This document shows, piece by piece, positions 1-64,000 of a stretch of DNA of 64,000 nucleotides (its first letter is position 1; each line of letters starts with the position of its first letter). The position numbers and the translations under genes are program-made. The notes below the pieces were generated by a model, which saw nothing but the letters and a program-made list of their open reading frames with translations, was not told where the DNA came from and did not search any database. The DNA is from Gemmatimonadales bacterium (GTDB lineage: Bacteria > Gemmatimonadota > Gemmatimonadetes > Gemmatimonadales > GWC2-71-9): positions 64,001 through 128,000 of the forward strand of contig JBFJCP010000004.1 of assembly GCA_041615815.1 (NCBI GenBank), in the 5' to 3' direction.

Positions 1-1019
1 TAATACCGATTCATTTCGCCGTACATGCGGGCCGCGCGTTCTCTGGCATCTGCGTCCCCAAAGATCTTCTCACCGTCGAAGCGCCCGTTCTCGATGAAGA
101 CGTTCGAGATGTTTCTCCCTTTGGTGATGCTCCCCGCCATGTAGACGCCGGGGACGTTCGTTTCGAGGGTCTCTGGTTTCAACGACGGCAGCCCGTCTTC
201 GTCGAGCTCGATCCCCACGCGCTCGAACAGCGCAAAGTCCGGGCGAAACCCTGTGAGTGCATAAACCCGGGCTGCCGGTATCCGTTCTTCCCCGCCATCC
301 GGAACGCTGACTCGTACGTGATTCGGCTCGATCGCGAGCACCTGCGCGCCGAATCGGGCGTCAATTTCCCCGGCTTTGATCCGGTTCTCGATGTCGGGTT
401 TGATCCAGTACTTGACGGAGCGGGAAAAGGCCGCGCCCCGGTAGACGAGGGTGACTCTGGCTCCGGCGCGAAACAGCTCGAGGGAAGCTTCCACCGCGGA
501 GTTCTTTCCGCCGATCACCACAACATCGAGTCCATAATCGGCATGCGCCTCGCGAAAATAGTGACTAACGTGGGGCAGGTCCTCTCCCGACACGTCGAGG
601 CGATTGGGGTGATCGAAGTATCCCGTGGCCAACACGAGGCGGGCACAATGAATGGATCTCGTGCGCTCGCGTGATGCCACCTGGCAGACGATGCCATGGT
701 CGTGGCCGGCGGCTTCGAGCAAGCGAGTATGCGTCTCGACGCGAAGCCCCTCCGTGCGGACGACTCCCCGATAGTACTTCAACGCCTCTTCTCTTGTCGG
801 CTTCGCCCCGGTGCAGACCACCGGGTGCCCGCCCACCTCGAGGCGTTCCGGTGTCGTAAAGAACACCATCCCGATGGGGTAGTGGAGAATCGAATTGCAG
901 ATCGCTCCGGCGTCGATCACCAGGGGGTCGAGGCCACGGCGGGTGGCCGAGATGGCACAGGCAATCCCGATGGGGCCAGCGCCAGCGATGACGACCGATT
1001 CAGACCGTGGGTTGGGCAT
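1..1019 (-). CDS. ypdA: YpdA/Bdr-family FAD-dependent (putative bacillithiol) disulfide reductase; 3' end at the window edge
   Basis: Not in the ORF track because it has no complete stop in the window. Manual translation from ATG 1019 gives MPNPRSESVVIAGAGPIGIACA...ICNSILHYPIGMVFFTTPERLEVGG...KPTREEALKYYRGV...GGKNSAVEA...FIENGRFDG, i.e. a GxGxxG FAD motif plus YpdA-type FFTT, PTREEAL.YY and FIENGR motifs. Confidence 0.85.
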   Translation of the reverse strand, partial: MPNPRSESVVIAGAGPIGIACAISATRRGLDPLVIDAGAICNSILHYPIGMVFFTTPERLEVGGHPVVCTGAKPTREEALKYYRGVVRTEGLRVETHTRLLEAAGHDHGIVCQVASRERTRSIHCARLVLATGYFDHPNRLDVSGEDLPHVSHYFREAHADYGLDVVVIGGKNSAVEASLELFRAGARVTLVYRGAAFSRSVKYWIKPDIENRIKAGEIDARFGAQVLAIEPNHVRVSVPDGGEERIPAARVYALTGFRPDFALFERVGIELDEDGLPSLKPETLETNVPGVYMAGSITKGRNISNVFIENGRFDGEKIFGDADARERAARMYGEMNRY

Positions 1020-1112
1020 GGGGGGGAATCTAATTCGGAGGATGGGCGCATCGGCGGGTGGAGAGGCTCGCACCCGGCGATCGTCTCGATTTGTGATGGG
1101 TGGTGGACTTGG

Positions 1113-1138
1113 GGGGGCGGGTCCGCCGACCCGCCCCC
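1113..1138. terminator. GC-rich hairpin downstream of aceA
   Basis: GGGGGCGGGTC-CGCC-GACCCGCCCCC is a perfect 11-bp stem just past the aceA stop. There is no clear U-tract. Confidence 0.45.
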
Positions 1139-1161
1139 GGGTGAGTGGCTGGGTGGGGCGA

Positions 1162-2469
1162 TCAGCTCGCCTGGCGCACTTGTTTCTGGTCTTCGGCGCC
1201 GAACTGTTCTTCTTCGGTGGATCCCGTCATCGCCAGCGTGGATGACGTGCCACCGGTAATGACCTGGGTGATATCGTCGAAGTATTTGGCGCCAACGAAC
1301 TGCTGGTGCCGCACGGCCTCGTACCCCTGTCCCTCCGACGCGAACTCGCTTTCCTGCAGGTCCGCGTAGGCGGCCATGCCACGCTTGCGGTAGTCCATGG
1401 CTAGCGTGAACATCGCATAGTTCATGGAATGAAATGCGGATAGCGTGACGAACTGGAATTTGTAGCCCATCGCGCCGAGCATGCGCTGGAAGCCCGCGAT
1501 CTCGGTGTCGCTGAGATGCATCTTCCAATTGAAAGAGGGCGAGCAGTTGTACGCTAGCAGCTTGCCTGGGTATCGCGCGTGCATGGCATCGGCAAACTGG
1601 CGTGCCTCGTCGATGTTCGGCGTTGAGGTCTCGAACCACAAGAGATCGGCGTAGGGCGCATAGGCGAGTCCACGGGCAATGGCGGCCTCGATGCCGCTGC
1701 GGACGCGGAGAAACCCTTCCGCCGTGCGCTCGCCGGTGACGAACGGCGCATCATACGGATCGATGTCGTTTGCCAGGAGGCCTGCACTGAGGGCGTCGGT
1801 GCGAGCGATCAGGATCGTGTCGATGCCGCACACATCGGCGGCTAGCCGCGCAGCCACCAGCTTCTTGATGAACTCACGCGTGGGCACCAGGACTTTCCCG
1901 CCCAGGTGGCCGCATTTCTTCAGCGAGGCGAGCTGGTCCTCGAAGTGGACGCCGGCGGCTCCCTGTTGGATCATGTGCTTCATGAGCTCGAACGCGTTCA
2001 GAACCCCGCCGAATCCGGCCTCGGCATCCGCGACAATGGGCACCATCCAGTCAATACTGTTCTGGCCCGACATGTGATGGATCTGGTCGGCGCGGAGCAG
2101 GGCGTTGTTGAGCCGCCCCACGAGATTGGGGACACTGTCCGCGGGGTACAGACTCTGGTCCGGATAGACTTCGCCGGCATCGTTCATGTCACCGGCCACC
2201 TGCCAGCCGCTGAGATAGATCGCCTTGAGCCCAGCCTTCACCTGCTGCATCGCTTGCCCGCCGGTCATGGCACTGAGGGCTGGCACGTACGGATCCGCGT
2301 GCAGCAGGTCCCAGAGTCGGGCCGCGCCGCGGCGGGCCAGAGAATGCTCCACGTGGATGGTGCCAGCGAGGCGACGCACATCGTCTGCGCTGTAAGGACG
2401 CGTGATCCCGTTCCAGCGAGGGTCCTGACTCCAGCGGTGCTCGAGTTGGTTGAAGACAGCGTGATTCAT
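1162..2469 (-). CDS. aceA: isocitrate lyase
   Basis: Motifs [29 protein letters not shown] and [11 protein letters not shown]. Start taken at MNHAVF. Confidence 0.97.
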
Positions 2470-2483
2470 CGAAATCTCATTGG

Positions 2484-4130
2484 TTAGTCGATATGCTCGT
2501 ACGCGGCCACGGTGAGCCACTCGGTGAACTCGTCGTTGGTCATCATCCGCTCGAAGAGGCCTGCGGCGAGCTTCAGCTTCCCGCGGTCTCGCCCGTTCTC
2601 GCAGAGCGTCTGCATCACTTGCCCGATGATCTGCTTGATCAATGTGGGAGTGACGGTCTGTCCATCAGTGAGCTCGGCGCCGTGCTTCACCCACTGCCAC
2701 ACCTGCGACCGAGAGATCTCCGCGGTCGCGGCGTCCTCCATCAGGTGGTAAATCGGAACGCAACCGGTTCCGCTGAGCCAGGCGGCGAGATACTGAACCC
2801 CCACATCGATGTTGTGGCGGAGCCCTTCCTCGGTCACGGCCCCGCTCGGGACACGGAGGAGATCACCCGACGTGGCAAACACGTCTTTCCGTTTCCGGTC
2901 GAGTTGGTTGGGCGTGGGCATGTAGAGGTCGAACACTTCCTTGGCCACCGCAACGAGACCTGGATGCGCCACCCACGTCCCGTCATGTCCCGCGGTCACC
3001 TCGCGCAACTTGTCCTGCCGCACTTTCTCGATCCCACGCCGGTTGGCAACGGGATCGTTCTTGACGGGAATCTGTGCCGCCATCCCCCCCATCGCGTGGA
3101 TACCCCGGCGGTGGCAAGTCCGGATCAACAATTCGACGTACGCGTTGAGGAAGTGCCGGTCCATCGTGACCTGTCCACGGTCGGGGAGCATGAACTTGGA
3201 ACGAGCACGGAATTTCTTGATGAAGCTGAAGATGTAGTCCCACCGTCCACAGTTCAGGCCTGCCGAATGATCCCGCAGCTCCCAGAGGATCTCATCCATC
3301 TCGAACGCTGCCAAGATGTTCTCGATGAGCACGGTGGCTCGGATCGTTCCCCGCCGGAGACCGAGGTGATCTTGGGCGGCATTGAAGACGTCGTTCCACA
3401 GCCGGGCTTCGAGATGCGATTCGAGTTTGGGGAGGTAGAAGTACGGACCGCCTCCACGCTCGGTCAGCGCCACGGCGTTGTGGAAAAAGAAAAGGCCGAA
3501 GTCGAATAGCGACCCCGAAACCGGCGATCCGTCCACGAGGAGGTGCCGTTCATGGAGATGCCAGCCCCGGGGTCGCACGAACAAGGTGGCGAGTTGGTCC
3601 CCAAGCTGATAATGCTTGCCGCTCGGATTGGTGTAGGTGATGGTGCCGCGGACGGCGTCTCGGAGATTGCGCTGTCCATCCACGTTGTTGGCCCAGGTAG
3701 GACTGTTGGAGTCCTCGAAATCGGCCATGTAGACATTCGCCCCCGAGTTGAGGGCGTTGATGACCATCTTACGATCCACCGGGCCCGTGATCTCGACCCG
3801 GCGATCTTCCAGATCGTGGGGGATGGGCGCGACGGTCCACTCACTCTCCCGGATCTCTCTCGTTTCGTTCAGAAAATCCGGCATGACGCCGGCGTCCAAT
3901 TGCTCCTGGACCTCCGCCCGCCGTGCGAGGATTTGCTGGCGCCGGGACTCGAAGGTGCGATGAAGTTCAGCGATGAAGGCCAGAGCCCCTGGGGTAAGGA
4001 TGTCCGCCCACTCGTCGGCCACCGGAGCCGTAACCGTGACTCCCAGGGGCTTGATCTGCGCCGGGTCGAACCGGCCGATGCCGGGTGTCCGTGCCGAGTG
4101 CGTGTCCCTCACGCTGGGGTCAGCGCGCAT
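2484..4130 (-). CDS. aceB: malate synthase A
   Basis: Motifs [34 protein letters not shown] and [20 protein letters not shown] lies upstream of ATG 4130. Adjacent to aceA. Confidence 0.97.
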
Positions 4131-4204
4131 GACCATCTCCTGAATCGGGTTCGCTGCTCCCGCTCCCGCACCCAAAGGGGGGGTGGCTTTGCAGGTTCCC
4201 CAGG

Positions 4205-4219
4205 GCAAATGGCATGCCT
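4205..4219 (-). promoter_or_regulatory. putative sigma-54 (-24/-12) promoter of aceB-aceA
   Basis: The minus strand reads AGGCATGCCATTTGC (GG-N10-GC with GGCA and TTGC), about 75 nt upstream of the aceB start. Confidence 0.4.
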
Positions 4220-4492
4220 GCAACAGGGCCGTGAAAAAGGACCTGAGTAAGGGGGCAAGCGTTGCATGCTCGCAACGGTTTCAGAGCAAGAGCGGCACGG
4301 GGATTCGGGGGGAAAGGTGCGACAGGGGGAGCTGCAGATCGGCCGGGAGGGGCGGGAGGGGCTGGGGAAGCGGGATTGGCAATGAACGCAGAAGCGGTAG
4401 TGGCACGAGCGCATGCTCTGCCTCCTCAGCCTCTTTTGCCCATGCTGCCTCCTCTACCCCTCCTGTCCTCTCTGCTTCCGGTCCTTCTCGTC

Positions 4493-4966
4493 CTACACCA
4501 CGTTCTGCACCGCGAAGCGAAGCACCTTGGGCTTCACGAGGCGCTCGAAGTCCCGATACGCCAGTCGGATGAGTTCGGTGTGGGAACCGGCATTGAAGGC
4601 GATTTCCTCATCCTCCGCCAGGCTCGCCGCGACATAGACATTCAGGTCATAGAGGTTCCCGAAGGGCGGCATGGCGCCCAGCTCGCAGTCGGGGAACAGG
4701 TCCTTGAACTCCGTCTCGGTGGCGAGTTGAACCTTGACGTTGCCCAACACGCCTTTCAGCTGGTCGAAGTCGACGTGGAAGGAAGCCGGCAGTACGGCCA
4801 TCGACATTTTGCCGTCGACTTTGATCATCACCGTCTTTGCCAACTCCCGTCCGGATACATGGGCCGACGCGGCGATCTCTTGAGCCGTATACGCCGGAGA
4901 GTGCCGCATCGTCACGTACTTGATGTGGTTCTCGTCGAGGAACTGCTTGAGCTTGGCGAGGGGCAT
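4493..4966 (-). CDS. YbaK/EbsC (ProX-like) aminoacyl-tRNA deacylase family protein
   Basis: Motifs HSPAYTAQEIA, LAKTV, CELGAMPPFG and AFNAGSH. AAGGAGG RBS before MPLAKLK. Confidence 0.9.
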   Translation of the reverse strand: MPLAKLKQFLDENHIKYVTMRHSPAYTAQEIAASAHVSGRELAKTVMIKVDGKMSMAVLPASFHVDFDQLKGVLGNVKVQLATETEFKDLFPDCELGAMPPFGNLYDLNVYVAASLAEDEEIAFNAGSHTELIRLAYRDFERLVKPKVLRFAVQNVV

Positions 4967-5213
4967 CGTGACCTCCTTCATCCCGAGGGTTCCGTCGACT
5001 CCCGCGACGGCCGGGCGGTTCTTCTAGCGTACGCTGGCCGGACGCGCACGGCCAGGGGGGCATTTCGAAGGCTAGCAGGTAGGTCGTGAAGCCCTCGTGA
5101 AGGCCGCGCGAGGTGTGGCCGACACGCGTGATGCGGTCAGCGAAACCGGAGGCGTCCCCGGAGAGCCCTGAAGACGAGCATCCCGGCGAGTACGGTGCGC
5201 GGCGCACGATGAT

Positions 5214-6092
5214 TCATGGGGCTCGGTGGTCGATGCCAGCTCGCTCGCAAGGAGGGCTCGTCTGAGCATTCGCGAGATAATCGGCCGTGTTCCGAGCACG
5301 GCGGGCCCAAAAGTCCGCCACTGGTCCCAGCCAGCCATTCAGACGGCGATGCGCTTCTGCCGCCTCCCGCGCATACTCGGCTAACCAACGGACGAGTCGT
5401 CCCGGATCCTGCGAGGCCATTGCGTGGAGTGCGTATCGACGCTCGCCCGCCCGCAGCCCCACGCCGAGGTCGCGCGCTGCGCGGCCGACGTCAGAGCGGG
5501 TCAGGATGAGACCGCTTCGTACCGGAGTCAGCATGGTCACCAGGACGTCAGGACGGGCACCCGCGGCGTCCCAGGCCGGGGGCGCACTTCGGAGGTGAAG
5601 CGGCAACGACCCGGAGTATGGCATGTCCCAGGCCTCCCGTTCGAGCACTTCTCGCACGAGCCCGCCCCAGGCAACGTAGGCTGGCGGGCCAGTCTGCTGG
5701 AGTTTGTCGAGGAAGATGGGAACCCAGCTCAGAAGGTGCTCCCACAGCAGGGCGGCGCGGGGCCGGCGGAAGACGGCTGCGCGCTCGGGCGGTGCCTTGC
5801 GCTCGAGGTCGGCGAGGTGGGCGTAGAGGCTCAGGAGGACGGCCAAGTGGTCGGGTTCCGCTGGCGGTGGCTCACCCAGGGCGCGCCAGAATCCGGCGAT
5901 GCGGTCTCGGGCCTCCCCTCCCAGCATGCCTTCGTCGCCGAGGTATACGGACGCGAACGGATAGAGCTCGAACAGAAACAGCCGCGTGTACTCCTCGCTC
6001 GAGGGAACGGGAAGCTCGAGAAGCGCGGCGAGCCGCGCGGTCTCGGGGTGTGGTGGTTCGGCGAGCGCGCCGAGGGCGCGAAGGAGCTCCAT
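5214..6092 (-). CDS. TorD/DmsD-family molybdoenzyme maturation chaperone
   Basis: Motifs YPFASVY, EPDHLAVLL and EHLLSWVP. The start MELLRAL overlaps the stop of the upstream molybdoenzyme gene (TAATG). Confidence 0.85.
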   Translation of the reverse strand: MELLRALGALAEPPHPETARLAALLELPVPSSEEYTRLFLFELYPFASVYLGDEGMLGGEARDRIAGFWRALGEPPPAEPDHLAVLLSLYAHLADLERKAPPERAAVFRRPRAALLWEHLLSWVPIFLDKLQQTGPPAYVAWGGLVREVLEREAWDMPYSGSLPLHLRSAPPAWDAAGARPDVLVTMLTPVRSGLILTRSDVGRAARDLGVGLRAGERRYALHAMASQDPGRLVRWLAEYAREAAEAHRRLNGWLGPVADFWARRARNTADYLANAQTSPPCERAGIDHRAP

Positions 6093-8998
6093 TATCTGGT
6101 GACGGGTTCGGGGAGCCGAAAATGCTCCTTGGGTGGTTTCAGGGGGCGCAGCAGCCAGAACGGTCGCCGGGTTCGGTCTGGCGAATAGCGGTGAGCCGGT
6201 CGTGTCTTTTGAAGCCACTGTTGGTACACGATCCGGGCTTTTTCGGTGTCGACGGAAATGTCGCCGTAGGCATCATCGGGCTCCGCGCGTCGCACCCGCA
6301 CTGCCTGATGCCAGCAGTGCTGGCCGGAAATCGGATCCGGATGCACGGGGAAGGTCATGTTTTGGTGCACGCCGGCGTCCGTCCACCAGATCCGGCCCGT
6401 GTCGGGATCGGTAGACGGATACGGTTCCACATTCGTCCTGCGTGCGAGATCCCACGTCGAGCCTCGTTGCTGCAAGGCAACCGTGGCCATGAGCTGACGC
6501 TGGCCGTTGTCGCCCACCTTCCAGCGGCCCATGTGGTGACTGCAGGCCACCACGCCCGGTCGGATCCCTTCCGTCACCCACGCTTTCACCACAAAGTAGC
6601 CGATCTCCGTTTCCACCCGGACCAGTTGTGCGGTGCGGACACCGACTCGCGCTGCGTCCACGGGATGAATCCACAGGGGATTCGTGTGGGCGATCTCATC
6701 GAGCCACTTCGCGTTCGCGCTTCGGGTATGGATGTGCACGGGGAGCCGAAAGGTGGAGATGAGCGGCATCTGCCCGTCTTCGAGCTTGTCGGGATGCACG
6801 TGGCTCGGGAGGTAGGTGGGGACCGTGCATTCCGTCCAGCCCCACCTCGCGAGCGTTCGCGAGTAGAACTCCAGGCGCCCACTAGGCGTGGGAAATCCCC
6901 GGAGGATCTTTCCGTCAATGCGCACGCCAACGGCGCGACGTCCCTCGGCGTCGGGGTCGGGGCTCGGTTGGGGAACGACATTGGGTGACGGGTCTTTGGG
7001 TGCCCTGGTGTATACGCGTCCCAAGTGGTCCTCACCGATGTCCTGCAGGTCGTCGGGAGGAACTTCCTGTGCGTAGATGGGCCCGATCGTCCGCTCGATC
7101 TCGAATGCGCCGTAGCGCCGCATGTACTGGAGCGGTGTGAGTCCTTCGGCTGAAGCCCGTTCGGGCAGTCCGGGAACCGAGTGTTCGAATGCGTAGGCGT
7201 AGTACTCATCCACGGTGAGCTTCTCGCCCGGTGCCTTCTTCGATTCCACATACTTCCGAATTCCCAGTTGGCCGTCCGGATCGATTCGCCATGTGAGGTC
7301 CATCCAGAACTCGTTTTCCTCCCACACTTCTCCGGGGTTCACCTCGCGGGTATCCCGCACCGGCTGATTCATTCGGACGCGTGCGGCCCGGAGTACGGGT
7401 TGGCGAAAGCCGATCCACTGGGCGTCATGCGTTTCGTACGAGTGGAGGTCGTGTCGTTCCGAGCTGTGGCCCATGGGTAGCACGTAATCGGCGAAATACG
7501 CCGTCTCGTTCCACGTGGGTGTGAGGGCGACATGGAGTCCAACGAGCTGTTCGTCTGTGAGGACCTCGATCCAGGAGAAGCCATCGGGGTTGGTCCACAC
7601 GGGGTTGTAGACCCGCGTGAAGTACACGTCGATCCGTCCCCGCCCATCCTTGAGGAAGTGCGGAAGCAGGAACGACAGCTCGTTCATGGCGAGTGGGTAT
7701 TCGAGGGGCCAGGTGAGCTCGTTCCATCGGGGTGGATGCGGCGGCGTGTAGATCGGCCTGGGCACGAACTTGTTCCAGGCATTGGGATAGGTACCGCCCG
7801 GGACGGCGACGGCACCCATTAGAGCATTGAGGAAAAAGAGTGAGCGCGAGACTTGCCAGCCGCCTTCATTACCGGCGGCGGCGCTCCGCCAGTTGTGCGT
7901 GGAGAGCCGGGTCCCGGCGGTCGAGACCACCCGGGCAATCTCCGCGATCGTCTCCGCATCCACGCCGGATTCCCGTGCGGCGAAGTCGAAGGTGTACGAG
8001 CGGTAGCGGTCTTTGAGCGCGCGCTCGAAGTTTTCAAACGTTGGTACGAGATCGGATCGTTCAGCCTCCAGATATTCCTGCCAGTTGAACCACCGGCGCA
8101 CGAACTCCCGATTGTAGAGATTGTGTTGAATGAGGTAATTGGCGACCGCTAAGAGGATCGCGGCCTCCGATCCCGGATACGAGGAGACCCAGTGGTCGGC
8201 GTGGGTCGCCGTGTTGGATAGACGCGTATCGAAGACGATGAGTTTGGCCCCGTTCTGCTTGGCGTCGATCACGCGCTGGGCATGCGGGTTGAAGTAATGA
8301 CCGGTCTCCAGATGGGCTGAGACCAGCAGGATGACCCGCGCGTTGGCGTGATCCGGACTCGGTCGGTCGTAACCCATCCAATACTGATAGCCGGCGCGGC
8401 CGCCCGACGAGCAGACGTTGGTGTGCGAGTTGTGACCGTCCACGCCCCAGGCGGCGAGGATCCTTTCAGTGAAGCCGTCCTCTCCCGGCCTTCCCACGTG
8501 ATACATGACTTCGTTGTGACGGTTTTCGGCGATGGCCCTCCCAATGCGGCGCGCGATGTCGCTCAGCGCCTCCTCCCAGCTCACCTGGACCCACGAGCCT
8601 TCCCCCCGAGCACCCGCCCGTTTGAGCGGATAGAGAATGCGATCGGGATCGGTGACCTGATTGATCGTCGCCGGTCCCTTGGCGCAGTTCCGTCCTCTGG
8701 AGCCTGGGTGCTCCGGGTTCCCCTCGAACTTGCGAACCTGGTGCGTTGCTTGGTCGACGTATGCCAGCAGCCCGCAGGCGGATTCACAGTTGAAGCAGGT
8801 GGTGGGCACGAGCATGTACCGATGTTCCCGCCGCTCCGGCCAGGCACGCGAGTCGAGTTCGACCCAGTGGTCCCATCGCTCTTTGGGTGGGTACGCCGCG
8901 AGGTGGATGCGGCTCGGACCGGGGTAGAACGTCTCGCCGCGGGCTTCCGTGGCCGCTCGGGCAGCGCTGAGGCGTCGGTTCAGTTCGTCGAGCGTCAT
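6092..8998 (-). CDS. DMSO-reductase-family (Mo-bisPGD) oxidoreductase catalytic subunit, Psr/Phs/Soe/Arr-like, with no Tat signal
   Basis: N-terminal FS0 motif CFNCESAC...NCAKG, DPDRILYPLKR, putative Mo-ligand segment SHTNVCSS, ETAYFADYVLP, and a C-terminal MopB_CT-like region (LWIHPVDA...TEGIRPGVV). Confidence 0.9.
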   Translation of the reverse strand: MTLDELNRRLSAARAATEARGETFYPGPSRIHLAAYPPKERWDHWVELDSRAWPERREHRYMLVPTTCFNCESACGLLAYVDQATHQVRKFEGNPEHPGSRGRNCAKGPATINQVTDPDRILYPLKRAGARGEGSWVQVSWEEALSDIARRIGRAIAENRHNEVMYHVGRPGEDGFTERILAAWGVDGHNSHTNVCSSGGRAGYQYWMGYDRPSPDHANARVILLVSAHLETGHYFNPHAQRVIDAKQNGAKLIVFDTRLSNTATHADHWVSSYPGSEAAILLAVANYLIQHNLYNREFVRRWFNWQEYLEAERSDLVPTFENFERALKDRYRSYTFDFAARESGVDAETIAEIARVVSTAGTRLSTHNWRSAAAGNEGGWQVSRSLFFLNALMGAVAVPGGTYPNAWNKFVPRPIYTPPHPPRWNELTWPLEYPLAMNELSFLLPHFLKDGRGRIDVYFTRVYNPVWTNPDGFSWIEVLTDEQLVGLHVALTPTWNETAYFADYVLPMGHSSERHDLHSYETHDAQWIGFRQPVLRAARVRMNQPVRDTREVNPGEVWEENEFWMDLTWRIDPDGQLGIRKYVESKKAPGEKLTVDEYYAYAFEHSVPGLPERASAEGLTPLQYMRRYGAFEIERTIGPIYAQEVPPDDLQDIGEDHLGRVYTRAPKDPSPNVVPQPSPDPDAEGRRAVGVRIDGKILRGFPTPSGRLEFYSRTLARWGWTECTVPTYLPSHVHPDKLEDGQMPLISTFRLPVHIHTRSANAKWLDEIAHTNPLWIHPVDAARVGVRTAQLVRVETEIGYFVVKAWVTEGIRPGVVACSHHMGRWKVGDNGQRQLMATVALQQRGSTWDLARRTNVEPYPSTDPDTGRIWWTDAGVHQNMTFPVHPDPISGQHCWHQAVRVRRAEPDDAYGDISVDTEKARIVYQQWLQKTRPAHRYSPDRTRRPFWLLRPLKPPKEHFRLPEPVTR

Positions 8999-9008
8999 CG
9001 TCTATTCC

Positions 9009-10571
9009 TCAGGCCAGCGGCACGGACTGTCCAGCCTGCACGTAGGCGTGTTCGTGGGCCAGGAGGCCGGCGAGTGCCAGCGGAACCGCGGCGACGCCGA
9101 TCCAGGGAGCCGCGGCCCCGCCGAGGACGAGCACCGCCCCGACCCAGAAGAACATGCGGTAGCGACCATTGGTCATTTCCCAGCTCGCCAGCCGTGCGTG
9201 TGCCGTGGGGTGGGTGAGGCTGGCTTCCCCGGCCACCATGAGCAGGTGCACGACACTGCTGCCGGACAGGAGCCAGGTCACGGCGTTCACCGCGGTTGGC
9301 TCGAACTGCGCCGCCAAGGGAAGAAGCGTGGCGGATCCGGCGAGGACGGCTTGGACGAGGAGGTGTGGTGGAAGGAGCGGGTTTTGCCACAGGTCCCGGG
9401 CTTTGGCCTGTGCGAACAGGTAGGCCGTGTAGACCGCCGTGAGCGCTCCCAATGGGAATCCGGCGATGATGAGCCACGTCTGCCATTCACTCTCGCCGGC
9501 GAGCGTGGCCAGGAAGTGGAGTGCAAGGACTAGCGAGTACCCACCGATGATGTAGGCGCCCTTGACCAACCAGCTCGACCGTTGTGAGTGGGTGAAGATG
9601 AGATGGAAGCGCTCGGGGTGTTCCAGGTCCCAGAGAAGCAACGCGCCCGTGGCGGCCAGAAAGATGCCGCCCAGCACTGGTGCCGCCCACTGCCACAGGG
9701 GACTCGCGCTTCCAATCACCCCCAGCGCCAAGAGGAGCGCAGGAATCAGATAGGCCCCGGCGGCGATGCCTTTGGTCCAGGTGTAGAGGCTGACGCGCCA
9801 ATCCCACGGTGCTTGGTGCGGCACGTCGTAGGATAGGATGGCGGCGGCGGAGCTGTTGGCCGGTCCCGGATGCCCCGACACCACGTTGTTGCTGCCGTGC
9901 CCTCGTTCGCTCCACATGAAGAGGCCGCCCTCGGGCCGCGTTGCCGCGATCGGATCGAGGGTGGCTTGGTGGGCGCCTTTATAGAACAGTTTGGGCCGTG
10001 TCTCTTTTTCCGGTCGCCTGACGGTCACGACATCCCGTTTGACGTAGTGCGACACGGGAGAGCCCGGGTCGTTCAGGTCGCCCACCAGGATCGCTTCGGT
10101 GGGGCAGACGACGACGCAGGCCGGCTCCAGTCCCATGTCAAGCCGATGTGCGCAGAAGTTGCACTTTTCGGCTGCGTGGTCGGCTGGATTGATGAAGATG
10201 GCGTCGTAGGGACATGCCGCAATGCACGCCTTGCAGCCGATGCAGATGGCCTTGTGGAAGTCGACGATGCCGTCGGGCCGCCGATACATGGCGGCGGTGG
10301 GGCAGGCGATGACGCATGGAGGGTCATCGCATTGGTTACAGCGGGTCACCTGAAAAGCCCGCCGCACGTTGGGATACGTCCCGATGTCGACGTACTTCAC
10401 GTAGGTCCGATTGACGGAGAGTGGGACTTCGTTCTCCGACTTGCAGGCGGTGCTACAGGCGTGACAGCCGATGCAGCGGCTGTGATCGATGACCTTCGCC
10501 CATTGGGGGGGGAGGGTTTCGAGTCGCGGTGGTGCCGCCCAGTTCGTCGGCGCCTGCGGTGCAGCCGTCAT
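9009..10571 (-). CDS. fused 4x[4Fe-4S] ferredoxin (PsrB/NrfC-like) and NrfD/PsrC-like membrane anchor
   Basis: Four Cys clusters (CIGCHACSTAC, CNQCDDPPCVIACP, CIGCKACIAACP, CNFC...ACVVVCP), then a multi-TM domain with NrfD-type DLEHPERF and SSWLVKG. GGAGAG RBS before MTAAPQ. Confidence 0.9.
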   Translation of the reverse strand: MTAAPQAPTNWAAPPRLETLPPQWAKVIDHSRCIGCHACSTACKSENEVPLSVNRTYVKYVDIGTYPNVRRAFQVTRCNQCDDPPCVIACPTAAMYRRPDGIVDFHKAICIGCKACIAACPYDAIFINPADHAAEKCNFCAHRLDMGLEPACVVVCPTEAILVGDLNDPGSPVSHYVKRDVVTVRRPEKETRPKLFYKGAHQATLDPIAATRPEGGLFMWSERGHGSNNVVSGHPGPANSSAAAILSYDVPHQAPWDWRVSLYTWTKGIAAGAYLIPALLLALGVIGSASPLWQWAAPVLGGIFLAATGALLLWDLEHPERFHLIFTHSQRSSWLVKGAYIIGGYSLVLALHFLATLAGESEWQTWLIIAGFPLGALTAVYTAYLFAQAKARDLWQNPLLPPHLLVQAVLAGSATLLPLAAQFEPTAVNAVTWLLSGSSVVHLLMVAGEASLTHPTAHARLASWEMTNGRYRMFFWVGAVLVLGGAAAPWIGVAAVPLALAGLLAHEHAYVQAGQSVPLA

Positions 10572-10649
10572 CGGCGGTTCTCTCCACAGCAAGTCTGATC
10601 CGAGCGGCAGCGCGCAAGCTCGCTCGCTGGCGCGCGCTCGACCACCGCT

Positions 10650-10678
10650 GAACTATGCCTTCAGCGAGGTCGCGTCAA
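10650..10678 (-). promoter_or_regulatory. putative sigma-70 promoter for the Fe-S/NrfD, molybdoenzyme, chaperone operon
   Basis: The minus strand reads TTGACG-N17-TAGTTC, about 80 nt upstream of ATG 10571. Confidence 0.4.
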
Positions 10679-10803
10679 GACCGAGGAAGCCTGATCCCAA
10701 CGGCATGCAAGCGTTCCGGAATCGAATGATCAACCCATCGATGAAGCGAATCAGTTGTGAGTGACGTTTTTCTCGAGGGGAATGGTGCGGCGATCGTCGT
10801 CTT

Positions 10804-11106
10804 CTACGGAAGGTCGCAGCTTCGAATGCATCCCAGGATCGCGGTGACCTTGGGTTCGGTGATCCAGTAATAGACGTTCGCGCCTACGCGACGCGAGTCG
10901 ACGATGCCTCGCCCTTTGAGGGTGCTCAACTGCTGCGAGACGGCGGCTTGCGTGGCCCCGCAGAGATTCTGCAGTTGGGACACGGTCAGCTCGCCATGCT
11001 CGAGTGCATCCAGAATGCGCAGGCGGAGTGGGTGACCGAGGCACTTGATGACAGAGGCTGCCCGGTCGAGCACGTCGGGATCGAGCGAATCGAACGAAGT
11101 GGTCAT
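10804..11106 (-). CDS. ArsR/SmtB-family transcriptional repressor (Cys-containing, possible persulfide sensor)
   Basis: wHTH motifs LGHPLRLRIL, VSQQLSTLK and RRVGANVYY. Four Cys residues, including C-terminal CIRSC. Confidence 0.9.
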   Translation of the reverse strand: MTTSFDSLDPDVLDRAASVIKCLGHPLRLRILDALEHGELTVSQLQNLCGATQAAVSQQLSTLKGRGIVDSRRVGANVYYWITEPKVTAILGCIRSCDLP

Positions 11107-11178
11107 GGTTCCTAGCCTACGTCACGGCTGCGCGGAGTCTGTCTTTCGCGGCCTGTTGGTCTCCGTCCACGGGCAGCC

Positions 11179-11805
11179 TCAGGTCTGCTGTTTGACCTTG
11201 GGTGTCTTCTCCACCGGGTAGCCGCGCTCGAGCCAATCGACCATGCCGCCGAACACGAGCCGCGCGTCCTTGCCCGCTCGCTGCATGATGGACGCCACGA
11301 ACGAGCTTCGAACCTGATCGCCGCACACCAGCGCCAACGGCTTCTGATCGTCCACGCCTTCGAATTTGTCCCACGGCTCGGTCCATTCGAGCACTTCCGA
11401 GCCCGGAATGTGGCCGTACCGGAATTCGAAGCCCTCGCGCGTGTCGATGACGCGGAAGGTATCGAGTCCGTCTTTGAGTTCGTCCACGTTCATGAGGGGC
11501 AGTGTGGCGGTTGGGAAGCCGGTGGCCTTCCAGCCCTTGAGCCCGCCCTCCAGATACCCCGCCACCGTGAAACCGGCCTTGGTCAGAAGATCGACGGCCA
11601 CCTTCGCAATGGGCTCGGGCTCGGCGTGGACGATGTAGGTAGCGCTCGTGGGAAGTGACAACTCGGCCCGATCCGCCAGGTCGGCGCGATTGAACTGGAA
11701 GTTCACCGCTCCGGGCACGTGCTCCGTCGCAAATGGCTTGGGCGGGCGCATGTCGAGAATCACGGCGCCTGCCGCTGCTGCGGCCCGGACGGCTTGCGGT
11801 ATCAT
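11179..11805 (-). CDS. tandem rhodanese-domain sulfurtransferase (Cys-less domain plus active domain)
   Basis: Two rhodanese repeats (LDMR..F..EHVPGA..LEGGLKGW and IDTR..F.YGHIPGS..VFGGMVDW). Only the second has an active-site-loop Cys (VCGDQVRS). Confidence 0.9.
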   Translation of the reverse strand: MIPQAVRAAAAAGAVILDMRPPKPFATEHVPGAVNFQFNRADLADRAELSLPTSATYIVHAEPEPIAKVAVDLLTKAGFTVAGYLEGGLKGWKATGFPTATLPLMNVDELKDGLDTFRVIDTREGFEFRYGHIPGSEVLEWTEPWDKFEGVDDQKPLALVCGDQVRSSFVASIMQRAGKDARLVFGGMVDWLERGYPVEKTPKVKQQT

Positions 11806-12602
11806 ACGCCGGCTCCCTTCAGCTCTTCTCTCGAGATCAGGCCGAGGTTGTACGACTTGATGCGCTCAAAGTTTTCGGGAAACGGTTTGGCGGTTTCATG
11901 CACGAACTTGCCAAATGCCTTGGCGTTGGGCTGCCGCATGGCGAGGTTGAACTGCTTTTCAAAGGCGATCGTCGACACCGCCTTGCCGCTCATGTTGACG
12001 CCGCCACACGTCGAACCGCCGTAATGCCCCGGGTACACCTCGACGTAATCAGGGAGGGTGAATAACTTCTCGGTCACGCTGCGGTAGAGCGTCTCGGCTC
12101 GGGCCGTCTCGTCCATGACGTCCACCGCCTGGTCTCCCAGGAGTAGGTCCGGCCGTCCCACATCACCGACGAACAGCGCGTCGCCCGTGAGCACGAACCA
12201 CGGATCGCTGGAGCGCGCGGTATCGGTTACGAGGAACGAGGTGTGCTCCGGCGTGTGGCCTGGCGTGTGGATCGCTTCGAGCCGGATCCCGCCGATCTCG
12301 ATGGTCTCACCGTCTTTGATTGGCGTGAAATCGTACGTCACAAGGCCCTGAGCGGACTCGTGCAGGTAGTGTGGCACCCCGTTCATCTCTGCGAGCTCAC
12401 GGGCGCAGGACACGTAATCGGCATGCACATGCGTTTCGTACACGCCCACGATGCTCAGGCCGAGATCGGCAGCCTCCAATACGTAGAAGTCAGTCCCGAG
12501 GTCTTCGATGGGATCGACGATGACGGCCTCTTTGGCCCGCGGGCATCCTAACAGATACGACGCCTGCGCGAGCGGCTCGTGCCGGAATTGTTTCATGATC
12601 AC
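11802..12602 (-). CDS. MBL-fold persulfide dioxygenase (type III/CstB-like PDO domain)
   Basis: Motifs ETHVHADY, HTPGHTPEH, TGDALFVGDVGRPDL and YPGHYGGSTCG. Confidence 0.8.
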   Translation of the reverse strand: MIMKQFRHEPLAQASYLLGCPRAKEAVIVDPIEDLGTDFYVLEAADLGLSIVGVYETHVHADYVSCARELAEMNGVPHYLHESAQGLVTYDFTPIKDGETIEIGGIRLEAIHTPGHTPEHTSFLVTDTARSSDPWFVLTGDALFVGDVGRPDLLLGDQAVDVMDETARAETLYRSVTEKLFTLPDYVEVYPGHYGGSTCGGVNMSGKAVSTIAFEKQFNLAMRQPNAKAFGKFVHETAKPFPENFERIKSYNLGLISREELKGAGV

Positions 12603-12605
12603 GGC

Positions 12606-12857
12606 TCAGTCCTCCTCTTCGACTTTCCGCATGTAGAACACAAGCACACCGTCGCCTTCCTCATGCCACTCGAGAAGCTCATTTCCCGTGTCCTCCGCCC
12701 ACGCCGGGAAGTCCGCGATGGACCCGCGGTCTGTGGCGAGGATTTTGAGAATGTCCCCGTCGTCGAGGGAGCGCATTTCTTTGGCGGCCTTCACCACCGG
12801 CATGGGGCAGAGGAGCCCGCGGGCATCGAGGATCTTGGTTTCTTGTACGTCGGGCAT
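12606..12857 (-). CDS. tusA: TusA-family sulfur carrier
   Basis: Motifs LDARGLLCPMP (CPxP) and ATDRGSIADFPAWA. Confidence 0.92.
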   Translation of the reverse strand: MPDVQETKILDARGLLCPMPVVKAAKEMRSLDDGDILKILATDRGSIADFPAWAEDTGNELLEWHEEGDGVLVFYMRKVEEED

Positions 12858-12944
12858 CTCATCTCTCCGCTAATGACCTGTCATACGTGTACCATCACGC
12901 CCGTCCGGCTGATCCCGAGTCATGGGGGACGGTCGGAGCGGGCC

Positions 12945-13505
12945 TCACACGAATACCGTCACGTGTGACTTGCGAGCCTCCGAAAGGAATGCGGCAGCGC
13001 CCGCGAACTCCACACCATCGATGAAATCGTCTTCTTCGTATTCAAAGACGTCCATCGTCATCTGGCAGGCAATGAGCCGCACATCCAATTCCCGGGCGGC
13101 ATCCAGGAGCTCGCGAATCGTGGCCACCTTCTTTTTCTTGAACTTCGCCTTCATCATCCCGGTGGCCATGCGGGTCATCCCGGGCATCGCGGTCAGTATG
13201 TCCGGCATGGGTACAGGCATGGGCATGCCCGGATTCCCCACGGGTGACACTTTGAGGAGGTTCTCGAAATCCTTGTGGATGACGTTCAGGCCGTAAAACG
13301 TGAAGAACACCGCTGCGTCCATCCCCGCGGCGGCGGCTGCCGTTGCGAGAATCAGGGGTGGATACGCCCAGTCCAGCGTGCCCTTGGATGCGATGATGCG
13401 GGCGTTCTTGCGCGCGGGATCTCGCTTGAATGCCCGCTGGATCTCCTCGCGGACGATGGTGCGAACGGCTTCCTCGGTGAGTCCGGTCTGATTGGTCTCC
13501 AACAT
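12945..13505 (-). CDS. DsrE2-like (DsrE/DsrF/DrsH-like) sulfur relay protein
   Basis: Motifs IIASKGTLDWAYPPLILA, VFFTFYGL, LIACQMTMDVF and GAAAFL. Start taken at MLETNQ. Confidence 0.88.
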   Translation of the reverse strand: MLETNQTGLTEEAVRTIVREEIQRAFKRDPARKNARIIASKGTLDWAYPPLILATAAAAAGMDAAVFFTFYGLNVIHKDFENLLKVSPVGNPGMPMPVPMPDILTAMPGMTRMATGMMKAKFKKKKVATIRELLDAARELDVRLIACQMTMDVFEYEEDDFIDGVEFAGAAAFLSEARKSHVTVFV

Positions 13506-13580
13506 CGTGGCCTCGCGGGTGGTGTGGGCTGGCCAGGGAGTGGGTACGGAGAATCTGGCGTCCCGCTCGATTGGTGCACC

Positions 13581-13628
13581 ATAATATACGAGAAATGTAA
13601 TATTATAGTATATCATTATTATTGTCAA
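13581..13628 (-). promoter_or_regulatory. AT-rich divergent promoter/operator between the dsrE2 operon and sulP
   Basis: The minus strand reads TTGACA-N15-TATAAT (or N17-TAATAT). The inverted repeat ATAATAT-N12-ATATTAT at 13581-13606 overlaps the -10. The segment is strikingly AT-rich in a GC-rich window. Confidence 0.75.
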
Positions 13629-13648
13629 CCGACCTGTCAGGCGAGGGC

Positions 13649-15226
13649 ATGACTCCAGTGCATGCAGACGGCGCGCGCCGGATTCGAGTGGCCGACGTGG
13701 TGGCCGGTGGGAGCGTGGCCCTCGTGCTCGCCCCGCAGTCGCTGGCATTTGCCGAGCTGGCTGGTCTGCCGGCCTACCACGGGCTGTATGCGGCGGCCAT
13801 ACCCCCGATCGTGGCTGCCGTCTTTGCCTCCTCCCCCTATTTGCAGACCGGTCCCACGGCCATGACGAGCCTGCTCACCTTCGGCGCCCTGAGCTCACTC
13901 GCCGCAGTCGGCACTCCGAGCTATGTGGCGCTGGCGGCGTTGCTCGCGCTGGTCGTGGGGTTGCTGCGAGTCGGGTTGGGCATGGTGCGGTTGGGGTGGG
14001 TGGCCTACCTGATGTCGCGTCCCATAATCACGGGTTTCACCACGGGTGCGGCCATTCTGATCCTGGCGTCCCAGCTGCCCACGGCACTCGGGGTCGCGGC
14101 GCCGGAGGGGCGCCTTCTGGTTCGTGCATGGTGGGCGCTCACGCACGTGCGCGAGTGGGAGATCGGGGCCCTCGTCCTTGCCGTGGCCACCGTCACGATC
14201 GTGCTGGGCGGTCGCAAGCTCCACGCGTTGTTCCCCGGGGTGCTCGTCGCGCTGGCGTTGGCCTTGGTGGCGAGTGTGCTCATGGGTTACCAGGGATCGG
14301 TCGTGGGATCGGTGCCCAGCGGTCTTCCCCCGGTGTCCCTGGCGCTCCCATGGACCGAGCTGCCCCGTTTGCTCGTGCCGGGTGCCGTGATCGCCCTGGT
14401 CGGGTTTGCCGAGCCCGCGGCGATCGCTCGTACCTACGCGACGCAGGACCGGCAGCCCTGGAGTCCGGATCGGGAGTTCGTGAGCCAGGGTGCCGCCAAT
14501 TTCGCCGCGGGGCTCTCGGGTGGGTTCCCCGTGGGCGGATCGTTCTCCCGCACGTCCCTCAATCGTCTTGCCGGAGGGCGGACGCGGTGGAGCGGTGCTG
14601 TCACGGGTGTCGCGGTCCTCGCGTTTCTACTCGTTGCTGGCATCCTCGCGCCACTCCCAAGGGCCGTTCTCGGGGCGATCGTGATTTCGGCGGTCGTCAC
14701 GCTGATCCAGTTCAAGCCGCTTGTCCGACTCTACCAATACTCGCGCCCGCAGGCGCTGGTAGCGTGGACCACGTTTGTCGCTACGCTCGCCCTGGCCCCC
14801 CGGATCGAGCGAGCGGTGCTGGTGGGGATCGGACTGGCGATCTTCATTCACTTGTGGCGGGAGCTTCGCCTTCATGTTTCCACCCGATACCAGGGGACCA
14901 CCCTGCGCCTCGCGCCGAAGGGCGTCCTCTTCTTTGCCTCGGCGCCGAACCTGGATGAAGCCTTTCTGCGCGAGCTGGCAGCGCATCCGGAGACGGAGCG
15001 CGTCGTCGTGGATCTCTCGGGTCTCGGTCGGATCGACTACACGGGAGCGCTCGCGCTGAAGGACGTCACCGATGACGCCCGGGGGGCCGGCCTCAAGGTC
15101 GAGTTGACCGGCGTTCCGCCGCAGGCACGCCGCGTCCTCGTCCGCGTCATCGGCGCAGACTGGCCGCTGCTCCGCTCACACAAATGGGACGTTCGCGCTG
15201 ACCCGGTCGTGCCTCCCACCCCATAG
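13649..15226 (+). CDS. SulP/SLC26-family anion (sulfate) permease with C-terminal STAS domain
   Basis: Motifs PQSLAFAELAGLP, GLYAA, GPTA, GSFSRT and LFFASA...VVVDLSGLGRIDYTG. Confidence 0.93.
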   Translation: MTPVHADGARRIRVADVVAGGSVALVLAPQSLAFAELAGLPAYHGLYAAAIPPIVAAVFASSPYLQTGPTAMTSLLTFGALSSLAAVGTPSYVALAALLALVVGLLRVGLGMVRLGWVAYLMSRPIITGFTTGAAILILASQLPTALGVAAPEGRLLVRAWWALTHVREWEIGALVLAVATVTIVLGGRKLHALFPGVLVALALALVASVLMGYQGSVVGSVPSGLPPVSLALPWTELPRLLVPGAVIALVGFAEPAAIARTYATQDRQPWSPDREFVSQGAANFAAGLSGGFPVGGSFSRTSLNRLAGGRTRWSGAVTGVAVLAFLLVAGILAPLPRAVLGAIVISAVVTLIQFKPLVRLYQYSRPQALVAWTTFVATLALAPRIERAVLVGIGLAIFIHLWRELRLHVSTRYQGTTLRLAPKGVLFFASAPNLDEAFLRELAAHPETERVVVDLSGLGRIDYTGALALKDVTDDARGAGLKVELTGVPPQARRVLVRVIGADWPLLRSHKWDVRADPVVPPTP

Positions 15227-15363
15227 CCTCCCGAGCGCCGGGAACATCCACCCCATTTCGCCATATCAAGTTCACCTTTTCTTCACTGGGCCAGACCCAG
15301 CCTGTCAGCACGCGGTTGGTTCAGTTGTTCCATGCTGGATCACATCATGTCAGGAGGCACGGT

Positions 15364-16014
15364 ATGAAGAGCTTGTGCAGTCGGTTGGTCTTGGCGGTGG
15401 GGCTGGTTCTCCTACCGGTGGCGTCGCTGCCCGCTCAAGGAGTGACTGCCGGTTTCAAAGGGGGATTGAACGGCGCTGACGTGAGTTTCGATCCCGAGGT
15501 GGATACAGGTCTCAGGGTGGGATTCATCGGTGGCGGAGCGCTGGCCTTCGGCCTCCATCCCTCGTTTGCCATTCAAGGCGAGGTGCTGTTCAGCCAAAAA
15601 GGCACCGAAGTGGACGACGAGGTCGAAGGTGTTTCGGCGACCTTGGGAGTGAACTACATCGAAATCCCGCTGCTGGCCAAGGTCATGATCCCCGCCGGCG
15701 TAGTCACGCCCATCTTCTATGCTGGTCCCGCGGTCGCCTTCGAGGCGTCCTGTTCGCTGAGCGGGGACATCGATGGGATCGAGGTGGACATCGATTGCGA
15801 CGATCCGCTTGCGGATGTCCAGCGCAAGAAGACCGACTTTGGCCTCGTGGGCGGCGCCGGTCTCGAGATTGGCACGGGACCCGTGGCGTTCACGGTCGAA
15901 GGTCGCTACAACCTGGGACTCGTGAACATCGACGACACTGGGGACCCGGGTTCGAGCGCGAAACTCCGCACGTTCTCTCTCCTGGTGGGTCTGCTGTTCA
16001 AGCTCCCCACCTGA
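15364..16014 (+). CDS. outer-membrane beta-barrel protein (PorT/OmpA-like porin family)
   Basis: Signal peptide, motifs GFKGGLN, EVLFSQKG, YIEIPLL and EGRYNLGL, and alternating beta-strand patterns. AGGAGG RBS. Confidence 0.8.
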   Translation: MKSLCSRLVLAVGLVLLPVASLPAQGVTAGFKGGLNGADVSFDPEVDTGLRVGFIGGGALAFGLHPSFAIQGEVLFSQKGTEVDDEVEGVSATLGVNYIEIPLLAKVMIPAGVVTPIFYAGPAVAFEASCSLSGDIDGIEVDIDCDDPLADVQRKKTDFGLVGGAGLEIGTGPVAFTVEGRYNLGLVNIDDTGDPGSSAKLRTFSLLVGLLFKLPT

Positions 16015-16039
16015 CGCGTCATCGGCTTGGCGCAGCCAG

Positions 16040-16077
16040 CGGGCCTCCGTCCCGACGCGGGACGGAGGCCCGTGTTT
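16040..16077 (+). terminator. strong hairpin, probable terminator after the porin gene
   Basis: CGGGCCTCCGTCCCG-ACG-CGGGACGGAGGCCCG followed by TGTTT. Confidence 0.6.
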
Positions 16078-16123
16078 GTACGCGGCATGTTGCCCTCGTG
16101 CCTGCGGCCGTCCAAAATTCGGC

Positions 16124-18346
16124 ATGAAACGACGCGAAGGGCTCCGGAAGCTCATGGGTCAGGAGCGGTACATCGACGACCTGCTGGTCGAGGGCTGCCT
16201 CTGGGGTATGACGGTTCGGAGCCCTGCGCCGCGTGGCCGTATCCGCGCGGTGCGGTTTGGGAGGGACATCGATTGGTCGCAGATCGTCGTCGTGGATCAC
16301 ACCGATCTCCCTGGTCCCAATGAGACTCTCCTCATCGAGCCGGACCAACCGGTGCTGGCTGCGCACTATGTCCGTCACGTGCACGAGCCGGTGCTGGTGG
16401 TGGCCCATCCTTCGCGAGACATGGCACGGCGCGCGGCCCGCGCCATCGAGATCGATGTCGATCCGGACCCACCGGCCTTGGATTTTCGGGTCCCGCCCAG
16501 TCCCGACCAGATTCAATACGGCCGTGACAACGTCCTGAAACATCTGACGATCACCAAAGGGGACGTGGAGCGTGCCTTGGCCGCCGCGCCACACGTCATC
16601 GAAGGCACCTACGAAACCGGCGCTCAAGAGCACGTCTACCTCGAGAACCAGGGCATGATTGCCTACGTCGAGGACGGCGTGCTCGTCGTGCGGGGCTCCA
16701 TGCAGTGCCCATACTACGTGCTCAAGGCGTTGACCCACGCACTTGCGCGTGACGAGGCTCGGGTACGGATCGTTCAGGCGCCGACCGGTGGAGGGTTTGG
16801 TGGCAAAGAAGAGTACCCGTCCACGGTCGCGCTCCACGCGGCGTTGCTGACCCTCAAAGCCGAGCGGCCGGTCAAGCTCATCTACGATCGGGCCGAGGAC
16901 ATGGCTGCCACGACGAAGCGTCACCCGGCGTGGGTGCGCCATCGCACGGGTGTCGACGACGGTGGCCGACTACTCGCCCAGGACATCGAGGTCCGGATCA
17001 ACGGTGGGGCGTACGTGACCCTATCGCCGGTCGTGTTGAGCCGCGCAGTGATCCATGCGGCTGGCCCGTATGCGTGCGACCACGTGCGGATCGACGGGAA
17101 GGCGATCCTGACGAATGCGGTGCCCTTTGGCGCGTTTCGTGGATTCGGCGCCCCGCAGACCCAGTTTGCCAACGAGCGCCACATGGACGTCGTGGCCCGC
17201 GCCCTTGGTATCGATCCTGTCGAACTCCGACGAATCAACCTCATTCGTGATGGGCAGAGCACCTCGACGGGTCAGGTCATCCACGACGGGACGGACCGCG
17301 TGGCGGTGATGGAGCAGGCGCTGGACGCGGCTCGGTATCACGAAAAGCGCCGGGAACACATCGCGTTCAACGCCTCGCACCCGACACACCGTCGTGGCAT
17401 CGGGTTCGCGACCTTTTACCACGGGGCAGGCTTCACGGGGAGCGGCGAGGTGATGTTACGATCACGTCTCCATGTGGCGGGACGGGCCGATGGCACGATC
17501 GAGATCTTGAGCGCCAATATCGAAATGGGCCAGGGGACGATCACCGTGTTCACGCAGATCGCGGCGGATCGGTTAGGATACGCGCCCGCGGATATCGTCA
17601 TCGCCGAAGCGGATACGGCCCGCGTCCCCAACTCGGGGCCAACCGTCGCCTCTCGAACGTCGATGATCGTGGGCCGGTTACTGGAGCGCGCCTGCGATGA
17701 CTTGCGAGCCCAACTGGGGCTGCCCAACGCGAGCCGAGGGGCGGCCGTCAAGGACGCTATCCTGAGGTGGCATCGTGCCAACCCCGGGGAGGCGCTCGTG
17801 GGTCGCGCGACGTATGAGAAGCCCCGTGACGTCCAGTGGGACGACGCGACGTATCGCGGTGATGCCTATGGGACCTTTGCGTGGGCGACGTACGTGGCGG
17901 AGGTGGAGGTCGATCTCCGAACCTATGTGGTGCGCGTCATCGACTTTGTGGCGGTACAAGAGATTGGAAGGGTGATCAACGAGACGCTTGCTCGGGGGCA
18001 GGTGCAGGGTGGGGTGGTGCAGGGCATCGGTTGGGCATTGATGGAAGAATGCCAGTGGCAGGACGGCGCCATGGCCAACAATCAACTCACGAATTACATC
18101 ATTCCCACGAGCGATGATGTTCCCGCCATCCAGGTCGAGTTTCTCGAGACCCCATATCCTTACGGAGCCAAGGGGGCCAAAGGGCTGGGTGAGCTACCCA
18201 TCGATGGGCCGGCTCCCGCCGTGGTGAACGCCATCGAGGCCGCCACCGGTGCGGACGCTCGCGTGATTCCGGTAACCCCGGAGCGTCTCATGCTGCTGAT
18301 GGAGCGGTCGCTGGCCGGCGGACCCCGGGGCGCTGGGAGGACGTGA
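16124..18346 (+). CDS. xanthine dehydrogenase family molybdopterin-binding subunit (PucD/XdhA-like)
   Basis: Motifs [42 protein letters not shown] and AKGLGELP. The start codon is uncertain. Confidence 0.92.
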
Positions 18347-18816
18347 ACGTGTCGGAGACCATCAACATCACCTTCACCCTGAACGGTGCCAACCTGGCGC
18401 TGGACGTGAGCCCGGCGGAACGGCTCTTGGACGTGCTCCGTTATCGGCTCGATCTGACGGGTACCAAGGAGGGGTGCGCGGAAGGTGAGTGCGGCGCGTG
18501 CACGGTGTACCTGGACGGGGTCCCCGTGAACGCCTGTTTGGTTCCTGCGTATCAAGTACGGGGAAGTCGGGTGGAGACCATCGAGTCGTTGGACGGTGCA
18601 GCTCTCGACCCCCTGCTCGAGAGCGGCGCCACGCAATGCGGCGCTTGCACCCCCGGAGTCGTGATGACCGCGTGGTGGATACGTCAGAACACGGATCTGT
18701 TGGAGACCCATAGCATCCGCGAGCTGATGGCCGGCAATCTCTGCCGGTGCACCGGCTACGACGGGATCGTCGATGGGATCGAGGCGATGATCCGAAGAGC
18801 TCGGAGCGAGCGGTGA
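18343..18816 (+). CDS. xanthine dehydrogenase family 2x[2Fe-2S] subunit
   Basis: Motifs [24 protein letters not shown] and NLCRCTGY. Confidence 0.93.
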
Positions 18817-19643
18817 GCGTTCGCCTTCCGCGCACGCTGGACGAGGGTCTCGCGATGCTGGCGGATACGCCAGGCGCTGTCCCGATGGCGGGAGGCACCG
18901 ATCTGCTGGTTCACTGGCCCCAGCGTCTCGACCACCACGGCGTGACCTACGTCGACCTGTGGAAGGTGGATGAGCTCCGGCCGCTCCGGTGGACCGACGA
19001 CGCACTGATGCTCGGCGCGCTGACCACCTACTGGGACGTGATGCGCGATGCCCGCGCCCGGGAGCTGTTCCCGCTCTTGATGCATGCGGCGAGGCAAGTC
19101 GGTGCCGTCCAGATCCAGGCGCGGGGCACGTGGGCTGGCAACATCGTGAACGCCTCCCCTGCCGCGGACGGCGTGCCCGTCCTCATGGCGTACGATGCCG
19201 TCGTTGTCCTGCGCTCTCTCGATGGCGAAGTTGAGGTGCCACTCGCCGACTTCTATCTCGGCTACAAGAAGATGCGACGTCGTCCAGACCAGCTGGTCAC
19301 CGCGATCCGCATTCCCCGACGCCGATACGAGTACGAGATGTTCGAGAAGGTGGGCTCGCGGCGTGCCCAAGCCATCACCAAGATCGGTGTTGCTGTGACG
19401 AGGGCCGACGGTGCATGGCGAGTCGTCGCGAACAGTATGGCGCCCACGGTCCGGCGATGTTTGGCTCTCGAGGATCTGCTCTCGCGCCGGGTCCCCATTG
19501 CGTCGCCGTCCGATCTCGTGCCGGCGATCCGCGCGGACGTGTCTCCCATCGACGACATTCGGTCCACGGCCGCGTATCGGGAGCGGGTCATGGCGCGGGT
19601 ACTGTATTATGAGCTCGCCGCGATCTGTGACTGGTGGCGATAA
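18813..19643 (+). CDS. xanthine dehydrogenase family FAD-binding subunit
   Basis: Motifs [29 protein letters not shown] and [12 protein letters not shown]. The GTG start overlaps the upstream stop. Confidence 0.92.
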
Positions 19644-19661
19644 CGGGCCTGATGGGAACCT

Positions 19662-21098
19662 ATGACGATTACGACACTCGATAGTCGATCGCTCGAGCCG
19701 GTGCTCGAGACCCTGCGGGCCGTCCACGAACGGTTTGCCGAACAGTATCCCGGCGAGCGGGATGCCCGTCAGGCCGTGCACACGGTCTACGGCGGAGCAC
19801 ACCTCTTCACCGCGGACGCGGCTCGCAAGCTAGGCGATGTGGCCGAACGGTTCCTGGACGAGTACGCAGGGAATTTCGCGCTCTTTGCCCGGGCCTTGCA
19901 TCTCAAGGGCTACGAATCGCTGCCGGCGGTCCCGACAGCGCTCGAGGGGGCATATCACGCCGATGCGGCGAGCCTCCGGCGTTCGAATCCGCAGGCTTGG
20001 TTCCTGTGCGCCGTGTACGAACGGGTACGGGAAAAGCTCCATCGGGAACCGGTGGAGGATTATCGCCTCGATTTCGAGGACGGGTACGGCAGTCGACCGG
20101 ACGACGAGGAGGACCGCTGCGCGGTGACGGCCGCGGCGCAAGTGGCGAAAGGCATGGACGCCGGGACCCTCCCGCCGTTCATCGGTATTCGCATCAAGCC
20201 ACTGAACCGTGATTTTGGGGGACGGGGAGTGCGCACTCTCGATCTCTTTCTGACGGCGCTCACCCGACACACCGGCGGCGCCCTCCCGCCCAATTTCGTC
20301 ATCACACTTCCCAAGGTCGTGCTCCCGGAGCAGGTGGCGGCGCTGGCAAACCTCTGCGACATCCTGGAGCCCAAGGTGGGATGCTCGGCCGGCGCGCTCC
20401 ATCTCGAGATCATGGTCGAAACACCGCAGGCCATTGTCGGGCCCGACGGATGGTCCCCACTTCCGGCGATGATCGCGGCCGCGCGCGGGCGATGCGTGGC
20501 CGCCCATTTCGGCGTCTACGATTACACCGCGAGCCTCTCGGTCACCGCGGCGCATCAGACCATGCAACACGCCCTCTGCGATCATGCGCGCCGCGCGATG
20601 CAGGTATCGCTCGCCGGGACGGGCGTTTGGCTGTCGGACGGGGCCACCAACGTGCTGCCGGTCCCGGTCCACCGCGCGGCGCAAGACGAAACCCTCACGC
20701 CGGACCAATTGGAGGCGAACCGCCAATCCGTCCATGCCGCGTGGCGGCGCCATTTCGCCGATGTGCGCCACTCGTTGATCAACGCCTATTATCAGGGGTG
20801 GGATCTGCATCCCGCGCAACTCCCCACTCGGTACGCTGCGCTTTACTCCTTTTTTCTCGAAAGTGTGGACACGGCCGCCGAACGGCTAAGGGGCTTCGTG
20901 GCCAAGGCGGGGCAAGCCACACTCGTGGGTGACGTGTTCGACGACGCGGCCACGGGGCAGGGTCTGCTCAACTTTTTCTTGCGGGGTCTCAATTGCGGCG
21001 CCATCACCGACGACGAGGCCCTGACCACGGGACTGACCTTGGATGAGCTTCGGAGCCGATCGTTCCTCAAAATCATAGAGGGGAGAAGGCGTGCATAA
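19662..21098 (+). CDS. HpcH/CitE/malate-synthase-superfamily TIM-barrel protein (DUF6986-like), function unknown
   Basis: Motifs RQAVHTVYGGAHLF, EDYRLDFEDGYG, ITLPKV, EIMVET, HFGVYDYTA, LSDGATN and YQGWDLHPAQL. Confidence 0.7.
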   Translation: MTITTLDSRSLEPVLETLRAVHERFAEQYPGERDARQAVHTVYGGAHLFTADAARKLGDVAERFLDEYAGNFALFARALHLKGYESLPAVPTALEGAYHADAASLRRSNPQAWFLCAVYERVREKLHREPVEDYRLDFEDGYGSRPDDEEDRCAVTAAAQVAKGMDAGTLPPFIGIRIKPLNRDFGGRGVRTLDLFLTALTRHTGGALPPNFVITLPKVVLPEQVAALANLCDILEPKVGCSAGALHLEIMVETPQAIVGPDGWSPLPAMIAAARGRCVAAHFGVYDYTASLSVTAAHQTMQHALCDHARRAMQVSLAGTGVWLSDGATNVLPVPVHRAAQDETLTPDQLEANRQSVHAAWRRHFADVRHSLINAYYQGWDLHPAQLPTRYAALYSFFLESVDTAAERLRGFVAKAGQATLVGDVFDDAATGQGLLNFFLRGLNCGAITDDEALTTGLTLDELRSRSFLKIIEGRRRA

Positions 21099-22365
21099 AG
21101 ACACGCGTCGCCTTGCTGCGTGGTGCGTGTACGATTGGGCGAACTCACCGTTTACCACCCTCGTCGTCACGTTCATCTACGGCACCTATTTCACGCAGGC
21201 CATTGCTCCCGACGAAATCGAGGGGACCGCGCTGTGGTCGCGCGCCATTACGGTCACGGCGCTCGTCGTGGCGCTACTGTCGCCGCTGTTGGGCGCCGCG
21301 GCGGATCGCGGGGGGTTGCGGGTGCGCTTCCTCTTGTGGTCGACGCTCATCTGTGTTGCCGCGACGGCGGCCCTGACGTATGTGGCTCCCGATGGGGCCA
21401 CGGCGGTGTACTTGGCGCTCACGCTCTTCGTCCTCGCCAACATCGCGTTCGAGATGGGGATGGTGTTCTATAACTCGTTGCTCCCGGTGGTGGCGCCCGC
21501 TGAACAGATCGGGAGAGTATCCGGCTATGGGTGGGGACTGGGCTATGTGGGGGGGCTCGCCGCGCTGGTGGTGGCACTGGTCGCGTTCATTCAGCCTGAG
21601 GTTCCCTGGTTCGGTATCACGAAGGAGGCGGGATTCCATATCCGTGCCACCAATCTCCTCGTGGCGGTCTGGTTTCTCGTCTTCAGCATTCCCTTCTTCT
21701 GGTTCGTTCGAGAGGAGCGCCGACCGAAGGTCCAGGGGGCCGCCCCCGGCGCCTTTCAGGAACTCGCGCGGACCTTTCGGGAGCTGCGGCGGTTTCGCGA
21801 AGCCGCCAAGTTTCTGCTGGCGCGGCTCATCTACAACGATGGGCTCGTGACGATCTTTGCCTTCGGTGGGATCTACGCCGCTGGGACCTTCGGGTTCAGT
21901 TTCACCGAGATTCTCATTTTCGGTATCGCCATCAACGTCGCCGCCGGAATTGGTGCCCTGCTGTTCGGATTCATTGACGACTGGATTGGTGGAAAGAAGA
22001 CCGTCTTGGTGAGTGTCGTGGCACTCGCGGTGGCGACCGCGATCGCGGCGTGGTCACCCGATCGAGCATGGTTCTGGGTGGCGGGAATGTTGATCGGGAT
22101 CTTTGCCGGTCCCAATCAGTCTGCCAGCCGATCGCTGATGGGTCGGTTCGTTCCTCGGGGGCGGCAGGCGGAGTTCTTCGGGTTCTATGCCTTTTCTGGG
22201 AAGTTCACCGCGTTTCTGGGCCCCTTGTTGCTTGGCGTTTTCACGCAGCTCACGGGCACGCAGCGGGGCGGTGTTGCCGTCGTCTTGGTGTTCTTTGTGA
22301 TCGGGGGACTTCTCATGTTTGCGGTGGACGAGCGGGCCGGGATCGCCGCCGCCTCCGAGGACTAG
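21091..22365 (+). CDS. MFS transporter (UMF1/Atg22-like)
   Basis: Motifs WCVYDWANS, FYNSLLP, RVSGYGWGLGYVGG, YNDGL and QSASRS; multi-TM. Confidence 0.9.
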   Translation: MHKDTRRLAAWCVYDWANSPFTTLVVTFIYGTYFTQAIAPDEIEGTALWSRAITVTALVVALLSPLLGAAADRGGLRVRFLLWSTLICVAATAALTYVAPDGATAVYLALTLFVLANIAFEMGMVFYNSLLPVVAPAEQIGRVSGYGWGLGYVGGLAALVVALVAFIQPEVPWFGITKEAGFHIRATNLLVAVWFLVFSIPFFWFVREERRPKVQGAAPGAFQELARTFRELRRFREAAKFLLARLIYNDGLVTIFAFGGIYAAGTFGFSFTEILIFGIAINVAAGIGALLFGFIDDWIGGKKTVLVSVVALAVATAIAAWSPDRAWFWVAGMLIGIFAGPNQSASRSLMGRFVPRGRQAEFFGFYAFSGKFTAFLGPLLLGVFTQLTGTQRGGVAVVLVFFVIGGLLMFAVDERAGIAAASED

Positions 22366-22372
22366 TCGCGCC

Positions 22373-23176
22373 TCAAGGAATGACCACGCCAGCGTAGGCG
22401 ACGACATTGCGATCGTCGCCGGTCACGGCTCCGCTATGCCGATAATCCACCACGGTCCCCTCGCGTGCCCCGAGCAGGCGCGCGGCCACGGTCGTCACCG
22501 CGACGGCCGCGCGGCCGCACATGCTGACCCGCTTGCGCCGACACACCCGGAGGAGCTCCTGACCATCCAGCTGCCGCACCGCGCGTAAGGCCGCGCGGTC
22601 CTTGCGTGCAGCGCGTTTGGCGGGCTCGTAGTGCGTCATGTCCGACGACGCCAGCAGCAGGACGGTGTCCGGCCATTGCCGCACGAGGTGGGCGAGTGCC
22701 CGTCCCAACCGCTCACATTCGGCCCAGTCGTCGAAGGCCAGGAGCAGCGGCACAATGGAGACATCGGGGGCGAGTGCGGCGAGGAATGGGAGGATGACTT
22801 CGATGGCATGCTCTCGCTGATGCGCGTGAGGGTCGTGTGCGGTCAATAGACAAGATTGTTCGAGGGCTTCGGCAAACTCTTGGGCGATCTTGACGGGGCC
22901 CATGGGTGTCTCGAAGGCACCTCGCGCCCACAGGCTCGCCCGAGACGATGTTCCGAGGGTCCCGGAGTGGTTGGGTCCGAGAATGACCACGACACGGGGA
23001 ATTTCGATGCGGGCGAACACCGACGCCGCGCAGCGGCCGGAGTAGACCAGGCCCGCGTGTGGGACGACGGCCGCCCGAACGGACCGGGTAGGCGCCCGGT
23101 ACTCGCGCAGGTATTGGTCCACCTGCTCGCGGAGTTCCGCCGGATTGCCGGTGTAGAATCGGTCGGCCACGGCCAT
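22373..23176 (-). CDS. amrB: AmmeMemoRadiSam system protein B (MEMO1 family)
   Basis: Motifs PHAGLVYSG, GPNH, EHAIEV, SSDMTHY, SMCG and VVAYAG. The true start may be a few codons upstream. Confidence 0.9.
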   Translation of the reverse strand: MAVADRFYTGNPAELREQVDQYLREYRAPTRSVRAAVVPHAGLVYSGRCAASVFARIEIPRVVVILGPNHSGTLGTSSRASLWARGAFETPMGPVKIAQEFAEALEQSCLLTAHDPHAHQREHAIEVILPFLAALAPDVSIVPLLLAFDDWAECERLGRALAHLVRQWPDTVLLLASSDMTHYEPAKRAARKDRAALRAVRQLDGQELLRVCRRKRVSMCGRAAVAVTTVAARLLGAREGTVVDYRHSGAVTGDDRNVVAYAGVVIP

Positions 23177-23214
23177 CGGCCGAATGTCGGGACGACCATC
23201 GGGGGAAACCAGGA

Positions 23215-24303
23215 TCAGTCCTGCACCCGGACGGGACGCCGTTGCCGTCCCCAGGAGCCCGGGCGGCCGCCGAACACCCCCGCACACGGCGTCCCGCAAC
23301 GCTTGCAGTGCCCGGCGTTGGTGAGTTGCCACGCGTCGAGCGAATACCAGTCGCGTCCGATGAGCAGGGCCGAACAGGTGTGGCAATACGTGCTATCCCG
23401 CGTCGGATCGTGGACATTGCCGGTGTAGACGTAGCGCAGCCCATGCCGGAGGGCGATGTCGCGAGCGCGGATGAGGGCCTCGCGAGGCGTTGACGGCGTG
23501 TCCAGCATCTTCCAATCCGGATGAAACGCCGTGAAGTGGAGGGGAACGTCTGGTCCCAGGTGCTGGACGATCCACTGCGCCTGCGCCTCGAGCTCGGGAA
23601 CCGCGTCGTTCTCCCCCGGGATCACGAGGGTGGTGATCTCGAGCCAGGTCTCGGTTTCGTGCCGTACGTATTCGAGCGTCTCGAGCACCGGCGCGAGATG
23701 GCCGGCGCAGATCTTATGATAGAAGGTGTCGCTGAAAGCCTTGAGATCGATGTTGGCCGCATCCATATGGCGGTAGAACTCTGCACGCGGCTCGGGGCAC
23801 TGGTAGCCGGCCGTCACGGCCACGGTTTTGACGCCGCGGGCCCGGCAGGCTTTCGCGACGTCGATCGCATACTCGTGGAAGACCACGGGGTCGTTGTACG
23901 TGAACGCGACGCTGGAACAGCGCCAGCGGACCGCGGTGTCGGCGACCGCGGCCGGTGAGGCGACATCGGCGAGCGTATCGATCTCACGGGACTTACTAAT
24001 ATCCCAGTTCTGACAGAACTTACAGGCGAGATTACAGCCGGCGGTTCCGAAGGAGAGAACAGGCGTGCCGGGCAGAAAATGGTAGAGCGGTTTCTTCTCG
24101 ATGGGGTCGATGCAAAAGCCGCTGGAGCGGCCGTAGGTGGTGAGCACCACCTGGGCATCGAGGGAGCGACGCACAAAACACAGGCCGCGTTGGCCCTCGC
24201 GGAGACGACAGGCGCGGGGACAGATGTCGCACTGCACCCGACCATCGTCGAGGCGGTGCCAGTACTGCGTGGGGTGGACAGATTCGGCCACAGCCGTCAT
24301 CAT
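23215..24303 (-). CDS. amrS: AmmeMemoRadiSam system radical SAM enzyme
   Basis: Motifs CDICPRAC, DPIEKKPLYHF, GCNLACKFCQNWDIS (CxxxCxxC) and YVYTGNV, plus a C-terminal pair of CxxC motifs. Confidence 0.93.
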   Translation of the reverse strand: MMTAVAESVHPTQYWHRLDDGRVQCDICPRACRLREGQRGLCFVRRSLDAQVVLTTYGRSSGFCIDPIEKKPLYHFLPGTPVLSFGTAGCNLACKFCQNWDISKSREIDTLADVASPAAVADTAVRWRCSSVAFTYNDPVVFHEYAIDVAKACRARGVKTVAVTAGYQCPEPRAEFYRHMDAANIDLKAFSDTFYHKICAGHLAPVLETLEYVRHETETWLEITTLVIPGENDAVPELEAQAQWIVQHLGPDVPLHFTAFHPDWKMLDTPSTPREALIRARDIALRHGLRYVYTGNVHDPTRDSTYCHTCSALLIGRDWYSLDAWQLTNAGHCKRCGTPCAGVFGGRPGSWGRQRRPVRVQD

Positions 24304-24335
24304 GCGATCCCTCGTCACACTATAGAATGATAACC

Positions 24336-24809
24336 ATGAAGATCGCGCTCGTTGTGGCCGGCGTTCTCGCGGGGCTCGTTGTCGTCGGGGTGACTGGGCT
24401 GTGGGTGGCCGCCCGGATCGTGCCGCGGCCGTCTGAGGTTGGCAAGCCTACCGATCGGTTGTCGCCGTGTCCGGCCTCCCCCAATTGTGTGTCGTCGCAG
24501 GGCGCCGGCGCCCGGCATGCTGCGGCGCCCCTGCCGTACACGGGGTCGCTGGACGAGGCGCTGGCGCGGCTGGTGCGGGTGTTGGAGGATCAGAAGCGCA
24601 CGGTCATTGTGACCCGGACCGACACGTATGTGCATGCCGAGGCGCGGTCCGCGCTCTTCAGGTTCGTCGATGATGTTGAGTTCGTGTTGGACGATCGTGA
24701 GAAGGTGGTGCACTTCCGGTCGGCATCGCGGGTCGGCAGGTCGGACTACGGTGTCAATCGCGCACGCATGGAGCGGATCCGCGCAGCGTTCACGGCCAGC
24801 GTGGACTAG
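24336..24809 (+). CDS. DUF1499-like membrane-anchored protein
   Basis: N-terminal TM, then LSPCPASPNCVSSQ, FRFVDDVEF and RSASRVGRSDYGVNRAR. Confidence 0.85.
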   Translation: MKIALVVAGVLAGLVVVGVTGLWVAARIVPRPSEVGKPTDRLSPCPASPNCVSSQGAGARHAAAPLPYTGSLDEALARLVRVLEDQKRTVIVTRTDTYVHAEARSALFRFVDDVEFVLDDREKVVHFRSASRVGRSDYGVNRARMERIRAAFTASVD

Positions 24810-24900
24810 TGATTACGCATTCAGCGCGGAGCACGCCGAGACCCCAGGTGAAATACGGATCCGGCTTGTAAGAGGTGGGCACTAGCGCGTGCCTACGTCA

Positions 24901-25425
24901 TTACTGCACGACGAGCCGGGCACGGAATCGGCTGGCGAGGCTCACCCGTCGCATCTCGTCGTCCGTCATCGATATCCATACGAGGTCGGCTCCGTTCACC
25001 GTGCCCTCCACCATTCTGCGGTCCACGCGCGTCACCACGAACGACAGGGTGGATTCAGCGTCATGATGCACGCCGATGTCGTTCGGTAGGCTGAGTTGCA
25101 TCACGGCACCCAATTGTTGGTCATCAACGTTGCTCAGATCCACAGGCCGGCCCACGAGATCGTCCACGCCCTGCGCGGCGGATCGCCACTGCACACTCCC
25201 GCTCGGCACGGCGGTCACGATGTTGACTGCCGCGGGATCCTGCCCGAGTGCAAAGAACACCCGTCCGTCTGGCAACGCCATCGAGACCAGATCGATCTGA
25301 CCAAATCGAAACTCTTCACCATTCACGGTTCCCCGCCAATAGGTATCGTTCCCACGACCACAGCCGATGGCCAAGACCGCGAGGACACCGGCGGCGATCG
25401 CCGCACGGGACGCTGGGTCAGTCAA
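24901..25425 (-). CDS. hypothetical lipoprotein
   Basis: Hydrophobic signal with lipobox LAIG-C. The TTG start overlaps the puuD stop. No family recognised. Confidence 0.6.
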   Translation of the reverse strand: MTDPASRAAIAAGVLAVLAIGCGRGNDTYWRGTVNGEEFRFGQIDLVSMALPDGRVFFALGQDPAAVNIVTAVPSGSVQWRSAAQGVDDLVGRPVDLSNVDDQQLGAVMQLSLPNDIGVHHDAESTLSFVVTRVDRRMVEGTVNGADLVWISMTDDEMRRVSLASRFRARLVVQ

Positions 25426-26608
25426 TCGACGCTCCCTGTTGCATCCAGCGCGCTAGCACAGTCCGCTCGTCGGGCGTCATGCCCGTGAGGTTGGCCAGAG
25501 GCATGGTCTGCGTCTCGATGGCGACGGCGCGGATCTGCTCCAGGTGCCGAGAGATTTGCTCGGGAGTGTCGAGAACCACGCCGAGTGGGGCGACGGGGAA
25601 CCCCGGTTGGGTCGGCCTTGCCGAGTGACACGGGGTGCAGCGACGCTGAATGATGTGGTGGACTTCGGCAAACGTCACGGGCTCCTCCGCCTGCGTCCCC
25701 GGTGCGGCGATGCGTGGTGCGGTGACGAACGTGAGGCCCACGATTGCGACGGCAGCGGCGGGCAGGATCCAGACGTGCTGCCGCTGCCGATTCCGGAGGT
25801 TGAAGTAATGGCGAACGCCAACTCCCACCACCGCGAGGGCGGCGAGGATGGCCCAATTATAGGGGTGCCCATAGGTGAACGGATAGTGGTTGCTCACCAT
25901 GATGAAGAGCACGGGCAAGGTCATGTAGTTGTTATGGACGGCACGGAGCGCGGCCTTCCTTCCCAGGGCAGCATCCGGCACCCGCTGCTCACGGATCGCT
26001 CTCACCATCTCCTTTTGCTGTGGGATGATCACGCGGAAGACATTGGCGGCCATGAGGGTGCCGAGCATAGCGCCCACGTGGATGTAGGCGCCGCGGCTCG
26101 AAAAAATGCGGGTCAGCCCAAAGGTAGTGGCTAGGACGAGTCCGAGGGCAGTGAGGGTGAAGGCGAGTTGGGAGTGCACGAGCGACGTGCGGCATAGAGC
26201 GTCGTACACCAGCCATCCACCCGCCAGCGTGACCAGGCTGACCACCACGGCGGCCGCGGGACGCACTCCGGAGACCGATGCATCCAAGAGAAAGGCGTCC
26301 GCTCCCAGATAGTAGATCAGCACGAGCAGAGCGAAGCCGGTGATCCAGGTGGCGTACGCCTCCCACTTGAACCAGTGGAGGGTGTCCGGGAGTCGATTGG
26401 GCGCCACGTCGTATTTGACGACGCGATAGAAGCCCCCGCCGTGCACCGACCACATTTCCCCGCCGACCCCGGGCTCTGGCGCTGCCGGACGTTCGAGGCG
26501 GCGATTCAGCCAGTTGAAGTAGAAGGAGGTTCCGATCCACGCAATGCCGACGATAACGTGGATCCACCGCAGCACGAGGTTGAGCCAGTGAGTAAGGTAG
26601 GCGTCCAC
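25418..26608 (-). CDS. puuD: membrane urate hydroxylase with C-terminal cytochrome c domain
   Basis: Motifs RWIHVIVGIAWIGTSFYF, WSVHGGGFY, LHWFKWEAY, HNNYMTLPV and SNHYP, plus haem motif CTPCH and distal MP. Confidence 0.93.
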   Translation of the reverse strand: MDAYLTHWLNLVLRWIHVIVGIAWIGTSFYFNWLNRRLERPAAPEPGVGGEMWSVHGGGFYRVVKYDVAPNRLPDTLHWFKWEAYATWITGFALLVLIYYLGADAFLLDASVSGVRPAAAVVVSLVTLAGGWLVYDALCRTSLVHSQLAFTLTALGLVLATTFGLTRIFSSRGAYIHVGAMLGTLMAANVFRVIIPQQKEMVRAIREQRVPDAALGRKAALRAVHNNYMTLPVLFIMVSNHYPFTYGHPYNWAILAALAVVGVGVRHYFNLRNRQRQHVWILPAAAVAIVGLTFVTAPRIAAPGTQAEEPVTFAEVHHIIQRRCTPCHSARPTQPGFPVAPLGVVLDTPEQISRHLEQIRAVAIETQTMPLANLTGMTPDERTVLARWMQQGASID

Positions 26609-26642
26609 GTGATCCCTACACCGAGACGAGCCACATGGGGAT

Positions 26643-26984
26643 TCAGCTTCCTCGGTAGGTCGAGTACCCGAAGGGGCTCACGAGAAGCGGTACGTGATAG
26701 TGTTGCCCGGGGCGTACCAAGAACACCACGTCCACGTACGGATAGAACCCCGGAGTGTCCTCGGCCGCGAAATATTCCGCCACCGCAAACCGCAGGCGAT
26801 ACGTGCCCGCTTGTCGGATGGCGGGCTCACTGAGGAGATCACCCACGCGTCCGTCGGCGTCGGTATGGCGCTGCGCCACCTTGGCCCAACCGCCACTGTC
26901 CCCCATGAGGTAGAGCGTAATCGCCACTCCGGCGGCAGGTTTGCCGGTGGCAGTATCGAGCACGTGCGAAGTGATAGCGCTCAT
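26643..26984 (-). CDS. uraH: 5-hydroxyisourate hydrolase (transthyretin-like)
   Basis: Motifs HVLDT, TDADGR and YHVPLL, with C-terminal YRGS. Confidence 0.96.
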   Translation of the reverse strand: MSAITSHVLDTATGKPAAGVAITLYLMGDSGGWAKVAQRHTDADGRVGDLLSEPAIRQAGTYRLRFAVAEYFAAEDTPGFYPYVDVVFLVRPGQHYHVPLLVSPFGYSTYRGS

Positions 26985-27472
26985 GAGTCGACCAGTTTGC
27001 GCAGACGGAGTTCGGTGATTTTGGCCTGCTCGCCGGCGGCCAGGCGGAGTTCGGTCCCGGGATCATTGCGCAGCCGGTGGTAGAGGGCGGTCAATATCTC
27101 CTCACCGCTTCGGCCTGTGGCGCAAATGAGAAAGATATGTCCGAACCGTTGCTCGTACGCGCGGTTGCCCTCGACGAGGGCGTCGCGTGTGTCCGTGCCG
27201 GCGCCGGCCATCCCGGCTTGCTCCTGCTCGGCCCACCCCTTAGTCCCGCGGGCACCGATCCGCGGATGATGGGCGAACGCCTCGAGCCAATCTGCCGGAT
27301 CGAGGTCCCACCAGGTCGTGCCAGCCCGCCGAAAGAGCGTCTCGTCGTCGGGATAAGGTCGCAACGCGAGCATGTGCCGGACCCAGCGGCGCGAGCCGCA
27401 ACACGAGTGGAGCACGTCCCGACACCGGTCGTCGGACAGCGCGTTGAGGTGTTGGGCGACCGTGTCGCGCAT
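26981..27472 (-). CDS. uraD: OHCU decarboxylase
   Basis: Motifs CCGSRRW, HPRIG, EQAG, YEQRFGHIFLICATG and EQAKIT. Lies between alc and uraH. Confidence 0.92.
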   Translation of the reverse strand: MRDTVAQHLNALSDDRCRDVLHSCCGSRRWVRHMLALRPYPDDETLFRRAGTTWWDLDPADWLEAFAHHPRIGARGTKGWAEQEQAGMAGAGTDTRDALVEGNRAYEQRFGHIFLICATGRSGEEILTALYHRLRNDPGTELRLAAGEQAKITELRLRKLVDS

Positions 27473-27477
27473 GTGGC

Positions 27478-28470
27478 CTATCGGTCTTGCGGCCGTCCAT
27501 AGAGTCGAAAGCGGCTCACCCCACCATCCGGGTAAATGTTCAGTCGCACGTGGGTCACCGGTGTCGGAATCTCCGGTGGTTGAAATCGGTGCTGGGTGTG
27601 GCCCTGGAGCGGCGAAGGGGGCAGGAGCGGTAACCAATCCGCCTGCTCGAGCGACTCGCCTTCGGTGGCGGAGAGGTCGCACGCGTCCACACTGCACTGC
27701 GCCGGGTAGTTCCCTTTGAAGTGGGTGGTATCGACGAGGATCTCCTCGACGATCCCCCGTCGCCCCAGACGCAGGACCACCCAATCGTGGCCAGCGTCCC
27801 GTCGCCGACGGGTCTCCCACCCGTCCCCCATGTTGGCCGCCGGTCCGGGCATGAGCAGGTTGAGCGGTTCCGAGAAGAACTCGTCACTGCATGAGAGTGG
27901 CGTCCCGCCGTGCACGGCCGCGACGAGATCTACCGGCGTGCCGGCCGCGAGGATGCGGTCCCAATCCGGCCGGGCGTCGCCGAACACCCGCAACCGGGCC
28001 ACGCCGCCGTCCGGGTAGATGTTGAGCCGCACATGCGACCATCGATGCCCCGCCGCGACCGGGAAACGGTTCTCGGTGTGGCCCTGTAGCGGGGATGGGG
28101 GCACGATCTCGGCCCAGGCGTCCGACTCGTGCAGGGCCTCCTGGGACGCACGCTCCGGAAACGTCCCAGCATCAATCGAGCAAGACGACGGATAATTGCC
28201 GCGGAAATGATTGGTGTCCACCACGATCTCCCGAATCACCCCCGGCACACCGAGGCAGATGATGCACCAATCGAATCCCGGTTCGCGGCGTCGTCGCGTC
28301 TCCCATCCGTCCATCCACTTGCCGCGGTCGGTGAACTTGTCCTCGACGAAGATACCACGGCCGGGTTTGAGGAGGTTTTCCTTGGCGCCGAAGAACTCAT
28401 CGTTCGCCACCAAGGCCTGGCCTCCCAACCGCTCGGCGGCGAGATCAAGGAGTGGGGAGGATGCGCTCAT
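27478..28470 (-). CDS. alc: allantoicase
   Basis: Two allantoicase repeats, each with DEFF, DGWETRRRR, DT.HF.GNYP and NIYPDGGV.R. Confidence 0.95.
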   Translation of the reverse strand: MSASSPLLDLAAERLGGQALVANDEFFGAKENLLKPGRGIFVEDKFTDRGKWMDGWETRRRREPGFDWCIICLGVPGVIREIVVDTNHFRGNYPSSCSIDAGTFPERASQEALHESDAWAEIVPPSPLQGHTENRFPVAAGHRWSHVRLNIYPDGGVARLRVFGDARPDWDRILAAGTPVDLVAAVHGGTPLSCSDEFFSEPLNLLMPGPAANMGDGWETRRRRDAGHDWVVLRLGRRGIVEEILVDTTHFKGNYPAQCSVDACDLSATEGESLEQADWLPLLPPSPLQGHTQHRFQPPEIPTPVTHVRLNIYPDGGVSRFRLYGRPQDR

Positions 28471-29828
28471 GCCGGCGTCCGCTGCAAGTGTTGTCCGAAC
28501 CGCTCATGCGCCAACTGACCCTCATCGAACACACAACGGCCGCGCAGGAAAGTCTGGTGGACCACTCCCGCCAATGTCCGTCCCTCGTATGGGGTCAACG
28601 GATGCCGATGGTGCAGAGCGGCGCCCCGCACCACGAATTGCTCGTCGGGATCCCACAAGACGAGATCCCCGTCCATGCCGGGCGCGATCTCTCCTTTGCG
28701 GTGGGACAAGCCCGCGAGACGCGCCGGTGCGCGGCAGAGCCAATGCACGAGGTCGCTGAGACCGTGATGATGACCTCGTGCCCCCGTCCACGTGGCCGGT
28801 AGCAGCAGTTGCAGCGATGCAATGCCTCCCCAAGCTCGCATGAAATCGCCCGTCGAGAGACACTTGAGCGCCGGTGGGGACGGTGAGTGGTCCGACGCGA
28901 CGAGGTCGATCGTGCCGTCCGCCAACCCCCCCCACAGCCGTTCGCGGTTCTCGCGCTCGCGAATCGGTGGCGCACACTTGTAGGGCGTAGCACCGTCTGG
29001 GATATCCTCGGCGGCGAACGTGAGATAGTGCGGACAAGTCTCGACGGTGAGCGGCACCCCCTCGCTCCGAGCGGCGCTGAGCATGGGCAACGCGTCGGCA
29101 GAGGACAGGTGGACGACGTGCATGGGGCTTCCAAACTCGCGGCAAAGGCGTATGACCAGATCAATCGCTTCATGCTCGGCGGCTCGAGGGCGCGAAGCAA
29201 GATAGTCTTCGTACCGGCGCACCGTGGCGTTGGCAGCGACTGATTCGGTGGCGGTCGCGATGGGGCCGGGCATTTCCGCATGGACCAAGAGCGGCTGTCT
29301 CCGCTGGGCCAGGTGCGGCAACGCGTGCCGGAGCAGAGGCTCCGACACCTGGGGGAAGTCGTCGATCCCGGAGGGAACGAGAAAGCACTTGCATCCCAAG
29401 ACCCCGGCCTCGAGCAGTCCGTCCAGCGCTCCCCGATTGTCGGGGACCACGCCGCCCCAGAACCCGTAGTCCACAAGGCATTTTCCTCGGCTCTCGTCCA
29501 GTTTGGCCTGAACGGCGGCCGGTGTGGTGGTGACCGGCGACGAGTTGAGGGGCATGTCGACCAGGGTGGTGATCCCACCGGCTGCGGCCGCCGCGGTCGC
29601 GGTGGCGAATCCCTCCCAATCGGTTCGGCCCGGCTCGTTCACGTGCACGTGAACATCCATGACGCCCGGCATCACCACGAGATTGCCGGCATCGACCGTC
29701 CGAACGGCCTTGACGTCCGTGCCGCGAGGGGCGACGCGCTCGATCACGCCATCCACGACGACCACCGTGGCTGCACGGGGGCCGTCCCGCGTGATCACCC
29801 GGTTGCTGGAGAGGGCGAGATCGACCAT
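28467..29828 (-). CDS. allB: allantoinase
   Basis: Motifs HVHVNEPG, WEGFATAT, DMPLNS, HAE, HLS, ETCPHYL, KCAPPIR, SDHSP and AWGGI. Confidence 0.95.
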   Translation of the reverse strand: MVDLALSSNRVITRDGPRAATVVVVDGVIERVAPRGTDVKAVRTVDAGNLVVMPGVMDVHVHVNEPGRTDWEGFATATAAAAAGGITTLVDMPLNSSPVTTTPAAVQAKLDESRGKCLVDYGFWGGVVPDNRGALDGLLEAGVLGCKCFLVPSGIDDFPQVSEPLLRHALPHLAQRRQPLLVHAEMPGPIATATESVAANATVRRYEDYLASRPRAAEHEAIDLVIRLCREFGSPMHVVHLSSADALPMLSAARSEGVPLTVETCPHYLTFAAEDIPDGATPYKCAPPIRERENRERLWGGLADGTIDLVASDHSPSPPALKCLSTGDFMRAWGGIASLQLLLPATWTGARGHHHGLSDLVHWLCRAPARLAGLSHRKGEIAPGMDGDLVLWDPDEQFVVRGAALHHRHPLTPYEGRTLAGVVHQTFLRGRCVFDEGQLAHERFGQHLQRTPA

Positions 29829-30003
29829 TCGCGATAGGATAGACGCCGCCAGACCCCACGGCCAGAGGTCAGGCGCGCGTCTGGGGCCGGACGAGAGCCC
29901 GGCGCGGCCGAGCGACCACGGTGATTTGACCAGACCGGGCCGTAGCACGAAACTCCAGCCAGCGTACCTCGTAGAGTCCGGAGAACCTCGACCCCCCAAT
30001 CTC

Positions 30004-31233
30004 GTGCCAGATCCAGCGCCCGATCTCTCTCGCTTGCGCATTGACCGCGACTCGCCGTCGCCGGCTTCGAAGCGTGCGCTTCGGCGAAGCCTCGTGCTGG
30101 CTGGCCTAGCGCTAGCACTCGTGGCCGCGACGCTCCTGTGGTTCCGCTCTGGTGAAGCGCCTGAGGTCGAGGTGGCCCTGGCGGAGGTGAGTGGGGGTGC
30201 CGCCGGTGGGACCACGGGAATCACGGCGAACGGATATGTGGTGGCCCGCACCAAAGCCTCGGTCTCATCCAAGGTCTCTGGGCGTCTGGCCTATCTCGGG
30301 GTGACCGAAGGTTCCGTGGTCAAACGCGGCGAGGTGATCGCGCGTCTCGAGAACGATGATTACCAGGCCAGCCTGGCTCAATCTGAGGCGGACCTGGCGC
30401 GGGCACGTGCGGCACTGCGGGAAGCGGAGGCGCAACGGGATCAGTTACGGCGCGACCTTGCGCGGGAGCGCGAGCTCCTCGAGCAGAATCTGACGTCGGC
30501 GCGGGAGGTGGAGGATCTGGCGGCGCGCCTCACCGGGGGGGAGGCGCGCGTGGGTGTGCAGGCGGCACAAGTCCAGGCCGCCGAGGCCGGTGTCGGCGTT
30601 GCCCGTGCGAATCTCGAGAACACCTACATTCGAGCGCCGTTCAATGGCACGGTGCTCCGCAAGGACGCCGAGGTGGGTGAGGTCGTGGCGCCGGTGGCCA
30701 CAGGAGGCGGGCTCACCCGCGGGGCGGTGGTGACCATGGCGGACATGGAGACCCTCGAGGTCGAGGTCGACGTCAACGAGGCCTATATCGCGCAAATCGC
30801 GGGGGGTCAGCCGGCGCGCATCTATCTGGACGCCTATCCGAACGAAGCCTATCAGGGGGCGGTGCGTCAGGTGGTCCCCACGGCCGATCGGCAGCGGGCC
30901 ACGGTGTTAGTGAAGGTGAACATCTTGGATCGTGACAGCCGGATCCTGCCCGAGATGGCGGCCCGAGTGGACTTTCTCAACGAGCCCGCCACGGGTGACG
31001 CGCCGGAGCCCGCCCGGATTTTCGTACCTGCGACGGCAGTACGGAGTGACGGCGGCGAGACGGTGGTCTGGCTGGTGCGGGATGGGAGGCTCGAACGGCG
31101 GATCGTGGATGCGGGTCCGGTGTCGGCGGGTCGACGGGAGATTCGATCCGGCTTGTCTGGGGGAGAGCAAGTGATCGTGGCCGGTCCCGCCGATCTCGCA
31201 GAGGGCGGTAGTGTGCGGCCGCGACGGCCGTAA
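30004..31233 (+). CDS. efflux periplasmic adaptor (MFP, MacA/YknX-like)
   Basis: N-terminal [10 protein letters not shown], a coiled coil, IRAPFNGTV and LEVEVDVNE. Confidence 0.9.
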
Positions 31234-31252
31234 CTCATCACGGGAGTCACGG

Positions 31253-31924
31253 ATGGCCTTGGTGGAGATTCGTCAACTCAGCAAGTCGTACTATCGGGAT
31301 ACCCAGGAGATCCCCGTCTTCGACGGCGTCGATCTCGACATCGAGGCCGGGGACTTCTTGGCGCTCATGGGTCCCTCGGGAAGTGGCAAGAGTACCCTGC
31401 TCAACCTGATTGCCGGATTGGACTTCCCGGACCGAGGGGAGATCAAGGTCGGCGAGGTGGTGATTACCGGCATGACGCGCCGGGCGCTCGCCGCGTGGAG
31501 GGCCCGCCACATCGGCTTCGTCTTTCAATTTTACAATCTTTTGCCGGTGCTCACGGCCTTTCAGAACGTGGAGCTCCCGCTCCTGCTCACCAATCTTTCC
31601 AAGCGGCAGCGCCGCGAGCATGTGATGACGGCGTTGGGCGTCGTGGGCCTCACAGACCGGGCCGAACACTTTCCTCGCCAGCTTTCGGGAGGACAGGAGC
31701 AACGGGTGGGCATCGCGCGAGCGGTGGTCAGCGACCCGACCATCATTCTCGCCGATGAGCCTACCGGTGATTTGGACGCTGCTTCCGCCGATGAGATTCT
31801 CACGCTCCTCGAGCGCCTGAACAAAGAGTTTGGCAAGACGGTGCTTATGGTGACCCACGACGCCCACGCGGCGGAGCGGGCCCATGCCGTGATGCATCTC
31901 GACAAGGGAGTGCTCCAGGCATGA
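31253..31924 (+). CDS. ABC transporter ATP-binding protein (LolD/MacB-like)
   Basis: Motifs [33 protein letters not shown] and VTHD. Confidence 0.95.
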
Positions 31925-33057
31925 AATACATGCGGCTCATTTGGGCCAATCTGCTGCGACGCAAGACCCGCACGGTGTTGACGGTGTTGAGTGTGGCCGT
32001 GGCACTCTTTCTGTTCGCGGCGCTCCGGTCAGTCCTCACTGCGTTTGCCGCTGCGGGGGAGGTGGGGTCGGAGGCTCGCCTCGTAACGCGGAGCGCCATC
32101 GGCATCACCTTTCCGCTTCCCCAGGCCTACGCGCAGCGGATCTCCGCCCTCGACGGTGTCCGCGAGGTGTCCTGGGCCAACTGGTTCGGTGGCGTCTACG
32201 TCGATCCGCAGAACTTCTTTGCACAGTTTGCGGTGAATGACACGTATTTCCCCATGTATCCGGAGGTCCGTATCCCTTCCGAACAGCTTCAGGCGTTCAA
32301 CGGGGAGCGAACGGCGGCCATCGTGGGGCAGGGTCTGATGGACCGGTTCGGGTGGCGGATGGGGCAGACGGTCACCCTACAGGGGACGATATTCCCCGGT
32401 GACTGGGACTTCACGATTCGGGGCGTGTACGTGCCGGACGATCCGAGCTTTGGCGACGAGAGCTTCTTCTTCCATTACGACTATCTCCTCGAGCGCACCA
32501 ACCGGCAGATCACCCCCGGGTGGTTCATCTTGCAGCTGGGAAACCCCGACGCCGCCGCGGCGGTGTCCGCAGAGGTCGATGCGCTGTTCGAGAACTCGAG
32601 CTCGCCCACTACCACTGAGACCGAGAAAGCGTTCAACGCCGGATTCGTGACCATGTGGGGGAATGTGTCGTTTCTGGTGCGCGCCATTGGAACCGCCGTC
32701 TTCTTTGCCATCCTGCTCTTGGCGGCCAACACCATGATGATGGCCGCCCGCGAGCGTATAGGCGAAGTGGCGGTCCTCAAGACGTTGGGGTTTTCCAACG
32801 GGCTTCTCTCGGGTCTCGTCATGACGGAAGCTGTCACGATCTCGCTGCTCGGCGGCGTGGTCGGCATCCTTGGTGCGCGGGCCGTTCTGAGCCGGTCCGA
32901 AATGATCTCGTCGATCATTCCGGGCTACGCCATCGAGTGGAGCACGGTGGCGTTGGGGCTGGGTGTTGCCGCGCTCCTGGGCTTGGCCAGCGGACTGGTG
33001 CCGGCGATCCAAGCCGGCCGGTTGTCCGTGGTCGACGCCTTCCGCCGGGTCGCGTAG
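31921..33057 (+). CDS. ABC transporter permease (FtsX/MacB family)
   Basis: TM, periplasmic domain, then 3 TMs, with [15 protein letters not shown]. Confidence 0.92.
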
Positions 33058-33065
33058 GAGGGGCC

Positions 33066-34229
33066 GTGAAGATCCCGCTCGTCTACAACCTCAGAAGCCT
33101 GCGGCAGCGTCCGGTGTCGACGCTGACCACTGCCGTTGGCATGGCCCTCGTCGTCGCGGTCTTCGTCGCCATGATGGCTCTATCGAACGGATTCGAAGCC
33201 GCGCTCGTGAGCACGGGATCGCAGGACAACGTGATGGTCCTGCGCAAAGGGGCGAATGCCGAAATGAGCAGCGCCTTGAGCCGGGAGGCAGCGAATATCG
33301 TGGCGGCGTCCCCGTTTGTGGCCCGGGATCCCACGGGGCAGTCCCTGGTGAGTCCGGAGACGTTTGTCGTCATCAGTGCCCATCGTGTGACCGGGGAGCT
33401 CGCCAATGTCGTCGTACGCGGTGTTGGTCCCCGCGCGCGGGACGTGCGCCAAAGTGTTCGGGTCGTCGAAGGCCGATGGTTCAGTTCGGGCGCGTCCGAA
33501 ATCGTGGTTGGAGAGACGCTCTCGCGGCGCTTCGCCAATACCGGGATTGGAGACACCTTTCGGTTCGCCGGTCGGGACTGGACGGTGGTGGGTCGATTCA
33601 CCGCCGATGGGTCCGCATTCGAATCGGAGATCTGGGGCGAGAACGAGCAATTCATGCCGGTCTTCCGGGGCCAGGTGTTTCAGTCGATCACGTTCCGCCT
33701 CCAAGACTCCGGGGCGTTCGAGGGCGTCAAGGAGACGCTCGAAGACGATCCCCGGCTCTACGTCGACGCGTTTCGCGAGCAGCGATTCTGGGAGAACCAG
33801 GCTGGGCTCTTGGGTGGGATCCTCCGGTTCCTGGCCATCTTCATCTCGAGCGTGATGGCGATCGGGGCCGTCTTTGGTGCCGTGAACACGATGTATGCCG
33901 CGGTCGCCGCCCGATCACCGGAGATCGGGGTGCTGCTGACTCTGGGGTTCAGACCCAGGAACGTCCTGACCTCGTTTCTCGTGGAAGCCGTCCTCATCGC
34001 GCTGCTGGGCGGTGTCATTGGTTGCCTGCTCACGCTCCCCATCAACGGGCTCGTGACGAGCACGACGAACTGGAACTCCTTTAGCGAGTTAGCGTTTGCC
34101 TTCCGAGTGACCCCAGGACTGTTCGTCCAGGGTCTCATCTTCGCGGCGGTCATGGGCACGCTGGGCGGGATCCTTCCGGCCTGGCGGGCCGCCCGGCAGC
34201 CGGTGGCGACGGCACTCCGGGAGGCATGA
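33066..34229 (+). CDS. ABC transporter permease (FtsX/MacB family)
   Basis: GTG start with GGAGG RBS; NTMYAAVAARSPEIGVLLTLGF and PAWRAAR. Confidence 0.92.
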   Translation: MKIPLVYNLRSLRQRPVSTLTTAVGMALVVAVFVAMMALSNGFEAALVSTGSQDNVMVLRKGANAEMSSALSREAANIVAASPFVARDPTGQSLVSPETFVVISAHRVTGELANVVVRGVGPRARDVRQSVRVVEGRWFSSGASEIVVGETLSRRFANTGIGDTFRFAGRDWTVVGRFTADGSAFESEIWGENEQFMPVFRGQVFQSITFRLQDSGAFEGVKETLEDDPRLYVDAFREQRFWENQAGLLGGILRFLAIFISSVMAIGAVFGAVNTMYAAVAARSPEIGVLLTLGFRPRNVLTSFLVEAVLIALLGGVIGCLLTLPINGLVTSTTNWNSFSELAFAFRVTPGLFVQGLIFAAVMGTLGGILPAWRAARQPVATALREA

Positions 34230-34402
34230 AGGTCGTTTGTGATCCGCATCACACTTCTGCTGCGGCACATCTTGCTACTATTTGACAGCGGGAACGGTTA
34301 CGGTCCCGAGCCCTACAGCCGATCGTCTTCTTATAAGGAAGGGAATCGTGGTGGCGCGTTGCCCGGCGGATCGGGCGCGTCGTGCACGCGGCGAGCACAC
34401 CG

Positions 34403-34600
34403 ATGACGATTCAGCGACTCACGCATCCACGGCTCATGATTGCCCCGGCGGTCGGTCAGTCCATCAGGCTGATTGAGTCGACCGTTCGGCAAGCATTTGC
34501 GAGCGTCGGAGTGGTGATCTCCTTTGTCTCTCCCCTGATTTGGCTGGTGGGTTGGGTTGTGCTCATCGTGACCGCCGTCAAGACCGGCCGTTGGTTCTAG
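34403..34600 (+). CDS. small hypothetical membrane protein
   Basis: 65-aa ORF with a C-terminal hydrophobic segment, followed by a terminator. No family recognised. Confidence 0.4.
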   Translation: MTIQRLTHPRLMIAPAVGQSIRLIESTVRQAFASVGVVISFVSPLIWLVGWVVLIVTAVKTGRWF

Positions 34601-34619
34601 CGGCACGGACGGAAGGAAG

Positions 34620-34652
34620 AAAGCGCCCCGGGTCTCGGCCCGGGGCGCTTTT
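34620..34652. terminator. bidirectional intrinsic terminator
   Basis: AAAGCGCCCCGGG-TCTCGG-CCCGGGGCGCTTTT between convergent genes. Confidence 0.85.
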
Positions 34653-34679
34653 CGTTGGCACGCTTACGCCCTCCATGCG

Positions 34680-34952
34680 TCAATCTACGTCGCCCGCCCC
34701 CACATCGTGCTCCTGCAGTGCTTGGAGGAACTCTTGTGACTTCCGGCGGCGGCGTTCCGTCTCTGCCGCATCGACCTCCGCTGCGAGCCAGTCCGGCTCA
34801 CCACCGTCATCGATGGGAACCCGCAACACCATAGACTCGGCGATGCCCTTCTTGAAGCGCCGCAGCGGAATGGACGCCGCTCGGCCCTCCTCGTCGACGA
34901 CGATCGCTGTCTGCGCACTGATACGGTCAACGGCGTAGTAGCGTTCGGCCAT
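34680..34952 (-). CDS. small DUF3006-like protein
   Basis: YAVDRI...AIVVDE...GIAESMVL...VDAAETERRR pattern; RBS upstream. Confidence 0.65.
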   Translation of the reverse strand: MAERYYAVDRISAQTAIVVDEEGRAASIPLRRFKKGIAESMVLRVPIDDGGEPDWLAAEVDAAETERRRRKSQEFLQALQEHDVGAGDVD

Positions 34953-35240
34953 TCACCACCCTCGGATTGGCTGGATCCGGACCTGGTGCCCGCACGATCT
35001 TTGGCCCATAAGGTTGCCGAGTTCCGGGCTGAAAGGCAACGGGCCTGGAAGGGCAGACCGCGATGGGCAGAAGGCAGAAGGCGAGGGCAAACGCAGCGAG
35101 CGGCACGGACGTGCGGCGAATTCAGCAATCCGATGTGAGAACTGGTGATCCGAGTGGGGGGCACAGAGGTGGACGAGGGCAGAGGTAGGAGGATCAGGGC
35201 GAGCTCGCCGCCTCAGCCTTCCACCCTCTGCCCCCGATTG

Positions 35241-38200
35241 TTACGGTGCGCCGTGGCAGGTCTCTCCGAAGCTGGAGTCGAGCGGCGAGCTGCTGGCATT
35301 GGGAGCGCCGAGGAACTCCCAATCGTAGCTATTCTGGTGGAGCTGGAGCTTGAGGATGCCCCAGGTGTTGTCGATCCGCACCTGGCTGTTCGGCTGAATC
35401 TGTCCTGGGCTGATGGTGCGCAGCGGTGAGCCGCCCGTCCCGACGATGAACTGGCGGATGCCGAAAACCGGATCGGCAACGCCGCTCGGATTCTGTCGGG
35501 CGTAGCGCTCGTAGAAGTGGCCGTCCCCGTTCAACACCAGTTCCACACCCGCGCTGTAGAGGGCATCCCAGACCGCTTGGAGATTGGCGTCGCCCGGGGC
35601 GGTTTGCGGCCCCGAGCTGTACCTCGGCGAGTGCCAGTAAGCCAGGGTGCACAACTTCTGCGTTGTCGCGAGCTCGTTCTGGAGCCAGGTCAACTGAGCC
35701 GACCCCGCGCCGATGGCGATCTCGCTGTTGAGGACGATGACACGCCAGGCTCCGAGGTTGTAGGCGTAGTATCCCTGTCCGCGCGCCCCGGCAGGCAGGC
35801 CATCGCCATCCGGGTCCCAGTAGTCCCAGTAGGGGCTCGCCTGCGGATTCACGTCGTACTCGTGATTCCCGATCGTGGGCCGGGTCCGGTCGCGGTGCCG
35901 ACCCCACGTCGGATGGTACAGGGTGTTGAACTGTGCGGCCGTTCCCGACGGCACGTGATCTCCCAGCGTGAAGATCGTGGCAGCGGCCCCGATTTGGTCG
36001 AGCATGGCCGCCGTCTGAGAGGCCCCGGTGGTGTCCCCGGCCGCCCCAATGATGTCACCCGCACCGAGCATGACCTGCTCAAAGGCGAGGCACCGCACTT
36101 CCATGGCGTAACTCGTGGTCGTGTTGTAGGCCACGGTGGCCGTCTGGGGATTGCCGCCAAGGACATTGCAGTTGTCCTGCCGGCCCGAGATAGCAATGCT
36201 ATGTTGGCCCACCGCCAGATTCGTGAACGTCACCGTCTGATTGGTCCCGCTCGGTTGCGTGGTCGAGCCGTCCACGGTCACGCTATAACCGTCCGGATCC
36301 AGGTCCGTTCCGGTGGTGGTGATCACCACGTTCAGGGTCCCCTCGTATGGCACGCACGTGACGGTCCAGCTGTGCGATCCCGTGCCGTTGGCTGGGACGG
36401 TGGCGGTGGCCGGATTGGCGCCGCCCACCGTACAGTTGGCGCGGGCGCCGCTCAGCTGCACCGAGTGATTCCCGTCGTCCAGATCGACGAACGTGACGGT
36501 GCCGTTGATGCCGATGGCCTGACTCTGCGAGCCGTCCACGGTGACCGTGTAGCCATCCGGATCAAGGCTGTCGCCAAGAGTCGTTACGCTCACGTCGAGG
36601 TTCCCCAGGAGGGGCGCGCACGTAATGGAAAACGTCGTCGAGGCCGTACCGGCATACGGGACGCTCACCGTCCGCGGATTGGAGCCCGAGACCGTGCAGT
36701 TGTTGTCCAGTCCGGTGAGCTCCACGGTGTGGCTCGCCTCGTCGAGCCCGGTGAACAGCAACGTGTCCGCGAGACCGATGGCGCTCGGGGTACCGGCATC
36801 CACGGTCACCGCGTAGCCGTTGGGATCCAGGTCGGTTCCACTCGTCGTCGTGATGATCCGAAGGTCGCCGAGGCGCTCGACGCAGTTCACGGTGAAGGTA
36901 GTCGTTGCGGTGCCGCTGAACGGCACGGTGACGGTCACGGGGTTGGTGCTGGTGACCGTGCAGTTCCCCTCGAGTCCCGTGAGCTGCACGCTGTGAGCGC
37001 CCTCATCCAAGCCGGCAAAGCTGACGGTCCCATTGGCGAGGATCGCTTGTGGTGTGCCACCGTCGACAGCCACCGAGTAGCCGTCGGGGTCGATGTCGAC
37101 GCCGGTCGACACCGTCGTCACGTCGAGATTCCCCGTGCGGTTCACGCAGTTGACGTCGAAGCTCGTGGTCGCGGTGGCGTTGAACGGCACGTTCGCGGTG
37201 ACCGGGTTGGTGCTGGTCACGCTGCAGTTGCCCGCCAGCCCCGTCAGCTCGACGCTGTGGTTGCCTTCCGTGAGCCCCTGGAAGGTGGTGGTGGCATTGA
37301 TCGCGACACTCTGACTGACCGAGCCATCGACGGTCACCGTGTACCCATCGGGGTCGAGGTCGGTACCCGTGGTGCGAGTCGTCACTCCTAGATTGCCAAG
37401 GCGCTGCGTACACGTCAGATCGAACGTGGACGTCCCCGTTCCCTGGAATGGCACGTTCGCCTGTCGGGGGTTGATCCCTGAGAGGGTGCAGTTTCCGGCA
37501 ATGCCGGTGAGAGTGATCGTATGCAGCCCCTCGGCGAGCCCGGTGAACGTCACGGAACCGTTGGTTGCGATCGTTTGATTCTGCGCGCCGTCCACCGAGA
37601 CGGTGTATCCGTTGGGATCCAGATCCACGCCGGTGGTGTTCGTCGTCACCGTGAGATCACCGGTGCGGTCGGAGCAGGTCACACTGAAGCTCGTAGCGGC
37701 GGACCCGTTGAAGGGGACCGTCACCGTGTCTGGGTTCGCGCTCGTCACGGTGCAGTTGTTGATGACACCGGTCAGCTGGACGGCGTGATCTCCTTCGGTG
37801 AGGCCCGTGAAGGTGACGGTTGCGTTGATACCGATGGATCGACTCTGGGTCCCGTCGACGGTGATGGTGTAACCGTCCGGGTCCAGGTCGTCCCCCGTGG
37901 TGGCCGTCGTGACGTCGAGCGTTCCGGTTCGCGCGGCGCAGTTCACCGTGAACGTGGCGGTCCCTGTCGCAGCAAACGGAACCGAGGCCGTTTGCGGGTT
38001 GCTGCCGCTCACCGTGCAATTGCCGGCCAAGCCGGTGAGCTCGACCGAGTGGTTGCCTTCCGCAAGGCCGGTAAAGGTGACCGATCCATTGGTGGCCACG
38101 GTCTGCGTCAGCGTCCCGTCCACGGTCACCGAGTATCCGTCGGGATCCTGGTCGCTTCCGGTGGTTGTCACGGTGACGGACAGGTCGCCAAGGCGGTCCG

Positions 38201-39557
38201 AGCAGGCCACCGCGAAGCTCGTCGAGGCCGTACCGCTGTAGGGCACGGTCACGGTCACCGGGTTCGCGCCACTGACGCTGCAGTTTCCAGCCAAACCGGT
38301 GAGCTCGACGCTGCGATTGCCTTCCGCCACGCCGGTGATCGTCACCGTGCCGTTGATCCCGATGGTCTGGCTTTGACTCCCATCGATCACGACCGTGTAC
38401 CCGTCCGGATCTGGGTCGGTGCCGGTTGTCGCGGTGGACACGTCGAGGCTCCCGACGCGGGGGATGCACTGCACGGCGAACGTGGCGGACCCCGATCCGC
38501 CCGGTGGCACATCGGCGCTCACCGGATTGGCGCTGGTCACGGAGCAGTTCTCCGCCACGCCGGACAGCTCGACGCTATGCGTCCCGTCGTCCAGGTCGGC
38601 AAACACGGCGGTCCCGTTGGTCGTCACGGACTGGCTCTGCACGCCGTCCAGCGTGACCACGTAGCCATCAGGGTCGAGATCGGTCCCCGTGGTCGCGACC
38701 GTTACGCTCAGCCCACCCTTCAGTGGAACGCACTGAACCGCGAATGTGAGGGTGGCCGTGCCACCAGGTGGCACATCGGCGTTGGCCGGGTTCGCGCCCG
38801 TGACGGCGCAGTTCCCCGCGATACCCGTGATCTCCACCGTATGCGGACCATCCGGGAGATCGGTGAACAAGACACTGCCATTGGCGTCGATGGCCTGACT
38901 CACGGCGGCCGCCGCCGCAGGTGCGGGGGCAGCGGTGGCGTCGGGGCGGATTGGCCGAGCACCGGCAGTCCCGGTGCGGCCTCGGAGGTTGGCATCGAAA
39001 GCGGTGGGATCGTCGTCGACCCGGTCGTCGGGCGCCGAGGTCGCTGACGGCGGGGACGGGCTGATCTGGGTGACGGTGACCATGTAGCCGTCCGGATCCA
39101 GATCCTCACCGGAAGTGGCCATGTCGACCTGGAGATCGCCCACGAACGTGGAGCAACTGACGTTCATGCGGGTCGTCCCGCCGGTCCCGTCCTGGATCAC
39201 CACCGTGCGAGGGTGTTCGCCGAGGATCGTGCAGTTGCTTGCCACGCCGCTCAGGGCGACGGTGTGACTCCCCGCCGCAAGCCCGCCAATGGTGGCCGAG
39301 CCGTTGGCCGGAATGTCCCGGGTAATGGTCCCGTCGATGGTGGCGGTATAGCCGTCCGGATCGATGTCGTCACCGGACGTGACGATCTGAACGAAGAGCG
39401 CAAACCGCGGCTCACCCGGACCGGTCTGCCTTTCTCCCGCACAGCGGGCCACGAGCACGGACAGGGCGATGTAGCCGAAGGAACGCAAGAGCACGCCCCA
39501 TAGGCGCCGAAGACGGGGGCGGGCATCCCTCGGTTCTGGAGTCGTTGCAGCCTTCAC
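35241..39557 (-). CDS. large surface (lipo)protein with 12 beta-rich Cys-paired repeats and a C-terminal calcineurin-like metallophosphoesterase
   Basis: Signal region ending LVAR-C, 12 copies of the D.DP[DN]GY repeat, and C-terminal AGDI, LGDH, GNHEY, WHSP and GDGHFYER motifs. Confidence 0.85.
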   Translation of the reverse strand: MKAATTPEPRDARPRLRRLWGVLLRSFGYIALSVLVARCAGERQTGPGEPRFALFVQIVTSGDDIDPDGYTATIDGTITRDIPANGSATIGGLAAGSHTVALSGVASNCTILGEHPRTVVIQDGTGGTTRMNVSCSTFVGDLQVDMATSGEDLDPDGYMVTVTQISPSPPSATSAPDDRVDDDPTAFDANLRGRTGTAGARPIRPDATAAPAPAAAAAVSQAIDANGSVLFTDLPDGPHTVEITGIAGNCAVTGANPANADVPPGGTATLTFAVQCVPLKGGLSVTVATTGTDLDPDGYVVTLDGVQSQSVTTNGTAVFADLDDGTHSVELSGVAENCSVTSANPVSADVPPGGSGSATFAVQCIPRVGSLDVSTATTGTDPDPDGYTVVIDGSQSQTIGINGTVTITGVAEGNRSVELTGLAGNCSVSGANPVTVTVPYSGTASTSFAVACSDRLGDLSVTVTTTGSDQDPDGYSVTVDGTLTQTVATNGSVTFTGLAEGNHSVELTGLAGNCTVSGSNPQTASVPFAATGTATFTVNCAARTGTLDVTTATTGDDLDPDGYTITVDGTQSRSIGINATVTFTGLTEGDHAVQLTGVINNCTVTSANPDTVTVPFNGSAATSFSVTCSDRTGDLTVTTNTTGVDLDPNGYTVSVDGAQNQTIATNGSVTFTGLAEGLHTITLTGIAGNCTLSGINPRQANVPFQGTGTSTFDLTCTQRLGNLGVTTRTTGTDLDPDGYTVTVDGSVSQSVAINATTTFQGLTEGNHSVELTGLAGNCSVTSTNPVTANVPFNATATTSFDVNCVNRTGNLDVTTVSTGVDIDPDGYSVAVDGGTPQAILANGTVSFAGLDEGAHSVQLTGLEGNCTVTSTNPVTVTVPFSGTATTTFTVNCVERLGDLRIITTTSGTDLDPNGYAVTVDAGTPSAIGLADTLLFTGLDEASHTVELTGLDNNCTVSGSNPRTVSVPYAGTASTTFSITCAPLLGNLDVSVTTLGDSLDPDGYTVTVDGSQSQAIGINGTVTFVDLDDGNHSVQLSGARANCTVGGANPATATVPANGTGSHSWTVTCVPYEGTLNVVITTTGTDLDPDGYSVTVDGSTTQPSGTNQTVTFTNLAVGQHSIAISGRQDNCNVLGGNPQTATVAYNTTTSYAMEVRCLAFEQVMLGAGDIIGAAGDTTGASQTAAMLDQIGAAATIFTLGDHVPSGTAAQFNTLYHPTWGRHRDRTRPTIGNHEYDVNPQASPYWDYWDPDGDGLPAGARGQGYYAYNLGAWRVIVLNSEIAIGAGSAQLTWLQNELATTQKLCTLAYWHSPRYSSGPQTAPGDANLQAVWDALYSAGVELVLNGDGHFYERYARQNPSGVADPVFGIRQFIVGTGGSPLRTISPGQIQPNSQVRIDNTWGILKLQLHQNSYDWEFLGAPNASSSPLDSSFGETCHGAP
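36090..39400 (-). repeat. 12 tandem coding repeats of about 88 aa
   Basis: Consensus G.L.V...TTG.D.DPDGY.V.VDG.....I..NG.V.F.GL..G.H.V.LTG...NC.V...NP....VP..GT....F.V.C. Copy 2 carries a low-complexity insertion. Confidence 0.9.
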
Positions 39558-39774
39558 GATGTCAGGGCGCTTTCGAAGGGGTTCCCATTTTTTAAGTGAT
39601 TACGCGCCTGACACGATTGGAAAAAGCGTACCCGATTAGGATAAGTCTCTGTGCCGGCTACGCTTGACCCCTTGGAGAGCCGTCTCGACCCGGTGTCTGA
39701 TCGTTGCAGGATTGCAACAAGGGGAGGTACCGACTGTGGGGTTTTGTCCTTCTGGCCGTCGATGTGCCATGCGC

Positions 39775-41532
39775 TCAGGCTGATCGCAAGCGGCGCTCCG
39801 CGGAGTAGGGGAAGACGTCGGGGACGTCGTCGGCAGCGTGGCGCTCCTGCAGGCGCTGCCAGAACGCGGGATGGAAGAGACAGGAATGCGTCTCGAGGAA
39901 GAGGCGACGGAGCGCACCGCCCAGGCTCAAGAATCGAGACAGCTCCTCGGGAAACACGTCGTGGGGGTTCACGTGGAACCAGGGTTCGGCCGCCATCTCG
40001 TCTTCGGGGTACCGGGGCTCTGGGAGGTCTCGGAAGGTGCACTCGCTGAGGAGGCACAGTTCGTCGTAGTCGTAGAAGATGACGCGTCCGTGGCGCGTCA
40101 CGCCGAAGTTCTTGAGCAAGAGGTCACCGGGAAACACGTTGGTCATCGCGAGATCGCGAATGGCTTGACCGTAGTCGAGGACCGCGCGGCGAGCGCTCTC
40201 GGGATCGGCATCCCGCAGGTAGAGATCGAGCGGTCGGACCCGCCGTTCGGTGTAAAGGTGCGAAATCACGACGCGATTGCCTTCGAGCCGCACGGTGTGC
40301 GAGGCTCCCGACAGGAGTTCATCGAGGAGCTCGGGTGAGAAGCGTTGGCGGTCAAAGGTCAGGTGTTCGAACTCCTGGGCGTCCACGAGACGGCCGGCGC
40401 GGTCGTGTTCGAAGACCAAGCGATACCGGCGACGCACCTGGTCGCGTGTGGTCTGCTTGGGGTAGGCGAAACGATCGCGAATGACCTTGAAGACGACGTC
40501 GTGCGACGCCATGGTGAAGACGATCATCACGAGGCCGCGTGTTCCCGGAGCGACGACGAAGTGGTCGTCCGAACGCGCCAGGCGGCGGCGGAGGTTGCGG
40601 TAGAACTCCGTTTTCCCGTGTTTATTATGGCCCAGCGCAGTGTAGAGCTCCGCAACGGGCTTCAGCGGCATGAGGGATCGGAGAAACTGGATGGTCTCTG
40701 CGGCTGATCGTACGTCTGCATGAAAATACGAACGCGTGAAGCTGAAGGCGATGCTGACGTCTTCTTCGGTGAGGAGGGCGGCATCCACGGCGATGCGGTC
40801 GTCGGTATGGGTGAGTGCGAGCACCATCGGCATGACACGGTTACCGCCGCGCACCCGTCCCACGAGGTACGCTGCTTTCCGCCGGTAGAACACGGCGTCC
40901 AGCACGTCGATGGCTTCGAACGGGACGGGAGCCACCCCGGCGGCCCACCGTGAGACGATCCGTTTCGCCACCAAGTGTGCGTCCTCCTCGAGATCCCGGT
41001 AGGGCACGGCAAAAGAGTGATGTTCCAGGATGGACCGGACGACGTCGCGCGGTGAATCTTCCACCACGTACGTGCGATACGGCCGGTCACCGATACCCAC
41101 AAGCACACGCTCGAATTCGAAGTCCACGTACTCGATGGCCGGGTTGACCCCAACGGTGGTGAAGATCCGACGGGTGACGGAGTTGAAGAACGTCTCGGCC
41201 AGCTCCATGCTCGGGTCGCCGGCGATCTGCTCGGAGTAGTGGTCTCGCATTTGGGCCCAGACCGCCGCATCCCGTTCCCGCTCACCCAATAGCGCCTGGA
41301 TCTCCGCAATCAACGGATCCAGGACCTGTCCGTAGAGTGTCAGGCGTTCACGGGCATCGGCCTGCATCCCGCGCCAGTCTCGGTTCTCGAACCGTGTCTT
41401 GGCACGCCGCGTGATCTCTCGAAAGCGCTGGGAATACTCCTCGTATCCGCGCAACATGACGCTGGCGCCCGCAGACGCGTCGATCCCGGCGGGGTAGGGG
41501 TCCTTCGAGTGCGCGCGGATGGGGGCTGTCAC
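39775..41532 (-). CDS. aceK: bifunctional isocitrate dehydrogenase kinase/phosphatase
   Basis: Motifs ELAETFFNSV, FSFTRSYF, KHGKTEFYR, APGTRGLVM, HDRAGRLVD and FPGDLLLKNFGVTRHGRVIFYDYDE. The start codon is uncertain. Confidence 0.95.
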   Translation of the reverse strand: MTAPIRAHSKDPYPAGIDASAGASVMLRGYEEYSQRFREITRRAKTRFENRDWRGMQADARERLTLYGQVLDPLIAEIQALLGERERDAAVWAQMRDHYSEQIAGDPSMELAETFFNSVTRRIFTTVGVNPAIEYVDFEFERVLVGIGDRPYRTYVVEDSPRDVVRSILEHHSFAVPYRDLEEDAHLVAKRIVSRWAAGVAPVPFEAIDVLDAVFYRRKAAYLVGRVRGGNRVMPMVLALTHTDDRIAVDAALLTEEDVSIAFSFTRSYFHADVRSAAETIQFLRSLMPLKPVAELYTALGHNKHGKTEFYRNLRRRLARSDDHFVVAPGTRGLVMIVFTMASHDVVFKVIRDRFAYPKQTTRDQVRRRYRLVFEHDRAGRLVDAQEFEHLTFDRQRFSPELLDELLSGASHTVRLEGNRVVISHLYTERRVRPLDLYLRDADPESARRAVLDYGQAIRDLAMTNVFPGDLLLKNFGVTRHGRVIFYDYDELCLLSECTFRDLPEPRYPEDEMAAEPWFHVNPHDVFPEELSRFLSLGGALRRLFLETHSCLFHPAFWQRLQERHAADDVPDVFPYSAERRLRSA

Positions 41533-41645
41533 CGGAGCCGGCCTTTCGCAGATGCTCGCGTTGGGCCGAATCAGGAAGCAAGGCCTGTGCCCCCCGCCAT
41601 CCCGGGTCGGGTGCCCGGCCCCGGGGGGAGGCATGGGCGGTGGAG

Positions 41646-43904
41646 CTACCGATCTGTCGAGAGCAGCTCCTGGGCTCGATCGAGCGCCTGGCGAAGCCGG
41701 TCCAGCGCCTTAGCGGTCCGCTCCATCTGGGCGTTCACGTCGTCCCATTGGCGTTGCTCGATGGCTTCCCGAATCCCGGGGAGCGTCTTGACGCCATATC
41801 CGGTGTAGTAGCCGGGCGCGTAGATCGTATGTCGGAACCACGGCCGGCGGGGGAGTCCGTCATCCGCCGACAGCATGCGTTCGGTGGAGATGAGGATCCG
41901 GTTCAGCCGCTGCGCGTCCTGGGACCGCACGCTGCCGTCAGCCATCGCCCTGGCGAGCGCCCGGTCGTACTGTTCCGCCGTTCGCTGCAGCGCCGCCTGC
42001 GCATTCTGCAGTGGGGCGAAGTTGAGAAAGGGCACGGGCTCCTTGGGCTCCGGAGGCACATAGGTCTCCGTGGGGTCTGCCGCCAGCACATACGCACGCT
42101 CTGCCACCAGCGCATTCTCCCGTCGTGTCTGTTCGCGCATCTCGTGCGCCAGATCCATCACCTCCCCGACGTAGCGGTCCACGTGACCGGCCAGATTACC
42201 GAACCGGAACGGCAACACGTCTGCGTTGGCCAAGCGTAGCGTGATGCGACCCGTGGTCTGGGCGAGCGTCACGCCATACGTGAAGCCGGGATCCCGAAAT
42301 CGCGAGTAGTGATCGAACGAGTCGAAGACCGAATGGTAGGAGCCGCCGTCGCCCTCACCGCCGTAACTGATGTTGAGGGAGGCAATGCCAAGATGCTGGA
42401 GGAATGGGGTGTAGTCCGATCCCGATCCCAGCGGCGCGATCGGGACATCGCCGCTCGGTCCCGGCACCGTATCTCCGTGAATGCGCCGCCGAGCGATGAG
42501 GCGTTCGGCGACGCTGACCTTCGTCTGTGGATCGACGACGTCGCTCGCAACTTCGTTGACGATCCGCTCGAGGCTATGGGAGCCCCCGGCGGACAAGAAC
42601 CCCCGACTACTGCCGTCGGTGTTGATGTAGGCGACCGCCTTCTCACGGAGTTCCCGGGCATGGTGTTCCGCCCACTCCGTGGAGCCCAGGAGCCCTGGCT
42701 CCTCCGCGTCCCAACCGGCGTAGATGATCGTACGCTTGGGGCGCCAGCCTGACTTGGCGAGCAGACCAATGGCCCGAGCCTCAGCCAGCAGCGACACCAT
42801 ACCGCTCAGTGGGTCGGCGGCGCCGAATACCCAGGCATCGTGATGGTTCCCCCGCAGGACCCATTGATCGGGATCCTGGGCGCCGTCGAGCCGCGCGATC
42901 ACATCGTATGCCGGCTGCAGGTCCCAGTGGAACTCGAGTTGTAGGTGCACCGCTGCGGGCCCGGGTCCGAGGTGATACGTGATCGGTAAGGCCCCCCGCC
43001 ATGACGGCGGTGCCACGGGGCCCGCGATGGCCTCGAGGAGGGGCTTGGCGTCTGCGTACGAGATAGGGAGGACGGGAATCTTCATCACCGTGGGAGATTC
43101 CGCGGGCGTCATGCGTGCGGCATCGCGCGTTGCACCGACGAACGGCGTCAGCGGATCGCCAGGAAACGTGGGCATATCCGCCACGGAGCCGCGCTGAGCG
43201 CCGTGCTCCATGCGCCACGGTCCGCCGGGATACACCTCGCCCTGCCAATATCCGTCGTCCAGTGGGTCGGAGTAGAGAATGCAGCCGATGGCGCCGTGTT
43301 CCGCGGCCACCTTGGGCTTGATTCCTCGCCATGATCCTCCGTAGCGGGCGATGACGATCTTCCCTTCGACGCTGATGCCGCGGCGCGCCAGCTCTTCGTA
43401 GTCTGCGGGAACCCCATAGTTCACGTACACCAGCTCACCGGTGACATCGCCATCGGCGGAGTACGCGTTGTACGGTGGGAGCCGACCATCGGTGATGCGC
43501 GAGGTCGCGTCGCGCTCGAGAGCCGGCTCGGCCAGCTGTGGCGCGAACCGGTACGGCTCCACCATTTCCAGCAGTCGGGTCTTGGGCGTCGGAAACAGGA
43601 CGTGGAAAGTGTCAATGCGTACTTGATACCCCCATTCCCGAAACTGAGACGCCATCCACTCGGCGTTTCGTTTCGTGTGGGGCGCGCCCACATGATTGGG
43701 GCCTGACGACATCTCCTTGTTCCAGTCACGGAGCAGCCGGGCATCCAGGTAGGAGTCGAAGCGGGCTTCCAGTGCGCGTTGCGCAACCGTGCCCTCTGCC
43801 GTGAATCCGAGGATGATCCCGTCGTTCAGGGTGCCGGGAGCGAAGGCGAGGAGGGTCGCGGCCGCCATGCCCGCGAACAGCGAACGGCGATGAGTCGATC
43901 TCAT
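41646..43904 (-). CDS. M28 peptidase, glutamate carboxypeptidase II/NAALADase-like (PA and TfR dimerisation domains)
   Basis: Signal peptide; motifs YVNYG, NHHDAWVFGAADP, WDAEE, GSGSDY, YHS and RPWFRH. Confidence 0.92.
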   Translation of the reverse strand: MRSTHRRSLFAGMAAATLLAFAPGTLNDGIILGFTAEGTVAQRALEARFDSYLDARLLRDWNKEMSSGPNHVGAPHTKRNAEWMASQFREWGYQVRIDTFHVLFPTPKTRLLEMVEPYRFAPQLAEPALERDATSRITDGRLPPYNAYSADGDVTGELVYVNYGVPADYEELARRGISVEGKIVIARYGGSWRGIKPKVAAEHGAIGCILYSDPLDDGYWQGEVYPGGPWRMEHGAQRGSVADMPTFPGDPLTPFVGATRDAARMTPAESPTVMKIPVLPISYADAKPLLEAIAGPVAPPSWRGALPITYHLGPGPAAVHLQLEFHWDLQPAYDVIARLDGAQDPDQWVLRGNHHDAWVFGAADPLSGMVSLLAEARAIGLLAKSGWRPKRTIIYAGWDAEEPGLLGSTEWAEHHARELREKAVAYINTDGSSRGFLSAGGSHSLERIVNEVASDVVDPQTKVSVAERLIARRRIHGDTVPGPSGDVPIAPLGSGSDYTPFLQHLGIASLNISYGGEGDGGSYHSVFDSFDHYSRFRDPGFTYGVTLAQTTGRITLRLANADVLPFRFGNLAGHVDRYVGEVMDLAHEMREQTRRENALVAERAYVLAADPTETYVPPEPKEPVPFLNFAPLQNAQAALQRTAEQYDRALARAMADGSVRSQDAQRLNRILISTERMLSADDGLPRRPWFRHTIYAPGYYTGYGVKTLPGIREAIEQRQWDDVNAQMERTAKALDRLRQALDRAQELLSTDR

Positions 43905-44041
43905 GAGCACTCCTCAAGAAACTCGGGTGAACGCAGGGACCCCGTAACGGGCAGCATGGCAAGGCGGAACGCCGACGGGCAATATAGAGGTGAGCGGTGG
44001 CAAGCGCAGCCGTGGACCGGTGCTCCGAGCCGGCTTGAAAC

Positions 44042-45235
44042 TCAGCCGCGCTGGACCCACTCCCGCGCCAGCTGGATTACCCGATCCACGTCGTCATCGT
44101 TGTTGTACAGGTGCAGCGAGAAGCGCAGGACTCCGCGGCGGATCGAGAAGCGAACGCCCTTGGATCGGAGAAACTCGTACAGACGGTTCATGGCCGGATC
44201 GTCGGCGGAGTCGTGGCGTCCGCCGCCACTCGTGCCGACGGCGACAATGTGTCCCAAGTGCAGTCCGGGGGCTCCGCCGCATACGGGGAGATCCAAGGCG
44301 CGGAGACCGGTCGCCAATCGATTCGCGAGTTGCCGAACGTGTGTGTCGATGTGTTTCGATCCGAGGTCCAGTAGCAACCCGAGAGACGCGTCGATCGCCA
44401 CGGCCCCGAGGTAGTTGTAGTTTCCGAGGTCGAAGCGGCGGGCACCGGCAGCCAGCACCAACTCGCTGGCGTTCATGGCGGTCTCGTGGGCGTCACGGCC
44501 CAGGTCGACCCCAAACCGGGCCAGATAGGCAGGGCTGACCCGGTCGATGGCCTCCCGCCTCACGTAGAGAAACCCCATGCCGTAGAACGCCAGCAGCCCT
44601 TTCTGCGTGGCGGCCGCGAGTCCGTGAGCCCCGAGGGTGCGAACATCGGTGTGGAGCACGCCCACGGATTGGGCCGCGTCCAGCAAGAGAAACGCGCCAC
44701 GATCCTCGCATGCCCGAGCGACGGGAGCGATATCGGTGATGAAGCCTGGCGAAAACGAGACGGTGGGAAGGGTGACGAGACGAGTTCTGCCATCCATGGC
44801 TGCCAGCATTCCTTCGACTGGAAGCCTGCCGTCCACCGTGGGCACCGCTCGGACCTCGACTCCGAGTCGTCGTTTGAGGTTCAGCCAGGGATAGACGTTG
44901 TTGGGGTGTTCGATCTCGGGACAGAAGACGAGGTTGTCGCCGGGTTTCCACGTCAGACCGGCCGCCACGATATTCAGTCCTTCCGAGGTGTTCTTGGTGA
45001 TGGCAATCTCGTCCGCGCTCGCACCGATGAGTGACGCAAGACGGTGTCGGGCGCGCTCGACGGTGTCGAAGGCCGCCCGCTTATTCTCGGCGCCGGCTAT
45101 CCGTTCCTCCAAGTACCGATCGACGGCGCCTTTCGTATCCGTCGACAACAGGCCACGAACCGACACGTCCATGTAGATGCCCTGTTCGGCGCCAGGAAAG
45201 AGCTGCCGCGCACGCACAAAACGCGCCTCGCTCAT
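44042..45235 (-). CDS. class V PLP-dependent aminotransferase/desulfurase-like enzyme
   Basis: Motifs NTSEGLN, EHPNN, LDAAQSVG, ATQKGLL (PLP Lys) and RFSLHLYN. Confidence 0.88.
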   Translation of the reverse strand: MSEARFVRARQLFPGAEQGIYMDVSVRGLLSTDTKGAVDRYLEERIAGAENKRAAFDTVERARHRLASLIGASADEIAITKNTSEGLNIVAAGLTWKPGDNLVFCPEIEHPNNVYPWLNLKRRLGVEVRAVPTVDGRLPVEGMLAAMDGRTRLVTLPTVSFSPGFITDIAPVARACEDRGAFLLLDAAQSVGVLHTDVRTLGAHGLAAATQKGLLAFYGMGFLYVRREAIDRVSPAYLARFGVDLGRDAHETAMNASELVLAAGARRFDLGNYNYLGAVAIDASLGLLLDLGSKHIDTHVRQLANRLATGLRALDLPVCGGAPGLHLGHIVAVGTSGGGRHDSADDPAMNRLYEFLRSKGVRFSIRRGVLRFSLHLYNNDDDVDRVIQLAREWVQRG

Positions 45236-46458
45236 GACCAACCCTCCGAATGCGCCACGATGGTCGTTCCAACCAAGTCACCCATGACGTTGATGGTCGT
45301 ATTCCCCATGTCGATCAACCGATAGATGCCGCCGACGATTGCGGCGATCTCGAGTGGTAGATTGAACGCCTCCACGAAAATGAGCGCAATCACCAGCCCA
45401 CCTCCCGGAATGCCCCCTGAGCCCTCGGACAGAAGCAATCCTACTAGGATGATTGTCAATTGCGACGCGAGGCTGAACTCGATCCCAGCTGCTTGTGCGG
45501 TGAACAACAGTACCCCCGAGAGCATGATGGCCGTTCCGTCCTTATTGATCTGTGCGCCCAACGGAAGCGTGAAGGTGTAGATGCTGCGAGGGAGATGGAG
45601 GCGCTCTTCGGCCATCTCGAAGGCCACGACCAGGCTGGCCAAGCTGCTACACGTTGCAGCGGTCGTGGCGTAGAGCGGCCCCGTCCGGCGGAGAAACGAC
45701 AATGGCGATCGTTTCGTCACCCCGGCGAGGAGCGTCAAATAGATCACGACCATCGCGAGCTGTGCGCCATACACTCCTCCCAAGAAGAGGGCCAGTGGGC
45801 CAAAGAGTTGAGCCCCGTAGAGTCCCACGGTGCTCGCGGCCAACGCACCAATTCCCAGCGGCGCGGTGTAGAGGATCAGGTCCACTAGTTTGCGCAAAAC
45901 CTCCGCCAAGAGTGCAAACGTTTGTTGCAGCGGCTCCCGTTTGTCCGTGGGCAGAAGCACGGTGGCGATACCGAGCATCACGGCGAAGACGACGATCTGT
46001 GCCACCTGACCACTGCTGAAGGCGTGAAACACGTTCTCCGGAATGAGATCGACGAACACGTCCGTGACTCTTGGAACCTGACCGAAGCTCTCGTCCACCG
46101 GCTCCGTGAGCTGCATCCCAACGCCCGGGCGGAGCAAGTGCATGGCGGTAAGGCCCAAGGTCAACGCGATCGTCGTGGTCACCAGATAGTAGAGGACGAT
46201 CTTTCCGCCAATGCGACCCAGCATCTTGACGTCCGTCAGGCTGGTCATGCCCGCCAGGAGATTGAAAAAGACCAGCGGGATAGCCGCCATCAGCAGCAAG
46301 CGAATGAACAGATCACCGACGGGTTGGACGATTTGCGCCCGCTCGCCGACGATGATGCCGGCGATGACACCCACGGCCATGAACAGCAGGATCTTGACCC
46401 CTAGCGAGAGGCGGCGGTACCGCTCCCAGAGTTTCCCGGCTGCTGTCGGGTTGGTCAC
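45232..46458 (-). CDS. dicarboxylate/amino acid:cation symporter (DAACS)
   Basis: Motifs GDLFIRLL, TCSS, LPLGAQINKDG, GIPGGG and DMGNTTINVMGD. Confidence 0.93.
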   Translation of the reverse strand: MTNPTAAGKLWERYRRLSLGVKILLFMAVGVIAGIIVGERAQIVQPVGDLFIRLLLMAAIPLVFFNLLAGMTSLTDVKMLGRIGGKIVLYYLVTTTIALTLGLTAMHLLRPGVGMQLTEPVDESFGQVPRVTDVFVDLIPENVFHAFSSGQVAQIVVFAVMLGIATVLLPTDKREPLQQTFALLAEVLRKLVDLILYTAPLGIGALAASTVGLYGAQLFGPLALFLGGVYGAQLAMVVIYLTLLAGVTKRSPLSFLRRTGPLYATTAATCSSLASLVVAFEMAEERLHLPRSIYTFTLPLGAQINKDGTAIMLSGVLLFTAQAAGIEFSLASQLTIILVGLLLSEGSGGIPGGGLVIALIFVEAFNLPLEIAAIVGGIYRLIDMGNTTINVMGDLVGTTIVAHSEGWS

Positions 46459-46850
46459 GTTTGCGCGGTCGGTGCAGCAGGCATGGGACCCGTAGTGTGC
46501 GTGCGAGATGTTCCCCGCGCCAGCGGTCGGTCCCGAAGGCCGTCATCCGCGGAGGGCGGTTGCGACGGCCCCGCGGTCTTTGGCTCGCGCTCCGTCCCGA
46601 GCATGTTGTTTCGCGGGTGGCCGCGGTCGTGGCGGCCCACTAGATTCGCAACGAGTCCACCGCGTGACTCGTTCTTCTCTGACCTCTCAACTGCCGTTGG
46701 GGCCTTCATGCGAGTATCGATCGTTACACTCGCCATCGCGACCGTCGTCGTTCCGTGCTCTTCGCGTGGGGTGACCCTCGCGCAGGAGCACCGGCACCAG
46801 ACCGCCAAAACCGTGGCACGCGCTCTGGTTGGTGAGGGATAGCGTCACCC

Positions 46851-47711
46851 ATGAACCAGCCGGGCGCGGGATCGGCCAAGTACTTCGAGCTCTACACGCA
46901 GTCGCACCGTCAGGCCTGGGACCCGCTCGCCATCGAGTTGGCTCAGGATCGGCGCGACTGGGAGCGGATCCAGCAGGAGCATGCTGTTGAGGCCTACGGC
47001 GAGCAGATCCATCGCCTCTGTTCGCTGTTCTTCGAAGGTGAAGAATCGGTGGCCAAGACGCTCGCTCCGTACCTCTCCGCCGTCGAGCGGGCAGGGCTGG
47101 GCTCGGACAAAGCACTATGTCTGGCGTCTCAGCTGTACGAGGAAGCGAGACACTACGTGTTTTTCGCTCGGTACTTCGCGGATGTCTTGGGTGATCTGGA
47201 CACCAAGCGTCATCTCGCGCCCGCGCCCAAGTCGGTGCTCGTGGATGCGTTGACCGATATCAGTACCCGGCTGCGTCGAGAGGAAGATCCGGAGCGCCTC
47301 GAGGTTCTTCTCGTGGAGGGTGCGGTCCGCTACATGGGCATCGCGGAGGCCATGTTGGCACGGACGGGGTACCGTGGGGCCGAGGAGGCCCTGTTGACGC
47401 GAGGGTGGCTCCCGGGGCTCCAGCAGGGATTTCGCTTGATCCGGCGCGACGAGGGCCGGCACGTGTCCTTTGGAATTCACTTTTTGCAGGAGATAGTGGA
47501 GCGGCAGCCGTCGTATGGAGAGGTGGTCCAGTCGACCTTCCACGCCGCCCTCCCCGATGTGCTGGCCACCGTCAAGCAGTTCGACGGCGAGCACGCCCTG
47601 GTCGACTTGGATTCGCTGCTGCGATACGCGGTGGATGCCGGGCGACAGTTCATGACCGCGGCGGGGTTGGGGGATGATGAGGCGGCCATGCTCGACACGT
47701 TGCGGCTCTGA
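46851..47711 (+). CDS. ferritin-like dimetal-carboxylate protein, R2-like ligand-binding oxidase (R2lox) type
   Basis: Motifs FFEGEESV, YEEARH, YMGIAEAMLARTGY and LPG...IRRDEGRH: six metal ligands in R2/R2lox spacing. No RNR large subunit nearby. Confidence 0.8.
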   Translation: MNQPGAGSAKYFELYTQSHRQAWDPLAIELAQDRRDWERIQQEHAVEAYGEQIHRLCSLFFEGEESVAKTLAPYLSAVERAGLGSDKALCLASQLYEEARHYVFFARYFADVLGDLDTKRHLAPAPKSVLVDALTDISTRLRREEDPERLEVLLVEGAVRYMGIAEAMLARTGYRGAEEALLTRGWLPGLQQGFRLIRRDEGRHVSFGIHFLQEIVERQPSYGEVVQSTFHAALPDVLATVKQFDGEHALVDLDSLLRYAVDAGRQFMTAAGLGDDEAAMLDTLRL

Positions 47712-47726
47712 TCTCTGGGGGACATC

Positions 47727-48050
47727 ATGGCGCGGATGCTGGTTCGGTATCGGGTGAAGCCGGAAGCCGTTGCGGAGGTCAAGAAAGCGATTGTAGAGTT
47801 CGTGGACGCCATCCGCGAGCGCGAACCCGACACGATCTACGGCGCGTTCCTGGAGGAAGACGGCCGGTCATTCTTCCACCTGATGATATTCCCCGACCGC
47901 GAGCGGGAAGAGTCGCATCGCACGTCGGCGCACACCGAGAAGTTCGTGGCGGCGCTGTACCGCAACTGTGAAGTGGAGCCTGAGTTCCGAACGCTCGAGC
48001 TAGTGCGTTCGACCAAACCAGGCCGCGGGTTTCTCGGCATGGGCCAGTAG
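47727..48050 (+). CDS. ABM-like (dimeric alpha+beta barrel) small protein
   Basis: VRYRVKPE...EPDTIY...FFHLM...HRTSAH..KF pattern. Confidence 0.7.
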   Translation: MARMLVRYRVKPEAVAEVKKAIVEFVDAIREREPDTIYGAFLEEDGRSFFHLMIFPDREREESHRTSAHTEKFVAALYRNCEVEPEFRTLELVRSTKPGRGFLGMGQ

Positions 48051-48083
48051 GGGGGCAAGCCAAACCTCAAGAGGGGGACCACC

Positions 48084-48569
48084 ATGAGGTTGCAGGATGC
48101 GTTGCTGGGAGTAACCAAGGGTGCCCGAGGTTGGCTCAAGGCGTGGGCCAAGGATTTCACCGATGAGGAAGCCACCGAGGGCGGCACGGCTGGTCTCAAC
48201 CCCATCGCCTGGCAACTGGGACACGTCGCCGCAACCCAGGACGATGTGTACTGTCTGTTCACGGGGGATCAGACCATCGTACCCAAGACCATTCGGGGGA
48301 TATGTGGTACGGGGTGCCCGGCACCCACGGCCGAGACGACGTATCCACCGATCTCCGAGTTGTGGATGCTGCTGGAGCGAACGCAGGACCGGTTGATCGG
48401 GCTGATCAAACGATCATCGGAGGCGGATTTCGATCGCCCGCCACTCAAAGAGAACCCCTTCTTCCATTCGATGGGGCAAGCGATCTACGAGATCGCGCTG
48501 CATGAGAACTATCACGTGGGGACGGTAGCCGCGTTACGAAAGGCATTGGGCAAGACCGCGATCGCCTAG
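48084..48569 (+). CDS. DinB/YfiT-like (S-transferase-like) four-helix-bundle protein
   Basis: Metal triad in NPIAWQLGH and HENYHVG. Confidence 0.85.
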   Translation: MRLQDALLGVTKGARGWLKAWAKDFTDEEATEGGTAGLNPIAWQLGHVAATQDDVYCLFTGDQTIVPKTIRGICGTGCPAPTAETTYPPISELWMLLERTQDRLIGLIKRSSEADFDRPPLKENPFFHSMGQAIYEIALHENYHVGTVAALRKALGKTAIA

Positions 48570-48648
48570 CGCGGCACCTCCACGGGCGCAGTCTCCAGGA
48601 GGTCGATCTACCGCACCCGTCCCCCGGTGGTGTACCATCCACACACTG

Positions 48649-49914
48649 ATGGAGCTCGAACTCTCGTCACGGGACCGCGCCATGCTCGCGGGCGACCTCG
48701 GGCCCGCGTCGCGGCTGGCCATGCGCATTCTCGTCAGGATGGCAGCCATTTGGCGGGCCGCGTCGTTGTTGGACATCACCGGCGCCCACATCGACAGCGC
48801 GTTGTACGTAGGTGACGCCACCCTGGAGTATGCCGAGCACCTCGCCGAGCTCGGGGCCCGCGTCGCCGTCCCTACCACCCTCAATGTGAGTGGCGTGGAT
48901 ACCGCTGCATGGCAGGAGTGGGCTGTCCCACCCGATTGGGCAGCCAAGGCGCATCGCCAGATGGTGGCATACGAGGCCATGGGCTGCCGCAGTACCTGGA
49001 CGTGCGCGCCCTACCAATCCGAACCGCGGCCGGCGTTCGGCGATCAGATCGCGTGGGGCGAATCCAGTGCCATCGTGTTTGCCAACTCGGTACTGGGCGC
49101 ACGAACGGAGCGATACCCCGACCTCCTCGACATCTGCGCCGCCATCACCGGACGCGTTCCGGCCGTCGGCCTCCATCTCACCGAGCACCGAGCCGGAACG
49201 GTCCTCATCCGCCTCGCGGAGCTTTCGGAGCGTATTCAACAGGACGACGCCTTTTTTCCAGTGCTCGGCCATCTGGTGGGGAGCGCGGTGCAGGGTGGGG
49301 TGCCCGTCTTGGCAGGTCTGGCCACCCACCCCACCGAGGATCAGCTCAAGGCGCTGGGCGCGGCCATGGCCTCCTCAGGCGCCGTCGCCCTCTTTCATGT
49401 GGTTGGCGTAACCCCCGAGGCCACGACCCAGGCTGCCGCGTTCCACGGCATGGCGCCGCCGCGGGAAATCACGGTCTCGCTCGCCGATTTGCGGGATGCG
49501 CGCCGCGACTTGGACACGGCCCACGGAGCGAAACTGGACATGGTCGTGCTCGGCAGCCCCCATTTCTCGTTCACCGAATTCCAACGTCTTGCGGAGTTGG
49601 TGGCGGGGACCACCCGGCACCCAGCGGTGCGCGTGCTGATCACGACGGGTCGCGGCGTGAAGCTGATGGCGGAGCGCGCCGGATTGCTGGAGCCGTTGGA
49701 ACGGTTTGGGGCGGAGCTCGCGGTGGATACGTGTATCCTCACCAGCCCAATGTTACCGGACCACGTCCGTGTGCTGATGACGAACTCGGCGAAGTACGCC
49801 TATTACACGCCAAGCCTCTTGGGCCGTCAGATGGCGTTCGGCGGACTTCGGGACTGTGTCCGGTCCGCCGTGGCGGGGCGCGTCGAGCACGACGAGGAGT
49901 CGTGGCGCGAATAG
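48649..49914 (+). CDS. aconitase X, large (catalytic) subunit
   Basis: Motifs AHIDS, TWTCAPY, WGESSA, NSVLGART, LGSPH, DTC and MTNSAKYAYY. Confidence 0.9.
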   Translation: MELELSSRDRAMLAGDLGPASRLAMRILVRMAAIWRAASLLDITGAHIDSALYVGDATLEYAEHLAELGARVAVPTTLNVSGVDTAAWQEWAVPPDWAAKAHRQMVAYEAMGCRSTWTCAPYQSEPRPAFGDQIAWGESSAIVFANSVLGARTERYPDLLDICAAITGRVPAVGLHLTEHRAGTVLIRLAELSERIQQDDAFFPVLGHLVGSAVQGGVPVLAGLATHPTEDQLKALGAAMASSGAVALFHVVGVTPEATTQAAAFHGMAPPREITVSLADLRDARRDLDTAHGAKLDMVVLGSPHFSFTEFQRLAELVAGTTRHPAVRVLITTGRGVKLMAERAGLLEPLERFGAELAVDTCILTSPMLPDHVRVLMTNSAKYAYYTPSLLGRQMAFGGLRDCVRSAVAGRVEHDEESWRE

Positions 49915-50315
49915 GGGGAGAGCCGGTGGTACCGGGCGAGGTGAGTGGGGAGCTCCTGGTGGGTCGGGCGCCCATCAGCTTTTGGGGCGGATACGACCCC
50001 GCCACGGGGACCATCATCGATCGACGTCACCCGTTGGCGGGTACCGTGGCGAGCGGACGCATTCTCGCCATCCCCGGGACGAGGGGCTCCAGCACGACAA
50101 CCGCCATCCTGCTGGAAGCCATTCGGGCTGGCACGGCTCCCGCCGCGATCGTGACGGCGGGCGTCGATGGGTTCGTAGCTCTCGCCGCCATCGTGGCCGA
50201 GGAGCTCTTTGATCGGACCATCGCGGTGGTGGCGCTGGAGCCCACGGCGTTCGCGGCGCTCCCAGACTGCGGCCGGGCTCACGTGAGCTCCGACGGAACG
50301 ATCGACCTGACCTAG
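49902..50315 (+). CDS. aconitase X, small (swivel, DUF126) subunit
   Basis: Motifs ISFWGGYDPATG.IID..HPL, RGSS and APAAI. The GTG start overlaps the large-subunit end and has a GAGGAG RBS. Confidence 0.88.
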   Translation: MARIGGEPVVPGEVSGELLVGRAPISFWGGYDPATGTIIDRRHPLAGTVASGRILAIPGTRGSSTTTAILLEAIRAGTAPAAIVTAGVDGFVALAAIVAEELFDRTIAVVALEPTAFAALPDCGRAHVSSDGTIDLT

Positions 50316-51877
50316 CCCTCTGGACTCCGGCGTGCCGGCCGACAGGGAATCCACTGCCGCGGCTCCCCCGTTCGCGGGTCTGTGGGGAGGACGGAGCGGT
50401 CGCGCGGCACTCGTTCGGGATCTTCCGACGCCAGGTATGCCAGCATCGCCGCCAACGTCGCGTTGTTCTTGAGATCGTCGAAGATGATCTTGTCGTACGT
50501 ATCGCGGTTGGTGTGCCAGGTGTATTGCCGGTAGTCGGGATAATGAGACTGAAGGCGAAATCCCGGAGCCCCGTGACAGAGGAAGGACACGTGATCGCTG
50601 CCGCCGAACTCCTGAGGTCCGGGGAAGTCCAGTTCGATGTGCCCGCTGATCTCCGGTGGAATCTGCGCGATCCATCGGGCCACGTTGCCCGCGGCTTTTC
50701 CCAATCCCTGCGTTTGGAGGTACTCGATCCGCCACGTGCCATTGTCCTGGTTGAAGAGCACCTGGAGGTTTTGCACGATTTCCGGATGATCCTCCGTGAA
50801 TGCCCGGGATCCGATGAGGCCCAGCTCTTCACCACCCCAATGACCCACGAGGATGGTGCGCCGGGGGCGGGGGTAGGCGGTCCCGAGGAGGCGCATCGCC
50901 TCGAGCATCGTAATGGTACCGGTGCCGTTGTCCGTGGCCCCGGTGGCACCGTGCCAGGAGTCGAGATGCGCGGACAGCATGACGTACTCATTGGGAAGCT
51001 CGGTTCCGCGGAGCTCAGCAAGCACGTTGAACATTGGCACGGTACCCAGCAACTCGCTATCGGCGTGGATCCGAACGCGCGGCCCTTGATTGTTGCTGGT
51101 TAACCGGTAGAGCAGCCCGTAGTCTTCGCAGCTCAGATCGATCGATACCGCCTCTCTCGTATCGGCATCGAAAATCTTGTTGACACCCCAACCGGCGGAC
51201 CATCGTGACGTGAGGATCCCCTGGGCGCCGGCGTCCTCCATCCGCCGATGGGCCTGCTGGGTACCTCCCAGCATATTGATTCGCGATCGCCAGGTCTCGC
51301 GTAGGCTGTCTCGAGTTTCGTCGAGTCGAGCCACGGTTTCAGCCGTCGCGAGCCGCTCGACGGCCTGTGGTTCGCGGCAGCTTGGCTGCGGTGCCGAGGC
51401 GAGCACGAACTTCCCGCGGACGCTGGCGAGCCAGGTGTCCGCCTCCTGGCGGGATCCGAGTGGCGGGATGACCGCGAGGTCCGCTTCGATAGGGCCGTCC
51501 GTTCCCGGGCTCCACGCGAGAAGCTCGGCTTCGAGTGTCTGGACGCGCGGCGCGACGAGGTCGACGTGCAGAATCCCTTGCCGCCAGCCCCGCCACGTGC
51601 CGTATTGCTCCTTACGAACTTGGATCCCCCAGCCGGAGTAGGTCCTGACCAGCCAATCGGTGGCTGCCTGGAAATTGGCGGTTCCGGAGAGGCGCGGCCC
51701 GATCGAGTCCATGAGGACCTGGGCGAGTTGCTCCGTCTGGGAGCGTTCCATCCCCTCGAGCCAGAGCTGCCGGATGACGGGGTCCTCGGTGCGGAACGTC
51801 TGCGCGCTGGTCGTGGCGGGCCACGAGACGACCGCGGCGATAACGATGGCCAGTGCCCCACGGAAAAGGCTTGGCAT
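50312..51877 (-). CDS. secreted M28 peptidase (carboxypeptidase Q-like)
   Basis: Signal peptide; motifs DSIGPRLSG, AHLDSW, GATDNGTG, GEELGLIGS, GSDH and WHTNRDTYD. Confidence 0.9.
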   Translation of the reverse strand: MPSLFRGALAIVIAAVVSWPATTSAQTFRTEDPVIRQLWLEGMERSQTEQLAQVLMDSIGPRLSGTANFQAATDWLVRTYSGWGIQVRKEQYGTWRGWRQGILHVDLVAPRVQTLEAELLAWSPGTDGPIEADLAVIPPLGSRQEADTWLASVRGKFVLASAPQPSCREPQAVERLATAETVARLDETRDSLRETWRSRINMLGGTQQAHRRMEDAGAQGILTSRWSAGWGVNKIFDADTREAVSIDLSCEDYGLLYRLTSNNQGPRVRIHADSELLGTVPMFNVLAELRGTELPNEYVMLSAHLDSWHGATGATDNGTGTITMLEAMRLLGTAYPRPRRTILVGHWGGEELGLIGSRAFTEDHPEIVQNLQVLFNQDNGTWRIEYLQTQGLGKAAGNVARWIAQIPPEISGHIELDFPGPQEFGGSDHVSFLCHGAPGFRLQSHYPDYRQYTWHTNRDTYDKIIFDDLKNNATLAAMLAYLASEDPERVPRDRSVLPTDPRTGEPRQWIPCRPARRSPEG

Positions 51878-51972
51878 GCGACTATCCTCCCTGCTCGGTG
51901 GGTTCGTGAGTGGTGCAAAGCTACCAAGCGGAGGGGGCGGGGGGTACGCGTGACGGGAGGACCCCGGGGGGG

Positions 51973-52001
51973 TTGCCACAATAGATGTATATACATATAC
52001 T
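51973..52001 (+). promoter_or_regulatory. marR promoter containing the palindromic operator ATGTATATACAT (51985-51996)
   Basis: TTGCCA-N17-TATACT-N6-ATG, with a perfect 12-bp palindrome in the spacer. Confidence 0.8.
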
Positions 52002-52007
52002 AACCCC

Positions 52008-52457
52008 ATGGTGCCTTCGCGATCTACCTCATCGCTCCCAACCCTCCCGTGCGCGTGTGCGAGCCTCCGACGTGCGACGCGGGCTGTCACCCAGCTCTAC
52101 GATGCGAGACTCCGCGAGGTGGGTCTCCGCGCCACGCAGTTCACGTTGCTCCAGACCCTGCAGCGGGCCAAACGACTCACCCAGGGCGAATTGGGTACGC
52201 TCTTGGCGTTGGACTCCACGACGCTGTCACGCACGCTGGCACCGTTGGAGTCCAGGGGATGGATTCGGGCTCACGTTGGGGAGGATCGGCGTGAGCGCCA
52301 CTGGACGCTCACGGCGCGGGGTCGGCAGGTGTACCAGGAGGGGCTTGCGGCGTGGGAGGGGGCGCAGAAGCGGTTGCGTGCGATCCTCGGGCCCAGGCGG
52401 TGGGAGCAACTGTTGACGCTGTCGACGGACGCGACGCTGGCCGCTCACCACGCGTAG
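52008..52457 (+). CDS. MarR-family transcriptional regulator
   Basis: Motifs CACASLRRATRAVTQLYD, TQFTLL, LDSTTLSRTL and DRRER...LTARG. Confidence 0.93.
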   Translation: MVPSRSTSSLPTLPCACASLRRATRAVTQLYDARLREVGLRATQFTLLQTLQRAKRLTQGELGTLLALDSTTLSRTLAPLESRGWIRAHVGEDRRERHWTLTARGRQVYQEGLAAWEGAQKRLRAILGPRRWEQLLTLSTDATLAAHHA

Positions 52458-52479
52458 CGGCTTCTTTGCCGGTGGAAAC

Positions 52480-52491
52480 ATGTATATACAT
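52480..52491. promoter_or_regulatory. second copy of the palindrome ATGTATATACAT (putative MarR operator)
   Basis: Identical 12-mer located 15 nt upstream of the next ATG (52507). Confidence 0.75.
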
Positions 52492-52506
52492 CCAATCGGA
52501 GGCCCG

Positions 52507-53034
52507 ATGCAGCTCGATGTGAAGCTCCCCATTTCGATCGCCATGAGCATGGTGTCGTTTGGACTGATCGCGCGATGGTATCTGTGGCCCTGGTTGCGCC
52601 GCGTGCCCCCGGCGGACGCGCTCACCCCCATTCTCTTGTTTCACTCCTTCCGCCACATCGGGCTCGCGTTTCTGGTGCCGGGGGTGACGGCGGTGACGTT
52701 GGATCCACGATTCGCTGGGCCCGCGGCCTATGGCGACCTCCTCGCCGCCGTCCTGGCTCTTGGCGCGGCGGTGATGCTTCGGGCAGGTTGGCCGGGTGCG
52801 CTCGGGCTCGTTTGGGTATTCAACCTGGAAGGCACCGTGGATTTGCTGCACGCGGTCTATCAAGGGTTCCGCCTCACGCCGGACGGTCATCTGGGAGCGA
52901 CGTACTTCATCCCGGCGGTGGTGGTTCCCGCGCTGCTGGTCACGCACGCGGTCGTCTTCGTGCTCCTCGTTCGGTATGCCCGCGCGCGCGCGCGTCAGGC
53001 GCTCGATGCGCCGTCGGCTCAACCGGTGGCGTGA
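52507..53034 (+). CDS. conserved hypothetical multi-pass membrane protein
   Basis: GGAGG RBS, several TM segments, HSFRHIGL, AYGDL, FNLEGTVDL and VPALLVTH. Confidence 0.75.
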   Translation: MQLDVKLPISIAMSMVSFGLIARWYLWPWLRRVPPADALTPILLFHSFRHIGLAFLVPGVTAVTLDPRFAGPAAYGDLLAAVLALGAAVMLRAGWPGALGLVWVFNLEGTVDLLHAVYQGFRLTPDGHLGATYFIPAVVVPALLVTHAVVFVLLVRYARARARQALDAPSAQPVA

Positions 53035-53053
53035 GCGGCCAGACGACAGCCCC

Positions 53054-53869
53054 TCACGGGGCAGCGCAGCGGAACCCGATCAAGATGTGGCGTGACGCGG
53101 GTGGGCGGCCGTGGCGAAACGCGCAGCGACAGGTTCCGGGCGCGTCGTCCCACGAGCAGCCTTTGAGCGTGGCGCGCCCGCCGCCGAAGTCGGAGCTCGT
53201 CCACTCGAACACGTTGCCGGCGAGATCGCGAACGCCGCGCGGCGTGGCGCCCGCGGGGTGCGCCGTCACCGGAGCGGTGAAGGTCGTGTCCACATGGGCA
53301 GCATCCGGCCGCCAGGCGTCGCCCCAGGGGAACCGCCGGCCCTCGGGCCCTCGGCACGTTGCTTCCCACTCCTCCTCCGTGGGGAGGCGTTTCCCCCGCC
53401 ACGCGCAGTAGGCGCGCGCATCCTCATGAGTAACGAGCACCACCGGGTGCTCCAGCAGCGCCGAATCCGGACCGCCAGCGCGCCACAGGAACGGGGCAAC
53501 CTCGGTGTACGGGTGCACCAGAAACCCCTGCGCCCGGTACTCGGTCTCGGAGATGAACGGGGGAGGACGCCGCGTGGCACGCACGAAGGCCGAGTAGGCG
53601 CGTTGGGTCACGGGGGTCCGGTCGATGCCGAACGCCGCGAGACGAACCGTGTAGGGCGTTCGTTCCCAGGCGTCGTACCAGCGCGCCTGTCCCACGTCCG
53701 GCGGCGACAGCTCGTAACCCGCCGCCCGCTCGGCCGCGTCGCTGCCCAGCCGATAGCTGCCCGCTGGGATCGGAACGGAGTCGGGTCCCACGGGCGCCGC
53801 CTCGCGCCCGCAGGCCGTGGCCGCCAAGCCGAGGAAGAATCCCAGCTGTACACGAGCCTTTCGCATCAT
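53054..53869 (-). CDS. FGE-sulfatase (SUMF1/EgtB/PvdO) domain lipoprotein
   Basis: Lipobox-like ATA-C; motifs HPVVLV, YCAWRGKRLPTEEEWE, FPWGD, DLAGNVFEW and IGFRC. Confidence 0.88.
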   Translation of the reverse strand: MMRKARVQLGFFLGLAATACGREAAPVGPDSVPIPAGSYRLGSDAAERAAGYELSPPDVGQARWYDAWERTPYTVRLAAFGIDRTPVTQRAYSAFVRATRRPPPFISETEYRAQGFLVHPYTEVAPFLWRAGGPDSALLEHPVVLVTHEDARAYCAWRGKRLPTEEEWEATCRGPEGRRFPWGDAWRPDAAHVDTTFTAPVTAHPAGATPRGVRDLAGNVFEWTSSDFGGGRATLKGCSWDDAPGTCRCAFRHGRPPASRHILIGFRCAAP

Positions 53870-53992
53870 GCCCCCTGATGCACGCCGGACCGTCCCGCCA
53901 CTCACGGGAGCGCCGTGGCGAACGGCGTAATCGGTAGATAAGATTGGGAGCACAATTTGCGTTTTCCCCGTGAATCCTCTGGAGGAGGTCCT

Positions 53993-54787
53993 ATGTCCAA
54001 GCGCGTACTGGCTGTCGCCCCTTTGGCGCTGGCACTTGCCCTGCCGCCGTCCACGGTGGCGCAGGAGGCTCAAGCGCCAACGATGTTCTACATCGTCCAA
54101 GATCAAGTGAAACCCCCGATGATCGCGGAGTACGAGACCGCGTCGAAGGCCTTCATCAAAGACCTCGCCGCCACCGCGGGGATCGAAGGCATCCAGTGGA
54201 CGGCCGTGAGCGGGATGGAAGTGGGCTACATCTATGTGGTGCCGGTCAAGGATTTCGCCGACCTTGGGAAAGCATTCCAAAAGTGGGAAGGCGCCGGTGA
54301 GAAGATGGGTATGGCCAAGTGGCAAGAGCACATGGCCCGGAGCCAGGCGATGGTCGATCACACGGCCACCTCGATCCTGGCGCTGCGCAACGATCTGTCC
54401 TATATGCCAGAGACTGCCGCCTTCACCACGGAACGGCCCTATCGCCACTATGCCTGGTGGTACGTGATCCCGGGCAAGGAGCAGGCGATCGAGGCGGTGG
54501 CCAAGGAATTCGTCGATCTCTACAAGACCCGTAACATCCAGACGGGATGGCGCATCTACCAGCATGTGGTGGGTCCCGATCTTCCGATGTACCTCGTGGT
54601 GGAAACAGCCGAGAACGCGGCTGCGTTCGAGGCGCGTACTGCGAAGATCCGCGAGACGCTCGGCGAGGCCGGCATGCGTCTCGAACAGAAGGCCATGAAG
54701 TTAGCGCGCCGCGTCGAGATCAACGATGCGTGGATACGGCCGGATCTCTCGTTCCCACAGGAAACGCAGTACGGGCAGCGCCCATAA
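53993..54787 (+). CDS. hypothetical secreted protein with two NIPSNAP-like halves
   Basis: GGAGGAGG RBS and signal peptide (VA-QE). The two halves end in LRNDLSY and IRPDLSF. Confidence 0.75.
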   Translation: MSKRVLAVAPLALALALPPSTVAQEAQAPTMFYIVQDQVKPPMIAEYETASKAFIKDLAATAGIEGIQWTAVSGMEVGYIYVVPVKDFADLGKAFQKWEGAGEKMGMAKWQEHMARSQAMVDHTATSILALRNDLSYMPETAAFTTERPYRHYAWWYVIPGKEQAIEAVAKEFVDLYKTRNIQTGWRIYQHVVGPDLPMYLVVETAENAAAFEARTAKIRETLGEAGMRLEQKAMKLARRVEINDAWIRPDLSFPQETQYGQRP

Positions 54788-54820
54788 CCGCTACCCGTCG
54801 ACAAAACATTGCCGGCAAAT

Positions 54821-54850
54821 AGGGCAGCCCCTTTGGGGCTGCCCTTCTTT
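54821..54850 (+). terminator. intrinsic terminator
   Basis: AGGGCAGCCCC-TTT-GGGGCTGCCCT-TCTTT. Confidence 0.8.
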
Positions 54851-54903
54851 GTCGTTCCGGTCGGTCCGTCGCTGCAGCCTTTCCCTCCGTCTATCCCGCT
54901 GTC

Positions 54904-57150
54904 TCACCAAATGAACGTGTGAGTGTACTTGATCAGAAGCACGCGCTGCTGTGAGGCGGGAAGCCGTGGACCGACCACGACGCTCCGCTCGGTGTTGAGC
55001 GTCTCGGTATAGACGATCCAAAGGTCTTGGCCTTCTCGGAAGTTGTAGCGCAGACGTGCATTGAGGTTGACGTCATCGTCAGCACTGTTGTACTGCAGAA
55101 ACGTGGCGAGCGATAGATGAATGTCGAGCGCGGTCTGCACGCGGAGCCGGCCGAGGTGAACATCGAGTGCTTCGTCCCGATCGGGGAAGCGGATGGCATC
55201 GAATTGGTACTCCAGCCCAAGTTCGAGATGGCGAGAGGGATTCCAGGCTGGATTGAATCCCAGCGAGACTCGGCTGCCGTCGTAGAAGCTCCCGGCACTC
55301 ACGGTGAAGCTGGGCCGGAGCCGGGCGGCGCGAGAGGCTTGGACCCGCAGCTCGCCTTCATGGAACCAATAGTTGCCGGGAAGGACGGGCGCACCGTCCG
55401 CCACATCGAACGTCTCCAGCACACTCTCGTAGCTGTTCTTGGCCGTCACCGTGATCTCCGCGCCGTTCTTGAGTTCCGTTTCAAGAGCAGGCTCGATGGA
55501 TGCCGACTCCACGGTGCGGTCTGGGTTGCGGATGACGGTGTGGCCACGGTTCGCGATGCCCATGGTCCGAAACGGCGAGCGCGGCCCGGGGAACCACTGG
55601 TACTGCAGCCGATTCTGCAGTGACGTAAAGTCAGACCGCGTCTGGAAGCCCACGCCAGGGTCGTAGGATTCGCCTGAGCGGATGAATTCGGCGGAGTAGC
55701 TGAACCCGTTCTGGTCCCGCCGCTCCCACCGCGCGAGATAGAGGGCGGCGCTCGGGTCGCCGAACGTCGGGCCGGCCGACGCGGCGGTCTGCGCCCACTT
55801 GAGGATCAGGTACTCGTCTCCCACCACTCGGACACTGGCGTCCACGCCGGTGGCAACGTTGTAATCCCCGTCCTGCGTCACGCGGGTGGTGACCATGCCC
55901 CCGATGGTTGAAAAAGAATTGAACACCTGCCGTCGGAGACGCAGGACGCCGAAGTTCTCCGATGGGAGCCCCTGCGCGGACGCCGTCTGCATCGTGAGGA
56001 ATCCGAGGTCGGTGTTGCCGGCGCGCCCCACGAGGCGAACGCCCCCCAAGAGGCGAATGGGCTCTTCGTCCACCAAGCCGATCCGCCGGCTGTGGAACAG
56101 CCGATCCCTTCCACCGGTGTTGAACTCGAAAATTGCCGAGCGCTCCTGGAAGAACTGGCGTTTCTCTGGGAAGAAGAGCGAAAACCGTGTCAGATTGACC
56201 TGCTGGTCGTCCACCTCGACCTGGGCGAAGTCCGTATTTACCGTGACGTCGAGGGCGAGGTTGTTGGTCGGGCTGTACCGCACGTCCAGCCCAATCTCTC
56301 GCGTCATGTCACGCTCGAACTCGTACTGGCTGGCCCCATCCTCGAGCTGGGCTACCCGATCCACCCCGCCCAACGCGTACGGGGTGACGTAGAGCGGCCG
56401 GTGGCCGTAGACCCCCTCGAGCACGATCCGTTGCGCCTGGGATGGCTTGGCAAAGGCCATGGCCCAGTTGGGGGGGATCGCGGGGAACAGTTGTCGCTCG
56501 TTCTTTCGCGCGATGAAGCGATAGAGAATCATTCCCATTTCCACCCGACCGTTCGAGTCCTGGAATCCCAGGCTCGAGAACGGAATCCGCATCTCCGCAA
56601 ACCATCCATCGTCGTTGTGCGTGGTGGCGGCGTCCCAGAACGTGTTCCAGTCTGCGTTCATGGGCATCCCTCCTCGGAACTCAGCGTCGTTGGAGAGCGA
56701 ACGGTCCGTGCGGGTACCGCCGGGGTTCACCACGAACCAGGATGCGGTCTCATAGTCATTGTACGTGTCCAAGACGATGGCGAGGAGGTCGTCGCCACTG
56801 TACTGATCGCGGTACAGCGTATTGGTGCGGATTCCCCGCGGATTCGAGTCGTAGAGCCGGCCGGACACGTAAAGATGGCTGTCGTTGTGCGCCACCCGGA
56901 TCTCGCTTCGCTCGGTCACGTCGGCACCGAAGGTGGGCGTGAACATCGTCATGGGGAGGGGATCGATGCGGTCCCACGCCGCCTCGTCTGGCATCCCATC
57001 CAGCGTGATGGGATCGGACAGGCGAGGAATGACCATGGGTGCGGACTGCGCCGACCCATAGGACGGCGTCACGAGCATGAGCGCCACCGGCAAGCCGATG
57101 ACCTGCCACCAGTGGCGCGATCGGGAGGGGAGAGGACGACCGATGGGCAC
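54904..57150 (-). CDS. CBM9/DOMON-like plus DUF5916 outer-membrane/secreted protein
   Basis: Motifs LDGMPDEAAW, WFAEMRIPFSSL, NTDFAQVEVD, LFFPEKRQFF and LFHSRRIG, and a beta-barrel-like C-terminus (IKYTHTFIW). The start codon is uncertain. Confidence 0.8.
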   Translation of the reverse strand: MPIGRPLPSRSRHWWQVIGLPVALMLVTPSYGSAQSAPMVIPRLSDPITLDGMPDEAAWDRIDPLPMTMFTPTFGADVTERSEIRVAHNDSHLYVSGRLYDSNPRGIRTNTLYRDQYSGDDLLAIVLDTYNDYETASWFVVNPGGTRTDRSLSNDAEFRGGMPMNADWNTFWDAATTHNDDGWFAEMRIPFSSLGFQDSNGRVEMGMILYRFIARKNERQLFPAIPPNWAMAFAKPSQAQRIVLEGVYGHRPLYVTPYALGGVDRVAQLEDGASQYEFERDMTREIGLDVRYSPTNNLALDVTVNTDFAQVEVDDQQVNLTRFSLFFPEKRQFFQERSAIFEFNTGGRDRLFHSRRIGLVDEEPIRLLGGVRLVGRAGNTDLGFLTMQTASAQGLPSENFGVLRLRRQVFNSFSTIGGMVTTRVTQDGDYNVATGVDASVRVVGDEYLILKWAQTAASAGPTFGDPSAALYLARWERRDQNGFSYSAEFIRSGESYDPGVGFQTRSDFTSLQNRLQYQWFPGPRSPFRTMGIANRGHTVIRNPDRTVESASIEPALETELKNGAEITVTAKNSYESVLETFDVADGAPVLPGNYWFHEGELRVQASRAARLRPSFTVSAGSFYDGSRVSLGFNPAWNPSRHLELGLEYQFDAIRFPDRDEALDVHLGRLRVQTALDIHLSLATFLQYNSADDDVNLNARLRYNFREGQDLWIVYTETLNTERSVVVGPRLPASQQRVLLIKYTHTFIW

Positions 57151-57309
57151 GAGCGAATTATCACCCCTTCGCGAGGGAGGCGCTACGGGGACCTCGGTGA
57201 ACCGGGGTTGACAGTGCCGATGTGGTAGTGTCACTTGAGCTTCCTTACACCATTTACCGGATCCGCGAGGTGCTCGGGACCGAGGCCCTCCGGAAGGGAC
57301 CCGTCGCTC

Positions 57310-59181
57310 ATGCGCCTGCTGCTCATCAACCCGCGGTTCCCCGAAAGCTTTTGGAGCTTCAAGTGGGCGATGGATCGGGTCCTGCCTGGACGCAAGACCG
57401 TGAATCCTCCGCTCGGACTCGCCACGCTGGCCGCGCTCTGTCCCCCCCATTGGGAAGTGAGCATCGTCGACGAGAACGTCGAGCCTATTCCGCTGAAGCC
57501 CGAGGTGGACATCGTGGGGATCTGCGGCATGGGCGTGCAGTTTCCTCGACAGAAAGAGCTCCTCGCCTACTACAAGCAACAAGGGTACTACGTCGTCGCG
57601 GGAGGCAGCTACGCGTCGCTCCTGCCCGAAGAGTACGAGTCTCAGGCGAACACCGTGGTGTCGGGAGAGGCCGAGCACATTTGGCCGCAGTTTTGCGTGG
57701 ACTACGAGGCGGGACAGGCCCAACCGCTGTACCACGAAAAGGGTGAAGTGGATCTGGCCGATTCACCAGTCCCGCGGTTCGATCTCCTCCAGCTGGATCG
57801 CTATCAAGCGGTGAGTCTGCAATTTTCCCGCGGCTGCCCTTTCCGGTGCGAATTCTGCGACATCATCGTGATGTTCGGCCGCAAGCCGAGGACCAAGCCC
57901 TTCGAGCAGGTGGGGAAAGAGCTGGATACGCTCCGCGGTCTCGGAGTGCGGAAAGTCTTTTTCGTGGACGACAATCTCATTGGCAACAAACCGGTGGCCA
58001 AGCAACTCCTTCGGTACTTGGCGGAGTATCAACGGGAGCACCGCTACCGGTTCGAGTTCGGGACCGAGGCTTCGCTCAATCTCGCGCAGGATGCAGAGCT
58101 GCTCGACCTTTTCCGAAAGGCCAACTTCGGATGGGTGTTCATTGGCATCGAATCGCCGGACGAGGAGAGTCTCAAGGAGACGCTGAAGTTCCAGAATACC
58201 CGGCAGGACATCCTTACGTCGGTCCGGACCGTCTACCGACACGGGATCGACATCCTCGCCGGCTTCATCATCGGGTTCGATCACGACACGGTCGACACGT
58301 TCGAACGCCAGTACCAGTTCATCACGCAGTCGGGGATCCAAGCGTCGATGATCGGCCTGCTCCAAGCCACGCCCCGGACCCCACTGTACGACCGGCTCGC
58401 CAAAGACGGACGGCTCATCCCGCACGCCACGCATACGGATAATTCAAGGCTCGGCACCAACGTGATCCCCAAGGGCATGGCGTACGACGAGATGGTTGAA
58501 GGATACCGGACACTCCACTATCGACTCTTCTCGGATGCTGGGATCGCTGCCCGGATTCGGAACAAGCTGAAGTATCTTACGAACAAGGTGGCCGGCAACA
58601 GCTTTTCGGTGGCAGTGACGCTCGGCATCCTCTACCGCTTCATCGTCCGCGGGCTCCTCCCCGGAGGGCCCCGACGGCTCTACCACTTCCTGCGCTCGCT
58701 CCGGTGGACTCGGCCCAGCCTGCTGATCCAGGTGATTGACGATTGGGTGCTGGGCCTGGCGATGCGTGATTACATCGACCGGCACTTCCGGGGCGTCGAG
58801 GACTCAGCCTGGCAGCTGTTACGACAGCGAGTCCGAGCTATGGAGAAGGCGCTCAGACGCTACCGCGAGGCGGGGGCCCTGGAAGTCTCCCTGAGCGAGG
58901 TGCGAAGTGCGGCGACGGTGCTGTCGCTGCGAATGCGGGGTTGGCTCGATCGGCGTTTCTTTGCGCGGGCCGCCCGGCATCTCGAACAAGTGCTCCAAGA
59001 CACGCGGTCGTCCGTCACGTTGCACATCGACCAGATTCACGTGGCGCAGGTCCACCACCTGCAACGGCTCTTGCGACGGCTTTCGCGCTATGGGGATCGG
59101 ATCCGGATCACCGTGCACGAGACAGTTCGCGAGGTCGTCGAGGTCGACTCGTCGGTGTTCAACCTCTCGTTCGAGGCCTAG
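57310..59181 (+). CDS. cobalamin-binding radical SAM protein (HpnP/DUF4070-like) with extra C-terminal domain
   Basis: Motifs PPLGLATLAA, DENVE, GGSYAS, SRGCPFRCEFC, FFVDDN, FIGIES and GFIIGFD. Confidence 0.9.
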   Translation: MRLLLINPRFPESFWSFKWAMDRVLPGRKTVNPPLGLATLAALCPPHWEVSIVDENVEPIPLKPEVDIVGICGMGVQFPRQKELLAYYKQQGYYVVAGGSYASLLPEEYESQANTVVSGEAEHIWPQFCVDYEAGQAQPLYHEKGEVDLADSPVPRFDLLQLDRYQAVSLQFSRGCPFRCEFCDIIVMFGRKPRTKPFEQVGKELDTLRGLGVRKVFFVDDNLIGNKPVAKQLLRYLAEYQREHRYRFEFGTEASLNLAQDAELLDLFRKANFGWVFIGIESPDEESLKETLKFQNTRQDILTSVRTVYRHGIDILAGFIIGFDHDTVDTFERQYQFITQSGIQASMIGLLQATPRTPLYDRLAKDGRLIPHATHTDNSRLGTNVIPKGMAYDEMVEGYRTLHYRLFSDAGIAARIRNKLKYLTNKVAGNSFSVAVTLGILYRFIVRGLLPGGPRRLYHFLRSLRWTRPSLLIQVIDDWVLGLAMRDYIDRHFRGVEDSAWQLLRQRVRAMEKALRRYREAGALEVSLSEVRSAATVLSLRMRGWLDRRFFARAARHLEQVLQDTRSSVTLHIDQIHVAQVHHLQRLLRRLSRYGDRIRITVHETVREVVEVDSSVFNLSFEA

Positions 59182-59319
59182 CGCTCGGCGCCCGGTACCT
59201 GCCCCCGGGCCAGATCGCGTATACCTCCATCATCAAGGTAGAGACGGTAGCGGGGTCACCCACTCGCCGGACCGATCGCGAACTCGTACATTGGGGCATC
59301 ACTCACGCGGAGATACGGA

Positions 59320-59535
59320 ATGGCCGTGACTCAGAAAACGAGCGTGCTGGCAGTTGCTGGCTCTTATTGGATCGGCGTGGTCCTCGTAGTGCTGATCGTG
59401 AGCGGCACCGCCTTTCCAGCGTTTCGCGATTTCGTGGCGTCGCTCAATCTGTTCAGCTATCTCGGTCTGTGGGTGTTGGCGTTGCTACCGGGCCTCATCA
59501 TGATCGCCGTGTCCGGAGAGCTGACCAAAGCCTAG
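59320..59535 (+). CDS. small hypothetical 2-TM membrane protein
   Basis: GGAG RBS and two hydrophobic segments. Confidence 0.55.
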   Translation: MAVTQKTSVLAVAGSYWIGVVLVVLIVSGTAFPAFRDFVASLNLFSYLGLWVLALLPGLIMIAVSGELTKA

Positions 59536-59792
59536 GGCTGGCGCCGAGATCACGCCCCCTTTAGGTTTCAGGCAGCGGGAAACCGGCTGCGAGACAGCGG
59601 TTCCCATTCCAGCGAACGTGACGGGGGCCTGGATTCAGCCAGGCCCTTTGTACATTGGAAACGCCACGCCGCCGGCGAGGAAGGCGGCAACCCAACGCGG
59701 GGGTCAGGATACCGCGGAGAACGCAGATGAGTCGGTTAGGACGGTACATGCCGGACTCCGATCCCATCGGCACAACACAAGGAGTTCGGTAC

Positions 59793-60002
59793 ATGCGTAC
59801 CAAAGGAACCGTGAAGTGGTTCAACGACAGCAAGGGATTCGGCTTCATCACGCCGGCAGACGGCCAGGCCGATTGCTTCGTCCATCACAGTGCTATCTCT
59901 GGCGAAGGCTTCAAGTCGCTCCGAGAGGGTGAGCAGGTGGAGTTCGACGTCGTGGCGGGCAAGAAGGGCCCGGCGGCGGAGCATGTCGTTGTAGTCCAGT
60001 AA
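59793..60002 (+). CDS. csp: cold-shock protein (CspA family)
   Basis: Motifs GTVKWFN, KGFGFI, FVHHS and GKKGPAA. AAGGAG RBS. Confidence 0.97.
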
Positions 60003-60027
60003 CGGACGGCCGCCCTATCGGCGGTTC

Positions 60028-60063
60028 AAGGCGGTCGGGGTCACCCGGCCGCCTTCGTTTTTT
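60028..60063 (+). terminator. intrinsic terminator after csp
   Basis: AAGGCGGTCGGG-GTCA-CCCGGCCGCCTT-CGTTTTTT. Confidence 0.85.
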
Positions 60064-60573
60064 CTGCAGTGGTGTTGAGGCCTTACGTGGCCCGCTCGGT
60101 CTGATTGCTCCCCGACACGATCCGTCCCACTCGCTGACCCCGCGATCCCGCCCCCACCAAACGGCCCACCCCAGGGGTTGATGGGAGCCTTCCCGCGCTC
60201 TTCAGCCGCGTCGTCACGTCGGCGGCTCTGCAACACTGTGTTGCCGGGTCGGCAGCGGTTCTGGATTGGGAGATGCGCCGCTGACGTCCCGGTGTCGTTG
60301 GGCGGCGTCCATCGTAGCGACTATGCGGCGCCGACGCCCTCAGCATTGCGGGTCGCCCAAGTCCGGTTGCTACCCGTAGTTGCCCCTGTCGCGGCGCGCG
60401 GGTCCGTTGGTGGCTTGGCGCGGTGTATCGCGCGTACCGCAGTAGCGATTGCCTCACCGGTCCCATTCTGTGCGCGCGAATCGTGCTGGCACACCTCGGG
60501 CCCGGGGTTTGCAGATAAAGCGCGCAAAGACACCATGTTATACCAACGCAACATCTCGATCCGTGAGAAGGGT

Positions 60574-61026
60574 ATGACGGATCTCGAGGTCGCCCGAGAG
60601 TTGGTCCGCGAAGGGCTGACGGCGCTCCACCCAAAGAGTGGGCTGCCGAACTATTTTCGTGCGGAGCTCGCGTTTCGTGAGGCCGTCGCGTTGCTGCGCG
60701 GCACCGAGCAGGAGACCGGTCTCTTGCTCGTCGTGGCCTATGACAACCTTGCCTGGGCGTGTGACGCGCAGGGAAGGGAAGCCGATGCCGAGTCGTTCTA
60801 TCTCCGCTCGCTCGCAGCGCAGCAAGCGGCCGATTGGCCACCTGTGGTCTGCGACGAGCTCACGCTCCTCAAGCTGTCCCAACTGTATGCCCGGCAAGGC
60901 AACCTCGAAATGCAACGCGCAACCCTCCGAAAGATGCGCTCACAGACCGAGTGCAGTTGTAAGCGTTCCGCCACGGCATTCGAGGGCAATCCCGATCTCG
61001 AACGGGTCGCCGGCCTCTTGAAGTAA
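60574..61026 (+). CDS. TPR-like protein (paralog 1)
   Basis: AYDNLAWACDAQG...AESFYLRSLA and TLLKLSQLYARQG. Alternative start at 60535. Confidence 0.65.
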   Translation: MTDLEVARELVREGLTALHPKSGLPNYFRAELAFREAVALLRGTEQETGLLLVVAYDNLAWACDAQGREADAESFYLRSLAAQQAADWPPVVCDELTLLKLSQLYARQGNLEMQRATLRKMRSQTECSCKRSATAFEGNPDLERVAGLLK

Positions 61027-61207
61027 GTCTCGCCACCACCGGCCCGGGCGGCGATCGCCGCTCACGCCGCCTTCCATCACCATTCCCGCCTGCACGGATC
61101 ACGTCGCGTCGATCGGGTCCGACGAGGGCGCGCGTCGTTCTCGCTCGGCAGGGTGGCCCACGCCTTGCCCATACACATGGGTGGACACCCAACCATAGGG
61201 GCTGACG

Positions 61208-61705
61208 TTGCCGCAGAACAACAACCCGAATCCCGCGCCGCTCGCCGAAGCCGAGCGACTCATCCGTGCCGGGCGCGCCCTCCTGGCTTGGGCGGGGGAG
61301 GGGACGCGTCACGGTAACTATGCCGAGGCCGAACGGTGTTTCCACCGGGCCCTAGACATCCTGCGGGAGTCGGTGGGTGACGGGCATCCACAGCTGGCCC
61401 TCGTGTGGGATCGCTTGGCCGTGCTCTATGAGGAATTGGGTGACAGCGAGGAGGCGGAGACCTGCTACCTCCGCTCCCTCGCAACCCAACAGGCGGCCGG
61501 CTGGGAGTCGTCCGTCTATCAGGAACGCACGCTGTTGCGATTGGCCCAATTGTACGGACGCATGGCCAAGCACGAGTTACAGAGCGCGGTGCTTCATTGT
61601 ATTCCGCCCACGGACGCCGCCGGTGTCGGTGTCGTTCCCACGACACGGTCTGCCGCATCCACGCGCCAGCGGGGCCAAAGCCGTTGGCGGGAGCGAAGCG
61701 CGTAA
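61208..61705 (+). CDS. tetratricopeptide-repeat protein (paralog 2)
   Basis: GNYAEAERCFHRALDI...GHPQLA..WDRLAVLY..LG..EEAETCYLRSL (kinesin-light-chain-like TPR). Confidence 0.75.
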   Translation: MPQNNNPNPAPLAEAERLIRAGRALLAWAGEGTRHGNYAEAERCFHRALDILRESVGDGHPQLALVWDRLAVLYEELGDSEEAETCYLRSLATQQAAGWESSVYQERTLLRLAQLYGRMAKHELQSAVLHCIPPTDAAGVGVVPTTRSAASTRQRGQSRWRERSA

Positions 61706-61825
61706 CGTCCTGACGCCGCGCACGTATGGCCGGCGGGCGAGCCGTCGCTCGCCGCTCCTCCGCTGTCTGTAATACTCCCCATATCACTTCCGGCTGTCGC
61801 TTGCGCCGCGGCCCTTGTCGAGTCG

Positions 61826-63043
61826 GTGTCCGAGGCCGTATACACCTCGAACACGTACGATCCTCGAGACCACGGCACCGACCGGGAGACCCTGATGACC
61901 GAGACTGCCTTCAACCCCGAGCGCTTCCGCAAGCTGTTCTTGTTGGCGCTGGCTGTGGGGATCTCGCTCGTGTTCCTCGCGATGATACGCGACTTTCTCA
62001 CGGCTTTGCTGCTGGCCGCGATCCTCAGCGGCATGTTCCATCCGCTCTATCGCCGCTTGTTTGGCTTCTTCAAGGGGAAACGGGCCATGGCCTCGGGGGT
62101 CACGGTGGCGATTGCCCTGCTCATCATCATTCTGCCTCTCACCGCCTTTTTGGGGATCGTGGCCGCGCAGGCGGTGCAGTTCAGTGGAGAGGTGCGGCCG
62201 TGGGTGGAGCGGCAGGTGAGCGAGCCATCGCGACTCGATAACCTGATCGAGCGACTGCCGTTCTTCGAGGTGATCCGGCCGTACCGCGATCAGATCCTCT
62301 CCAAAGCAGGTGAGCTGGCAGGAAGGGTGGGGACGTTCGTGGTGGGGATTCTGGCAGCCACCGCTCGGGGCACCGCCGCGTTCTTCTTTCTGCTGTTTGT
62401 GATGCTCTACGCGATGTTCTTCTTTCTGATGGATGGACGTAGCGTGTTGAACAAGATCCTGTACTACATGCCGCTTACCCCCGATCAGGAGAACCGGATG
62501 GTGGACAAGTTCGTTTCCGTGTCACGGGCGACGATGAAGGGAACGCTCGTGATCGGCATTCTCCAGGGCGCGCTCGCCGGAGCAGCGTTCTGGGTGTTGG
62601 GGCTCGACGCACCGGCGTTTTGGGGTGCGGTGATGGCCGTCCTTTCCATCATTCCGGGTCTGGGAACGGCACTCGTGTGGGTGCCGGCCGTCATCCTGCT
62701 CCTCGTGGGTGGCAGGATCGCCGCTGGGGTGGGGCTGGCCCTCTGGTGCGGCGCCCTCGTGGGCACCGTGGACAATTTTCTCCGACCATACCTCGTGGGT
62801 CGAGACACCAAGATGCCCGATCTGCTGATTCTGCTGTCGACCTTGGGCGGGATCGTGCTCTTCGGCGCCGTGGGGATCGTCATCGGTCCTATCGTGGCCG
62901 CGCTGTTCGTGACCGTGTGGGATATCTATGGCACGGCCTTCAAGGACCTCCTCCCGGCGGTGGAGCCCATCCCCGTGCTCGAGCCGCCCCGCAAGACCAC
63001 CCCGCGCAAGAAGCCCAAACCGAAGCACGGGGAAGGAGGTTAG
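61826..63043 (+). CDS. AI-2E family (PerM/YdiK-like) transporter
   Basis: Motifs FFFLMDG, IIPGLGTALVWVP, DNFLRP and LGGIVLFGAVGIVIGP. Start at 61826 (GTG) or 61895. Confidence 0.92.
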   Translation: MSEAVYTSNTYDPRDHGTDRETLMTETAFNPERFRKLFLLALAVGISLVFLAMIRDFLTALLLAAILSGMFHPLYRRLFGFFKGKRAMASGVTVAIALLIIILPLTAFLGIVAAQAVQFSGEVRPWVERQVSEPSRLDNLIERLPFFEVIRPYRDQILSKAGELAGRVGTFVVGILAATARGTAAFFFLLFVMLYAMFFFLMDGRSVLNKILYYMPLTPDQENRMVDKFVSVSRATMKGTLVIGILQGALAGAAFWVLGLDAPAFWGAVMAVLSIIPGLGTALVWVPAVILLLVGGRIAAGVGLALWCGALVGTVDNFLRPYLVGRDTKMPDLLILLSTLGGIVLFGAVGIVIGPIVAALFVTVWDIYGTAFKDLLPAVEPIPVLEPPRKTTPRKKPKPKHGEGG

Positions 63044-64000
63044 AACGTCCCCTCGCGCACCTGGTGACGCGTGAGGTCCTTGCGAAGCGCCACCACCTGC
63101 TCGACCTGGACCGGTTCATTCTCGGGCAGCGGCGCGTCGCCTTTTTCCTTCCCGAGCTGGAACACGCTCTTCACTTTCTGGAGCAGCCCCGAGCCATCCA
63201 GCGCTTTCTCCCCCTCAGCGTAGTAGTCGAACCACGGCAATTCCGCGGCTGCGTATTCCCGGGCCGTGGGTGGCGGCGTGGGCGGAGACTCGCCCGTGAT
63301 CGCGCGCCAGACGAGCGAGTTGGCGATGTGGACGAAGCACCGGCTGCTGTGTCCCAGCTCCCAATCGTCCAAGTCGAATCGGTCTTCGAAGATCTCCTGC
63401 CGCATGCGGCCGCCGGCGCCGATGCCCATGTCGGGCCGCGCGCTGGCTCCCGTGGTCGCGAGCGTCATACTGAACAACCCCGTACTCATGACCCGGGGCT
63501 CGGCCGCTATCACCGAGCCGAATAGCCGCTCGTAGGCCATTCGCTTCATCGGATGCGCCACGATCTGTACTCCGCCGAATTCGGCTTCTCCGGTGAGCTG
63601 CTCTTCGGCCGAGTAGCCACTCCCCAGGGGCATCGCCACGAACTGCCGGATCACTCCTTTCTCGACGCAGTAACCGTCCAGCCATGGCTGGTTGGGGACG
63701 ACGAGATAATCCTGCGGGTGGCGCCGGAGCTCCGTCTCGAAGGCCTTGCCCGTGACGGCGTTGATCTTGCCCGCCGATACCTTGAGCGCGAAAGGGTACT
63801 GGCCGTGAAAGTTGATCCACATCGCTTCCGACTGATACATCGGTAGCATCACGCCACCATGCTCGATCCAACGCCCCGGCACCCGAGCGGCGTGGTCGTC
63901 CACGTGAAGAACCGTGAATCTCCCGAGCCCCGGAGGAAGCGGGTACTGCTTTCCGTCATCCGGAATCCGCAGCGTCCGCTGGAACTCCAACCGCATGGAG
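63040..64000 (-). CDS. conserved hypothetical protein, probably 5'-truncated by the window edge
   Basis: Motifs FQRTLRIPDD..YPLPPGLG, PMYQSEAMW, QDYLVVP.QPWLDG, RQFVAMPLG.GY..E.Q.TG, GAGG.M.Q.I..D and LPWFDYY. The frame stays open to position 64000. Confidence 0.75.
   Translation of the reverse strand, partial: SMRLEFQRTLRIPDDGKQYPLPPGLGRFTVLHVDDHAARVPGRWIEHGGVMLPMYQSEAMWINFHGQYPFALKVSAGKINAVTGKAFETELRRHPQDYLVVPNQPWLDGYCVEKGVIRQFVAMPLGSGYSAEEQLTGEAEFGGVQIVAHPMKRMAYERLFGSVIAAEPRVMSTGLFSMTLATTGASARPDMGIGAGGRMRQEIFEDRFDLDDWELGHSSRCFVHIANSLVWRAITGESPPTPPPTAREYAAAELPWFDYYAEGEKALDGSGLLQKVKSVFQLGKEKGDAPLPENEPVQVEQVVALRKDLTRHQVREGTF

Follow-up and report, generated by a model that had tools for sequence, protein, structure and literature searches.

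A split CstB-type persulfide cassette next to a widespread molybdoenzyme, most likely of sulfur oxidation, in a Gemmatimonadales bacterium

Described systems related to the locus

The cst system of Staphylococcus aureus, to which the persulfide dioxygenase (PDO) CstB belongs, includes Sqr, CstA, TauE and CstR. The Gemmatimonadales locus analysed here shares with it a CstB-type PDO (Gln13, Cys-Gly loop), a rhodanese Cys with two Arg residues, carriers of the TusA, DsrE and rhodanese types and an SQR gene in the genome. It differs from the S. aureus system in that CstB is encoded by two overlapping genes, the carriers are separate proteins, sqr lies in another operon, the regulator is of the ArsR type, the transporter is a SulP protein, and a molybdoenzyme is attached. 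CstB itself has been reported to form thiosulfate as the sole product with no free sulfite, and canonical PDOs release sulfite (PMC12934615).

SoeABC serves as a sulfite:quinone oxidoreductase in Allochromatium vinosum and Aquifex aeolicus (PMC8076601, PMC10100899). The molybdoenzyme of the locus resembles it as a Cys-ligand Mo-bisPGD enzyme with a predicted cytoplasmic orientation on an anchor that is NrfD-like and inverted, and in the reaction proposed below, but its B and C subunits are fused, the gene order is another, and the catalytic subunit is remote in sequence. PsrABC/PhsABC and ArrAB (2vpw, 6cz7) provide the nearest solved folds and sequences, and they share the Cys ligand and the PsrB-like Fe-S domain; however, they are Tat-exported, outward-facing reductases, the structural identity is 22-23%, and the scores are far below the family cut-offs. 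MOLY/YTD clusters of sulfur disproportionators likewise combine a Mo subunit, an Fe-S protein, a TorD-like chaperone and TusA/DsrE-type genes (PMC12998232, PMC9676032), yet MolyAB are described as exported and anchor-free, and the full cluster as confined to Desulfobacterota; with its fused anchor, a Tat-less catalytic subunit and no YedE, the present locus is set apart by that description (PMC12998232).

The layout of the molybdoenzyme is already in print. Operons with psrBCA or a PsrBC fusion are reported from Marinimicrobia, MGII archaea, green sulfur bacteria (PSRLC3), Caldilinea, Chloroflexus and Haladaptatus in PMC3906813, which cites Frigaard & Bryant 2008 and Gregersen 2011 on psrBCA/PSRLC3, and sulfite oxidation has been proposed for the enzymes so arranged in green sulfur bacteria (PMC3906813, PMC6338057). 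Common to these operons and the present one are the B-C-A order, the fused Fe-S/anchor gene and the Tat-less catalytic subunit, a likeness of layout as described, the sequences compared being those of Chloroflexota and haloarchaeal homologues. In contrast, the present genes lie inside a cst-type cassette, together with TorD, ArsR and SulP, in a genome with no dsrA match. The initial annotation had considered the combination uncharacterised: in titles and text passages from openly accessible journals we found neither a description of the gene combination nor an activity assay of the molybdoenzyme family, but the enzyme layout is not new.

Locus, persulfide cassette and regulation

Within the window, the whole stretch of 64,000 nucleotides that was analysed, nine genes occupy positions 5214..15226 (Table 1). 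Eight co-oriented genes and the divergent sulP flank a shared AT-rich control region, as the initial annotation had placed them. The term “island” does not hold in the sense of a recent acquisition: the locus has 64% GC like its flanks and adjoins malate synthase, a position kept in L042 and G002. The TorD-like gene is taken to start at an ATG overlapping the stop of the Mo-subunit gene; the longest open reading frame would begin at 6218. Two family models scored below cut-off, namely TIGR00815 for SulP (261 bits, cut-off 380) and, by a small margin, NF047629 for the DsrE2-like protein (207.7 bits, cut-off 210). DNA contigs from four runs tile the region piecewise, no single contig covering all of it; no RNA data carrying the region were listed, which has no bearing on expression.

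Table 1. Features of the locus, in window coordinates
Feature	Position	Strand	Remarks
TorD/DmsD-like maturation chaperone	5214..6092	-	PF02613 E 1e-12; 292 aa
Mo/W-bisPGD catalytic subunit	6092..8998	-	968 aa; PF00384/PF04879/PF01568 above cut-off
Fe-S/NrfD fusion (four-[4Fe-4S] PsrB/NrfC-like domain and NrfD/PsrC-type anchor)	9009..10571	-	
ArsR-family repressor, nearest SqrR/BigR	10804..11106	-	
Tandem rhodanese, corresponding to the CstB C-terminal half	11179..11805	-	
Persulfide dioxygenase (PDO), metallo-beta-lactamase fold, CstB type	11802..12602	-	
TusA-family sulfur carrier, CPMP motif	12606..12857	-	PF01206 E 5e-23
DsrE2-like sulfur carrier, Cys147	12945..13505	-	DrsE_2 E 4e-50
AT-rich divergent control core	13579..13629	.	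promoter and palindrome content
SulP/SLC26 anion permease with STAS domain	13649..15226	+	PF00916 E 5e-79, PF01740

The PDO matches the solved proteins 3r2u (E 2e-47), 3tp9 (E 5e-46) and ETHE1 (E 3e-18) and carries Gln13, an HVHADY metal motif and a Cys199-Gly200 loop. In the tandem rhodanese the first domain is devoid of the active Cys, and the second harbours Cys161, Arg123 and Arg166, the equivalence to CstB in this half being taken from spacing. The residues characteristic of CstB (Cys-Gly loop, Gln13, rhodanese Cys and two Arg) are all present, but not in a single PDO-RHD-Rhd polypeptide: the two frames overlap by 4 bp, likewise in L042, L043, G010, G015 and G019, and are fused as one gene in L029 and L031. 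Judged by sequence, the pair is a split CstB, and the residues together with the precedent of the S. aureus enzyme indicate that it should release thiosulfate, not sulfite, so that the cassette would give no direct feed to a sulfite enzyme. The DsrE2 residue Cys147 is a Cys in 17/18 aligned rows. The relay had initially been likened to the Rhd-TusA-DsrE2 kind that feeds Dsr or sHdr in sulfur oxidisers; the split CstB identifies a cst-type set instead, and neither dsrA nor an sHdr-type CCG pair was found in the genome.

Among solved proteins, the ArsR regulator is nearest to SqrR/BigR (6o8k, 3pqj), with a near-identical recognition helix. SqrR/BigR regulators possess a Cys pair in helix 2 and helix 5, whereas here the canonical helix-2 Cys is replaced by Asp and a C-terminal C93-x3-C97 is found instead, which places the protein outside the cysteine-pair definition; NF040642 scored 54 bits against a cut-off of 155. 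C93 and C97 are conserved in 7/7 orthologues, and C22 in 5/7. The control core, with 22% GC, is the lowest-GC 50-bp stretch in the window (runner-up 40%). It comprises a sigma-70-like TTGACA-17-TAATAT promoter oriented toward the dsrE2 operon, the control-region search having yielded 3 promoter-like sites where 1.6 +/- 1.3 were expected, and an AATATT-centred imperfect palindrome as a candidate ArsR operator.

Outside the window, contig C2 encodes a type III SQR in a stop-free frame (NF049943, 592.7 bits, cut-off 525), which is part of an sqr-tusE-dsrE-rhodanese operon with tusE above cut-off; the order sqr-tusE-dsrE is retained in 8/9 other sqr loci examined. The locus is thus not self-contained, contrary to the initial annotation. 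Among 41 relatives, SQR-III exceeded the cut-off in 5/5 cassette-bearing genomes and in 4/36 others, and overall it was found in 7/8 cassette genomes tested, G133 carrying the cassette with the SQR model unmatched. Nine genomes with the molybdoenzyme (G002, G003, G040, G043, G045, G050, G053, G054 and G133) gave no SQR match at E 1e-30, where other SQR types could escape the model.

Similar motifs precede the dsrE2 locus and the sqr operon. In a cross test with matrices trained separately on the locus or on sqr (an earlier test had pooled both in training), the locus-trained matrix ranked the sqr upstream site 5th (20 bp) and 3rd (22 bp) genome-wide, but 22nd at a width of 21 bp; sqr-trained matrices ranked the locus site 73, 1 and 11, and shuffled matrices at times reached rank 5 to 10. 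In G005 the ArsR orthologue is located inside the sqr operon.

In line with the initial annotation, the scan of the window genes, which covered all but a few short open reading frames, turned up none of dsr, sox, shdr and sqr. In the genome, which is 95.7% complete, dsrA gave no match, with none above cut-off in control genomes either; soxB and soxY were not found, nor was an sHdr-type CCG pair, the genome containing a single CCG-domain protein. The aprA search gave no match, but neither did the control genomes, and the absence of Apr is therefore not demonstrated. A protein with a sulfite-oxidase fold (L194) occurs elsewhere in the genome, below all cut-offs and with its role unassigned.

The molybdoenzyme, its anchor and its distribution

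The Mo subunit possesses an N-terminal [4Fe-4S] motif but no twin-arginine motif, and its metal ligand, Cys196, lines up with a Cys in PsrA, ArrA and PhsA alike. Arg170, His192 and Arg201 are located near the active site; the position of Arg170 is also Arg in ArrA, ArxA-like and SoeA-like proteins, and His in PsrA. In fold, the structure model (pLDDT 88) ties between ArrA (Z 29.9, rmsd 2.8, 707 aligned) and PsrA (Z 29.8, rmsd 2.9, 685 aligned). The protein belongs to the Mo/W-bisPGD (DMSO reductase) superfamily and to its Cys-ligand S/As/Se clade.

Placement against the named MopB families, as initially suggested, upheld this clade but none of the memberships. The top NCBIfam match is the thiosulfate reductase PhsA with 200 bits against a cut-off of 694, and this score and the missing Tat motif argue against PhsA/PsrA; the ArrA (112 bits, cut-off 1600) and TtrA (102 bits, cut-off 1750) models are far from satisfied, and ArrA/ArxA and TtrA lie on separate branches. 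SoeA was also rejected, given a separate branch and 24% identity to L148, a protein that we presume to be SoeA-like from a motif and that is the one SoeA reference, on a long branch. Identity within MopB families is about 40% or higher (PMC10100899). The tree (FastTree, 35/64 collected rows, omitting duplicates, fragments and extra outgroups), in which the SoeA-like and Ttr-like rows have long branches and clades are compared by branching only, groups the family with Tat-bearing PhsA-like proteins as its sister group and sets it apart from the ArxA-like row. By its sequence, the Mo subunit is a member of a large uncharacterised family whose annotation goes no further than a generic dehydrogenase.

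The fusion protein has 2vpw_B as its top solved match (E 1e-52), and seven helices are called in its anchor half, an eighth being likely. Over 72 sequences, the loops on the Fe-S side contain on average 3.1/4.1/1.8/3.1 K+R, versus 0.3/0.6/0.2 in the others. From this positive-inside pattern and the lack of a Tat motif, the Fe-S side and the Mo subunit are predicted to reside in the cytoplasm on an inverted anchor, in agreement with the Tat-less, cytoplasm-facing complex first envisaged.

In the species collection, members of the family turn up in at least 635 stretches; among the matches listed, homologues share 74-76% identity in Chloroflexota and 51-54% in haloarchaea, and a Sulfurovum homologue is 38% identical. 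Cultured carriers are Rhodococcus jostii RHA1 (pRHL3), Thermomicrobium roseum and Natrinema. A sulfur-handling gene is found within 3.5 kb of the molybdoenzyme in 30/41 well-flanked loci, compared with a background of 21/3730 7-kb windows of G000, and none was detected in the remaining 11/41 or in 5/9 further class members, kin and near-identical loci inflating every count. The partners include CstB-type and BpPRF/ETHE1-type PDOs, SulP, TauE and YeeE, with PDOs and anion permeases being the commonest; in Binatia a BpPRF/ETHE1-type PDO (top match 5ve3, E 2e-64) is immediately upstream. These varied partners would all make or export sulfur oxyanions and appear mutually replaceable. A TorD-like chaperone gave a tblastn match in 50/95 loci.

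Within the class, the molybdoenzyme is present in 52/121 genomes and the DsrE2 cassette in 3/121. Wherever the cassette was found, the enzyme was beside it, across two phyla and no fewer than five gene orders. The postulated link to sulfur and the predicted co-occurrence are hence borne out, but the notion of a relay wired to its own molybdoenzyme is not, since 49/52 class genomes have the enzyme without a DsrE2 of this type.

Proposed pathway and alternative readings

The cluster combines known persulfide-detoxifying enzymes with a widespread membrane molybdoenzyme that most likely finishes the oxidation of sulfur to sulfate and is, again most likely, fed by the sulfide-oxidising operon elsewhere in the genome. 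In the full reading, to which we give slightly better than even chances as a whole, two operons form a heterotroph's regulon that converts sulfide via persulfide to thiosulfate and sulfite, followed by sulfite:quinone oxidation and sulfate export; within it, we infer the thiosulfate-to-sulfite step and the direction of the molybdoenzyme reaction. The type III SQR would, as is typical of its family, oxidise sulfide to sulfane sulfur, which TusE, two DsrE proteins and TusA may carry as persulfides on their conserved Cys residues. The split CstB would use O2 to oxidise persulfide to thiosulfate. Rhodanese/TusA chemistry might then cut thiosulfate into sulfite and a persulfide that returns to CstB; this is the weakest step, and HdTusA and HdDsrE3C mobilised no sulfur from thiosulfate in vitro (PMC11094781). 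Sulfite from other sources could join the pool. On its inverted fused anchor, the molybdoenzyme would oxidise cytoplasmic sulfite to sulfate and reduce quinone, a job done in SoeABC by a different enzyme family, and SulP may export sulfate, perhaps also thiosulfate. With potentials of about -0.52 V for sulfate/sulfite and about -0.07 V for menaquinone, oxidation is the favoured direction. Both operons are probably kept silent by the SqrR-like ArsR until persulfide accumulates, for which the motif evidence is moderate.

Against sulfite oxidation stand the PhsA top family match, the low identity to the SoeA-like protein and the PhsA-like neighbours in the tree. Taken with PsrA and ArrA as top solved matches, all of them reductases, these neighbours point to a cytoplasmic thiosulfate, polysulfide or persulfide reductase, which would control persulfide at low O2 or act as a respiratory electron sink when the O2-dependent CstB is idle; the thiosulfate expected from the adjacent CstB (PMC12934615) and the Sulfurovum cytoplasmic Psr-like genes, likened by description, that are induced under sulfur reduction (PMC10045233) would fit as well. 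We nevertheless consider a reductase unlikely. Reduction of the Psr type is endergonic and relies on the membrane potential (PMC8076601), and with the active site and the quinone site both cytoplasmic, no charge would cross the membrane to drive it; moreover, O2-using PDOs and anion permeases are its most frequent partners, and a regulon that turned its own CstB product back into sulfide would, in air, be cycling futilely. Rather improbable is a shared promoter for two modules with separate substrates, where the cassette stops at thiosulfate, exported by SulP, and the molybdoenzyme clears sulfite from cysteine, sulfonates and chemical side reactions. CstB indeed finishes without a partner (PMC12934615), and the molybdoenzyme mostly occurs without this DsrE2, often beside SulP alone or nothing; yet the cassette adjoins it in every case (5/5 genomes among the 41 relatives, 3/3 in the class survey) across the varied gene orders, and unrelated DsrE/TusA/PDO types have joined it on separate occasions.

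Direct oxidation of thiosulfate or TusA/DsrE-bound sulfane sulfur by the molybdoenzyme, in place of Sox or sHdr, appears quite improbable, and we know of no example of it in the Mo-bisPGD superfamily. Such relay proteins usually hand their sulfur to a terminal oxidase (PMC11094781), dsrA, soxB/soxY and an sHdr-type pair were not found in this genome, and on R. jostii pRHL3 dsrE and tusA are immediately upstream of the fusion gene; however, DsrE and TusA each neighbour just 6/41 well-flanked loci, and the active-site segments are alike in family members with and without adjacent carriers. That the substrate is an oxyanion of arsenic or selenium, or some other compound without sulfur, is very improbable, even though the enzyme ties with ArrA in fold and in site residues, the operon includes an arsR gene, and a 32%-identical, Tat-bearing relative in Azoarcus KH32C adjoins arsA/ACR3 and an arsenite-type sensor set. 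No arsenic-resistance family was present among the 32 recurring neighbour clusters scanned (singletons being outside the scan), the ArsR protein is nearest to SqrR/BigR, and the tree and the ArrA model score separate the family from arsenic enzymes.

Sulfite oxidation, the preferred reading, can be extended to a bolder one that we regard as possible but short of probable. The family would be a second, independently evolved class of cytoplasmic sulfite:quinone oxidoreductases that arose when exported Psr-like reductases lost the Tat signal and became fused to an inverted anchor. It would enable heterotrophic Gemmatimonadota, Acidobacteriota, Actinomycetota, Chloroflexota, Binatia and haloarchaea to oxidise sulfide or thiosulfate fully to sulfate with no need of Dsr, sHdr, Sox or Apr. 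In the present locus it would pull the CstB/rhodanese thiosulfate loop to completion and recover some of the electrons, controlled by a persulfide sensor whose cysteines are arranged in a new way.

Heterotrophic sulfide oxidation via SQR and PDO is widespread. A sediment study reports zerovalent-sulfur oxidation genes in 38.6% of genomes versus a recognised sulfite-oxidation route in 12.1% (PMC12345210). The locus is one arrangement of many, and its chief value is as a pointer to the substrate of the molybdoenzyme. If the family oxidises sulfite, part of the sulfite-oxidation gap would be filled and the old PSRLC3 proposal settled, and if it does constitute a second family, marker-gene surveys would be overlooking a sulfite sink.

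Organization and setting of the sulfur locus

All nine genes that the initial annotation had reported were recovered as described by sequence and profile searches of the window, and its AT-rich control region corresponds to the core of the dsrE2-sulP spacer, where the window is at its most AT-rich. The spacer core harbours a TTGACA-17-TAATAT site oriented toward dsrE2. In GC content the sulfur block does not differ from its flanks, which carry glyoxylate-shunt and purine-degradation genes, and it occupies the identical position in locus L042 and genome G002; a recent insertion is therefore ruled out. Among the matches listed, its nearest named homologues are from Gemmatimonadales (83%). The metabolic region split by the block encodes isocitrate lyase, malate synthase, xanthine-dehydrogenase-like proteins, a urate oxidase N-terminal domain, HIU hydrolase, OHCU decarboxylase, allantoicase and aceK. 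A YpdA-family putative bacillithiol disulfide reductase (TIGR04018 above cut-off) at the window's start hints at a low-molecular-weight thiol that possibly carries persulfide.

Features of the window, of contig C2 of the source genome (G000) and of a plasmid-borne relative
Feature	Position	Strand	Remarks
dsrE2	window 13505-12945	minus	
tusA, metallo-beta-lactamase-fold protein (PDO), tandem rhodanese, arsR	after dsrE2, in that order	minus	
Fe-S/NrfD fusion, Mo-bisPGD subunit, TorD-like gene	after arsR, in that order	minus	Mo-bisPGD subunit 968 aa
Spacer core	window 13579-13629		22% GC
sulP	window from 13649	plus	
Purine-degradation/glyoxylate region	window 1162-4223, 16076-19643, 25418-28470, 39775-41457		
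YpdA-family gene	window 1-920		
SQR-III	G000:C2:114212-115450		592.7 vs cut-off 525
sqr-tusE-dsrE-rhodanese operon	G000:C2:114209-117357 (L138:8210-11358)		dsrE is the genome's second; rhodanese 308 aa
Sulfite-oxidase-fold protein	G000:C2:234298-234795 (L194)		below SorA/SoxC/SorT cut-offs
Tat-bearing relative	L100 (Azoarcus KH32C plasmid), 7848-10487		32%

A split CstB, a separate sqr operon and a candidate regulator

The sulfur relay of the locus is cst-like. The top solved-structure matches of the persulfide dioxygenase (PDO) are 3r2u (E 2e-47), which we take to be S. aureus CstB, and 3tp9 (E 5e-46), with ETHE1 weaker (3e-18), and the tandem rhodanese matches the remainder of 3tp9. In the window the PDO and rhodanese genes show a 4-bp overlap, and in loci L029 and L031 they are fused into a single ORF of 473-476 aa. 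The split CstB retains Gln13 and the loop formed by Cys199 and Gly200, as well as Cys161 along with Arg123 and Arg166; these match Q13, C201-G202, C408, R370 and R413 of a CstB, residues that are reported to be linked to thiosulfate as sole product (PMC12934615). From their retention, the dsrE2-tusA-CstB cassette should produce thiosulfate and not free sulfite. An alignment of orthologues indicates that DsrE2 and TusA also keep their cysteines.

The locus had been considered self-contained, a view that fails with the type III sulfide:quinone oxidoreductase (SQR-III) operon on contig C2. The order sqr-tusE-dsrE also occurs in eight of nine other sqr loci examined, and is conserved in Gemmatimonadota and one Actinomycetota genome. 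The C2 sqr frame has no internal stop, although the matching model is a selenoprotein subtype; the rhodanese of the operon, with a hydrophobic stretch in its N-terminal part, may be an exported or a membrane-bound protein. Neither dsrA, soxY nor a soxB above cut-off was found in the genome (95.7% complete), which encodes one CCG-domain protein and, on C2, a protein of the sulfite-oxidase fold. A split-CstB orthologue is present in five of 41 related genomes, adjoining the Mo operon in all five, and SQR-III exceeds the cut-off in 5/5 of these vs 4/36 others, counts that come from kin, not independent genomes, and include G016 as a negative only. Two further cassette genomes possess SQR-III above cut-off and G133 does not, giving seven of the eight cassette genomes tested.

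Comparison with solved structures identifies SqrR and BigR (some entry names being presumed) as the nearest relatives of ArsR. Its helix-2 sensing position is Asp, and the orthologues share a C-terminal C93-x3-C97 (7/7) and mostly C22 (5/7); in genome G005 the orthologue lies inside the sqr operon. Palindromic operator matrices were built from six island spacers or from seven sqr regions. The island-trained matrices place the sqr upstream site at genome ranks 5 (20 bp), 22 (21 bp) and 3 (22 bp), with shuffled controls ranking from 5 to >400, and with the sqr-trained matrices the island site comes 73rd, 1st and 11th. An operator common to both is plausible. A separate ArsR group adjoining yeeE-yeeE-PDO-BC-A-sulP clusters (L051, L056, L069, L074) also carries a C-terminal CxxxC, and the motif may thus mark a sulfur-sensing ArsR type.

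The molybdoenzyme family and its neighbours

The Mo subunit lacks a twin-arginine motif. Sixteen Fe-S cysteines are present in the Fe-S/NrfD fusion, for which seven helices were called, the true number probably being eight. The loops of the fusion average 1.8-4.1 K+R on the Fe-S side and 0.2-0.6 on the other (72 sequences), and the catalytic side should hence face the cytoplasm. The same orientation has been proposed for SoeC (PMC8076601). Cys196 of the Mo subunit aligns at the metal-ligand position; in the alignment this Cys is missing from P0122, P0125 and P0153. Arg170 has an Arg counterpart in ArrA and a His counterpart in PsrA, and the structural match of the model (pLDDT 88) is tied between ArrA (Z 29.9) and PsrA (Z 29.8). 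All known-family profiles score far below cut-off. Placement among MopB enzymes (FastTree, 35 rows), as the initial annotation proposed, sets the family apart from PhsA, ArxA-like, Ttr-like and SoeA-like rows. It is a single clade with support 100, Tat-bearing members included, and mostly Tat-bearing PhsA-like proteins are its sister (support 99). An identity as SoeA is rejected on 24% identity and a separate branch, the comparison resting on a single long-branched row that is presumed SoeA-like from a motif. Tat-bearing P0126, P0153 and P0191 nest in the otherwise Tat-less clade, suggesting that the family changed membrane side. The plasmid-borne L100 relative, also Tat-bearing, has the order B-C-A-TorD and adjoins arsA/ACR3 and a sensor-kinase set; it is not ArxA-like in the tree.

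The family occurs in at least 635 stretches of the species collection and in 52 of the 121 genomes of the class; it is also plasmid-borne in Thermomicrobium, Rhodococcus and haloarchaea. By published layout description, Psr-like complexes from Marinimicrobia, MGII archaea, green sulfur bacteria, Chloroflexota and Haladaptatus share three traits with the enzyme studied here: the gene order B-C-A, the fusion of B with C and an A subunit lacking Tat (PMC3906813).

The proposed sulfur linkage is borne out by a sulfur-gene match near 45 of 80 loci and near 30 of the 41 for which 3.5 kb of flanking DNA is available on each side, vs a background of 21/3730 7-kb windows of the source genome, some queries being drawn from these loci and about seven Binatia loci being near-identical. 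The 41 loci include PDO/CstB (24; L072 and L076 counted without length check), SulP (15), rhodanese (12), DsrE (6), TusA (6), YeeE (4) and TauE (2). The Binatia loci encode a PDO of BpPRF/ETHE1 type, and SulP follows the Mo gene. Clusters labelled Klebsiella or Enterobacteriaceae (L060, L069, L074) resemble Binatia/delta-type loci and possibly stem from mislabelled assemblies. Several Acidobacteriota carry unrelated small genes between fusion and Mo gene or 5' of torD, some with an upstream ABC transporter whose binding protein is of SBP_bac_11 type (L022, L023, L045, L048-L050, L055, L057, L071, L072, L076).

A putative route from sulfide to sulfate

SQR would generate sulfane sulfur, which carriers would hand to CstB; rhodanese chemistry would split the resulting thiosulfate into sulfite and persulfide, the Mo enzyme would oxidize sulfite to sulfate while reducing quinone, and SulP would export the anion. 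This reading, to which we give slightly better than an even chance, joins observed genes, residues and linkage to a predicted topology and to activities that we infer throughout, most heavily for the thiosulfate-to-sulfite step and the reaction direction. Against the thiosulfate-to-sulfite step, Hyphomicrobium TusA and DsrE3C are reported not to have mobilized thiosulfate sulfur (PMC11094781). Redox potentials favour sulfite oxidation. Two papers propose the same reaction for the enzyme of green sulfur bacteria (PMC3906813; PMC6338057). A cytoplasmic thiosulfate/polysulfide reductase, in favour of which the PhsA-like sister group speaks, is unlikely; Psr-type reduction requires a membrane potential (PMC8076601). 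That the Mo enzyme itself oxidizes thiosulfate or carrier-bound sulfur appears improbable. Least credible, with hardly any weight, is an arsenic or selenium substrate.

The cassette and the Mo enzyme could also be separate modules under common regulation, which we regard as rather improbable. Cassette DsrE2 is missing from 49 of the 52 carriers of the class; the three class genomes (3/121) that encode it have it next to the enzyme, and the whole cassette adjoins the enzyme in nine genomes including the source genome, which represent two phyla and no fewer than five gene orders (in G010 the assembly has the Mo gene in two frames). Nine further hand-picked carriers comprise three with SulP, one with a different DsrE/TusA/PDO set and five with none. 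The Mo enzyme is the constant element of these loci and the cassette an optional addition, an arrangement that suggests a diffusible substrate.

Every part of the locus is of a known kind, and the enzyme layout is already published; further related literature includes PMC10100899, PMC13490349, PMC9676032, PMC5114278, PMC10045233, PMC12345210 and PMC12998232. A search mostly without subscription papers found no description of the gene combination and no assay of the enzyme family. To this background the locus adds a split CstB with a thiosulfate signature, a second (sqr) operon, an SqrR-like regulator whose cysteines are shifted, and evidence against an identity of the enzyme as SoeA.
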